Assembly (NCBI GenBank): GCA_051294905.1
Contig: CM119372.1
Span: 10,294,001-10,358,000 of the forward strand
Direction: 5' to 3'
DNA: 64,000 nucleotides
Origin: Botryllus schlosseri
Taxonomy: Eukaryota
This document shows positions 1 through 64,000 of the stretch, piece by piece. The first letter of the stretch is position 1. Every line of letters starts with the position of its first letter. Under the pieces are notes generated by a model. The model did not search any database. It was not told the DNA's origin and saw only the letters and a list, made by a program, of their open reading frames with translations. The position numbers and the translations under genes are program-made.

Positions 1-173
1 AGATTTCGGCAAACATGAGGTATCACATTGCCTATGATCCTTATGCAAGTGCTGGGGCGAAGTCGCATGGTGGACGACACGTCATCTCATAATTGCGAAT
101 ATATAGTTAGACTCAATTTTGTAAATTGAACTTATTTTTTATTTTTTATTTCCAGGAGGGATACAAACACTAA
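1..173 (+). CDS. Possible 3' exon fragments of a gene entering from the left edge
   Basis: A donor-like GAG|GTATCA at 19/20 and a long pyrimidine tract plus CAG acceptor at 155. The phase-0 join reads DFGKHE-EGYKH-stop; another frame stays open to 429. No motif recognised. Confidence 0.25.
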
Positions 174-1316
174 AATCAAGAAATCAAGCGACGTTAAATC
201 ACGCGAAGTGCTAAAAAATATTAAGTCAAATAAATCTGTCACGAAATATTCCACTCTACGCTCGTATACGGAGATCTACGAAAAATGTGACTGGCCGCTG
301 GCTACGCCAGTGCGTCGGAACCGATATTTTATCCATCAACATCCCAAATTTCGCGGCCAGGCTAATCAAAACTTTGTTTTATGTTCCATCGCTGTTCCTG
401 TGAAATACTTTACGCATGAAAGATTCTAATAGTAGTAGAAGAACGCCCCATCTCACAAACAGGGCAACGCATTTCGCGGGTACAAAATCCTCCCACGACA
501 ACTTTTTGTGTCGCCATTAGCTAGGAAACGTTTCAAATAAGGCCGCAACACATATTCGTCGGTCACTATACGACTTGTACATGCAGAGTAGTCTATTTAG
601 AAATTCCAACGGCATACCTCACACAGTAGACCAGTTCAAGACAAACGTCAAAGTAAATTCACGTCAGCACTATCGCATCACAAGATGTTGAACCATAAAA
701 CCAACAAAGCTATTTTCAAATTCATGAATGAATACGTCGATAACATTGGTAATTGCACAAGCACATGTTACTAATAATTATTCATCCTTTCTCAGCCTAT
801 GTTATCGGATTTACCGGCAAAGCTGATGAAGGGAGTGTCTTAGAAAATTTAGGACACATAAAATTAATGATCTTGCATCTTCGGACGGGCCCATTGTCTT
901 TAATGACGTGGTTCCATGTTTTGATTTCTTGACTACCCATCAGGATTCCCGCCATAGGAATCGCCAAAACGTACCGAAAATAATTTTTTCGTCGATTCCA
1001 TATCTTTATTTCTCAATGAACCCTCTGCTGGCTATGCTATGCACGCCCTATTTGTACTGTGGCGCTAATATTTCAAGGATGTCACTGTTAGGCACCAGCG
1101 ATTTAGGCGCCTATGGACAATAGACAATATGGAGATGGAAATATTGAAGGATTGAGTCAACATGCCGAGGTCACCTTACGGAGGTGCATATTGACTAAAA
1201 CTTCGCATCTCTTGATTCGTCTTCGGGGCCTATAATAGTCTCTCATCACAGATTGGACAGTTGGACACCCTTAAAATAAGCATCCCATAAGTCCTCAATC
1301 GATATCAGGAATACAC

Positions 1317-1320
<4 letters not shown>

Positions 1321-1349
<29 letters not shown>
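1321..1349. repeat. (CT)n microsatellite
   Basis: Uninterrupted CT dinucleotide run. Confidence 0.95.
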
Positions 1350-1352
<3 letters not shown>

Positions 1353-3882
1353 AAGTTTAATAATTCTCCAAAAAAAACACTCTATACTTCATGTTGATTT
1401 ACAAAACGTTTGGTAAGGTGGTGATGGTGATATTTAAAAATCAGATCTATCTTTTATTTGATGGTGCAGCCCGATTTTCATTATGGTCGGGATGCTATCG
1501 TGATGTTCGCATCATCATTCCCGCGGTGGCTCGCATGTCGCCTCACCTCATTAACGCAGTCGTTATCAAGGAAATCATTTCTATGGCGTAATAACAACAC
1601 TGTCGCCTACGTTCATGGTCATCGCCACATCAACGGAGTCGCTTTAGTCTCGAGTTCTACTACGACAGCTGTTGAGCTGGACGCGTCATGTTAAGATCAA
1701 CTTTTGTCAGCGTAGATGCAGCATACCTTTTGCATATTCCATCAATGTAGTTAGGGTAAACAGGAAGCGATTTCAGTAACATATGGGTCTGTGGAAGTAT
1801 TGGGTTTACGGAACAGCTTGAATTTAAGCCAGTCTCAATCAAGACCAAAAGCAAGCAGTGCCAGTTAGATGCTCTTCATTAAGCGTACGGTGATGACAGA
1901 CGATGCACAGTGAATGCTCTTGCTATGCATGTCACTAGCGCTTCGGTAAGATAAGTAATCGACTTTGCTTGAACGCGAGAAGGCTTTTGTAAGACGAGCG
2001 CAGTGCTGCAAAGAATCCACCGAATGAGCGCAAATGAGTCCGTTGAGCTATGCCAAACAGCAGCATTTTTCTCTGAAATGTATATATAAGTGACACTGCA
2101 AGATTCAGGTATTATACAGCCAAATCATACTAGTTTCAGATGTCGCTAATACTACAAGTTAGTGGCGAATGGAGCGAAGATAACAGTGAAATCTCGCACA
2201 AAGTTCATGATGAAGAGTTGGCCCGACTTCAATTACACGTAAAGAAGACCAACCCAACGGTAGCAACCTTGAATTGTTTCAGTCTGCGCTGGGACAATAG
2301 TAGCATCGATCAAGCAATTAGCTATCGCCTATATAGAGCAGATGCGTACTGCGTAGAAGGAAATCGCGATTGTTCACTGAATTATTAAATTCCAAATAAT
2401 ATATAGTCGCCAGTCGCCACCCGGTGACCGTTGGTGAATAGTGATGCATTGTAATCAAGGAATTAGTACGGTGCAATGTTTTGTACAGTACGAAGATATT
2501 TTGACGACAAGCATGGTACGAAAAATATTATGCAACGTATGCTGTCCCAATTTCTGGTATGTAACGCATTCACAGTAACATATTATATACTTGCGGTCGA
2601 ATATAGAAGCTCCTCATTAAAAACTGCCTCAAATAATGTAATTGCAATCGCATGAAACAGCAATGTAGCAAGAAAGAGCATTGAAGCAATGACTGGTTTT
2701 TCGTTTCGGGGTATTGTTGTTTGAACCTTCGTTAAATTATATTTATCGGGCGATATTTCTGTAGCAGTACGGCTAACCCTTTCGCTTTTAATAGGATCTG
2801 TGCCCGTATCTCGTGAAATATAACTGTTTTCTAGCTAAGAAATGTTATGGACGCAAGTTCACGTTCGCACAGCAGAATCGCGTATGTATACAATGGAATT
2901 AACATAAATCGATTACATTTGAATATTTACACATGCCTCTTTCCCTAACAACCACAAAGTTGAAACATATTCCGTCGTCGGCCAGAGTCCGCAGAACCTA
3001 TATGTACGCTGTCGCGTAGCAAGATAGCGATCTAAAGTCTACCCTCCAGGGAAAACTATTCACTACTCTAGAATCTAGATTCTGGATCTAAAATATAGAT
3101 GATGATGCTACTCTTGCTTTGTAATGAAATGATCGACGTATAGCCGAGCCTTCATCGGCGTGGTTAGATGTTCCGTCCAGATTTTTAACAGTATGACGTC
3201 ATTTCGTTTGTGATGTATGCATCTTTTCTATCGTCATTCTGATAAGTTTTGCCGAAGTGATGGTCAGTGTTCATAACAGAGCGTCGACGGTGTTGTTTAC
3301 TGTACTAGATAGTATAAACACACAGTTGCATACTGTATTTGTGACTTGCGAGACACAATTGAACTAAAATCACGCATTCGAAGCTTGATTCATGCCTCAT
3401 GGTATTGATGCAGAGCATTTATCGGTCCTTCAAGTCGGAAAGGGCTGCTACTTCGTCAGACTACCGATCTCCATTTCACGGTTACAGGCAATGTTTTCTG
3501 TTTCATTGATTATATAGGCATGCATATTTTATAACGTTATCCTCGGCTACGGTGGCCCTACGATAACGTCAGCCTGCATAGGAGGTCGCAGTGTCAGGCA
3601 ATTTTATGATCAAATCCATGCCCGGAAAGATTCTCTACAGGCTGCGCAGAGCTGGGTGTGGCCTGCACAATGAGTGCACTTGTACTGGCGTATTGCTGAA
3701 GGCCTTAGTGACCTACGACTAATGTAGGATGGAATCAATATTATGCTCAATACATTTTTAAACGTTTTCCGTTCGGGCGTGGCGGACTGTGCCAGCAAAT
3801 GGTCTTCCCAAAGTATTCAAAACTGTCGATTAGAGCCCGTTGCGAAAACGGCATAGTGACTTAAATTACTTATAATTCACAG

Positions 3883-6800
3883 AAACCGGTATTCTTCCAA
3901 GACGGAGTAAGAAGAGTCGACTACGTTCTCGCCTATGACAGCTGCGATACAAAGAGGGAGGGAATTCGCGCCGACTTTGAGAAGGAACTCGTTGAGCAAG
4001 GTCTAGAACTTGAATATGAAAGGCAAGAAACGAACGATGACGATGCCGGAAGCCAGAAAAAGGTTTAAGCACTCAATTAATCATAATGTCAATCACTCAT
4101 ATATTCCGATGGCCGTATTCATCCATTGGTTCATTCGCTAACTATGCAATGTATATATTCGCTAACTTTGCCGCAACGAATGAACAATGTATTAAGGAAA
4201 TCATCTCCTTCATAAAACTACATGCTACTTGGAAAGTGCTGTGCAAATGGGCCGAAATCACTAGAATGCCGAAAGCCATAGCGGTGAATGACCTTGTCGA
4301 TAATTCTTCGAAAGTGAACTGGAAATCGGTGAGCTCCAAGTTGTGAATACGTAGTTAGGTAGTACACACGTGACGTCTTTATCCATGTATTCGAGACATT
4401 CTGTTTTAAGGTCAAGTTAGTCAAGTGCTTGTATAAACTATAGTGCCCTAGGATATTTATACATTCCATAAGGTTGCTGATTTCAACTTATAGTCCAATC
4501 CCTTCACTTTGAACATTGAGACTTATCCCTACTGTTCCCTAATAATGATGATATTAAGACGCAAGATAGCTTGATAGCGACCTACTCCGTTTTCAAGTAC
4601 GGAGTATGTCGCATATTTCATTTGCAAAATTGCTATTATCTTACAATTCGCATCCGTGGTGACTTGCGCTCGTTCGTTGTAAAAACTATGTAGTCAATTC
4701 GGATCGATCCTCCGTCGAATGAATGAGCTTTCTGTCTCTTTGTATTTTGCCTTCCTAAGTGGATCGATTCTGTCACATTACGTAAAGGGGATTTGCATTT
4801 CAGAACCACCAGCCAAGCTGATAATATACTTACGGTATCTTATAGCAAAGTGCAGCAGCCCGGTTGTGTTTCGACTGGGGTTGGGCAAAATCGAGTAGGC
4901 CTACCTGAGCGATTTGATTAAAAATCGAGTATTATGACGTCTTAAGATTATGAAAGATGTGGGAAGTTTGAATATTGACCACAAATAATATAACGTCAGT
5001 TCTACATCACATTAAAGATAACTTGATATTTTTTTGATGGTATACCTACCTATTTTATTGCTCTTGTCACAATCCTGTGGGTCGATCATGGCTTCACAGG
5101 TGGGTGGTCATTTCCGCTAACCCGCGTAGCTTTGTACAACGCGTTTCGTCTGTTGTGATACGAACAATCGAGGTTTAAAGTTTAAATTATTGACTTCTAA
5201 ATATTATGGAAACTATAACTTTCGCGGAAAAATTAACTCAGTGGCAAGGAGCGTAATATTTCAGTACTCGAAAAAATCTTCACTGACTTCTCAACTCGAA
5301 TCATTAGAATTAATACTCGATTCAGATTCGAGTACTCGAATCATTGTGCCCAGCCCCAGTTACGACCACAGGGACAAGGCTGATTGACAGAAATTGGCGA
5401 TTATCTAAATGTTTAATGGAGCAGCGCGCAGGCGCGTAGCCCGCCGAAAAATAAGGGGCGGTTGAAATACAAGGGGGGGGGGGTCGATTTTTTCGAATTT
5501 ACTAATATAGCATCAATTCATTAGCAAAAAGTACAAGCGTAAATGCCGATTATACAATCTCGTGTTGACGAACCTGCGCGTATGATAAGCTTGCCAACGA
5601 ATCCAGAAGTGCTGTCAATTAGCGATTCCCTGATCTCTCGTGACAATTAAATACGCGCGCTTATCAACGCGTGTAAAGTAGCCTCGGCGTCGACTTGCGC
5701 AAGTCAAAATGTCCGAGTTCTAGTTGTCATGGAATCTTTTCTATAATGGCACCGATTTTAGGTGGTTCCAACGTTTCTCATCTTTTATAACTTAAGCCTT
5801 GACACACATCTTCTGATAGTTATGTACGGAAATCAATTACGCATGTACAATGTACATTTGTACATTGTACAATTGTACGTGTGCGTACGTGTACATTGTA
5901 CAGTAGAGGCGTACTTGTTTGCGGTCATTCGATGTCATTCAGTTTCGCGTTGTCACTCTTTAATCGCAATCACTAATCAGCCGGCATTGTCTCCAAACCA
6001 CCAATAGATAGGAGCCAACGCATGCTAGGCCCGAGGCGCGATGGCTAGGCCAGCGATTATATCTTTCGTACCAGGCCTAATGCAGATGCGATTGTGTAGG
6101 TCAGCGATGACATCGTGTGCACCAAGCCAATGCAGATGCGATTGTGCAGGCCAGCGATGGTAGTGCGGACCGGGCCTATTGCAGATGCGATTGTTAAAGC
6201 CAGCGGAACTAGGCTTGTTGGAAAATGGAAACGCGATAAATCAGGCTGGCAACGATTGCCGAACGCACTGCAATCGATGACCTAATTTCGCAATATCTCA
6301 GCGGGAGATCACGTCGTGTTATACTGTGCACTGTGTGCAGTGTGCTCTGTACAGGTGCAGAAACGAATCTCGCTAATTGGCATCACGCTTCTGGCCAATT
6401 AGCCGCGCGCAACACTTATGAGTTGTTATGATACGACTTACTGGATTGCAACTGAATATTAGCGTCAGAATGGTCAATTCAAAATGAGGGCTTTCGCGTT
6501 TCAAAAGGTGGTTTCAACCCCCAAAACCCCCTGGCTACGCGCCTGAGCAGCGTGATGACGTTTTACTCCTACGGCTACGTCATAAACGTAATATTATTAT
6601 ATTCTACTCTCAAATTACGCCTTTTTCACCCATCCCGATCTGAGATGTTACACCGCCGCAAAGTGCCAAGGAATTGGAAATTTATGCTTCTGCTGTTCCA
6701 GCCTCTTTCCAGTATGTGGCACAAGTTTACCGATGTTCCTCACCCGAAGAAATACAATTACGATTACAACGATCATGAAAGTGACGATTCATTTTTCACG

Positions 6801-9800
6801 GCCCCGTTCGACGCTGCTCGAATCGACAAGTAAGTCAGCCGTTGAAAAGTCTGTAAAACTAAACGTTTTATCCTATATTCTTCCAATATGAGAAGACGTA
6901 GTTATGACTAATGCAACCGTTGGGTGGACTTCCCGTCTTTCGTAGAGGCGCACTGCGCTCTAAATATTATGTGGTCTCAAATTTAAGCTGAAATTGTGAA
7001 AACAATTTTGGCAGCCGCTAATGCTGTCTCAATGCTGCCTTATTTGAGCTGCATCTAAAAGGATTTTCACCAAATGCTCCATTCCACTTCGTATATCTCT
7101 GCAGTGTTGAGGTCGCGCGTCACCACTGCTTAACCCTTTTCGAAAGTTGGGGCACACATTACTTCACTGATGCCGTGGTACGTAAGATACAGTCCCTTCG
7201 TAACATATAGGCTGACAAGTATGTAAAATTCATCTTCTGTGCGACTGCTTGATCGCGTCGAGAAAGTGCAAAAGTGAAGTAATGCGCGTCCGAAGTTTCG
7301 CAAAGCGTTAAGAAGCGATGAGGCGTGACCTCGATACCGCAAATATCTAGGGACAGGAATGGTACTTTCATGAAAATATGTTGTCTGCAGTTCGAATGCA
7401 GCAGAGGTCTCAAACACGCGACCCGCGAGAACATTTTGTGCGGCCCGCGAAGGCATTTTGGAAGTTCAAGTATTCGACAATATATTCTATATATTCATAT
7501 ATCTTTTTTAGATTTAAAAACTTGATGTTCATTCTAAAACTACTACAAAAACCTGAAATCTAAACAAACTTCACTAGCAGATCACTTTTAAAATCTACCA
7601 TGCGGTGGAAGATTGCTATTACGTCACATTTCTAGTCCATCATGATGATAAAACATGACACGTTGATGATTCGTGACTGAAAATTGTGATTTTGTTTGGT
7701 GCGACCTTTCGTCAATTTACTCGACTGGGTGATAAATTAAAAGTAACTCGAGTTGAGTTTGGTCAAACGTTGAAATCAGAGATAGACTTGCGTTTCGGAA
7801 TAGTGACTTGGTAATCCTACGAACGCAACCATCTATGAAACTGTCATGGAGAATAGTAATATATCAAGAGCCCGTAGCTTGCGTTGCGTGCGGTATATAG
7901 ACACCTAATCAGGTCAGTATGGAAACCATTGGCATTCTGTGGCCCCCGTGACGTATATTTGGGTTATATCCTAAGCATTGTTAGTTCTCTTTATCCATTT
8001 TTTATCATTGGCGAGTTAGGTAGTGGTGCGCTCCACATCTGCAACACCATTGGATTCTTCGGCGATTTAACATTTCTATTCCATGGGTTCTTAATCAAGG
8101 ATCCGTATAGCCCCTTCGTGGTACGAAGCACCACATCAGGGGGTACGAGATGCATTGTGGAAATAGGCCAATATGCTCTGGAGTATTTTCTGGGCTAATT
8201 TACTCAACTGGAAAATATTCTCCGCGCTACGCGCCATTTTATGTGAATGGGCTTTCTGATTTTTATATAGGTATCATCAGAAATTGTGTTGAAAATGGAC
8301 AGGGGGCACCGGAAATCTTATTGAAAATACAAGGGTACGATCGCTTAATAGGTTGAAAATCAATGCTATTACTATGGCACAATAATGATTATGTTCAAGT
8401 TGTTATTGATTTGTTCCACTATTAGCAGAGGGAAATCCAACGCTGGTTTAATTTGACATTGGCGATGACAATAACAATAGCCTATACTTATCACGACTAT
8501 ATCAGAAACCCGGATTAGGCTACAGCGCTCTCATGCTCTGATATCAGATCGATCCTTAGTAAATTTTAAACTATTCTACATGAAATTGTGGCACGTCAAA
8601 GTTCCACTAGCTGCAAGTTTATAACCCGACAGCTTTTACGATGTCATCATGCGTCCCCTCGCATTATGTCTGTAAGTCATTATTTTAACAAATTGTACCC
8701 GGCACAAAAATAATTTTATTCAAATATCAGAAAATGTGATTTTTTCCGTGCCAAGCGTGAATAGTATAATGTAAATTATGTTTCCACGATGTTTGTGGAA
8801 TGCCTGTCTGCAAGGTCCCGTCAAATAAGGCCTACTTGGATATTAAACATTGAATACCCCTATCAGTGATGCTGCGGCCTGCGGCGTCATTAGAAATTAG
8901 GAAATTGGCGCGCGAACACATTTGAGTTTGAGACCTCTGGGATACAGTGACTTTCCTAAGATAATGGCTTACGCCAAAATGTTTTTCACACCTTCAACTT
9001 TAATTTGAGACCGCAACATGGTTTGAGCACAGTGCCGCCTTAATTTACACCTACACAATATTTTCGTCCGAAAAATATTAAAATATCCGTATCTCTTTTT
9101 GGATATCGGAATTCATGAAATTGATATGAATTAGCTCCAACCAACTATTGGCGTGCAGCCCTACACAACTGTGCAGTGCGCAGTGTGCATCCTTAACGTT
9201 GCGGTTTTGGCGTGACGTCACAACCGGTGCACCCTTTATTGAAAATACTTCTTTGCCCCTCCCTCTGCAGGCCTACAACGCATACATATCGATAAACCTT
9301 GCGAAGAGACGCAAACTTCAATATTTAGGAGAGAGAGATATGGGGAGACCACCATTGTCAGTATAACCAATCCATTTAGCGAATGGAATAACATAACGTG
9401 CAACACTGTAGGCGAAATGAGGCAATAATGCAATTATGGTCGCCTGATATGACATGGTAGTCTGAGTCCGTTTGGAAGAATGGATCAGTCCGTGAATTTT
9501 CAAAATTGCAATATAGCGAAGAACATAAAAAATATTTTCTGGTCGCCCTCTCAAACAGATTCATGATCAGAGACAAGGAGACATTTTTCACGACAGCCGA
9601 AAGACAGAGAATGGTAACTACACCGTGGAAATCTCTTCCGAAATCTCTTCAACGAATTTACAATTATCTTGCGTGCCAGGTGCTGAACATTCTCAATCGC
9701 ACGAAATTTGGCTGCTCCGAGATGGAAGTTGGAGTCAGCAGACTAGTAGATAACGAAAGCTACGTTGGCTACTTTCCACTTCACGAAGGAGACTGGAAAC

Positions 9801-12800
9801 CAAATCATCTGAAAAATGACCCCGGACTATACGACGGCAAGTCTTAGATATGCAGAACGCACAATGCTTAGCCGCAATCATTATGTTATCTTTAATTATA
9901 TAGGATTGGAGCTTAATAAGAGACAGACGTTATACTGGATATGGGCGCGCCCTGGTACTTGGCATTCCGGTCAGCCTTTGGAATTAATACGGTAAGGAAT
10001 TTCGTGTTGCGCCAACTATTGTATAGCCGAACAGGAATGCATATATTGATTTCACAGGCAATACTTTGGAGAAAAAATAGGGATGTACTTCGCGTGGTTA
10101 GGTTTCTATACGGCGATGCTAGTGCCGGTATCGATCCTCGGCCTTCTCACTTGTATTTACGGACTGGTCATCATTCAAGACGACACCATCAGGTAACATA
10201 TGTGATTGATTTGTTAATTAACGGAGTGATTGATTATTGCGAACTTGTAACACATAGCAAAGAAACCTGCGACTCCAACATTACCATGTGTCCACGATGC
10301 GACGAGTTTTGTCCGTTTTGGAAACTGAAAGACTCGTGCACTTACTCTGTTATTACCCGGGTTTTTGATAACGAGGTCACACTTGTATTTGCGCTCATCA
10401 TGTCTCTTTGGGGTGAGTTTCAATGCTCACAAAATGTTACATCAAAGTATTTGCCTTGTTATTGTATTACAGCTACGATTTTTCTTGAATTCTGGAAAAG
10501 AAAACGGGCGGCGTTGGTGTATAAATGGGATTTGGAAGAATTTGAGGAAGAAGAGGTTTGTACGCGATTTCATTGCCAGTTATATACTGCAATATAGCTG
10601 TTGTGCGCTGTTGATGTTTGCATAGGATCAAATCAGACCGGAATACGAGGGCCTGTGTAAGAAGAAAAAGGTTAATCCCATAAATGGACAGGACGAACCG
10701 TATCTTCCCCTTCGGCAACGTATTCCAAGATTAGTGGGCTCGGTGTCTGTATTTTTTGTTCTGGTAAATTGTTTTCTGGATTATTGGACATTTATAAAGT
10801 ATCTTCATTCGCCCTTTGGTAATTTGTCACTGTATCATGGTTCACAAGATTGCTAATGACGAATAACATCAAACTTATTCGTTTTATACATTATTTATGG
10901 TTTTCTTAATTAATCATGCACCCGACTGCTCAGACGCAAGATGCGTAAAACGCAATGTACATTTCTGGATTATATACCAAGACGTCCATCTCCGGCCTTT
11001 GGCGGCTATGATATAGCAAATCTCCAAGATCCAACTATGAATTTATGACGTTATTGTGATAACTATTTCATAATATCGTAGTATCCTTTATGTGTCGCTG
11101 TTCCAAATGATGGTGCCGCTGTTTATACGTGTCTGTAGCGTTTGTTTTGATAAATTGATAGATGACTTTGGTTCTTGGTGCTGTGTTCGGAGTGGTGGTG
11201 TATCGCATCATCGTCGCAACAATCCTGCCGAGAAGATCAACGGGAATAGTGCAGAATAACTCCAGTCTTCTCACTTCAATAACCGCATCTTGCATCAACT
11301 TCGTGGTTATCACTGTGATGAACATGGTGAGTTCGTCTATATCGTCTATGTGTAATTCTGTATGAATGGTAAACTATACATAAAGTTGGAATTGTGCTTT
11401 CTTCTCACGATATTGTCTTATATATCACAACGCAAAATTCACTCCTAAACTCACAATTCAAAGTTCACCGCTATTTGCAGTTATACGAAAGGCTCGCTGA
11501 ATATTTGACCAATTTGGGTGAGTAATTTTGTATCTTATATTGTAATCAATTCTTGCATTGTATATATTTTGCTATACCTATTGCGCTCGCTCATCGCGAA
11601 CTGGTAGCTGCCGACGAAAATAGCTTACAGTCCACGCTGCTCCCTGCGATAAGCGCTGGTATTGTGAAATATATATTTCATCTTTCTTTGGAAATAAAAA
11701 ATAAAAAAAATTATTACATCCGACACTCTATACTGGGCACTTTGGAGTGTTTCACTGTATAGAGATGTGTATAAATAAATAAACCACAGGAAAATGCGCC
11801 CGGAAATTGGATCGTAAAGTTGCCAATCAAACTGTGATCTTGATCTATAGAGTCAATGCGATTCAAACGGAACTGATTCCACTTGGCGAATTCCACCCTG
11901 AATCTGTGAAATAGTGGGTATTAGAGAATCCTCATCATTATATAGCGTCGTCCGTATAATATATCACTGGCTCAGAGCAGTTATATGAGGAGCGACTGCG
12001 TACAGGTGAAGATGTCAATACGCCAGCAAAGAATTACAATCAGATTTGTAAATGATGTGCGTCGGTGTTCTTACCGTATTCCTCATGGCCAAGTTCAACG
12101 CATGGAAACGTGGGGCCTGACCACGAATACGGAAATACGAAATGCAATCGATTCAACGATTGCTTAAGCTTGTTGCAATGTCGAAATAAGGTACTCTTTC
12201 GATCGACATTCCTCAATTCTCGTCGTCTGATGCATTACTTTCGTCTGACTCCTCATCGTCTTCTTCTTCGCCACCTCCGTCTTCGTTATCGCTGTCCGCT
12301 TCGCCGTGAAGCCGCAAATATCGACATCTCTTCATTTCTTCCCATTGCTCCGGGTCAAAATCTGTTTGGTTTTCGGCGGGTATGCTGAAATCCCTGGATT
12401 CGGGTTGGTGTGATACGTTTCGGGATACGGGAGGCATCATGAATACGCCTAATGGAGCCTGGAACACATTATTATTCAAGATTACTGTCAGTTTGATAAA
12501 TCCTAACAAACTGTTTTCAGTACAGTGATATATAAGTTATGGTCGTAAAAACTTCGCGCACACAGGTAAAGCCAAATCATTACGATTCTTAACGTTGTGA
12601 TAGTGAAGTACCCAAATCTGCATTAACATCACTCATAACAGACGGATAAAATTTGCTGTGATTTCTTATTTCAATGCTTGTCTAGTCGATTCGACAATGT
12701 CGCGTCATATATCAATCACGCTACAGCATATACCGGCATTTCCAAACAACTCCGGTGAAGGGATTAGGATTTTAGTTTTCGCGTTTTTGTAGGAGGGTCG

Positions 12801-15800
12801 GCATTCCGCAATGCCCATCCCTGTCATGTGCTGTATTTGGCAGGCCGCGGAGCTATGTAATATCACAGCGGCATCACCAGTGTTTTCTGCAGGGATACTG
12901 ACGAAGAGTAAGACATAACCGTATAGCAAGGGTTCTAATTGTTACCTCCGGCTTTTCGATTTCTTCATTTGAATCGTCGTCATCGAAATCATCATCACTG
13001 TCACCATCAACCATTCCTGCAAACATAGGCCTGCTTACTAATTTAATCGTACCCACTGATGTATTCAGAATTGGTAGCAATTGAAAACATGACAAATCCA
13101 TTCTTAAATCTATAATTACCATAACCATATTCGTTAGACCAGTGGTTCTCAACCTGGGGGCGCGCCCCCCTTAGGGGGGCGTGAAAGCATTGAAGGGGGC
13201 GCGAAGAAACGGTCAACTGAAATAATTTTTCGCGCTCTGCGCGATTTACCCCCAGCTCACGCGCGTTTCTCTATATATAGACCTAATTTCATATTTTTAA
13301 TTCACTCATCAACACTCATAACCTTCCATGTCATCAAAAATCTGTTGGGGTTGCTAGCATCCCCTTGGGATTTTGCGATATGACTTTAAGGGGGGCGCGG
13401 AATTTTTCACTATCAAAAAGGGGGGCGTGTCTAAAAAAAGGTTGAGAACCACTGCGTTAGACCGTCAGTCCAGGCTTCTGCAAACTATATGACATTCGTA
13501 TCCGATATAAAACCGTGAATCACATATCACGTATAGTTGAAAACCCCAGCGTCTCATTTTGAATGGGTGGCGAGACTTGTCAATAAGTTGGATATCGGGC
13601 TAACAATCGTGAATAGCCGAAGGGAACATCGAAATCTTCCAGCGTTCTTTTTAAAATCACAGTATTGTTACGTCCTACTTTGCCTAATTGGTTTTCATTT
13701 GAATCTCTGTTTCTATGCTTGTTATTTTGAGGTTAATTCTTGATATACGGGCACACGAAAAGTCTTCGAGTTATACTTTTTACACTGCGATGAGTCCTAA
13801 AATGAATAAATATTGAAAAATGTCTTTGCAACGTAAGCATATGCATATTTTTGTGGTTCGGATCTTTTGTTACGCCAGAGGCTCCTCTCCTGGCAAGAGT
13901 TTCACACTTTCGGAGGGAATTGGCGATTTGAAGTCACGCGCATAAGATATGTCTATTGTCTACCTTACCCATATAGACCAAACCAATTAACCAAAAGGCC
14001 AAGAGATCGTCCTGTGTCCACCATATATCGGGTATTCCGTAAAAGGGGTATGGATGCGGATAGGATAAGGATTAAACAATTTTTCGAAAACACCTGCGTC
14101 GGGGTTTGGGAATAGTATTCCTATTGATGTTATATTTTCGGGTAATGTGAGATCTTAGCAAACCCGGAATGGACTTGGTGATACTATAGGAATAGATACA
14201 TATGTTGCAGTGGAATTAAGACTGAGATCTGGATAGAAGATACCTAGGCCGTCGAAAGTTTTCCTTTCCTTTCGCTTCCAAGTTTCCATTTCGCCACGTA
14301 GGTCCACGCTGCCTCTCGGCTCTCTCGGCGGAGTCAGGTATCCCGGACTCATTCCCGTGTCGCCATATACCACGTATTTATGTCTGCGCGGTTTCTCTTT
14401 ACGTTCCGCTATCTGAGTCTTGTCGCCCGCGTTTTTATCATCTTTTGGTTGTTCCTTTGGGCTCTCAGTAACGGTCGGATTCTTGTGAATATCATCCGTC
14501 AATTTTGCCTGGGATAGCGCAAATCCTATACTTTCCCTGACATCTTTAATGTGTTGATCAATCTCATTATCGCTGTCGGAATCGTAGTCGTCACTGTGGT
14601 CTGTTTTTGGATGTTTTATTTGATCTGATGCGGTGTCGGAGCCTTTTCCGCCTTTCTGTAATGTATCCGCCGATTGAGGGGGGTTCGCACCTGTAGTTGC
14701 AGCGGTAGTCATTGTTTTTCTAGTTACATTAGGACTTCGTGGAAATCTTGGCGATCCGAGGGGACTCTGCATTTTCGAGAGAGAAGATTAGCGTTGGTCT
14801 TATTATAATTAGCCTTATCTTTGTGATGGTACCTTGTGTTTGATGATCTCGTCAGACTTCTTCAACATGTAACTACCCGCCTTTCCCGTCGTGTTGCTCA
14901 AATAGTGTGTACGAATTAGCTTGTCGCTTACCGAAAGAGAAGGTGAGCCGATCGGAGATTGCTTAGGCGAATGTCGCGGCGAGTTCTTTGGGCTGTCGAT
15001 TGGATGAGGTGGAATTGAATGCAATGATACGCTTTTACGTAATGCAAAAATCGAGCATTCATAATGTTGAGGCGGTATTATTTGGCGCAGTAAAAAAATA
15101 TAGGGAAACCAATATCACCAAGTCAAAGGGGTTGGTTAACACCGTGTGTTGAACATGGTGTAGCGCCGACCCCGGCACGCGTCCAATGATTTTTCATGGC
15201 ACGATTCTTTGTTTATTTATTATAGTTGTGCTCACCGTAAATATACTATTTCATTCAAATCCAAATTTTTCGACGGCAATAAATCCGCTTCCACTGGTTG
15301 GAATTGAACCAAATTTGGTGAACAACTATAATAAATAAACAAAGAATCGGTCACCGTAAATACTATTTTATTCAAATCCAAATTTTTCGACGTCAATAAG
15401 TCCGCTTCCACTGGTTGGAATTGAACCATCGTGAATTATTTATTTTTATGTAATAAATAGAAACTTTCTTCTCATGTAGCAAAGGGGTTACTGGCTGGAA
15501 TTGAACCAAATTTTGTGTGTAGGCTTAAATTAGGTAACCTAACAATTTTATCAAGTAGCCAGTACGATTGGAGAAAAAAAGTCATTTTTGAAGAGCCCTG
15601 TAAGTTGTACGGGTACATATAGCCGCAACGATGGGTTGCGGGTTTGAGTCCGACCGAGGTCGACTCCCCAAGTTCTTTATGTTTATGTTTATGTTTGTGT
15701 AGACCCAGGGCTGTAACAGCACTTCGTCAGCCCCCCCCAAAACGTTGGTCCTGGGCCCCTCATAAGGTGATAAATACAACTTCTGGGGGGCTCCGCCCCC

Positions 15801-18800
15801 CATACCCCCCCAGGCCATACGCTGTTTACCCCTCCTTATCGTCGACATTGGGTGCCGTTTAGTGAGTCAGCTATTCTAGCCTAAACGCGCGAAATTTCTA
15901 TAATTCATTACTGAATCGGTCAATATGACCAGGAATTGCATATATTTTGCAATCAATTTCTATCCTCTCTCTGGTCTCTCTGCTCACGTAATCTGATTTA
16001 CCGGTAGAGCTGAGTAAGGTGTGTTTGAAAAGGTAGTACCCCTCAATAATAATTAAATATCTCCGGGTGTATATCCACCCGTTGGCAGGAACGAAACAGC
16101 ACTTCGTCATGCCCCCCCAAAAAACTTGAGTCTTGGGCTCCCATAGGGTGATAAACCGACCCCCCTTACGTTGTTCGCTTTTGTTACGAAATTATAGTTG
16201 CACTGATTAGCGAGCCAGCGCGAAGCGCAAAATTTTTCTATAATTCATGATGAAATCTGTCAATAAGATCGAGAATTTCATATATATAACTATCAATTTC
16301 TTGTCCTCTCTGCCCACGTAATCAGATTTGCTGGTAGAGCTGAGTGAGGTGTCTTTAAAACTGTAGAGCCCGCAAATAACAATTAAACACCTTCGGGTGG
16401 GCGGACTCGTTGGTATAACTTCGTTACATGATGTTATGTCGTGACATCCTTTGTCTGCTATATCAAAAATATAGAATCGCCCAAACGTACAAAACTAAAC
16501 GATCATGCAATTTCAAATTGGTATTTCTTCACTGGCATATAATTTTTCCCTGCGGGATGGTATTTGTCTTGTGAAGTTCAGATTGCCAAGACAGGAACAT
16601 TCGGCGCCAGTCATTTAGGCACCCGTGGACAATTAAACCTATATGTATTTTGTATATACAACGAAGTTTTCAGTCAGCATAAGGGCAGTCTTTTCCAATA
16701 TGCCCATTTCTATAAATGTTGCGTATTTTTTCCTGGGGGAAGAATACCGAATAATCAAGATATGTGGCAACCTGAAATCGCGCATAGCGCGAAAATTTTG
16801 AAAAAGTTGCATGGATTTAAAAAAATACACTTATCATTTACGCTAATTCACGAAATAATTTTGGGCCCCCTTCGAGCTCGCCCCCCCCCCAATTGGGAGG
16901 GGGGTAGGCGGGCGGCAGTTACGGTCCTGTGTAGGCCCCTCCTCTCCATCTGATCCGCGTGTAAGCGGTTTCATAAAATCTAGAAGTGAGCCGTGCTATA
17001 CAAATCGGCAGCTACGGAATCATAATATAGAATATCGGTATGGTGTAAATGGCCATTGCAGTCGAAAAACACCATCAATACCACAAACAACAATGACATA
17101 CCTATTATTATCAACGTTAAGTTTCGTCCAACTCGTCGATCGACTACTTTTCGTCACTTGCAGAAAGTCTTTTCTTCTAGGAGACGGTGATATATCGCTC
17201 GGATCCCTACCTGTAAAGTAGCACATTGCGCTCAACCTCCGAAGACTATTGGTAATCCCATCGACGATATCTTACCGCTTCTTTGAGCTGCTCTACTCAG
17301 CATAGGAGAATTCGGCATTGATCTGTTTCCGGAGGGTGGCAAAACGCTTAGCATTTTCATGTTCTCCCTGTGGACTTGAAGCGGGTCCTTGAACGTTTGT
17401 GTGGCTTCATCCATTTTCTCTGTCTACGACGTCTGATAGATTGAATCTAGCTAAAAGCATATGAGCTCTGTCCGGATATATACATACCGCTTTTATTATT
17501 TGCGAGTTGGTAATTCTGCACCATGACAAAACAATGTGTACTTACTGGCATGTAGATCTGGCAGGGGGAGTTCTTTGTACCACCACGCGCAGCTGACGTT
17601 TCTCCGTCGTTATTCGTGTCATTGATCCATTTCTTAGAGTTGTTTTGGGGGTATCTTGTTTCGCATTATAGAATACTGAGCGTGATCTTTTGTATTATAT
17701 GACTGTTGACAGATGTCTGGAGTGAATGTCTAGCGATGGCATTGGTCGCGCGATTGAAATTCGTAATTCATAATCACCCCAACTGCTCACAAATATTCAT
17801 TTAGTCGTTTACCATGCCTTATATAGCTTGTGTCCGTTTTATCCTTACTTCGTTTTGTTCTTTATTACTTGCGTGCAAGAAGGCCTACCTGTCGGTCGGC
17901 AACTGTATTTTCTAAAATGGGGGACTGCCCATTATGCAATTTTGTGCCCGTAATATTAAATGATTTTCATTTGTTATGAGATAATGTCGTACATCTGGAA
18001 TCTTGCAATGTCTGGTGCTCTGTTAATGCGACGTCGTATTTTAGAGGCCCCCAGAACTGCTACCGACTTCGAAGACTCATTCACATTGAAGATGTTTCTC
18101 TTTCAAGCCGTGAATTACTATTCCTCAATCCTATATATAGCATTCTTCAAAGGAAAGTTCACTGGTACGCCATACCGATACAACAGACTTTTTGGATTCA
18201 GACCTGAAGAGGTAGAATAAATCTATATGATTTTGGTGATGATGCATGCAAATCATTATGCAAGCGTGAGCTGTATTGCCCGCTTCTTATGATGATTTAA
18301 CACAGTAAAATAAGTACAGGTATATTTAAAAGTACACTCCATTTGATATAAAATGGTAAATGTACTTTGATTGTCCATGTCCAAGCAAAATTGGAAGCAG
18401 TCTAAAAGTAAAATCACTTTAACTAGGTATAGTTAAATTTAAAAAGCATACCCAAGTACCCCAAAAAAGGCTCTGTTGCTTGCCATCCTCTGCCTAAAGT
18501 CGGTGCAAAAAATTGATTGATGTGACTCGCTTACAGTGTGACCCGAGTGGGTGTCTCATCGAACTCTGCATACAGCTGGGGATAATCATGATTCTGAAGC
18601 AAGCTCTCAACAACACCAAAGAGATAGGAATACCGTGGGTTAAAATATCTTTTGTACCCCATCATTTGTAAGAATCTTTATTATTTGTTCCAGATTGGTC
18701 AAGAACTGGTGGAGTAAGAGGACGTTTTTCCGAATGCGAAAAGGTGATAATATATGAACAATGGAAAAAGTATTAAATCATTCCTAGATAGTTGTTGGCC

Positions 18801-21051
18801 GGTAAGGTATTCAAAGAAATATGAAGTAGGTTAAAAATAATAGTCGCTCCAAAGAATAATTTAGTTAGGCAATTGAGAGGCGATAGAATTGGATGTAACC
18901 GGTATGACATTTCCATTATACAATTGTATACGTTCTCTTTATACCGCAAACAGTGCAAGACGAGGAGAATGAAAGCAGAACTCTGGAGGACGAGCACGAA
19001 AACCCTCTTTATCGAGACTACGTGTTGGAAGATCCTGGCAAAAGATACTTGTTCTCAGAGTATCTTGAGATGGGTTAGTACGAGTTAGTCTTCTTTTTGA
19101 AATGTCCATTTTTCAAAAGCATATTTCCAAGATTATTTTCCAAGGCAGGAATCGAGTGAAAATTGTCACCATGGCGGCATAGACGTAATCATGAGGCGAA
19201 AGGTGCCTACGTCCTACTCACAATTTTTGACTTAAGCTTTATTGCGTCATTTATTTTCACTATGTCACATTAGACCCGCGACGTCACGACATTGTAAATA
19301 ATTTCTCCCCCCACCCCCACCCCCCACAGAAATTGTCATCCGACCCTCCCAGATTTTCATATACTGACTATTATCTATGGCTCTCACTGTTGTTATTATT
19401 CATTCAATTCTAATTTAATAAAATCATTCCAGTAAAAATGGAGTGATTGCAAAGTACAAACTCCACAGAAAAGTTTGCAACCAGAAACTAAGATGTTCGA
19501 AAGTATTTACTCAACTATAATGAGCGTTAAGAATAGTTCTGGCCTCGAGTCACGAAATCGAAAACGATTTTGATTCCGTGTTGCAGTACCCGACATTTAT
19601 GTCAATTGTTGTCACGAACATCTCGCGAGTTGGCGCATTACTGACTAACTGTGGCACCGGGTGTAGTCATGGCCTATTCTATATTATATTAGCCCGCGAG
19701 AATACCCATGGCAGACTTGACATAGTCTTAAAAGTTTGTGGATTGTCTTGAAAATATGAAGAGGTAGGTCTATAGTAAAAAATCAAAGTCACTTGATGAG
19801 CATCACTTGCAAAGCCATATTAAAAGCTTGACTGCTGCCTACTTTGCTGTCGACTAGCAGCCTGTTGTAACCTATAAGTAAAGGTAAACCGAGGCATGGT
19901 TGCATGTACGATTGTACGAATATACATTGTACATGTACAGTACAACATTACATTATGCGTGTCAAATTGTACTTATAATATATTATTATTCTCTATTCCA
20001 GTTATACAATTCGGATTCGTGACGTTGTTCGTGGCCTCCTTTCCTCTCGCACCCTTTTTCGCGCTGCTCAATAACATTATAGAGATTCGCATAGACGCTT
20101 ACAAGTTTACGACACAGATCAGAAGATTGCCGGCAATTCGGGCGGAGAACATTGGTATATTTCGAGTATTCATTTCAATCGATTTTCTTCGATTGAGTTT
20201 ATCATTTAGGCGGATGGTTCGCAATACTGAAGGCCATCAGTACCGTGGCTGTTATAACTAACGGACTTGTAATCGCTTTGACTTCGGAATTCGTACCACG
20301 TTTGGTGTACAGATACCTCTACAGTGCTTGCGCTGCTAATAGCACCGTAACATACCCAGAGTATGTATTATATACCTCAAGTTTCACGAGAAGAGGTCGG
20401 TAACAGCCTGTTTCGATTTAGCTGCATGGCGGGATATATCAATGCAACTCTGGTCAGCATTCCGGTTGACCGAATAGATCGTGGGGACGTTGCGCCGTAT
20501 AACTCATCTATTCCTGCGATACCCGAGGACTGCTGGTAAATCTTGTTTAGCCTAAACAGCTATATATGGAAGTTTTATTCATCCTTGTGCCTCAATTTTC
20601 CATACTTATCTAAAATTACCTTGTTTCGTTTTCTAGGTTCCGCGCCTCAGACCCTGGGCTCCCATCACAGCCAATCATTCCATACTGGCATGTTTTTGCG
20701 GGGCGCATCGCGTTACTGGTGGTTTTTGAGGTGGGTGTGACGTAATTTTGCTTCAATCCGTTTTGAAACTTTGCATTACATTTTTAACTTCTCCTTGTCC
20801 GCCAGCACGCCGTATTCGGACTCAAAATCTTAATTGATCTGATCATACCCGATGTCCCGGAACACCTGAAGCAGCAAATGTCGAGACAGAAGTATTTGGA
20901 GCTGAAACTGTTGTATGAGAAAGGTGTCGTTATTGTCTAATACTATATTAAGATTGAAATTGAAAATTGCCTGGGGAATACATATCTTACAGGACAGAGA
21001 GAGGCCGGATTGACTTCTGAAGCCGTGACTTCACCAGAGGAGGGGGTATGA
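3883..21051 (+). CDS. Anoctamin/TMEM16 family Ca2+-activated channel/scramblase, multi-exon; start codon upstream of 3883 not resolved
   Basis: Phase-consistent exons: 3883-4062 ([15 protein letters not shown]), 4197-4328, 6702-6829, 9559-9613, 9680-9836 (YFPLHEG), 9904-9991 (QPLELIR), 10058-10192 ([17 protein letters not shown]), 10258-10412 (MCPRCD...FDNE), 10473-10555 (FLEFWKR), 10626-10763, 11162-11326, 11481-11517, 18045-18211 ([22 protein letters not shown]), 18537-18634 ([14 protein letters not shown]), 18694-18743, 18954-19073 (EYLEM), 20002-20154 ([33 protein letters not shown]), 20210-20360, 20422-20535, 20637-20730, 20806-20923 (IPDVP), 20993-21051 (stop). These are hallmark anoctamin motifs. 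The paralogue cannot be assigned by eye. Confidence 0.95.
4876..5358. mobile_element. Non-autonomous hAT-type element
   Basis: TIR TGGGGTTGGGCA / TGCCCAGCCCCA, 8-bp TSD gtttcgac/gttacgac, subterminal TCGAGTA/TACTCGA repeats. Confidence 0.75.
5429..6545. mobile_element. Non-autonomous TIR element with internal ~50-bp tandem repeat
   Basis: TIR CAGGCGCGTAGCC / GGCTACGCGCCTG with flanks agcagcgcg/agcagcgtg. Three units containing TGCAGATGCGATTGT at ~6070-6205 and a TGTACA-rich tract at ~5822-5905. Confidence 0.75.
6946..9040. mobile_element. Long-TIR Kolobok-like element hosting a hAT MITE
   Basis: Imperfect ~65-bp inverted ends (AGGCGCACTGCGCTC...GGTCTCAAATT...TTTTGGC vs GCCAAAA...AATTTGAGACC...GAGCACAGTGCCGCCT). 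The right end runs into TTAA. The termini resemble the 62667-63155 element. Confidence 0.65.
7402..8939. mobile_element. hAT/Charlie(Buster)-like non-autonomous element
   Basis: TIR CAGAGGTCTCAAAC / GTTTGAGACCTCTG, subterminal CGGCCCGCG, degenerate TSD gaatgcag/ggatacag. Confidence 0.75.
12213..17414 (-). CDS. Uncharacterised Ser/Pro-rich, acidic-tailed protein (~428 aa), nested antisense in anoctamin intron 11518-18044
   Basis: Six GT-AG bounded exons join in frame: 17414-17276, 17210-17102, 15031-14833, 14766-14244, 13016-12946, 12458-12213 (1287 nt including stop). An optional 27-nt exon lies at 14120-14094. Many SP motifs, a D/E-rich tail and [13 protein letters not shown] near the C-terminus. 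No family recognised; the start codon is uncertain. Confidence 0.75.
13140..13454. mobile_element. hAT/Charlie(Buster)-like MITE
   Basis: Perfect TIR CAGTGGTTCTCAACCT / AGGTTGAGAACCACTG, perfect 8-bp TSD cgttagac, GGGGGCGCG subterminal motifs. Confidence 0.92.
15232..15428. repeat. Tandem duplication, ~119-bp unit (about 1.7 copies)
   Basis: TCACCGTAAATA...TCCGCTTCCACTGGTTGGAATTGAACCA starts at 15232 and 15351, with a further partial motif near 15490. The motif resembles the interior of the 57728-58099 element. Confidence 0.85.
15706..16929. mobile_element. hAT-type non-autonomous element with internal duplication
   Basis: TIR CAGGGCTGTAACAGC / GCAGTTACGGTCCTG, TSD tgtagacc/tgtaggcc. The segment starting ACAGCACTTCGTCA is repeated at ~15716 and ~16096. 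Confidence 0.75.
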
Positions 21052-23102
21052 ACGATATATTGCTGTGAAGACAGCTTGTACATCAGCAAAGGTGTTGAAT
21101 TGGTCTATAAACGGAGTCGTGTAGTCAGGATTTGCTTCTCGTGGCAGATGCGAACGACACCCTACCATTTGTATGGTACAAACCCAAACTCCCATCATAG
21201 CCTTACTTGCAATCATGACGAGCCTTATTATTGCTACATCATTTTCTATTTCATTATATGTCGGCCTATTAATTGTTGCATGTTAAGTAATTTGTTATGA
21301 CATTAGTCTCCTTTGGTTGTGGTGTGCAGTGAATCGTGAAAATATTTTCGTAACTATATGTCAGAGTGAAAGGTTGGGATTGTAAAATTATAAAAGAGCG
21401 TTTCCGCTTAACGGATCCCTCTCAGATTCGCATTCTCTGTGTATTTCGAAAGTTTTAACATTCCTGCACGATGACAATAAAATGCCGTTCCAATGGGTGG
21501 AATTATACAGGTTTGTGTAATAAGGAAATCCTTGTAATACCAGGGAAGATAAACACGGATGGCGCGAGTAAGCAGTGCCTTATTCTCGCTTTTGATAATT
21601 TCGTGACACTGCCATTTCCAATATTACAATAATGGGATAACGTAAGGAGCGGTAAGTTTTAAGGACCCGTTGTGCGCTTCTAGCTATATATAACTATTCA
21701 GCGCGCCGACATTTTGACTACCTTACGTCCTGCTTTAGGAGGATTCCTCATTTTTCAGGAAATCGAAAATGACCTCCGAGGAATCCCAAATGTTCTCATT
21801 TTTGGCAATTCTTCCTCTTTTATAGCTTTGTCAGTCCGACGATGGTACAGGCAGAACTAAAAAACGCCAGAAATGACGCTGAATATGGAATCTAGACGCT
21901 TACGCGGGTCCAATGATATATCATTGTGCGGGTCTTTCGGGAGTCGAGTTTTGAAAATGACCATTGTTTTAGTTTTCCCGTGCAGAATTTCAAATTACCC
22001 TCTCCTCCAGATCTCAAAATATGGTAACCCTATCTGAAGATTCTTAACTGCAATGGTTACTATCTCACAATTGAATGGTTTCATTTTCATTTTATTGGCA
22101 CTACTAAAGTACAAATGATAATACGAAGTGCGACACGATAAAATTCAATTATGACACTCAAGTTGTATTTATCATTGATCCACATAAATCAGATGTGGAA
22201 CAAATAGGTCAAAGTGAAAGTGAGCATATTGCACAGAAATATCTAGGCCTACACGACACGTATCAGAATCGACTGTGGGGACTATTCAAAACGATTTCAA
22301 GTGAAAATAGAAATGACAGGTACGATTATTACTTTGGCTTTGAAAAGTTGTGGATCAAGACTAGACTTCGCGCTGAGATTCATCAGTTAATCACAAAATA
22401 ACTCGAAAATGTGTCAGAATTAAGTGGGGCTTCGAAGCTATACTCTAGTCTCGGGCTATAGTGACTGTATCATCTGGTGGATATGGAGGTTTCTCCGATG
22501 AGAACGATACAAATATGTTCAAAATATACCTCCCAACTTGACAAAAGTCAGTAGTACTTTTAATTAAAAAAGTAATCTTAAGTTAAAGACCACTCTTGAC
22601 ATTCAGTAGTGCAACTTCACAATTACCTACTGAATGCACATGCACAAGTCCTTGAACGATATGTATGCATTGAAGACGGCAGTACCTGGTGCTTTTCTAA
22701 TACAGGGTTTCCAAAAACTTTTTCCTCGCGGCTCCTCTAATTTTCCAAACATTTCTTGCGACCCCGCACGAATGTAATTATAGGCATTTCTTACGACCCA
22801 GCACGAATATAATAGGTTATACAGGACGGGAAAAAACTCCACAGGCTGATGCATCGAGACTCGAGAGTCATGCTTGGTGCCAAGACGCCGCTTGAACTTT
22901 CAATCTCGTTGATCTTAACACACTCAATACACTATCACTTGCAGACTGCAGTATGCTATCTTAACTACTGTTGTTTTTCGGAGTTTATTCTTAACCAGAA
23001 ATTCATTGATTCGATTAGTGTTGTGTGTCCACTGTCCAGTGTTCAATCGTAGGCTACTGTAGCAGCGGTACGCAACCTTCTACGCGCAGTCATGTGCATG
23101 GG

Positions 23103-23295
23103 CAATGTTCCCTCTAAGCGGCGAGCGTGCGCAAATGCGAAGTGCTGACACGGTCTCTGCGCACAGAAAATCTAAGTTGCGCACAAAAAATCCGAAGTGA
23201 TGACCTTTTTTTAGTCGTTACGCACTGTTGTGCAAGGCTCTGCGCAGTGAGTAGGTGAGTGTGCGCAGACTCGTCAAACATTTGAGGGAACATTG
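23103..23295. mobile_element. hAT-type MITE
   Basis: TIR CAATGTTCCCTC / GAGGGAACATTG, TSD tgcatggg/gtcatggg, TGCGCA repeats inside. Confidence 0.75.
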
Positions 23296-24434
23296 GTCAT
23301 GGGGCTACACTTTTTTAACAAATGCATCAAATTGTTTGGGAAGTTATATTATACCGCAAAATCCCATTGATTGGTGACGGCATCGTAAAGACTCGTCGAT
23401 CTCATTGCACCGTATCGTATTGAAGCCAGCAACATAATATGCCCTTATAGAAAGTTAATCGATATTTTGACTGTTATTCATTTAGTTGCTACCAAACACG
23501 TATGTAGGGCAGGCCTACCACGTTATTACATACTCGACAAGATATAACCCATCCCATATTTTAATGTCGTCGCCAATATTTTCTCAAACTATTTCTCATT
23601 GTGTAGTAATGAATTAAGAATAAAGAAACAGCTGAACGAACCAGTCTACAACAGATTACATGGGAATATACTCTTTTCAACAAAAGATTATTAGCATTAA
23701 TCACCAAATACTTGAAGAATCCGTCTTGAACATCCGATTGTTTCATAGCATAATGTGCAATTGTGCATATGATTTGAGTTAAATTCACATACTCTTCACG
23801 ACCCCGCTTTGGCAAAGGCCTGTTCAAATCGACCATGTCCGTAACATGAATTTTACAGCATTTGGAACAGATTTTAGTTTAACATACATTGCCTTGATGT
23901 GCAATTCGAATTAAAGGATATGAAAAAATTGCATGTGAAAACGTTCAATATTGTATGCAAATCCAATCGCAAATCCAGTTTTCTGGTCCTAGTTAACACT
24001 TTGCGATGCAAGAATTAGATATATGTGTTTGAGCATGATAGAAGTATTTCAGTATAGTATTGATCATGAAGATGGTACTATCAGCCTGAGTTATCCAGGA
24101 GGATGAAGACTGAAAATACAGATCATTTCTGCAATATTCAGAAATTTGTATTTATGTGTTCACTACACGATTTTATCCATTCATAATAATGTACACCACT
24201 TATAACAGCAATCATGGGAGTTAGGAATGACATTTTGAGGGTGCAGTTTTGAAACTATGTGACATCACAGATATATTGCAATAGAAATTTTTTTTTTCGG
24301 GGTGCAGATGCTCAGATAAAGAAGTATATACTTATAACAGTGCAACAAGAGTAACATCAATAAACCAACTGATGATGGAAATCCAAAATGCAGGCATGCT
24401 GTTTGATTGCATAAACTGGTCACGTGGTCAGTGG

Positions 24435-25736
24435 TCACAATGATTTCTGCTTCTTTATAAAAGATACAGTGTCACGACGCTTGATTGGGTGAAACCAGTC
24501 CAGAAATGCTACGATCAGTAAGGCAACGGACGCACAAAGATACCATGTACGACCAACGACAGGGCCGCACTTGTAATACAATTGCAAACGAACTTTTTGA
24601 GGAAGGAGTTCCTGTTCTGCAATCAAATTGTAGACATTTTCGGTTCTCTCCGCCACTTTGGGCCAAGTGTAGAGACACGATGTACGCCGGTACATATCCA
24701 AAGGCTTGATATGCGAGTCCTCACGATACCGGAGTATCGCCTCTTCAACGCCGTTGACCAATGATGGCACAGCTGCTTCCGTTAATATTATCATGTCCTG
24801 AGGTAGGACCTCAGGAACACCACCAACGCAAGTACTTACAACTTGAAGTCCGCAGCACGCAGCTTCAATAATAGCTATACAGAAAGCTTCCGTGAGCGAT
24901 GTATTCAAAAATATATGTCCTTCTACCAATACATCCCTGACACTCGTGTGAGGTACGGCTCCTAAAAAGGTGACTCGTTCATACAGCTGGAACTTTTCTC
25001 TCATTTCTTCAAGCACGAGCCTTTTAGGACCGTCTCCACCTATTACAAATTCAATGTCCCTGTGCCTTTCGCATAGAATCGGTATGATAGCTGCAAGAAG
25101 ATCGGCACCTTTTCTGTAAACCAACCGGCTCATCACGACGATTCGTATCTTATCTGGTACCCTCTTTTCTTCATCTGGGGTGAACTTTGTGGCATCGACA
25201 GCATTGGGTATGACATAAACATTGCTCGGGTCGAGATTGGCTCGCAGCACTGTATTTTCTTTGCTGGTGTGAGAAACACAAATAACATGGTTTGTTCCCA
25301 CCAATGTTATTTCCAACAGTTTATTAGTTATGATTGAGCTGCCATCGGCAAATCCGAAGAGGGAGTGATCAGTGAAAACAGTGCGAATGCCTAACGACTT
25401 GGCGTGATTAATAGCTTCATGGGCCATTGTGGAAAATGCAGAATGCCCATGCACAATCGTAATGTTCTCATGCAACAATACGCTTCGTATCAGCGGAATT
25501 GTGCCCAAGTATGTAGGCAGGATGCATTGATTGTACATGACAACGTACGGGAGGTAGTATACTTTGAGGAAATTTGTAAGGTACCGGATGCCTTTCTTCT
25601 CTCCATACGAATGGGTGATCACTATCACCTTGTGTCCTCGAGCGATCAAACATTGCGAAAGTTGATAAATATGGCTTTCTACTCCGCCCACATTGGGGTA
25701 AAAGAAATCAGATACCATTGCAATACTGTGCTTCAT
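24435..25736 (-). CDS. PIGA: Phosphatidylinositol N-acetylglucosaminyltransferase subunit A (GPI anchor biosynthesis), single coding exon
   Basis: Motifs [44 protein letters not shown] and [22 protein letters not shown], plus a C-terminal hydrophobic segment. The ORF is open to 25790; the ATG at 25736 (MKHSIAM) lies just before the conserved start. Confidence 0.97.
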
Positions 25737-27099
25737 ATCGTTCCTATCCTGGATTATGTTGCAGGTAGATTCATCTTGATAAGCACACATATCTGCTCAC
25801 CATTCTTTTGCTTATATATTTACAAAGGATCAATTAAGTAGAGCTTCATATGTGATTTTGTTTTCAAGGAACTACTCGGCGGTCTGGTAGAAATAATTAA
25901 AAAAATTTGCAGTACAACAAAAGATGCTTTCCTACATTCTCGGGTTGAAAGTGTCTGTTCTTACTAAGTAGCTTGCGGAGAATTGAGAAAGAACATTCAA
26001 CAGCAGCAGTTGTTGGCTGACAACACTAAAGTTGTGTGTTCATTACAGTGCTGGTGACAAACCGTGTTGCTTCGTTCTGATAATGGTTTCTACATCACAA
26101 TTTTTCATCATGCGCTTCTTGATATAAGAACCATGCCATGCCCACGCAGTCTAGCTTCAGTTAGGATATTGCGGTATGTTAAGCATAACACAATGCCAAC
26201 CTATTTGTTTCATTTGAATGTTTATGATTAACAATGGGCAGACAACAAGCCATCTACAACGGTAGGCCAATGAAGTAGCCTATAAAGTAGCCTATAGGCT
26301 ATAAAATGTCAAATGATAAGTTTACCGACAGTGCAAAATCAACGATACAAACGAAATGCAGGTTGCAAAAAAGTTTGACTTTGTAAATAATTTTTACATA
26401 ATTTGACCTAACACTGCAATTTTGACAAAATTTTGACTTTCTTCTACATGTCAAAAAATAGCGCGAGCACTGATTGACCTGTTTTACGCAACAATGGCAA
26501 CATTGCCTTGATTTGAAATCTGGATTAATCAAGTCAAGTCAACGAATTTCCTGTTAGGTTGATACATATCCTCTGGTTTTAGTCAACGCTTCAACATTCA
26601 AAAAGCAGGTTTTATGCTATGAATTCCAAGCAACCTTTCGCGGGCCGCACTTTGTCCAGGTCTGGCCTACAATAAGATTAACCAAACTTTATTTCGCACA
26701 AATCCAAGAGATGGCCAGTATTGATAATGATAGCCTATACTTCCTCGTTGTCAGAGTACGGTACTCAAGTGGGCTTTGCAAACTTGTGCTACTATGTAAA
26801 AACTTCTTTATTTGCGTAGGATGTATAGTTTTGGGTTATAGTTCTGAGCTTACATCACCAACTTTTAAGAGTGAAATTTTCATTAACAATATACCGGTAG
26901 TCCCCAATTCCTATCATATTAACTGATGAATATATTTCCAAATATTCAATCCGATTAACTATACCAAAAGTATGCCACCAAATTCACTCTTTGTTTCTGA
27001 AAATACACGAGTACTTTTCGAATCTGCCATATTCTACTTCCACGTTAGTTCCATCTGAAGTAGGTTTGACATCTTGAAAATTGATATACCTCTATACTC

Positions 27100-27738
27100 T
27101 AGAGATGTGAAAAAAATAGCAGCCTGTTAAAAAGTAACAGTTAAGCTTTTCAAGTAGCAGTAGCAGTTACCTGCTAACCCGAATCACAGTTAACAGAATA
27201 GCACTTAAGCACATAGCCTTGACATTCAATACATTTATCCCGGTAGTTCTCTGGTTTGTTTCATCATTCGAGAAATAAGTGTCACTGCAGTATAGTCTCA
27301 ACCAGAAAACCACATCACACTCGTGAGTCGTGACAATAACAGGGCTTATCCTCAACCACCACCCAATTTGACTGAACATCTTCGGTTGCTAAATTAAATC
27401 CATGTTTGTCATGAAGGGCATAAGGTGGGCGCTTCTGTAAATATACTTACTCCATGAAAGGATTTTCTGCAAGCGTAATAGTAAGATGAGGCTAGACGAT
27501 TCCGTATGATTATGTTTCAATCATAATCAATTGTTAGTTTAAAGTTGAGGTTTGATATCGGCGAGTTTAGAAGTGAACTAATACATTTCCACTTTTTCGA
27601 CTAAATTAGCGGTCAATTGTGACGTAGGCTTTACCTCCAATTTAACTGCTAAAAAGTAGCAGTTAAAAATCACAGTTAAGATTTCGAAAGTAGCAGTTCG
27701 TAACTGCTACTGCAAAATATCGGTTAAGCCCATCTCTA
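27100..27738. mobile_element. hAT-type MITE (degenerate)
   Basis: Ends TAGAGATG / CATCTCTA, ATACTC on both flanks, repeated AGTAGCAGTT near both ends. Confidence 0.55.
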
Positions 27739-27900
27739 CATACTCGCAGTTGAGTAGTAATCTATGACGTTACTACTGCTTCGACCCGAGTATCAACGCG
27801 GACTACTTTGACCACAAACCACTGAGCTGGAGCAGTGAGTATCTCTATCTATTCTGAGCAATACATCGAAATGAATATGAATAATGAATATAAATTACCA

Positions 27901-28909
27901 GGTTGCCAGTAAACTCGCCCCAAAGTAAATTCGGCCCGTCGAATTCGGCCCTCGGTCACTTCGGCCGTCGGTGAATTCGGCCGTCGGTAAATTCGGCCCT
28001 CGGTAAACTCGGCCAGGACCAGAGTAACAACAACAGTTGCAATACCATTATCTAACCTGAACCCTAATCCTAACCTAACCCTAATCCTAACCTAACCCTA
28101 ATCTTAACCCTAACCTAACCCTAATCCTAACCCTAATCCCAACCCTAACGCTAATCCTAACCCCTAACCTCCAAATCACTTGATAATATTATAATTATGT
28201 ATTATAATACACATTATTAGTTATTAGTAGGTTTAGGGTTAGGATTAGCGTTAGGGTTAGGATTAGGTTAGGGTTAGGTTAGATTAGGATTAGGGTTAGG
28301 TTAGAATTAGGTTTAGGATTAGGGTTAGGTTAGGATTAGGCTTAGGTTAGGGCTAGGTTAGGATTAGGGTTAGGGTTCAGGTTAGATAATATTATAATTA
28401 TGTAATATAATACACATTATTGGTCCGTAATACAATTTCACACAATGTTCTCCGAGGGCCGAATATACCGATTGAATTCGGCAGTCGGTAAATTCGGCCC
28501 CGTAAACATCGGCATATATATATACACATATATATTTATACGCATAGCCTGTTCTCCAAATCACTTGATAATAATATAATTATGAAATTAATTCACATTA
28601 ATAGTTGGTAATACATTTTTATAAAAAATTCTCCGAGGGCAGAATTGACCGAGTAACCAGTGAATTGACCGGTGAATTCGGCCGTCGGTAAATTCGGTCC
28701 CCGTGAATATCCGCGCTATCTCCACTGATTACGCGATCTACGCATACCCTGACATCCAAATCACTTAATAATAGTATAATTATGTAATTAATTCATGTTA
28801 ACGGTTGGTAATACATTTTAATACAATATTCTCGGTGGGCCGAATTTACTGATGTAATGGCCGAATTTGCCTGGGCCGAATTTACTTTGGGGCGAGTTTA
28901 CTGGCAACC
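27901..28909. mobile_element. Mutator-like (9-bp TSD) non-autonomous element carrying telomere-like repeats
   Basis: Perfect 37-bp TIR GGTTGCCAGTAAACTCGCCCCAAAGTAAATTCGGCCC, perfect 9-bp TSD aaattacca (27892-27900, 28910-28918), subterminal AATTCGGCC repeats. Confidence 0.88.
28050..28385. repeat. Inverted degenerate telomere-like arrays: (CCCTAA/CCTAA/TCCTAA)n then (TTAGGG/TTAGG/TTAGGA)n
   Basis: C-rich array ~28050-28170 and G-rich array ~28228-28385, separated by an AT-rich spacer. Confidence 0.9.
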
Positions 28910-29370
28910 AAATTACCATGGGCCGATCACATCTTCGTATGTTTGTTTATATAGCTCAGTGGTATTCACTCATCCATTGAATCTATACTTCCACCATGTG
29001 GCTATCATAAGTTTACCGTGTCTTCGAAATGTTGTGCAAATAAAGTATTGACCACGTAACTAGGAAAAAATAAACAAATAATAGCAAAACCATAATAGTA
29101 ATAGCTAGCTACCTAAATAAATTGGAGAAAAATGTCATCATTTTGTGGCAAAGAGCAGGTTTTCCGAACTTCACTTTTTGTATGGGGAGTTCCACTTGGT
29201 ACGTCAGAATATCACGAGCACGTCAGAATATAACTCAACTCCATGTAGAACCAGAACACATCAGTTAGTATACAACACCATGGCCTTTATGAACCGATAT
29301 GCTGCTCAGCGATTGACTACTGCAGAGTTGACTGGTCTTCTAGTAATCCTCATCATAGATAGACTAATAC

Positions 29371-29410
29371 CATAGCAATTTACAACGTAGCTACGTTGTA
29401 AATTGCTATG
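29371..29410. mobile_element. 40-bp perfect palindrome with 7-bp flanking direct repeat (P-element-like remnant)
   Basis: CATAGCAATTTACAACGTAG-CTACGTTGTAAATTGCTATG, with ctaatac on both sides. Confidence 0.7.
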
Positions 29411-30143
29411 CTAATACTGTAATACAGATATTCTAAAATGAGAAAAAATGTAACAACTGGATGCACAAATGGTCATAATTTACCCCTACCATTATAAAGG
29501 CTATGATTTAACCATTTCTTAATCTATCGAATGTCACATTCGATACTTAATCTAAGATTCAACCATATTTTAAAGCGTTTAGCGATGCTATTCCTTTGAC
29601 CACAGGTCCGTATTCGTCAATTACAGTATACTTCATAGTTATCGATCAATATAGAGGAGACTTCCATATGGTCGTCATGTTGTTTCGGAAAGAAGGTTGT
29701 AGAATCGGATGGTGCCCAATTGTGCGGTTTACATGATTCGAGTTTATTTAGTAGATACTATACTTATAGTCAGGTAAGAACAGTAGCACAGATCGCTACT
29801 TGTACAGAGTATAACAGCATGAACATTGAACAATTCAACTATAGAGACTGTAGGACCAGGCCCCAGGCTACAGTCTCTGTATAATTCAACAATATGGTTA
29901 TGGCGCACATGCGCAGGGAGGTTCCTTAAGGCCTACTTATCGCCATCGGTAACTTCCCCCCAAAATGTCTCCACCCATCAATTAGCTGGGATATTCCAGA
30001 AAATACAATGCAAACATAACAAATTGATATTGTAATGATCCTGTTCAAAGTAACGACAGTCGCCAGTCCGTCGGTACAGCGACAATCAAAATATTGAAAA
30101 TGGCACGCCATGCAAAAGATATAAGCATAGAAAGGCTTAGTTC

Positions 30144-30299
30144 GGTTTATTAGCAATTTTTATCAGTTCAATACACCACAAAAATTGTGATACAATGAAA
30201 AGACAGGGAGGTGTCGAAACAACTTACTGAAGTAGTCTTTGGAAATGAGAATCTGACACGTGACACCCACCTTGCAACCCTATAGGTGATGTAAAGAGG
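30144..30299 (-). repeat. LINE/SINE 3'-tail fragment, homologous to 46650-46781
   Basis: GGTTTATTAGCAATTTT(T)ATCAGTTCAATACACCACAAAAA...GATGTAAAGAGG occurs at both sites; AATAAA on the minus strand. Confidence 0.8.
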
Positions 30300-30449
30300 C
30301 TTAGCCCACGAATTAGAGTGCATTAAGCAGTGACTTACTCACGAGAGGTGACTTGGATATGGTCGTAGCATTGATTTTTCATTTTATTCAACTTGTATGC
30401 ATAAACTTTCAGTTTATATACATAGTGTAAATAATCCAGAAAAATACTT

Positions 30450-33400
30450 ATGGCTCTGTCCTCCAATCTGCGACAGTGCAGTCATATTCTGTCCGTCACT
30501 GTGAGACACTTCAACAGCCGACATACGTGTTATAGATTCCATGAGAAGTTCCAATGGTGTTCCAGTTTCCACAAACTTGAAGATCAACGATACACGAGAC
30601 CGCGTCAATTTACAAACAATGATGTTCATATACGTCCCTTTGAAAAGATGCTGCTACCGTCCCACATGCCATACCTTGTGCCTTATCGCGACTTGCACTG
30701 CTCCAGCTCGCTTCTTGATAAATCTAAAGTTGAAGGCAGCCTGAAAACCAAGTTGAAAAAGAAATCTGGGATTGAGGCCGTTAATGAGGTAGCAAAAGAA
30801 TCCTCAACGGCTGAGACATCTCCGCAGAAAACACAAGAAAAAAAACCTTTGTGGGATAGGTTTGTAGCTGAAGTGAAGCACTATTATCACGGGTTTCGTT
30901 TGCTTGCTCTTGATGTTAGAATTGCTTCCAAAACACTCTGGAAAAGTTTGCGTGGAAAGCCGGTGTCCCGTCGTGAAACGAACCAGTTCCGGAGAGCTCT
31001 TTCCGACATATTCCGGCTGGCGCCTTTCAGCATTTTTATCATAATTCCCTTTGCGGAATTAGCGCTTCCTATCGCGGTCAAACTCTTTCCGGGGTTACTC
31101 CCCTCTACCTTCGAAGACAAAAATGCCCGGGACGCGAGACTCCGCAAAGAGCTGGCTGTCAAATTACGCATGGCCAAGTTCATGCAGGACACAGTCGAGG
31201 AGATTGCGATGCGCAGCAAGAAATCATCCAAACGGAATAAAGCTACCGAAGATTTTGCAAAGTTTTTTGATAAAATTTCAAAATCCGACGAGGACCCTAC
31301 AAATGAAGATATTTTGAAGCATGCCAAGTTGTTTGAAAATGAACTTACCCTGGACAACCTGACGAGACCTCAATTAATTGCACTGTGCAGGTCTGTATTT
31401 GAATTTCACATATCTGTCTTTATCGTTTTTTCGAAATGTTAATGGGTTAAGTTGAGCTTACTGTCGATATTGTGATAAAATGAAAAGATTGAATGATGTC
31501 AAAATGACTTGAAGTACTCCTTGAAACCAGACACCCACATGGGAAATCTTGGGTAGTTAGAGAACGTTTTTAATGATCTTGGAATCATTCTCACTTGGAT
31601 TTAGCCTCCTTTCACAAGTTATATAAAAGATGCTAGGCTCGTGGAATCGAAGATCGAAATTTTGAATCCAAGTCAAGCCTTGGGTTTCAAACATATTCAA
31701 AATTATCTGTCTACTTTATAAGTTTCTACAATGTGCAGTTCAGATTCTTTCATGCACCAGTTGATATATTTACGATACCTTACAAAAATTCCAGTGCCAA
31801 AACACTATTGTAGTCAATATTTTTAACTGTGTGTGCTCTTGATTACATTTTATTATAATCTGAAAATTCTGATTCTTAATTTCCATTGGAATCAGATAAA
31901 ATTATATTCATCATTCCATGAAGTCAAACTAGGACTTGCACTGCACCCATAAGAATATCATGTGATATGGAATTTTTATTAAATTTTATGGAGTCAGATT
32001 TGAGTTATCACGGGATGCAGACTAGGATTTAAGCGTAATATCAATGAAAGTTTGCATTTTGCATCAAGACGTATCCTACTTTGTCATTCAGATTAATTCA
32101 AGTACCTGCAGTGGGCAGCAATAATTTGCTGCGTTTTTTGCTGCAAATGAAATTGAAGAGACTCCACGACGACGATACGATGATACAGAAGGAAGGAATC
32201 GCCAGCTTGACAGTACAAGAACTACAGACGGCCTGCCAGGTAGGAGTTGAAAATGAAATGAAAATCCGCCACCCCAAGTTAGCTTCTGAATTTTTACAGG
32301 CGCGCGGAATGAGAGCCCTGGGAATGTCGGAGCAGCGTTTGAGGCACCAGCTCGAGCAATGGATCGATTTGCATTTAAATCACGACGTGCCGAGCTCCTT
32401 GCTATTGCTCAGTCGGGTGCTGTTCATGCCGGAAAACGTACCTGTCGAGAAGATGGTGAAGGAGGCTATTTCTGCTCTGCCGGAGAAAGTGGCAGACGAG
32501 GCGGAAGTTCGCGCCGCTGAACTCTACTGTGAGAGGATCGACAATACAAAGAGGTAAGGCAGTGGTTTTTGATGGCTGTTGCCCCGACTTATATCTCGAA
32601 ATGCGCTGGGCCTTTGGCTCAATTCACAACCTGGCTAGGCTATTTTTATTCCAGATGTCATTCTCAGAGATTTAGATTGATGATAGCATCAAATCAGACG
32701 TGGTGTGCAAGGAAGTATTTCTACTTTTCCAGAGTCGGCTCTGCCTACATCCACTGCTTGAGTGGTTATGTTTTTAAACTACTTCCACGTTCCAATTGCT
32801 ACTTTTACTTGTTATTGAGTAGAAAATAACAGCGATATTTCCACTGCTACGTGAGCTGCAACGTTGACTTGTTTGGCCACGTCTTAATTGCAGCGCATCA
32901 TACTGCAAGATTGAGCCATTGACCCTCAATGTGTCTGTTTCTTTCTAGATATAAAATTACGAAGCAAGAGCAGATGGAGATTGCGAAGGAAGAAGCCGAG
33001 GAGAAGAAAAAGGAGGAAGAAAAGAAGAGCGCGCAAAAGAAAAAGGCGGCTGATGAGGAAGCCCGATTGCAGAAGGCTGCTGAAGAAGGAAAGGCTGCCG
33101 AGATGCTGGAGACTGAGCCTAGCATGGTATGGTCAAAATGTCATTATATAAACTTACAGGTATTTTAAGAAATGCAACATCCGTCATAAGCTTTGGATAC
33201 AATTGCTTGTTTTCGAGTGTCTTTTGTTCCACTTGTTTGGAGTACTAAAGTAGGTTTTGCCTACAGTTCTTCAAGCAAAAGTACTTCCGTTTTTTAATTT
33301 GGATTTTGAAAAGTCGAAAGTCAAATGATTCCATAATATTACCTCAGAACTTATGCCATTGTTATTAATTTGAATACTTTATTATCAAGCCTATGCACAT

Positions 33401-36400
33401 TGCACACGATAGTATATCACATTATATTACGGATCGTGGGAGTTCTATTCTAGCTACACTGTTATTTGCAAACAATGGAATTATGGCAATAATACGATGA
33501 CTGGGCGGTTGAATACAGTTATAAATGGCTAAAACAGAGGCACTTACTGTCATATTTCTATGCACCCTTTGTTTTAGTCGTATACTGGCGTCAGCTCTGT
33601 GTGTGCGTTTTGAGGAATACACGAGCTGACCACAGATATTTGAATTATATTTCCATGTAACTATTATATTCTCCATGTAACCTGCATATAAAGGTTCTGC
33701 ATTGGTGTGTTCGCTTCTATGAATAACTAGTATTTGGTCCCTTTTCCCATAAACTCTGAACTCTGTGTGAACACCGCTGTCGGAGGGTTATGACCAGGCC
33801 ATGTTAGTTTAGGCAGCATATTTTGACGTTTTTATCAAAAAATTTCATATGAATCAATATTTTCAAAAAGCCTTATCTTTGACATTTTAAAATTTTTATT
33901 TATGGCAGTTTTGGCATTCGCTTCTCGAAATGCCAAAAATTACACGACCTGGTTATGACCTATGAACGTACTCTATAGGCTATTTGTTGTCGTGAAGAAT
34001 TATTTAACGGAAGTATTTTTTACTGAAAATCCCAACATTTACTGCTTGAAATGTTCTCGATAATACACGCACTTTTCAATCGACTCAAAACCGTCTGGCG
34101 GGTCGGATGCGACCCGCGGGCCGTATGTTTGACAACCCTGGACTCTGGATAGTGATCATGGTGATTTTTCAAACCATCAATTGGCCATCAGATTTGTGCT
34201 CATAACGAAATTGCGGGTACGACGAATACATAGTACAGTAATTACGGAGCAAGCACGGCATATCCAGCATACCCAGGATTAATGCCGATGTATGCACATG
34301 GTTAGTTATAAAATTTGGTGCCAAAGCAACGATTTTTAATTTTGTAAACGATTTCTATAAAACTATGTGAATTCAGACATCATATGTAGTAGCATAGTAT
34401 CTTATGAGATACATCTGAGCCGGAGCTACTTTCCAAACAACCGGCTCCGCTTAAATTTTATTTAGAGCTTCGACCCCTCTCGAAATGCGTGGCTCCGGGG
34501 CTCGGGATCCAAAGCCCTGATTTGAATAGCTCCCATGATTGTTTTTGACCGTTCGTGTGACCTTGCGGATCCCAATATCATATGCCTATGCTACCTCGTT
34601 TTTGCATGAACGCTCGCGAGACACGTGTTACTGTATCCTTTATGATTAAACAGCCCGCCGCTCCTGTATTGGACCAAGTCGAATTGGACGTGATGTCGCA
34701 GATCACAAAGGCTGAAGAATTCAGAGACGAGGGCCCCGTGCTAACGGACAAGGCCCCGATATTGAAGGACGAAATCACCAAGGAGGAAATAGACGTCCTC
34801 GATAAAGCTATGGGAAATATAACAAAAGAAAAAGACGAATCTCTTGACAAGACAAAGTCAGAGTTGGAAGATCTACGAGAGGACTTGGTCGAATATCAAC
34901 AGGTAAGGAACGTCATTGTCGACGTTTGCCGCGATGTCCGGTGATGTGTTTTTGGCAGGACGTGCTCAACTTGGATAGGAATTTATCCTCGGATGAAGAT
35001 GAAATTGTGTCGAAAGAAAAGAAGGCGAGCTTGCGGTTACAGAAAAGCATCGCCCGCTCAATCGGGAAGATGGACAAGATCGTTGCGGAATTGGAGAATC
35101 AAAGAAAGGAAGGTATTTTGAGTATTTCTATTTGCAGAGCACACTTGGTATTGTCCAAGCACACGCTTGTTTTGTCTGTTTCCTGTTGATTACGATATCT
35201 CTTACTCAATATTAAATGCATGATTGCAAGTATTCGATATGACTACGCGTTACCTGGATTTATAATGAGTAAAAATTGCATTTGTCATATTCGTCTGTAT
35301 CTGACACAGCTCTAGTTATATTAGACCGCTTTTTGAATAAATGGTAATAATTGGTCCTGCATCGATAGCTGATATTTTATGGAAAGTGTATGCGTAGGTG
35401 AAAAACTTGAGTTGAACACGTATTTCGTTTTGCCAAATATGGACATTGGACATTTAGTCACTTGTTGCCAGTCGGTTATTTGTTGCTTTTGCAGCTGCAT
35501 CTGATGATGTGAAGTCGATAACGGTGGAAGATTTGAAAGCAAGTCTACGTAGCTTGGGCGAAATTTCGGAAGAGAAATTGAGCGGGATAGCTCACATTCT
35601 GGATTCGAACAAGGACGGGAAAATTAATTTGGAGGAAGCAATATCCGCTATTGAGGTATTATTGCACCTCAACCCTACTAGTCCGTGGATGTAGGCTATC
35701 TATCTTGTGGATCGAGCAGGGGTTCATAAGTGTCAAAATACCATTCAAATATCATGTGCACACAAGACTAAAACATTATAATAAGTATTTAATGCAGTGG
35801 TTCCCAATTTTTTTGGATGTTGGAGCCGCATTTCAAACATCACAGTAGGGGTATATATGGGGTCGCATGAAAACACGTAGGCGACTTACAACGAAAATTT
35901 AAAGGTAGCGTGCCTACCTCTGGATCTTACCATTTGGATCAGGGTTCACCAACACGCTTGATTTGAGATTTCGGAAGAATGCTAAGAAAAGCATTTTGAA
36001 ATTGATTACAGTTTCAACATATTGTTGTTGTTGTTTCAAAGTAAACTAGTAATTCTCCTGTGCCCAACATCACTATTCCTCACTAACTAAAACGGCGTTA
36101 GCGATGGCAAAAGGATCCCATCTAGGGAAAATCAGCTGATATGAATGGGCTGGGCATATTGCCTTGACTTGCAATATCCCAAAAACTGCCAAGACCGAGA
36201 TACGCTTAGAAAACAACTTTGAGCTTCGCCATAAGATCAAGCTTTACGTGGAGATGGTATTTCATCTAGTTAACGTCTCTCGCTAGCCCCAATATAGATT
36301 CCATAGTCGCTGAAAAGCGTTGCCAGATATCGTGCACAGCTCAGAGTTCTGAAATTAACATAAATTGACATTGATTATCATGAATTTAGTGGTCTTTGTA

Positions 36401-39400
36401 TTCCTTTGATAAAATGTAACTTCTTTTGTGGTAACTACGCCCATCGCCTATTGAAGATAGCACTGCGTTGTACTAACATAAAGTTTTAAAACGTGGTTGT
36501 AAAGCTGTGTAGCCTATTTCGTATCGAAATTGAATTCGTGCGGCCCGCGGCCGGCATGAAATTTCAAAAGTGGCCCGCGACCCATTTTGAGTTGGCGACC
36601 CCTGATTTAGATCATTCAAAAGCATGCATGCAGACTTCTATAGATGCTATAACAGTTATGTTAGCATTGATAGGCGTAGATTGGCCAGTGCTATACATTG
36701 AAATAAACTGAAAACACATATCATTACTACGACGTACTATTATATTGTTACGTCATAGCCAGGCCTGTTTATTTTTGGATATTGGGTTTTATTTTTGGAG
36801 ATTCTCCAAAAATAAGATTTGAAAACATCCAAAAATAAGATTTTTTTGGATGATGTTTTTTCAAGTTTTTCAGTGAAATAAACAAGTCAGAGCGATGTAA
36901 ACGACCAGAAAACTCATAAAAACACACAAAAACAGCATCTATGTGTGGGAGGGGGTCACCGAAACGCTAAAACTACTTCCACTCAATCCACTTCACGTTT
37001 CTGCTGACCTTGCCCCTCCGCCTTTGTATAAGTTTCACAGCGCGACACGTAGACAAGACGGGAAGGCAGCTTGAGTGAGGCAAAGGGGACGGCGAAATCA
37101 TATACCACCACCTCTGTCACAATCACTTCCTCCACACGATGATGGGACTGATCTGCTGATGCTTCAGACGGCATCACAACTAGATCCAGTAGATGGAAAG
37201 TGCGCACCCCATATTTGTTGACGCTCTTATATTGTCAATGAAGAAGGTGGCCTCTTGGTTGACTGGAAACCGTACCAAACTCCTAGATGTTATGGACGAA
37301 AACAGTCCGGCGTGTGCACCTTCGCTGCAGTGGTGGATCCATCTGATCGTTCTCGATCGCATTGTCACGGTCTCACAGAACTGAGCACCACCGTCACGAA
37401 GCTTTATGGTCTTGACTAGAGCCCGACCGATTATCGGCTCGCCGATAATATCGAGTCGATATCACGCTTGGAGAGAAATATCGGTATCGGCCATTGAAGG
37501 TAAAAAAATATCGGCCATTTTCGTGACGTCACAACATGGTGGCAGGGAGTCAGAGAAGTCGATAGAAGACGTGAGGACGGTAAATTATAAAAATAAATGG
37601 CCAAGCTGCGTATAGTGCATACTGCATACAGGGCAGTAGGCATGCCTATCTGAAAAATATTATAGATAACTAACCACCGTTATGCCCCACTGACTTCGGG
37701 GGGAATCCCCCTGCAGTAATCGATCACCAACAACAGAGAGCAGCTGGATGGATAGTTGTCTGCAGAAGATTTCAATCAGTAAGAGAAATGAGAACTTCAA
37801 TCATGCTGGACTGACCCTCGTAATGACAGAGAAAAGCGTCGCGTCGAAACATATCTCGGTTCGGTACCAACAGAGCTAATTATTCCAGTAATGTATGAAG
37901 TCGTCTGACTGAGGCCTGCGGGGCCACCATGATAGGAAATATGCAAGCATGAGGGCAAGAAAATCAAGCAAACGTGGAGTAAAGCCAATAATTGATACCA
38001 AAATTTTTGATGCCATGATGACATTGGCCAATTCTGACACAAGAGCGTAAAATGTTGATTGTTGAAATGCTGGTCATGGTCAAGGCCCAAGGGGCCGGAT
38101 GGAGCAGTTGCAGACTTGGACAATTTGAGTTGTTTTGCACATTCTCTTCAGCTATTTGTTAATGATTTGCTGAAGGCTCCAGGTGCATTGCCAGAAGAAT
38201 ATCAATATTAATATCAATATATGGTGAAACCATTGAAGGAAAGATCCCCTGCATGGGGGCGGTGGAACCGTAAGGAAGAAAGATATCCAATTCTTGCTGT
38301 GCCACTAACTATGGTACCAAGTGAAAGACTGCTCAATGTGTTTAGTACTATATACATCATCTATGGAAGACCACAGAAGTTCACTCCGAGAAATTGTGCT
38401 TCGTGAACTGTAATCTGCAATTGCTGGATTGGTGCTTTTGATATATTTTTATAGTTCCTGGATCATTTATTTCATGTTCAAGCATATCAATGGCTGTAAA
38501 GTTGTTGAAAGAAATACTCTGATGTGTTAAATATGGACCTTGAGGTAGATTCCATATCTTTTGAATATCGGCTGAATATATCGGTGTTATCGGTGGAGGT
38601 ACTGGATATCGGTCTTATCGGTATCGGCTCAGAAATCCAATATCGGTCGGGCTCTAGTCTTGACGTTCTGATCATGGAGCAGCAGGAGCTCATGCGCCAG
38701 GTCGAACGCCTTCGAGCTCTGAGTCCAGGCGAGGACTGGGACAACGAGGACCGCCACAAGGTTTTCTGGTCAGAGGGTGTTGGGGTGTCAAGTTCAATGA
38801 GGCACGCAACTTCGTGGAGGATCCGAGGTTTCAAGCGCATTACTGACGAGCGCTTTTCAGGAGCAAAGGCTTTGAAGATTGGAGAGTTTGAAGAGTTAGA
38901 CATTCCTCCATTTTGGACCCCTAACCTCGATGTTTCCCCACGATTGCGACGTTCAGGGCCGATATCTCGAAAATCAAGTGGGAGGAGGGTCTCGGCGGGG
39001 CGTCTCGCACTGATTAATATTCTTTAGAAGGCATTCTCCAGGCCAAAGACTAAATTTGTGAAGAATGTATTGGAAAGTTAGATCAAGATCACTGATGATA
39101 TCTACGTGTTGGAGGACTTGAATACATGATAATAACATACTTTTGGTGGATTTTTTCAGTAGTAATAGGGCTCAAAACACCTTCATTTCTTATTTTTATA
39201 GATTCTCCAAAAATAAAATTAGAAAACATCCAAAAATAAGCTATTTTTGTTATTTTTGGAGAAATCCAAAAATAAACAGGCCTGGTCATAGCTCTTTAGT
39301 CTTAATACACTCCAGCACTTTATGCTTAAGTTCGCGGGGTATTATATGCCGAGTAATACTGGACTTGTTGCAAGTTATACTTGACTATGAGCCAATATTT

Positions 39401-40398
39401 TGATGTTAGTAAAATTGTGTCGAAATTAACTCTTCACGGAGATGATATATAAAGGTCTATGACCGGCAGAACTCGAGATATATCCTTGTCTCACAGGTAT
39501 TCATCCATGCGTTTGACGATGGTCTGCATGAATTCTTTTTCCCGGTTTTCAGAAGTGGCCTTGTATGGCTTTAACATAACTAATATCCCTCATTTTAGCA
39601 TTAATATACAGAAATTGACTGTACCTATTCATAGAGACAAACAACAACTGTCGTGTATTATATTTTGTGGCGTATTTAAAGGTCAGAGCCCCAACAAGGC
39701 TACCTTGGAGCCGCGGTTGGGAATCACTGATTTAATGCAAATCAGTTTGACTGCTGCTGTCCCCTTTCATATACCAGTTCAAAAATGAAAGGCTTTGCCT
39801 TGGAAAGTATCGTAATATTCAGCCAAAACTGTAGTCACAACTGCTTACTTGCAAATGACCTTATAGATATTGGAGATATAATAATTTCAGGACTCAAATT
39901 TCTAACCCAAACCTCACTTGTCTACGCCAATGCACACGATGTAGCACCACAACCACAACAGTTACAATTCGGCTACTGGTCAGGCCTAATGGTGGCCATA
40001 ACGGGCGTATCATCAAAAATCATATGAGTTGTATGTGTTCACCGCCAAGGAACCTACGAGATTAGACTGGCTCAGAGAACCCCGTATGTTCCATGAAACA
40101 TAAGTTATCATTAAGACTGCACTAAATATATTCTCCCCGTTTCAACAACAATAGCATAGTAACATGATAGTTGAGCAAGGCAATGTTTGGTAGTATGTGA
40201 TGCCCTGAATTTACCTGCATAACAAGAATATAAGAATATGTATCCTTTTTGGTGCTGTGATAATTGTCTGGTTTTGTGGAAAGTTTTGGACTCATTTATT
40301 TTCCTTTTTAGGCATTGGACAGCGAGGATGTTTCCGTCACTGCTGATCAGCTCGATCAACTGGTACGATTGTTTGAGCGGAAAGGGAGGGAAGACTAA
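30450..40398 (+). CDS. LETM1: Mitochondrial proton/calcium exchanger LETM1
   Basis: Exons 30450-31390 (HYYHGFRLL, DIFRLAPFSIFIIIPFAELALP, LPSTF), 32092-32239, 32300-32553 (ARGMRALG, VPSSLLLLSR), 32949-33126, 34654-34902, 34959-35112, 35495-35655 (EF-hand DSNKDGKINLEE), 40312-40398 (ALDSEDVSVTADQLDQLV, stop). All junctions are GT-AG and phase-consistent. Confidence 0.95.
33795..33951. mobile_element. Small hAT-type MITE
   Basis: TIR CAGGCCATGT / ACACGACCTG, perfect TSD gttatgac. Confidence 0.75.
35940..36604. mobile_element. hAT/Charlie-like MITE (nested)
   Basis: TIR CAGGGTTCACCAAC / GTTGGCGACCCCTG, TSD atttggat/atttagat, GGCCCGCG motifs. Confidence 0.75.
36760..39284 (+). mobile_element. 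hAT-type element with decayed coding remnant (nested)
   Basis: Perfect 21-bp TIR CAGGCCTGTTTATTTTTGGAT, perfect TSD gtcatagc, CCAAAAATAA subterminal repeats. GC-richer interior with broken ORFs (37193-37384, 38665-39027). Confidence 0.88.
37417..38656 (+). mobile_element. hAT (Ac-like) deletion derivative, innermost of the nest
   Basis: TIR TAGAGCCCGACCGAT / ATCGGTCGGGCTCTA, perfect TSD gtcttgac, TATCGG subterminal repeats. 38221-38406 encodes W..KEERYPILA...VPSERL...FS, resembling the hAT C-terminal dimerisation region. Confidence 0.9.
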
Positions 40399-40686
40399 GT
40401 TTGAACTTCAAACTCTCACGGCCACCAAGTATTCATTTGTCCTCTTCAGCATTGTCCTATGGACATATGACTCCACTGGCGGCATTGAACTGTCCATTTC
40501 TCAGCTCTTATACGAATTCTGCACTGAAACACACCCGTTCGTTCCCCTACCGTAATCTATATGTTGATTCTCTATATGCTTTTATAATTATGTCATTAAA
40601 AGGAGATACAAAATCACCATATTCTAAAATTTGAAAGGAACGTGATATAGAACAAGTGTTGCACAAGGTGCATAGGTAGACTGCAA

Positions 40687-41828
40687 TTAGATAGATGATT
40701 GATGCCCGTTGACCACGGACAGCTTCTGACTGCATATGAATTCTTCGCCTGGTTTCAGAACTTTTCTTTCGTGGACGTAACCAGGTTCGATGCAAACCAT
40801 CTTTTTGTAGCCGTCATCATCAAAGTCTGACATCTCTTTCGCTTTTTGAATCCATGGATTCCACAACACTATAATGGTTTGAAATAGGCCACACATAACA
40901 ATCAGGCAGCACGAATTCGTGTGTCCTGTCCCATCCATACCTGTGTCTGGGAGGTTGTACTTTTCTACTTCGATATCAACGCCAGGTCCTTTGAGGGTGT
41001 GTTCTTTCGTGTTGCAGTAAATGGAATCGACGTTGCTAGATATTCTTATTTCTTCTCTGTCTTCGCTTCTGTCAGTTTGTTTGCTGACCTAAAATGGTAT
41101 CAAGCTGTTCATATCTAGTGTCTTATATGCCATGCGAGTACACCACCACCTTATCAGTATATCTAGTGCCGGCAAATCCGGAGATCATGCATTTTTCAAT
41201 GTCTGGAACCCTCAAGTATGTGTGTAAAAGTGTGGTGAAATCAAACTCATCGCCGCCAGTGTTTTTAATTGTTAAGGATGTCCTTAATGTCCCAGGCTTG
41301 ATCTCCACATCGTAGAGAATTTGAAACCTAAATATGGCAAGCATACTGTACACCGGCATTCCACGGCAAAACACGTTTCAGAGTTACTTGTGATTCCACA
41401 TGGACAAGGTGGTTTCATTCTCTTTCAGTGTGAATTGCGCCTTGGCAATGCCGTCCGCCTGCAAACAGGTTTGCGCGTAACATCATTGTAAAATTGTTTG
41501 ACAAGTTTGTCTAACTTTCTCATTATTGATCATCTTCCACCATGAGATTCTGGCAAAACCGTGCTGAGGTCCGTTGTCCCAGGGTCCAAAGTTAGCTGAA
41601 ATCATATATAGTTACAATCCACTAGTTTTCAATCGATCGCCCTGCCTACTCACGGAACACAAGAGGGATTCCTCCCCTCACCGCCTTCGAACCGTCCATT
41701 TTTGAACAGGAACTTAAAAATAACTGTTCTCTGCCATCATTCATCCACGATGTAACTGTCGCTCCGAACAAACAAACTTTTGCACTATGTCCTTCCGCGA
41801 GATCGAGTTCAACAAAATTGTTATCCAT
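40687..41828 (-). CDS. Glucose-6-phosphate 1-epimerase (D-hexose-6-phosphate mutarotase, aldose 1-epimerase family)
   Basis: Exons 41828-41654 (GATVTSW, AVRGGIPLVFP), 41595-41516 (QHGFAR), 41458-41388, 41327-41150 (FTTLLHTYL), 41088-40941, 40868-40687 (VLWNPW, MVCIEPG). These are family signature motifs. Confidence 0.93.
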
Positions 41829-42037
41829 GGCTTGCAACGTGTTTTAGTTAAATTATCTGTTATGAAAGAAACAAGCGATCAAGATATCACAGTCCGTGGA
41901 AAATGATATAAATGAATCCCTGTACCAAGTACAGCAGGAATAAACATCCTGCGGACAGTGGATTTGCAATCAAAAGCAGGTCTCGTGTGACCCTACCGCA
42001 AGTACGACACGTAGGATCTAAGTCAAAGACGATATAG

Positions 42038-42948
42038 TAGTGGTTCTCAACCAGGGTCCACGAAGCATTTTTAGGGGGTCCGCGGGACCTCTAAATTTGC
42101 AAAATAACCGGTTATCAATTTGTAACTTTTTTGTTATATTAGGGAAATCACGAGGCAGTTTCGCTTCAAAACTGCTAAAGCTTCAGGGCTCACATCAATA
42201 GAATGGCCGTATGAGATGAAATATCCTACCATGCAAACTAACTTTATTTGCCAATAGCATACTAATACAAACATATTGCTGTTTAGAGATGTTTTGGTGA
42301 GGTTTTTTGAATATTGTTTTTTCCAAAAAAGAGATTAAACCAACGTCACGGAATCCATTTTCTCCTGTGATATACATGTGGCAGCCTTGCTCTATAATAC
42401 TCCCCCTTACATCAATTGTATTATAGTTGCGTCGTGCTTTCACTTGCTTTTTTGTATCCAGCCGCTTTGGCGCTCGGATTCTTGATAAAGTCTCTGCAGC
42501 AGTTGCTGAATCATGAGTGATTATAACAACTACATTCCATTATATCTTGAAAATGAGTTGCTAGACAGAAGTGACTAGTCTGGACGTAATAACTTCATTG
42601 AAATCTGTTTCTCAATTTTGGTGGCAAGTATGTCTCCATCACACACAAAGGTGTTGTCGGAAACGCCAGGCGGTAATGTTACGTTCGCTGCCACCTATAC
42701 CATGCTGGAAATGGATTTTCGACCATCGCTAATATAAAATCCTAATGCGTGAATTTTCAAGACACGACCACACAATTACGGAAATGCAACTGCAGAATTC
42801 GCATCAAACATATCACATGCCAACAGTTGATATTTTCACCGGACAGATGCCGCTTGCACGATAATTGAGCTAAATTTGAACTAAAACTTGAGGGGGTCCG
42901 CAACAGTTCAAAAGGGGTCCGCGAAGACAAAATGGCTGAGAACCACTG
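42038..42948. mobile_element. hAT/Charlie(Buster)-like MITE
   Basis: TIR TAGTGGTTCTCAACC / GGCTGAGAACCACTG, perfect TSD cgatatag, GGGGTCCGCG motifs. Confidence 0.88.
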
Positions 42949-43200
42949 CGATATAGCATTGTAAAAGATGAACACCAAAGCACTGATTCTGACAAACATG
43001 TATGGAGCTAAGTAATCTTTCTTGCTGCGTGTTTTGAACCCTGACGGAAAGAAAACATTGAAGATTAATATTCCTTCTACAGTTGCCAAATAGAATCGGT
43101 GCTGTGTCAGATGCTTCCACCCCATGCTAAAGAGAGTGGTGAATTGTTGTCATTTGCTCCAATTGCTTCTCGTGAGTAGTTTAAACAGCTGGACGAAATC

Positions 43201-45114
43201 TTAATCGGCGGAGTTGTGCTCATCAATATGCGGGCGTTGAACACTGTTTTTAGTCCTCTTCAATAAAAACACTCCGGCTGTCAGTCCGCCAATATTGACA
43301 GAAAGGGTCTTTCGTACTGTCCAAAATTGATTTAGAGCACTCAGTGCCCGTATGATTGTTCTCTTGTCCTGTCGACGGTAAAGCTTATCAAGTCACGTAC
43401 CAGTTGAATAACACAAATTTGTCATACTTGAGTCAGAAGACATGCCCGTCCAGTCTCTGGTCTTGTCACCCTCGCCATTTCCTGCAATATAGCCGGGTAG
43501 AGTTTCCTATTGTCAACTTTCGAACCGACGCGCTTTCCAAACGGCAAATCGGAAACTATGACATCGGCACTGCTGGATTTCAGAGGTAAATTTGTTGTGT
43601 CCCATCGGATCGTGTCCAAGAGCAAATTTTTCCTAAAAATGTTGTTTGTAAAACAGCAAATCGCAAGCTCGAGCTTGAAAAGTATGATCAGAAGATCGAT
43701 TGGAGCCCGTATTTCCTCTTCCACACACTTCTCGCAACCAGTTTAAATAACTGCCTATTGCTAAGGATCAATCGGTCAATGATTCACAACTACCGCAACA
43801 ATACGACCGGGTAGGCTTACATAACAATTGCTCAGAAAAAAACAACAAACCTGTTCGTCTTATCAATAAACTTCCTCCCGAACATCACATTTTCGTCAAG
43901 AAATTCCACATTACACCTGCACCTTTTTGCAGCAGCCTTCACAATATCTCCTGCAATACAAAATAATCTTTAGTAGTGCTAGTATAAAAATTGTTCCAAT
44001 TAAAGAAGTGAAATTAGCATCTCACCTGCAATATAAAAGTTGTTAGGCCATTCCAAAGCCCCTTCAATCGGTATTGCTCCTGTACCGCACATGGGATCGA
44101 TAACAACATCCCCCGGTTGGATATCGCAAAGTTGAAGCATGTTATAAGCGGTCGTAGGTCGAAGTGTGGTGATACCGAAGTGTGTGATATTCCTGAGCAT
44201 ATCATACTAAAGCTGAAGAATTTGACTTGGTATTGGTTGCCTTACCTTCGATGCAAGCTTTGCAGTGTTAGAGCAAGCGTGACCTCCAGGGAGTTCAAGC
44301 CAAGACAAAGTAATACTTCCAAGTTATAACCAGTGAGATCCACCTGCATAGAATTTGATCAAGAGTTTAATCGAAGGTGTTGAACAAAAAATCTTTTAGA
44401 AACACAAACCATAATATTATAATATTAGTCGATGTCAACGGTTCACACTTTACATACCTTCCAGTTGGTGATATCCTGTATTTTCCCTCCGAATTTGTAG
44501 GAAGCTTCAGGCGATGTAATCGGCTGATTTTTTCCAACTCTATTTGTACTAACCCGGAAAGATATTGGAGCCTTGCTCTCAACGATTGGCAAGGCAGTCA
44601 TTTCAATTGGAATATCATCATGTTTGTGAGATCCATTCATGGGATTACCGGACTCATCATCATCAGTAGAATTATCTCCAGCTAAAACGTCATGTGCGCT
44701 TTCTTTAACTTTACGCTTCTTTGATGGCTTCTTCCCAAGATCCTCCTGCCTAGATCTGGCTTTCAGGTATGGCAAATTATATCGCCAAAACTGAGTAACA
44801 CTGTCCCAATCGATTGAACTTGCCAGCTTTGAGAGATCTTCCTCTGCAGCTACTTTGGATTCTGGATAAACGTAGTTTTCCACTGTATGAATCACTAAAT
44901 ACAATCTATCAACAGATCGTAAACTGTGTAGATCCGAAAGAGATTTCTTTGTGGCTTTGAAATACACCCGGCCTTGTTTTGCTGTGACAGCGTGTTTATC
45001 ACTAGTGTTCAGTATCTTCGATTTTACTTCAGTGGCGGCAACATCTTCCATGCCTGTCGTAACCGATGCAGATATCGACACTATGCCGTCTGGATTAAGT
45101 CGCTCAACATTCAT
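43201..45114 (-). CDS. THUMPD3: THUMP-domain tRNA guanine-N2 methyltransferase
   Basis: Exons 45114-44458 (SVTTGME, LRSVD, SFRVSTNRVG), 44343-44246, 44192-44026 (RNITHFGITTLRPT, DPMCGTGAIPIEG), 43950-43851, 43632-43428 (DVIVSDLPFGKR), 43368-43201 (VNIGGL, stop). Confidence 0.92.
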
Positions 45115-46631
45115 GACTGGATACACTGACCGATTGGTGTATCAATGTAGTGTAATTACTGAAATTAAAATATGAATTGAGAACCAAGATAAAACCAAAA
45201 TGAGAGTGATAAAGGAACAGACAGCATTTGTAATTGATTTCAACATGGTTTGGATTTCTAACTGTATAGCACATATATTACTGCAGCATAATTTAGTTTT
45301 ACACCATCTTTCTAGCTTTTGTTTGCAAGCTGGAGAAACAAATATATTTCTGGACTTTAACCGATTCTATGAAACCCTTCGTTATCGTAATAGTTATATT
45401 CATTTTCGTCTATCGTTGAATTCGTACAACTTGATGATAGTCCGATTCCCTCGCTAAAGTTTTTATTGCATATTTTTGTTCGAAAAATACACATGCCTTC
45501 TCTTTCAGACGAACCATATACCATGAATCAGACAACTAGATAATTAGAGTAAGTAGAGCAAAATGCCGATGATAATCTAATTCTAATCAAATTTCTTGAA
45601 TGTTTCTTTGATCTAATTCTAACCTAATTTGTTAAATGTTTCAACACTCTAATTTCTAATGTAATTTCTGGTTTTCGTGTATGTAAATGCATACGGAGAA
45701 CTGTATCGTGCAAACGAGCGTAGCTTGCTGTACAGAGTTCTGCTATCCTCATGATACTCACGAGATTGAAGTGTGATTTTTTATCAACTCAACTTGATTT
45801 TTTACATCGCCGAGGCCAGGTCAGGACGTCAGGTGAATGTCTGATTACGAAGAATACTCCAAGTCGTTTCAACACCTTCCTATCTTTCATTGCATCGCAG
45901 TCTTGTAGTGTACTGATATGATGAAAACTGTAGCAATAAATTGAATGTTCAAGTTTTCACGTATTCAGAAATTGCAATTCCAGTCTAATACGAAAAAAAC
46001 GTAGCTATATTGCTAATACTAATCTAATTCGGAAAAGATGCAAATTCTCTAGTTGACCAAGCATAGCTACGCTGTAAATTGCTACGGGTTCACGGACCAA
46101 GTCAGCCACGAATGCACTTATTCTGTCCCCAACTCCCCATTCACGAAACGCTAAACGTGAGCAACATACGCCTTTGACACACCCACAATAATTTGCCAAA
46201 GAGGCATAGAGGATCCTCTATAATTGCAGTCATTCAATCATGACAATGCTGTAAACAAACACCACGTGTCCGCGACCCGACTCCCATGTCGGAGCCTGGG
46301 CACAGTTTTTAATATTGCTTGTCGGATAATATTTTCCACCGAAACGTATGAAAATAGCAGCAATTTAGGTAACAGCTTTACTGTTCGGATATGGAATTTC
46401 AAATTCCCAGTCGCCATCATTTCAAAACGCCACAAGACTGCGATACAATGAAATTCGGTTTCCTAAATTTGAGGATCCGATGAACAAGTGGCTGGTGAGT
46501 AAGCCGGTACACAGAAGTGTCAGAACTCTAGAATTGATGCACACAATAACTTAATATTGTTCATATATTCAGTTTTAAAGTTTCGAAAGCCCATGCATGC
46601 GATCAAATACACGACGTTCATAGGCGTTATT

Positions 46632-47100
46632 TCATCATCATTCATCATTGGTTTATTAGCAATTTTATCAGTTCAATACACCACAAAAATGCGATACAAT
46701 GAAAAGACAGGAAGATGTCGAAGCGACAAGGAGTAGTCTATGGAATCTGACACCCGCCTTGGCCTAGGCGATGTAAAGAGGAGGCATGCACACTGAATGA
46801 AAGTAAAGAAGATAGTATAGAAAAAGAATGCGACAAGAAATAGGGCGGCATGTCATGGGAAGCGAGATCGATAGGTTAGTCGTGGTCCGGTAATCTTGAG
46901 GATGGACTGTATTTATTTAGTAGTAATTGCTTGTATTTCGACTTGAATGTGGACATGCTCGTCGACTGTCGGATGGCCGGCGGGATACTGTTCCACACAT
47001 CAGGTCCGGCATATTTGATGGAGCGATGATCTTTTCGGTCGATCATATGATATTTGGACGACGTGGACGCGCGTGTGTTGTACTTGTGCGCTTTTGATTC
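46632..47100 (-). mobile_element. 5'-truncated non-LTR retrotransposon (CR1/L2-group-like) 3' end
   Basis: ORF2 C-terminal-like HKYNTR...SIKYAGPDVWNSIPPAIRQSTSMSTFKSKYK, stop at 46876, followed by a 3' UTR, AATAAA and a (TGA)n tail. Confidence 0.8.
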
Positions 47101-47178
47101 AGAGGTAAAGAAGTCGAATGCGGTCACACTCAATTCTGTAAATATCACGGAATTCCAGTTCCTTGATGTGAACACTGA

Positions 47179-47410
47179 ACATGTGAACTCAAATATCAAA
47201 GGTAAATAGTGTTAACATCGCAAGTGTTAACTGAACTGTGCTGAACTCTTGCGATGTTAACACAATTTACCCTTGATACTTGAGTTCACATGTATAGAGA
47301 CTGCTCATTAGAACGTATGTTCGCATAATTCGGACCAACTCAGTGACATGACTTTGACATTGAGTCGGTCCGAATTATGCGACCATACGTTCTAATGAGC
47401 AGTCTCTATA
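47179..47410. repeat. Two abutting fold-back palindromes (47179-47293 and 47293-47410)
   Basis: ACATGTGAACTCAA...TTGAGTTCACATGT and TATAGAGACTGCTCATTAGAACG...CGTTCTAATGAGCAGTCTCTATA, each with ~50-bp arms. Confidence 0.88.
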
Positions 47411-48050
47411 CAACATGACATGTACTTTGACATCGTCCACTCGCAAGTACAACACTCATGAACCTCATTCCTATAAAAAGTCGCCGTAGGACGGTGTTAC
47501 CAGGTTACATTCCTAGCGAATTTCCGTAGTTTATTCCAGTCAATCTTACGAACCCAATCCCTCCATTTTATCAACATGTTATTATGTGTTCCTATCTGTT
47601 CACTGTTCATTGCATCGGATTGTACATTGTGTGTGTCTTGATCGGATGAAAATAAGTGTGAGGATTATTGAATATTGACATTATGCACTTTGCGGAAACC
47701 TCCGCTAACGAATCTCTTCGGTGTAGTCAATGATATATATGTGTCATTGTGTATGTGTGCGTGTAGCCTTATAAAATGCTACGCATAAATTATTACTCAC
47801 TATGTCATATTCCGCATCTTGGATTTAAGGAGATAATAAGACTTTCTTTTCTGAGCGACTGATTGAGTCGATTGAGTTTCAATATTCGTATTCGGCGGTG
47901 CTATCGTCGGCGGCATGTGTTGTGTTGACTATCGAGGCGCCGCGTTCGAGTGAAGTTGTTCATCTGTGCCATTCATGTCAGGCGGTCGGCACTCAGCAGC
48001 GTTTTGTCTTGAGGTTGTGCACTGTGCAGCTCACGTAATAGTCGCTTACA

Positions 48051-49730
48051 ATGCCCTTTCAGCAGAGGCATTCAGAACCGATCGCCTTGCGAAGAATATG
48101 GAAGGCCATCGATATGATCCGTGGTCAAAGGCAGATCGCAAATATTGCTCGTCTAACGAAAGTGCTTCAGAGGGATTACCCGTACCGATCCAAAGATATT
48201 ATGGCACATATTCTGCGGGCAATACGGGACAAAATGGTTATCGAAACTCTCTCCCTTGGATGCAAAGGATCTAAGGCAGGCTTAGAACAAGAGGGATACT
48301 GGATTCCCGAAGACTCGGACATTCGTGAAATGGCTGGATTGCGTGATTGTTACTGCTTCACGTGTCACAAACCTGGTAAACTGATAACTTGCGTGGATTG
48401 CCACAAAGCATACCATAAACAGTGTGTTGACACATGCTTGGAAAACGTCCATGATAACTCTTTTCGTTGTCGCTTTTGTTCGCGAAAAGATGAAAAGTCT
48501 TTCAGTAGAAAGGAACTCAACGTATGCCTTCATTTTATTGTCCGTCGTGCAATCGAAGCAGCCACCGATCTAAATTTCCGGCCGTCTCCCACTGACTATA
48601 TGCATTTTCAATATTTCATCAGCGATCACCAAACCCTGAAAAGCCTCGTCGATGATTGTAACTCTCAGAAATTCGAGACGACGAGTGATTTTGAACAACA
48701 GCTTTACGTGATTTTACACAACTGCATCGTACTCGAAGGACACGACAGTAGCTTATCAAAAGAAGCAAAGAAGATTGTGGACATATGCCAGAGAGAAATA
48801 CGTGAACTAGAGCTGTGTCCCAATTGCTACCTCCTCTCTAACACAAAACCGACGAAAAACTGGTTCTGTCTCCCATGCACGCCGGCACATAAGGTTTTGT
48901 GGGCAAAGCAAAAAGGATTCGAATATTGGCCTGCAAAAGTTATTCAGATCGTCAACGGCAAGATTGATGTCAGATTTTTCGGTGGACATCATGAACGTGC
49001 CTGGGTGACGACACAATCAGTTAGAAAAATCACTGTAAGCCCGGCCGAGTTGAACATAAAAAAGACAAAAGGTTGGACAAAAGCCAGTGAAGAAATGAAG
49101 CAATATATTGCACAAACAGAGATTAAACTCGATCCAAGATGTAGCAAGAGCATAATCGACTTTGAATTGCCCTCTGACTCGCTGTCAATTGGTGCTGTTG
49201 ACCAAAAAAACAGAAATGAAATCTCTCCCACATCCTGTAAGAGACTTGATGAAAATCAAGTGTCCGATAATGAGATGGATATAGACCCGTGCCCCAATGG
49301 CACCAGTCTTAGTGTGACAGATGCCTCTGATGAATCAAAGCAAAATCATCGCAAATCGACCAATGATCATTCTGACGAGCCTAAATGCAACGGGTATCAA
49401 AGCAATGGTGTCAAGAAACGCGAGCGACGTCCACTCTGGAAAATGAAAGGCGAAAAGTGCAATTGTAGAAAGATATATGCGAAAAAGTTGTTTCTGTATC
49501 AGTCGTCTGTCAGAAGAATGCGTTTGAACGAGCGAAGGAACAATCTCATGATCAGCGCACGGTTCATTCATCAATACCTGAAAAAACATTCCGACAAGAT
49601 GCGCGCTCTCGTAGACGAGAACGCAAAATTGAAAGTTGAAAATACGGACTTGAAATCCAGACTAGAAACATCACAAAATGGCCATTTGGAAGCCAAAGCG
49701 TCCGAAAATGACGATTCAAAACAAAACTGA
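48051..49730 (+). CDS. ZMYND11: ZMYND11/BS69-like chromatin reader (winged helix, PHD, bromodomain, zinc knuckle, PWWP), intronless, no MYND finger
   Basis: 559-aa ORF with IWKAIDMIRGQRQIAN...GCKGSKAGLEQEGYWIP, PHD CFTC...CVDC..YHKQC...CRFC, CPNCY...WFCLPC...H and PWWP VLWAKQKGFEYWPAKV...VRFFGGHHERAWV. Confidence 0.9.
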   Translation: MPFQQRHSEPIALRRIWKAIDMIRGQRQIANIARLTKVLQRDYPYRSKDIMAHILRAIRDKMVIETLSLGCKGSKAGLEQEGYWIPEDSDIREMAGLRDCYCFTCHKPGKLITCVDCHKAYHKQCVDTCLENVHDNSFRCRFCSRKDEKSFSRKELNVCLHFIVRRAIEAATDLNFRPSPTDYMHFQYFISDHQTLKSLVDDCNSQKFETTSDFEQQLYVILHNCIVLEGHDSSLSKEAKKIVDICQREIRELELCPNCYLLSNTKPTKNWFCLPCTPAHKVLWAKQKGFEYWPAKVIQIVNGKIDVRFFGGHHERAWVTTQSVRKITVSPAELNIKKTKGWTKASEEMKQYIAQTEIKLDPRCSKSIIDFELPSDSLSIGAVDQKNRNEISPTSCKRLDENQVSDNEMDIDPCPNGTSLSVTDASDESKQNHRKSTNDHSDEPKCNGYQSNGVKKRERRPLWKMKGEKCNCRKIYAKKLFLYQSSVRRMRLNERRNNLMISARFIHQYLKKHSDKMRALVDENAKLKVENTDLKSRLETSQNGHLEAKASENDDSKQN

Positions 49731-50251
49731 ATACAATGCGGTCCATAGATGTCAGTGTCTGACTAACAGGTGTCTCGTGACCTGTATTTTACCAAGATTT
49801 CTTGTAGACATTACGATACTATTTCTTTGTATTGTGCAGTGAATATCAATCATGGATTTGGTGCGGTTTTGTGGAAATCATTCATGTTGCCTATCTTCCA
49901 AATCGTGCATTTTTCTTCTGTTTTTCTAACAGCTGCGTTTCTTTACAGACTGTCTCAAGTTGTTGCAGGGATATGAGTTGTTGTACCGTACTTCTTAATA
50001 TAGTAAAGCGTTTGAAGTCTTGTGCTATTCATACCATCTCGTATGCATTTGTGATTCCTTTCACTTACGGCATGGGATGATAGTGTGGACAAAGCAAGCA
50101 GTCGTGCCTTATTAATTGTAATTTATTGGGATATACTCGCAGGTACTATTCTGTTGTCCAGTCCTAGATTATTTGCGTACAGGATCCCAAATATTGCATA
50201 CAATGAGCCAAATATCTTTTCGGTTTTGTTTCTGTTACCTATTCAGAAATC

Positions 50252-53200
50252 ATGAAATATCTGATCTATGGTAGTGTTTTCCTCTTGATCTCGACATCAC
50301 TGCAAGAAACAATAGATTTCAACCCGTATGAAGTGCTGAATGTACATCGAAGTTCTTCAACGTCAGATATTCGAAGTAGTTACAAAAAGCTTGCAAGAAC
50401 GTGGCATCCTGATAAAAATAAATCGCCCGATGCTCAAGACAAATTCATAAGAATACAGCAAGCATACGAGGTATGAATTATAGCAAAATTATGATATATA
50501 GCGATGTGAGAAAATACTATTATAAGGTGCCTAAAAATGAGGTACTGTATCATAGTGCATCTAGAATTGCCATTAGCCGCGAACAATTTAGGATATAATG
50601 ACGTAGATGTGAGTTACTAATGCAGGATAACTCATTGAAACACTGTATAGTGTATACACATCAATAAACTACTACATCACTGACTTGTAGGCCTGCAGAA
50701 ATGCGTTCTTCAGGACTATGTTTTCATACTATTTGAATTGTTTAATTGCACCAAATTAATTTTCGTCTTTTGGTAACACTTCTTTTAGATCTGCATAAAA
50801 CTATCATCATATCAGTTTGGTTATCTTGACTTCAGATACTATCAGATGAGAATAAGAGAGAGCAATATGACACAGGGGGTTACTCTAACGAAGCAGTCGG
50901 ACAATGGCAGTACCATGGAGAGCCGTTTTCATTCCAGTACTCTGATTTTTCGTTTGACTTCAACCAGCACGGTAAACTACCCGATACACCATTTTCAATC
51001 AACACACTTTAATTTGCTTCTGAAATTTCAGGCCACATTCGGACCTTATCTCTTCACGAATATTACAGCAATGTCATACCGGAATGTCATGACGTCCCGC
51101 ATTTGATATATGTGTACTCCACCTTCTGTGCTCAATGCATCTTATGGCTGAGAACGTCCTGGCAACGGGCGGCCACTGATTTAGAAGCCTTGGGCAAGTT
51201 ATCTACAGTATAGTGCAGAGTGCTTCGGGTCATTGATAACATTTTATCATTCAGGCGTCGCAGTTTACACAGTGGATACAACCTTTACCTCACGAATCGC
51301 TTCTGGTCTTGGTGTTACAAGAATACCTACTGTTGTTGGGCTGTACAAAGAACGGACGTATCATTTCAAGGGCCGCATATCAAAGGATGAACTCAAGAAT
51401 TTTGTTAATTCTTTTCTTCCGACCGACGTCATCACCAAGGTAGATGCATGGGAGACGATTCCTGGAAAATCGTTTTCAATTTTGTACGCTGTGTTCAGGT
51501 TGCGTCAGACAATTTCCAGAATTTTTTGGCCGGAATCGCCAAAGATGATAAGCCCCGAGTGGTGTTGTTTTCCGCAAAACCCAACCCTGCTCTTCTGTAC
51601 AGCCTTTTGACCCTGAAATACCAGAGATATTACTGTAGGTTGCAAACACTGTCTTTTGAAAAGATCCCTGTTTAACTTCATTGCGATATTTTCAGCGTTC
51701 GGGTACGTGGACTTGAACGATGATAAATCCCAGACGATAGTGGAAAAATTCGCCGTAAAACGAGACGGACCCACTCTGCTTCTTTTCAAGGATGACAGCG
51801 ACAGGCCCTCTGTCGTTTTAGGGGTGAACACCACTTAACTTTGAAAACAAAATCTGGGACTTTATGCAAACAAATTTTTTCCAAGGCTACGGAAATGCCG
51901 AAAGGAGCTATCAATGACATTTTGTCAGCGAACAAATTCGTGAGCGCACCACGGCTCACATCTCAGCATGTGTTTGATGAATTGTGTCCAGCGCCCAAGG
52001 GGGCGGTTCACGATATACGGTAGATTTCAATAATCCCTAATGTGTAACGCATTTCATAATTGCATATTCACAGGCTGTGCATGGTATTGGTTACCGACCC
52101 ATCGTTTGAAAAATTTGAAACCATTGTTACAAACCTGAAGCGATTGGTCGACGAGATCGCTTCAAAAGAAGAAACTTTACATGAATGGTTGATTTTCATG
52201 AGAGTACATGTATCATCACAGCCTGCTTTTACCAGGTCTCTGCTATCGGAGGAAGTCACTCAATCTAAGGTATAGAAATTAAGTTCAATATCACCGACGG
52301 CTTTTGTGGAATATTGTTTGGTGGTAGGAATACCTATTGGGTGGAACAAGTGTTATGATCAAGCCACTACCTTAGAGTCGCAAGTCACTTCGATACAAAT
52401 TTTGACTCGATTCAAGGCGTGCAAATCTTTAAAGTGACAATTTAGAGTAAATTTCAAGTCACAAAATAATTCAGGTCAAGACTTTGAGTTGATGTGTGGA
52501 GTGGATGCTAGTGTATGATTTTAGTGAAATTTTATTGGCATTCAAGTACTAATAACTGCAGTTCGGGCAGGTCGTAGAAGTTTTGTCTGCAATGTCGCAG
52601 ATGGAATTAACCGTATCAAAAACAAAAATAAATGGAATCCAGTAAATAAATGATAATTGTTATTGATGACATGGTCACTTCCCGGCGCAACTGAGAGGTT
52701 CAGAATGGTTTGTAAAGTAGAATATTCAACTTTAAAATTGACCCCAAAATTGGACTCCGATTCTCAAAGGTCAAGTCAAGTTATTATAGTGTAGTTACTC
52801 GAGTCATCACAACAGAGCTTGAGCTACTCAATTATAAGTTGTAGCCGCAATCTTCATATCATGCCAAAACGACTTCAAGTAGAAGTAGGTACAGAGGTGG
52901 TCAAAGTAGTCAAGAAAGCTACTCAAGTAGAAGTAGACGTAGCGACGAATAAATCTACTCAAGTACTAGTAGAAGTACTTCCTCCATAAGCAACCTAAAA
53001 CTACTTGAAGTAGAAGTAGAATTGACTGACTTTAAAAGTACTCAAGTAAGTAAGTAGTTGTGAAAACGATCCTAATTCGTTCTCATGGATTGTAAAAAGG
53101 TGCAAATTGAGCTATGCGAAAGGTGACGAGCTTGATTCATATTGATGCATACCAGCAGGTATCCAATTTTAGACAGCATAAGCATTCGTCCACATCATGG

Positions 53201-56200
53201 GATGAAAATTATAGTATTGATATGGAAATCCGATACTAATCCTCTGTTTTCTCGAACAGCACGTTTTAGAAAATAGCATGGTATGGCGCCATTCCCCATA
53301 TTATAAGGCCCGTAGTTTAGTCGAAGAGCAATACGGAGAAGTTGTATAGCATACGGTGTAAACACTTTGCGCGATTAGTAAACGTTAATAAAAAATATGG
53401 TGGACCGTAAAAATGCCACATTGTGTAGCTTTATTTACGGAAATTAAAGGCATTACTACACTTTCTTTGATACTTCAACATGTATGTTATCTATACAAAA
53501 GAACTGATATTAATTATAACTCAAAGTATATGATACTGGGAATTGAAAGTGAAACATAAATACTACTTCTAAAAGCGGAACATGTATATTCCATTCCTTT
53601 AGTCCAGAAAGTTTCAAAGGTGATATGCTAAAACAGCTCTAAAACTAACAAAAAAAGTCAGAGTCCACTTTTCCAGGTTAGGACGCGCCATGGACATGCT
53701 AGATTACGATATGATAAGTAAATGCTAGATTGCGAAACATCAGATTCAAACGTTATGATGAGCCATATATACTGTGATGAATTATTTCTTATTGGCGAAG
53801 GGCGACTATGTGGTGTGAACGGAACCACGCCAACCCGCTACCTAAATTATATTGATCGATGCTTTCGTGAAATCATACTGATCACGCCGTATCCACTGCG
53901 CGCGAAGCGCGTCGAAAATTCTGGGCTTTATCCAACTTTTATGAAAATTAATTGTTGGTACTCCCTGAAAACAGCCACGAAATTCCTCAGGCTATCTTTC
54001 TGATTGGAAGATTGAACTACTTCTACTTGTCAAACTGAAAATAGCGAAAAGTAAGTAAGTAGATCACAAAATATTACGAAGTAGAAGTAGCAAAAATCAG
54101 ACCTATGTGAGTAAGTACCAGAAGTAGAGGAAAACTACTTGAGTACTTTGAAAAAGTAGAAGTACTTCGTTACTGACCGCCTCTGAGTAGGTAGGTATTG
54201 GAGTAAGTAGTCTGAAGATGGAGCATGGGACTTCAATTAGTCAGTCTCTGGCACTAGTTTTCAAAATTGCAAGGTAGATCTTCACAACCATCCCAAAATT
54301 ACTAATGGCGATGATAATTCCGAAATCATAATGTTACCACCGTCATTCAGTGTCTGAATCGTCCGATTGTCATGGCATTCATATGTTCCATGAAAGTGAT
54401 GCAAATCTATCCATACACTATTTTCTACTTGACAAAATCTAAAGCATTACGAACTAATTATTTTGAAGTATAAGTTAGTTGAAAACGTAACCACTTTAGT
54501 AAGTTTGAAAAAATAGAAATACTTCAATAAATCTTTGATCAAATTTCACTCCCTTCGTTTTCAACTTATCTAATCGCTCCGTTAATGTTCAATTTATGTA
54601 ATGACAAGTACACTCCCTCTTTGTTCCAGCTAATATTGCTTTGGAGGCGTAGCCATAATTCATGCTCCATGAAACAGTTGGACATTGACTTTCTGAAGCT
54701 CGCATTTGCCTCAAGCCGAGAAAAATTTCAAGTCTGTTTACGGACTGCGCTGGAAACGGCTCATCTGCAGCGCTTTGATGGCGTGGTGTCTCTATCGCAA
54801 CTTGTGGACGAGTTGGCACCGGTAATCTATCGTTTGCGGTTATTTAAGTCAGCTTTGTGTATATCTTTTCTCTTCTTTACAAGGGTACGGTTTTGTGGAT
54901 ACTAAGGGGCTTTGTGCACATCGTGGAGAGTTTTGCCTCCATTTTTACGTATTTGGGCGAGAGGGAGAGTATGGTGTTAGTGATATCCACCATTCTTTTT
55001 GTTCTTTGGATCAGTGCTGCTCTTTCCGAGTAAGTCCGTACCTGTTTGCGATAGGCTACCCTGGCTATTCTGATTATTCTTCATAAGGGGCGAGGAAAAG
55101 CGTGACATACGGACTCCTACAAGGAAACCGACTAACACAGAGGTACGTGCTCGAGTGTTGTTGTGACTTTTGTAGTTTCAACTTTTTTTGTATACTAGAA
55201 TGAAGCCGACAAAAGCGATGAATTGTCGGATTCTCAGGATTCAAGGTAAGATCAAATTTCCTCGTGCGTTGCGTGCTTGGTACCGCTTCGAGATTAGGAA
55301 GTGCACCATAAATGCACGCCTGTTATGACGAGAATCAGACTGTATCAGAGGTGGTCAGTAACGAAGTACTTCTACTTAAGTAGTTAGTTAACCAATACTT
55401 TTAATACTTACTCAAGTAGATCAAATTTTTTGCTATAGCCCAAGTACAAGTATAGAGTGAGAGACAGAAACTAACGGTGCAAGTTAGAGACTGTTTTCTC
55501 TTGAGTACCAACAGTACCGAGTTAAGTGGTTCCTTTCATAACGTATTGCCGCCCATATGACATGTTTCATTCATCACAGTCAATATGGCTCCAGATAAAA
55601 TGTTTGGAACTAGTGTATCATCATCTGGACTTAGTATTCTAGCCGCACAGGGTGTGTTCACTGTTCAAATATGGAAAAATTGGTACTTGACTTTTAGGCG
55701 TTAGATCGTTTAGGGTCAACCACCGTTAAAATTGTCTGGACGAAATACATGAAATATATTCCCTCTTTCTAAAAATTAATATATTTCTCTTTATGTACAG
55801 TATGGTTGCAGAGAGATCTTCAAATTAATCTGAGTTCTTTTGTCCGGGGCACATGCACGTGGAAGTTCAAAACTAAGTGCACTGTTGACTTTTTGTTCCC
55901 GAAGTGAAATAAATATAAATTACATATTCACGATCTGCTATATTTTTGGGTGGCATTGGCATGTACAATAATGGCGCAAATCGTTAATGCAGTGTCTGAT
56001 ACAACTCTGTAATGCTTTTAGCTTTAACCTTGAACCTTATAATACGACGGGGTGGGAGCCGACATTCCAGGACATTTTCTGAAATGGGGTGTGCCGGTGT
56101 GGGGTAAAAAAAGTTGTGAACCACTGTTCCAAAGCAACACTATCATTTGCATCTGATGAGGTCCAATTCTTTTGTGTTGAAACTTTGTATCTCTTCGTAT

Positions 56201-57456
56201 CTAGCAGCACACACCCACCTCTCAATGCACCGTCCACAGGGCCCAGTTTCCAACTGTTGTATTTATAACTGCTCACAACTATTCGCTTACTTGTCACTTC
56301 TTCTACTTGAGTAACTTTCCAGGCTATTTTGACCACCTCTGGACTGTATTTATGATAATATGGACTTCTCATTATTTAATATGTTGAGTTTTGTAAGATG
56401 TACTGTACGTGATCTTGTGTAAAAGTTAGTGCACCGACTAATAGATGTTTTACGAGTGCTGCATTGTAACAGTGTGACTTTTCGGGTGCCTTTTTACGCA
56501 CTGCAAAGCATTGGTTCTGGTTTTGATCCACTTCAAATGGAAATACTATTTTTCTTTCGATTTACAATGCTGTCTGACCCTATGCTAATTTTCAAACAAT
56601 GTCGCTGCATGCAGGGGTCGCGAATCGAAGCAAAACGACGATTCAACTCATTCGGACGCTTCAGACTCGGATGTGGTAGAAGAAATTACTCTGTATGTTT
56701 CATTATTGTGCTTGTTATTTGTGTTGAGTGGATGTGCTCGATTGTTTAGATCGCAAAGCCCGGTTGATCGAATAACCCCGAGCACATACGAATCACTTGT
56801 TTTGAGTCAGTTCCGCGGTCACATGACCATCATCTTACTGTTCAATCAAGGCAAGGACGACTTCGCTCAGCTGTTTGGAAATTACAGTACGGTTATGAAA
56901 GTGTATGTCAGGTATGTGATGTTGCGTTTCCTTACGGTAACATTATATTCGGTATTGATTTGTTGTTTCTAGAGATCCAAAGATCTCTGTTGTATGTCTT
57001 GACGTGAAAAAGTACACGACATGGTACACAGAAATTCGGCGAATTTCGTCGGCCATTCCGCCAGAAGACATCGGTCGGTGGATGTACCAGTTAGATTTCA
57101 AGGCCTAGTTCTTAACTGTGACTTTTGTATATTTAGAAATAGTCGAAGACGACATGTCCTCTTTGCATGGGAACGCGGATTTTGACAGAATTGATACGGC
57201 AAATGACCGTCCCGTCACGGAGTCGGTGGATACGACGCACGGAATTGTGCTCGCGCTAAATGGTTTCAAACACTGGTATTGTATATTTGTGCCGCGCGAT
57301 GTCAAATGGGGCCTCGGGGACACGAGCTATTCGGAGGCGTTGGCCTGTTGGATGGATCGAGTGTGCGAAGGGCAAATGCCGAGGTTTTACGTTCGACAGT
57401 GGCCTGGATTATACCTGCACAGACTTTCAGAATCGACAGAAGATGGACAAGAATAA
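50252..57456 (+). CDS. DNAJC16: DnaJ homolog subfamily C member 16 (signal peptide, J domain, thioredoxin-like domains, transmembrane helix)
   Basis: Exons 50252-50470 (signal peptide, WHPDKN), 50836-50971, 51032-51193 (FCAQC), 51255-51439, 51499-51634, 51696-51823, 51886-52019 (PRLTSQHVFDELCP), 52074-52269, 54630-54821, 54884-55029 (TM), 55088-55142, 55199-55245, 56615-56692, 56750-56911, 56973-57073, 57137-57456 (VLALNGFKHWYCIF, WMDRVCEG). Confidence 0.9.
52892..54185. mobile_element. hAT (Tol2-like termini) non-autonomous element
   Basis: TIR CAGAGGTGGTCA / TGACCGCCTCTG, perfect TSD agtaggta, AAGTAGAAGTAG and ACTCAAGTA repeats. It appears inserted in a decayed copy (from ~52349) of the 59693 family. 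Confidence 0.88.
55346..56341. mobile_element. hAT element of the same family as 52892-54185, opposite orientation
   Basis: TIR CAGAGGTGGTCA / TGACCACCTCTG, perfect TSD gactgtat. Confidence 0.88.
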
Positions 57457-57727
57457 CCACTATGCTGCACTTCCTTGCCAATCATTGCCGGAATTTTACT
57501 GTTTCAAACAAGGTTTTAACCAGAATTTTATGAAATTTCCTCTATAATATATTAAATTTCTTTTTTTTCACATCAGGATTCTAAATTATCGTAAAGCAGT
57601 CACTGTACCGATAAGTTGACGAACTGGTAAAAAAAATCATAATTTAATGACATCAACATTTTTTATTGTAAGTAAGCAGGCCTACATAATACAGGCATTT
57701 GACAAACACAGTGCCGAATCTGCAAAT

Positions 57728-58099
57728 TAGGGCGGTTTTCTGAATCTTGATGGCTAGGTGATTAAATAGTTTAGTTGCCTTAAAAAACGGCGCACACCAA
57801 ATTTGAATCCTTGATCGGTGGATCATTCAAGAATTATCATCGAATAACTCCGCTTCTACGGGTTGAAATTGGGTCAAATTTGTTTTGCATCGTTTTTGAA
57901 GACAGCACAACAATTTCATGGGGTTGACAGAAAAATTGTTGCGTTTTCTAGTACATACATTATTTTCGAACTGCAAGAAATCCGTGATTACCGGTTGGAA
58001 TGAATTCAAATTTGGAGTGCGTCGTTTTTCAAGGCAACCTAACGATTTAATCACCTAGCAGGCAAGGTTCAAGAAAAACAGTTTTTTTTAACAGCCCTA
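57728..58099. mobile_element. hAT-type MITE with long imperfect inverted ends
   Basis: Ends TAGGGC / GCCCTA, inner CTAGGTGATTAAAT / ATTTAATCACCTAG, TSD ctgcaaat/ctgcacat. Confidence 0.75.
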
Positions 58100-58414
58100 C
58101 TGCACATACTATCAAAATTTGGTGAACATGCAAATGTGTAGATAGAAGAAAAGAGGCGATACAAATTCAACTATTTAACAAATTCAACTAAATAAACGGA
58201 AATACACTTCTATGATTTCTATCTATGCTCCTATTTAACTAATTATTTGACAAGAATGCAATAAATTTGATAACTGCAGATTCCACATATTTGCAAGGAA
58301 GGCTGTGAAAGTTTGTAGCAGTAAAACGATATGCTTCGTGAGCATGCTATTTGTTATTGAATATATATCTATAAAACATTTTGACAATTTGAGATGGTTG
58401 ACACTAGTATCATA

Positions 58415-61400
58415 CTAATCTGCGGCATCGCCTCGTGTGTCATTACAAGACAGTAATCGTGTGTCATTACAAGACACTAATCTGGGCCCATCACCGACTT
58501 TTGTACAGATCACATATTTGATCATGTTTGACGAATATGCATTCAAATCTATCATTTGCATGACACTAGTTTTAGGCGCAGACATAGTTACACTCATGCC
58601 ACGGAAAAAGTCGGAGTCACTCGAATCTGTCGGGAATAAATTTCTAATAAGCCAAGCTATTTCGTTGGCACGACTTTTGGTGGTAAACAGGCAAGCGTTT
58701 GGTCCTGCGTCGAATGTATAAGCGGCCTGCAACGATCCGACAGCTGTATTATAAGAATGGACCATATCCATAATCATGAAAGACACATCGTTGAGATAGC
58801 GTAACGGCGGATTAGTGTCCAAGCATACTGCGTGGAGCTGATTGCTTTCTCTCATAATGACGTCTGCCAGGGTCGGAAAGTCCTTGTTTTTTATAGCATC
58901 GCAGGCGGTCTTCATACGGCCTTCCACGACGTGCTCGACTCTGTGTTTCAGAAGCGTGGACGTCTCCACTGTCAATTGCATGCCGGCTGTGCTGCCCACT
59001 TTTTTTCTCATGTCATTCACGACGATTACAAATATTCTCAGTTCTTCCCAATGCGTTTCAGGCGCAATCTGATACCCCGTGCTGTCGCTCCCATCTTCTT
59101 CTTTACCCATTTGCCATTTTACGAATCCGCCGTGCAAACTTCTGCAGGCACTTCCCGAACCCTGCCTTGCGATCGGAGTCAGGTCGCCCTTCACGCTTAA
59201 AAGTTTTCCCATGCCGAATACCAGGGCAGCGTATCCAGAAGCAGACGAAGCTAGACCAGCGGCGGTCGGGAAATTATTTGTGGAGCTGATTTTCATCTTC
59301 TGACTTGCAACCTTGATGTCATCCAAGGAACTGTTACCTTGTCTTATGCCTTGCATTCTGGCAGCACTTCTAATCTGTGAAGGGTATCAAGTTACTCACC
59401 GTAAACGTTAGTAATTCTACAAATTTTATATGACATACTTCGCTCCATTTACAGTTAGTTACTTTGATGATTGGTATGGGTATGAGGGAGTTTATCTCTA
59501 CTTTGATTATGCGCCAAGCTCAACCCAGCTCACTCTGAGTATGATATCTTAAGCGTTGTTTCGAACAGCGACTATCACGTGAGGTAGGATTCGTCATAAG
59601 GATACTGCACTGTCCTGTAAGCGACTGTTTTAAATATCCATTGCCTACCAATTTCGTTGAAAAATTATGCTGCGACATCATGGTGTCTAAGTCAGTGTTG
59701 GGATCAAGTCACTACCTTCGAGTCATTGCACATTTTGACTCGAGTCAAGTCAATCAATTTTGAAGGTGACTCGAGTCAAGTCACAATTCAAGTCAAGTTG
59801 CCTTTTCGAAGTATGAGGTATGATTACGTCATTGCATTTTGCTAGCTGTATGAAATACAGATTGACTTTTCATTGATTTTGATCCGATGAACTAATATAG
59901 AAGTAAATATGCATGCAAGAAGGCGCTGTAACGCTCACACTCACATATATGTAGAACTGTTAAACTACGTAAGTAATTGCATAGCCTTAGTTTATAATTC
60001 CCAGCCAAAATGGAGAAAAGAGAAACGAATCGATAAGATGCAATACATTACCCATTTATACATATTGATATGATACAATTCAAGCCTGCGTTGAGGACTA
60101 TAAACTATATTCGAATTCTATTTCAATAAAACAAAAGGTTTATTGAAGATAAGAAAAGAGAACAGAAATAGACATTAGTATGCCCGCAAATTACTTTACC
60201 ATACTAGTTTGAGACAAGGTATGATGTAAGCTTCGATCACTTCATTTTCGGTCAATTTATTCGTGAAAAAACAACGCGAGCTCAGTAAAACGCGCGATCA
60301 TTGAATGATTGGTCGCTCTCATGGGTTACACCGGCGTTTCGCGAACAATCCGAACATATGTAAGATGAAGTGATTTTTATCGCACCAATTACTTAATGAC
60401 TTGAAATTGACTCGTGGATTTTGTTCCGAGTCACGAGTTAATCCACATTTCTGATACGCCGAGTCAAGTCAAGTCATTTTAGCAAAGTGACTCGAGTCAA
60501 GTCAAGTCACACGAAAAAGGTGACTCGAGTCAAGTCTTGGCTTGAGTCATCCCAACACTGGTCTTAGTAAAGTGATAAGAATCAGTTGTGAGTCTCTGGA
60601 GATTATCCCACACAACTACCAAGCACAGCTTATAAAATGATGAAGCACTTCCACTACTCAATTGAACAAGCTCACACAAATCATCACATGCTCACACAAC
60701 TCATCACAAATCTGAAACAAGACTGCGTGATTGGCTCTTATATCAAGAAACGCAAGATGAAAGAGTGTGATGGAGACCAGTGGTTCTAAACCGCCGGTCT
60801 GCATAGGGCAGTGGTTCTCAACATTTTTATCTTCGCGGACCCCTTTTGGACCATCACGGATCCCCTCGAGTTATCAATCAAAATTAGCTCAATTATCGTG
60901 CAACCGTCGTCTGTCTTGTGCAAATAATAATTGTAGGCTAGTGATAAACAGCAACAAAATGACTTTTCTTGAAAATAACATCACACGATATGTATAAAAA
61001 TTGGATTGATCTATTATTTCGAAGCGAATTTTGCAGCTGTATTTATTGTACCATATTGAAAATCCACGTCTTCGATTTGATATCAACGAGTGCCAATGGA
61101 AAATCCATTTCCACTAAGATATATTGGTGGAGAATGTAATAACAACGCATAAAGCTTCCAATAACAGCTTTTGGAGAGTTTTTAATTAACATATCACGTA
61201 TACCCTGGTCATTTCTATCTATCATCTCATCTTAAAGTTATTTAGTGGTGATATTACAGAAGGAAATGAATTTCGTGGCGTGGTTACAATTCCTTCATTG
61301 GGACAGATTAGGGAAAAAATTCAGGAATTTCTATTCCAAACGACTGTTTACTAATTTGCTAAGACTGACAATTCCAAATCCAAAATGTTTTGCAAAGATT

Positions 61401-62253
61401 TCGAAGTCACCCTGTTTGACTTTGCTATCTCCAACATTTCATTTTTCCACAAACCCTATCAAAACATCACGAAACAGCAATATGGTTGCATCAGCAGGCT
61501 ATTGGCAATTTGACAATTAAAATTAGTTTGCACAGTTGGGTGCTCGGAGCTGTACTGAATGCCCGAATATATGTATCTGCCAAATAAACATACAATTGTA
61601 AAGAATTAATTTCTACTTAACAGTTCTGTACCATAAAAATCCAAAAACCTCGTGAACCCAGTGTATCTTCCGATACAATGCCAAAGCCAGATTCCACATT
61701 AAAAAAATTGAGCCAGATTCCCCCCTAGTAGTGCTGGATGCCTTGAAAATGATCAACCAATATACTGGCCTGGCTTAGACATTTCTGGATTCTGCTATTT
61801 TGTGGTATAGACTGTTTACAGCCATTCAGTAGCAGTTCGTCATCTGTTAGGCGAGGAGATGTTGAGATCTTCGTAGTGCTTTTCAAGTGATCCTGTCAAT
61901 AAATTGTGACGAGTTGAGTGCATGTTTACTTAGAACGGATTTAGTAATATAGCATCACTAAGGTAAATTTTATGCACACAAAAGTATATTGCAACGTTAT
62001 CACAGTTGTTACTGCTGGAGCAAACGATGATTCGTATCAGGTTATTGCCTCAATTACAAATGAACTTTTTATAAATTTGCGGCAAGTTCTTTGACTGCCT
62101 GCATCGCATACGTGTGTCCCTACACCATACCTGACATAGGGTTGCACTCAATGACGAATTGAGCGGCAGGTTAAGATCCACACACCGTTTCCCCCAATAC
62201 TTGATGATAGCAATATTGGATGGAGCGGTAACTTCCACAAACCGATCACTCAT
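58415..62253 (-). CDS. MVD: Diphosphomevalonate decarboxylase
   Basis: Exons 62253-62131 ([25 protein letters not shown]), 61892-61770 (DHLKSTT...LLLNG...RIQKCLSQ), 59374-58415 ([44 protein letters not shown]). Confidence 0.96.
59693..60560. mobile_element. hAT-type MITE in MVD intron 2
   Basis: TIR CAGTGTTGGGAT / ATCCCAACACTG, TSD gtctaagt/gtcttagt, GACTCGAGTCAAGTC repeats. Confidence 0.85.
60809..60930. mobile_element. Partial copy of the 42038-42948 MITE family
   Basis: CAGTGGTTCTCAACATTT...CTTCGCGGACCCCTTTT...TTAGCTCAATTATCGTGCAA matches the reverse complement of ~42840-42948. The far end was not found. Confidence 0.7.
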
Positions 62254-62371
62254 TCTTTACTGTCGCAATTCGACGAGTCGACAACGCCAGGGTGCGCCAA
62301 CTGAGCCGAGGTGAAGTGCCAGTTTGCACTTTGCAATGCACAAGCTCAAGCACAGCACAATGACCATGGGC

Positions 62372-63342
62372 CAGAGATGAGCGGATTTGGAATTTCTATG
62401 TCCTAACTCCTAATCCAATCCAAATCCGAAGCTTCAAATCCTAATCCAGAACTTTTTCCGATTCAAGTCCATGTCCAATTGTCCAATCCTAATCCGATTC
62501 CAACTAGAAATTTAGAAAAAAATATAATTCATGCAAGGCGGAATTGTAATTTTTCCTTTCACAACCAACGATTCTCTTGATTTAAGATAACTTGGCATAG
62601 GGCTGCACCTCTTATGTTCATTTGCACCATAGTGTAGGTAGTCACAGTGTACCATGGGGACATTAAAGGGGCACTGCACTCTAAAAATGATGTGGTCTCA
62701 AATTGAAGGGCAAAATGAAAGAAAAATTTGGGCCGCAGCCGTTTTCTTCAGAACGCCACCGTAATGGAGCTGTAATGTATTGAAATTTCCAGAGTTGCAG
62801 CACGCTCCGGCAGTCACGTAGAGGTCGAACTTTATATAGTTGTCAGCCGATGTTATGAAGGAAATAGAATACACTAGGCCCGATTTTGACATAAATCTCC
62901 TGACTGGACATATTCCGTTGAACGCGGTATCCAAACCACCTTGGCGTGTACGACATATTTCCTTCATAACATCGGCTGACAACTATATAAAGTTCGATCT
63001 CTGCGTGACTGCTGGAGCGTGCTGCAACTCTGGAAATTTCAATACATTACAGCTCCATTACGGTGGCGTTCTGAAGAAAACGGCTGTGGCCAAAATTTTT
63101 CTTTCGTTTTGCCCTTCAATTTGAGACCACATCATTTTTAGAGTGCAGTGCCCCTTGACTGATCTGAATAAAGTTTGTCACCATTCGCCACACGACATAT
63201 CAATCTACCAGAAAATCGTTAAATCCAATCCAAATCCTAATCCGTTGAGAGAAAAATCTCTAATCCTAATCCAATCCAAATCCGACGAAATTTCACAAAT
63301 CCTGTTTTTTCAAAACCTAATCCTAATCCATGCTCATCTCTG
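62372..63342. mobile_element. hAT-type element just upstream of MVD
   Basis: TIR CAGAGATGAGC / GCTCATCTCTG, perfect TSD ccatgggc, AATCC repeats. Confidence 0.88.
62667..63155. mobile_element. Kolobok-like fold-back MITE with 200-bp inverted arms
   Basis: Arms 62667-62866 and 62956-63155 are near-perfect reverse complements. It starts TTAA|AGGGGCAC; the right flank is imperfect. The ORF track shows mirror peptides on both strands. Confidence 0.85.
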
Positions 63343-64000
63343 CCATGGGCACGCGATCAGCTGGTCACGCCATAGTGTCCAGCATTGTAGCAGATATACT
63401 CGCAAATGACACGGCTCATTGCATTGGAATAATTTTCTTCATCTGAAACCCCCAAAAGCCTTGACTTTTGTATTGCGACGGATTTGGCATTATGACAGAT
63501 AATTACGTCGAAGAGAAACGATGCCTGTTTAGATTTAGATTAGATTAGATTAGATTTATATTAGATTCAACGAGAGTGACATCTCCAGGAAAAGCAATGC
63601 AGAGAGACAATCCGCAATCGGCGGTGCGGCAATGGGCAATTCTGTACCGGACTTGAGGTTCAAGCCCATGTCATAATCCATGTCCACAATTTGTTATTTA
63701 CCGTGCCCAAGTCCATATCCGTTAATGAATGAAATTGTTTTCAAAAGTCGGAAATGTTGGAATTTGCGTGTCCAAATCCATGTCCAAAAATCGAACACCC
63801 AAATCCGATTCTAGACCCATAGCCTTGGAAAGGCTATATATGCTAGACCGATCAAAATCCTCAAATCCGGTTACCTCAGACTCATATTCAAATCCACGCT
63901 CTTCTCTGTTGTAGTCAAACCCGAGGGGCGAGGACGCTCTGATATCCGGCGTTTAATACCATTCCACACACTGGGGCTCTCCACCTTGACTAAATGCTGG

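Follow-up and report, generated by a model that had tools for sequence, protein, structure and literature searches.

A long intron on the plus strand of an ascidian gene raises the question of whether it houses a second gene, read in the opposite direction, and of what sort of protein that gene would make. The locus lies in a window of 64,000 nucleotides of Botryllus schlosseri (the whole stretch of DNA analysed). A sequence-only reading had placed in a 6.5 kb anoctamin intron, at 11518-18044, six minus-strand exons with GT/AG borders, joined in a frame of about 428 aa. RNA joints and homology confirm that the nested gene exists. The interpretation that we favour, with a probability of roughly 0.6, is that an independent six-exon gene in an old anoctamin intron encodes a disordered, phospho-switched adaptor with a C-terminal docking motif, working independently of its host.

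A spliced gene within an anoctamin intron

When a Styela anoctamin protein is compared with the window (tblastn), 16 colinear matches extend from 3880 to 20922. The gene also displays six spliced joints and 3' reads in the RNA runs, and its plus-strand exons match Pfam Anoctamin (PF04547, 41-62.6 bits) and Anoct_dimer (PF16178, 51.4 bits), both above cut-off. With Styela 'anoctamin-4-like' as best match (E 3.5e-22), the host gene is, as judged by similarity, the ortholog of that gene. The intron of interest, the longest mapped in the host, is borne out by joint 11517>18045 in a single X1 contig, that is, in one of the four RNA runs examined (X1, X4, X21 and X23, out of 24 listed). Paralogous anoctamins on C12 and C9 have an intron at the identical position and phase, of 420 nt and 575 nt, without a nested gene; this comparison covers the two mappable paralogs (intron short and empty in both), the C7 anoctamin, which has no match at the intron position, being left out.

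The coding part of the nested gene, 12213-17414, falls wholly within the host intron (Table 1). Its last two introns appear as CT..AC joints, 12457>12945 and 13015>14243, in X1, X4 and X23 (three of the four runs, from three studies) and are absent in X21. These joints confirm the two introns; introns 1-3 have no RNA joint among the 15 rows listed (of 70) and draw their support from splice signals and homology. In X23 all 7 nested junction reads are opposite in direction to all 3 host junction reads, the strandedness of this run being uncertain, as its 3' UTR depth bins are mixed in direction (2.1/1.86 and 1.04/1.22). X21 has a depth of 3.65/0 over 11706-12106, in the direction opposite to that of the host 3' end (0/19.9). 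Among the runs returned by a separate sequence search, none is catalogued as RNA. The upstream border of exon 4 is marked by RNA contigs ending at 14766-14768. The X1 contig ending at 17540 carries 13 further letters that are unplaced. The introns of the nested gene are full of repeats; the MITE-like element in intron 4, perhaps hAT-like, stands out by its very high read depth, and loose ends occur at 13454.

The exact length of the product depends on exon 3, where four options give 382, 395, 415 or 428 aa. Donor 14833 is fixed by homology with Styela (score 591-595, against 426-431 with an earlier GT), and the 382-aa model was dropped, the alignment carrying exon 3 past the GT at 14931. The two acceptors are near-equal against Styela (14992, CAG, 591; 15031, AAG, 595), the upstream one adding 13 aa. 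With exon 3 at 15031-14833 the 428-aa frame first proposed is reproduced exactly; however, because all RNA-confirmed introns at the locus (8/8) end in CAG or TAG, we prefer acceptor 14992 and a protein of 415 aa.

That the frame is more than a product of chance is supported in several ways. Four of the six exon segments beat all 500 shuffles when matched with the Styela protein: exon 1 scores 93 against the Styela N-terminus (best shuffle 50) and exon 3 scores 176 (best shuffle 54). The score of exon 2 was reached by 8/500 shuffles and that of exon 5 by 212/500, hence no significant homology for exon 5 alone, yet this exon is confirmed by RNA. Among the variants listed (40 of 412 variant rows), 8 of the 12 coding ones are synonymous, where 21-26% would be expected (P 0.001-0.003); exon 4 contributes five synonymous variants out of seven listed. 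This excess, together with an ortholog at E 3e-73, places the nested frame under purifying selection. Low-complexity sequence and repeat-rich introns might have suggested chance open reading frames, a pseudogene or a non-coding antisense RNA, an explanation that we hold to be extremely improbable, refuted as it is by the open frame, the spliced joints, the synonymous excess and the colinear ortholog. The nested gene is an opposite-strand protein-coding gene, transcribed and spliced; it is single-copy, with itself as the only match in its own genome (three single-sequence searches).

Table 1. Features of the nested gene and its host, in window coordinates
Feature	Position	Strand	Evidence and remarks
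Host anoctamin gene	3880..21300 (ends approximate)	+	tblastn colinearity, Pfam, spliced joints, 3' reads
Host intron carrying the nested gene	11518..18044 (6527 nt, phase 1, GT..AG)	+	RNA joint in X1; position and phase common to paralogs
5' UTR, at least this far	17415..17540	-	X1 contig end at 17540; contigs unstranded
Coding exon 1, ATG at 17414	17276..17414	-	Splice signal, Styela homology, X1 contig 17273-17540
Coding exon 2	17102..17210	-	GT/AG and phase; weak homology; no joint among those listed
Coding exon 3, SPxxSP relay and best-conserved internal block	14833..14992	-	Styela homology; four variants compared
Coding exon 4	14244..14766	-	3' joint in X1, X4, X23; homology; variants
MITE-like repeat in nested intron 4	13140..13454		15-bp terminal inverted repeats, 8-bp target duplication
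Coding exon 5, acidic	12946..13016	-	Both joints in X1, X4, X23
Coding exon 6, stop codon and acidic tail	12213..12458	-	5' joint in X1, X4, X23; four phmmer matches
Conserved C-terminal motif PP-x-RD[FY]xIP-x-Ex[WF]Ex[LM]KxCRYLR, ~45 aa	12312..12443	-	Alignments; leave-one-out scores; predicted helix
3' UTR, to at least 11739, perhaps 11565	11565..12212	-	Contigs X1 11565-12256, X4 11739-12091

The nested protein and its relatives

The Styela clava protein XP_039268729 (LOC120343572) aligns with the nested protein end to end and colinearly, with 168/477 identical residues (35%). It has the same SPxxSP blocks and C-terminal motif and differs by its length (478 aa, against 415-428) and its longer central linker. 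The nested gene is not a species orphan, and the earlier idea that it is possibly lineage-specific holds loosely, since a full-length ortholog is present in Styela and a weak match to the C-terminal motif in a gastropod. At NCBI, LOC120343572 was earlier named 'eIF5B-like' and is now 'uncharacterized'; no mention of it was found in the literature. An eIF5B identity was rejected, no Pfam family being detected for P0005.

As the first reading claimed, the protein is predicted to be disordered: order-promoting residues make up 16% of it and it has no hydrophobic segment, and the Styela ortholog has a low pLDDT (43.9), which, as a single-sequence prediction, points weakly in the same direction. 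The repeated SP motifs and the other motifs quoted earlier are all present; exon 4 contains a second SPxGSP, a low-complexity linker and a conserved HKY..YG.T..SPG.L.PP.EPRGS block. S/T-P sites number 14, against 6.2 expected, and SPxxSP occurs five times here (at 83, 87, 91, 95 and 137) and three times in Styela (at 101, 105 and 147), against 0.11 expected and in 0/2000 shuffles each. The repeats are of the S/T-x3-S/T(P) type, and, being spaced by four residues, they agree with the consensus for primed GSK3 sites, SX3or4S(P), as quoted in PMC5954166. That the protein is a substrate of proline-directed kinases, as had been proposed, agrees with the S/T-P enrichment and with relays kept in Styela; phosphorylation itself we infer. 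SPxxSP had no occurrence in the literature among the matches listed. The distant motif carriers P0006 and P0008 either lack the relay or have it at no significant level, and it is therefore not general to the family.

What the carriers share is the C-terminal motif, which gives leave-one-out profile scores of 31.6-66.0 bits (shuffles, at most 9.5), ends in a predicted helix (positions 33-46 of 48) and, in 5/5 proteins, is separated from the C-terminus by 10-32 residues. Besides the nested protein and its ortholog, PP..RD..WEE[LM]KxCRYLR is found in two ascidian-like fragments, in an unplaced metagenome protein and, weakly, in a Nucella snail protein, a borderline match (E 0.016) found by the very profile it supports. 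Both Nucella lapillus KAL8622356 (581 aa, hypothetical) and the JGI protein P0006 (387 aa, hypothetical) resemble the nested protein in having PP..RD..E[WF]E.LK.CRYLR at the C-terminus after a long polar region; outside the motif neither resembles the Styela protein significantly, and neither has a significant SPxxSP relay. A phmmer search of the full library with exon 6, the only exon so searched, returned four matches; metagenome pattern scans gave 95 and 357, none confirmed, and a literature search for 'CRYLR' gave nothing relevant by title among the matches listed. The motif, for which there is no Pfam model, may extend to molluscs.

No family had been recognised at first sight, and the searches agree. 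No Pfam family passes for 5/5 motif members or 4/4 homologs, NCBIfam (a prokaryotic library) matches 0/4 proteins, and two PDB searches gave 0 matches. Atlas returned acidic-tail look-alikes only, all below 0.9, and nothing for the motif; ANAPC15 was rejected, having no family domain in its favour and an Atlas score of 0.77-0.78 that probably comes from the acidic tail. When homologs of the last exon were sought by word seeding, 0/176 candidates were retained, a weak test, since it missed even the Styela ortholog. Could the protein, then, belong as a diverged member to a named family of animals, possibly of vertebrates, that escaped the searches? Ascidian proteins evolve fast, word seeding has low sensitivity (176 and 426 candidates) and the full HMMER library was searched with the last exon only; against this stand the Pfam, PDB and Atlas results and the renaming of the ortholog at NCBI, and we consider such membership unlikely.

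Another candidate identity is a disordered, phospho-controlled regulator akin to inhibitor-1/DARPP-32 or inhibitor-2, whose C-terminal motif would dock a Ser/Thr phosphatase. RVxF-type motifs dock PP1, and in inhibitor-1/DARPP-32 a PKA-phosphorylated threonine acts as pseudo-substrate. The sole Pfam trace, DARPP-32 (E 0.18 and 0.054), covers the motif, several RRxS/T-type sites occur in P0006 and P0008, and F-S-I-P-A..D-P of the nested protein resembles F-S-V-P-A..D-P of a DARPP-32 peptide (PMC12835820). However, the PF05395 match reaches 12.3 and 14 bits for a cut-off of 24.6, in one of the five motif members; the RVxF, PxIxIT and LxVP patterns are absent in 4/4 proteins; in place of the KKIQF of the same DARPP-32 peptide stands ESRDF; homologs do not keep the D-P part of the likeness; and the 415-aa model has no [RK][RK]x[ST] site, the aligned place reading KRCRYL. 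With a sub-cut-off score and both docking motif and PKA site missing, membership in PF05395 was rejected, and the broader kinship is doubtful. Like inhibitor-1/DARPP-32, the nested protein is acidic, predicted to be disordered and rich in candidate phosphorylation sites; the FSxPA..DP likeness is superficial and the homologs do not share it.

Origin and meaning of the nesting

In Styela, host isoforms XP_039268720-28 and the nested ortholog XP_039268729 have consecutive accessions, taken here as a proxy for genomic position, and both lie on a 25,587,678-bp contig; linkage with the anoctamin is therefore apparently conserved, and nesting in its intron probably so. In the account that we prefer, the nested gene would have entered the old intron before the split from the Styela lineage. 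Its minus-strand transcript, which probably has its promoter within the host intron above 17540, would undergo normal splicing, as seen for introns 4 and 5 and as presumed for introns 1-3, yielding a largely disordered intracellular adaptor of about 415 aa. The conserved C-terminal motif of this protein would form a short helix upon docking to a conserved partner. The tandem SPxxSP, a conserved pattern, would serve as a relay in which a proline-directed kinase does the priming and GSK3 extends the phosphorylation, thereby switching binding or stability. Host and nested gene would be functionally independent, with interference, if any, a side effect.

Alternatively, the nesting itself might be functional, the nested transcript acting on the channel gene through interference, through intronic polyadenylation or by inducing it, so that the pair stays together. 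A precedent exists in C. elegans, where ceh-10 induces its host polq-1 (excerpt of PMC12274878). The apparent linkage in Styela, a nested 3' UTR ending about 50-220 nt from the host donor, and a rise of host-sense single-cell reads at 11305-11705 (3.46, against 0.06 in the preceding bin) would fit. Yet this rise is explained by internal priming at an A-rich tract (11692-11717); none of seven Styela host isoforms differs from the longest near the nested-gene intron (the differences are N-terminal only); and host and nested RNAs occur in the same samples. Retention of nesting alone is not unusual, about 25-31% of human/mouse nested pairs with orthologs remaining nested, to follow the available part of PMC11694760. 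A functional nesting thus seems improbable to us. We would give as little credit to a bolder conjecture, in which the motif PP..RD..WEE[LM]KxCRYLR is an ancient chordate-mollusc docking motif for a core signalling enzyme (e.g. a Ser/Thr phosphatase) that defines a still unnamed family of regulators, disordered and switched by phosphorylation, whose remaining parts are free to turn over, while co-regulation keeps the ascidian member locked within the anoctamin intron.

The novelty is modest and consists of a verified gene model for an ascidian protein family without a name, with a compact motif that has no Pfam model and whose ~45 residues could serve directly as bait in pull-downs. In addition, the pair offers a clean example of a gene that entered an older intron in one of several paralogs and has apparently stayed there, useful for asking whether old nested pairs are co-regulated. 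Many animal genes are nested on the opposite strand, so the layout alone would not surprise specialists. Among the matches listed, the nested-gene literature held no anoctamin-hosted case. To judge from the accessible parts of the two sources, C. elegans has ceh-10/polq-1 and 566 other opposite-nested pairs (PMC12274878), and mammals have a catalogue of their own (PMC11694760); as in the present locus, these are whole genes with exons of their own lying in a host intron on the opposite strand, and the locus does not differ from them in kind.

The nested gene and its RNA

Six exons on the minus strand, bordered by GT/AG, form a single open reading frame within the large intron of the anoctamin host (coordinates are collected in the table), much as the sequence-only reading had it when it joined them into about 428 amino acids. 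Alignment with the Styela ortholog carries exon 3 beyond its first GT, at 14931, as far as the donor 14833/14832, which is followed by an intron of 66 nt. The acceptor of this exon may be a CAG at 14992, giving 415 residues, or an AAG at 15031, giving again 428. Homology leaves this choice undecided, since the two models score 591 and 595, respectively, against the Styela protein; CAG or TAG terminates 8/8 RNA-confirmed introns, which favours the 415-residue model.

RNA evidence comes from four sequencing runs of the 24 listed, belonging to four studies; X1 and X4 are taken as RNA by guess only, and both also skip host introns. X1, X4 and X23 show joints across nested introns 4 and 5, with CT..AC ends, and the single-cell run X21 shows none; the joints of introns 1-3 are absent among the best 15 of 70 rows. 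Contigs stop at the predicted borders 17273 and 14766, with 26 and 107 further letters beyond. Junction reads of X23 run in one direction for the nested gene (7/7) and in the opposite one for the host (3/3); because its depth bins across the nested 3' UTR are of mixed direction, the strand call rests on splice ends. In X21, depth is 3.65/0 in the nested 3' UTR bin and 0/19.9 at the host 3' end. Coding variants, from 40 of 412 variant rows, are synonymous in 8 of 12 cases, against 21-26% expected (P 0.001-0.003). Minus-strand spliced reads and frame conservation, on which the proposed gene was said to depend, are both found, in the CT..AC joints and the colinear Styela ortholog, and the observation is confirmed. 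Spliced host and nested RNAs occur in the same samples, and this neither shows nor excludes, at the level of single cells, the collision of transcription that had been envisaged.

Features of the window (the last five gene names are putative)
Feature	Position	Strand	Remarks
Host alignment to Styela anoctamin-4-like protein	3880-20922	+	16 colinear pieces
Host intron	11518-18044	+	
Pile-up of host-sense single-cell reads	11305-11717		directly before A-rich tract with two plus-strand AATAAA, within nested 3' UTR region
Nested gene, coding	12213-17414	-	six exons
Nested intron 5	12459-12945	-	
Nested intron 4	13017-14243	-	
MITE-like element	13140-13454		315 bp, in nested intron 4; 15-bp terminal inverted repeats, 8-bp target duplication
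High-copy repeat stack	15202-16918		in nested intron 2; 117-bp spaced direct repeats; two related units of ~330-380 bp
Perfect inverted repeat	15202-15349		28 bp, in nested intron 2
End of nested 5' contig	17540		exactly after genomic AG; 13 letters unplaced
PIG-A-like	24435-25796	-	long single frame, apparently intronless
LETM1-like	30435-35189	+	multi-exon
Acyltransferase-like frame	33422-33787	-	opposite to LETM1-like gene
PHD/bromo/PWWP-like	48042-49730	+	long single frame, apparently intronless
Mevalonate diphosphate decarboxylase-like	58415-59386	-	long single frame, apparently intronless

The 5' contig end may stem from a non-coding exon further upstream, from a spliced leader or from an allelic difference; the pile-up of reads may stem from internal priming or from intronic polyadenylation of host transcripts. 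The acyltransferase-like frame could represent a further gene, nested or overlapping.

An ascidian family with a C-terminal motif

A phmmer search of 1.84 billion proteins with the last exon returned four matches: the Logan fragments P0003 (89%) and P0004 (49%), Styela XP_039268729 (P0005; 478 residues) and the JGI protein P0006 (387 residues). The 415-residue model aligns with the Styela protein over 168/477 identities (E 3e-73); against it exons 1, 3, 4 and 6 outscore 500/500 shuffles, the score of exon 2 being matched by 8/500 and that of exon 5 by 212/500. In 5/5 proteins, 10-32 residues separate the shared element, PP..RD..WEE[LM]KxCRYLR, from the C-terminus. The five-row profile of this element retrieved three of 426 candidates, including its own members P0005 and P0006, the sole new one being Nucella lapillus KAL8622356 (E 0.016). 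Left out in turn, its proteins each reached 31.6-66.0 bits, the maximum over 1000 shuffles being 9.5; this test is not independent, as the proteins had been selected by search. Outside the motif, neither P0006 nor the Nucella protein has significant similarity to the Styela protein. No Ciona or vertebrate match was obtained, from which absence cannot be concluded because the word-seeded search missed even Styela with the last exon. The gene has an ortholog in Styela and, by a weak match to the motif, a possible relative in Nucella. No Pfam, NCBIfam or PDB family passes its cut-off, and the gene belongs to no recognised family, as first proposed; the earlier interpretation as a whole is partly supported. 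The nested gene, present in one copy in its own genome (495.5 Mb) by sequence searches, encodes an unnamed ascidian protein family, the motif being possibly much older. In the literature searched, which covers few subscription journals, nothing was found on the Styela gene LOC120343572, and the 'CRYLR' occurrences listed were irrelevant by title.

Order-promoting residues make up 16% of the protein, which lacks any hydrophobic segment; its net charge is -18, the N-terminal part being basic and the C-terminal third acidic. AlphaFold models the Styela ortholog alone with four short helices, one at the motif (pLDDT 43.9, weak evidence), and prediction from the motif alignment places a helix at 33-46 (block pLDDT 82). 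S/T-P pairs number 14 against 6.2 expected (reached by 2/2000 shuffles), and SPxxSP occurs five times here and three times in Styela, against 0.11 expected, without reaching significance in two distant motif carriers; its four-residue spacing is compatible with the primed GSK3 consensus (PMC5954166). Because of this composition, predicted helix and spacing, the protein is probably a disordered adaptor, whose C-terminal helix would fold upon binding and whose N-terminal part would carry a phosphorylation relay. Motif conservation and SPxxSP patterns are observed; binding, kinases and cellular location we infer. Likeness to DARPP-32, a peptide of which is given in PMC12835820, is faint (12-14 bits, cut-off 24.6), and membership is rejected, every feature tested having failed.

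Host and history of the nesting

Pfam Anoctamin and Anoct_dimer exceed their cut-offs on the plus-strand exons, and the colinear alignment to Styela indicates an intact host gene. Of the four runs, X1 alone has a contig that skips the large host intron. Styela clava provides the nearest named relatives of both host and nested proteins. Variation among the eight isoforms of its host ortholog (XP_039268720-28) is confined to the N-terminus and suggests several promoters. Their accessions run consecutively with that of the nested ortholog (XP_039268729), and both genes are on a contig of 25,587,678 bp, which points to adjacency; nesting in Styela would be the simplest reading of it.

Four anoctamin loci were found in the Botryllus genome. 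In the C12 and C9 paralogs, an intron (420 and 575 nt, respectively) matches the host intron in codon and phase, so the host intron predates them; mapping of this position failed for the C7 locus, and the comparison is with C12 and C9. As the nested protein matches 0/3 of the paralog stretches, the gene most simply would have entered the host copy of the intron. Within the same C12 intron (L004:3600-3834), the start of the downstream exon is partly duplicated ~196 bp upstream, without an AG acceptor.

No anoctamin nesting appears among the matches listed in the literature searched. The arrangement itself is a known one, that of an opposite-nested gene: according to PMC11694760, nested genes prefer the largest intron of the host, and conservation between human and mouse holds for 25-31% of nested pairs with orthologs, a pattern that the present layout fits.
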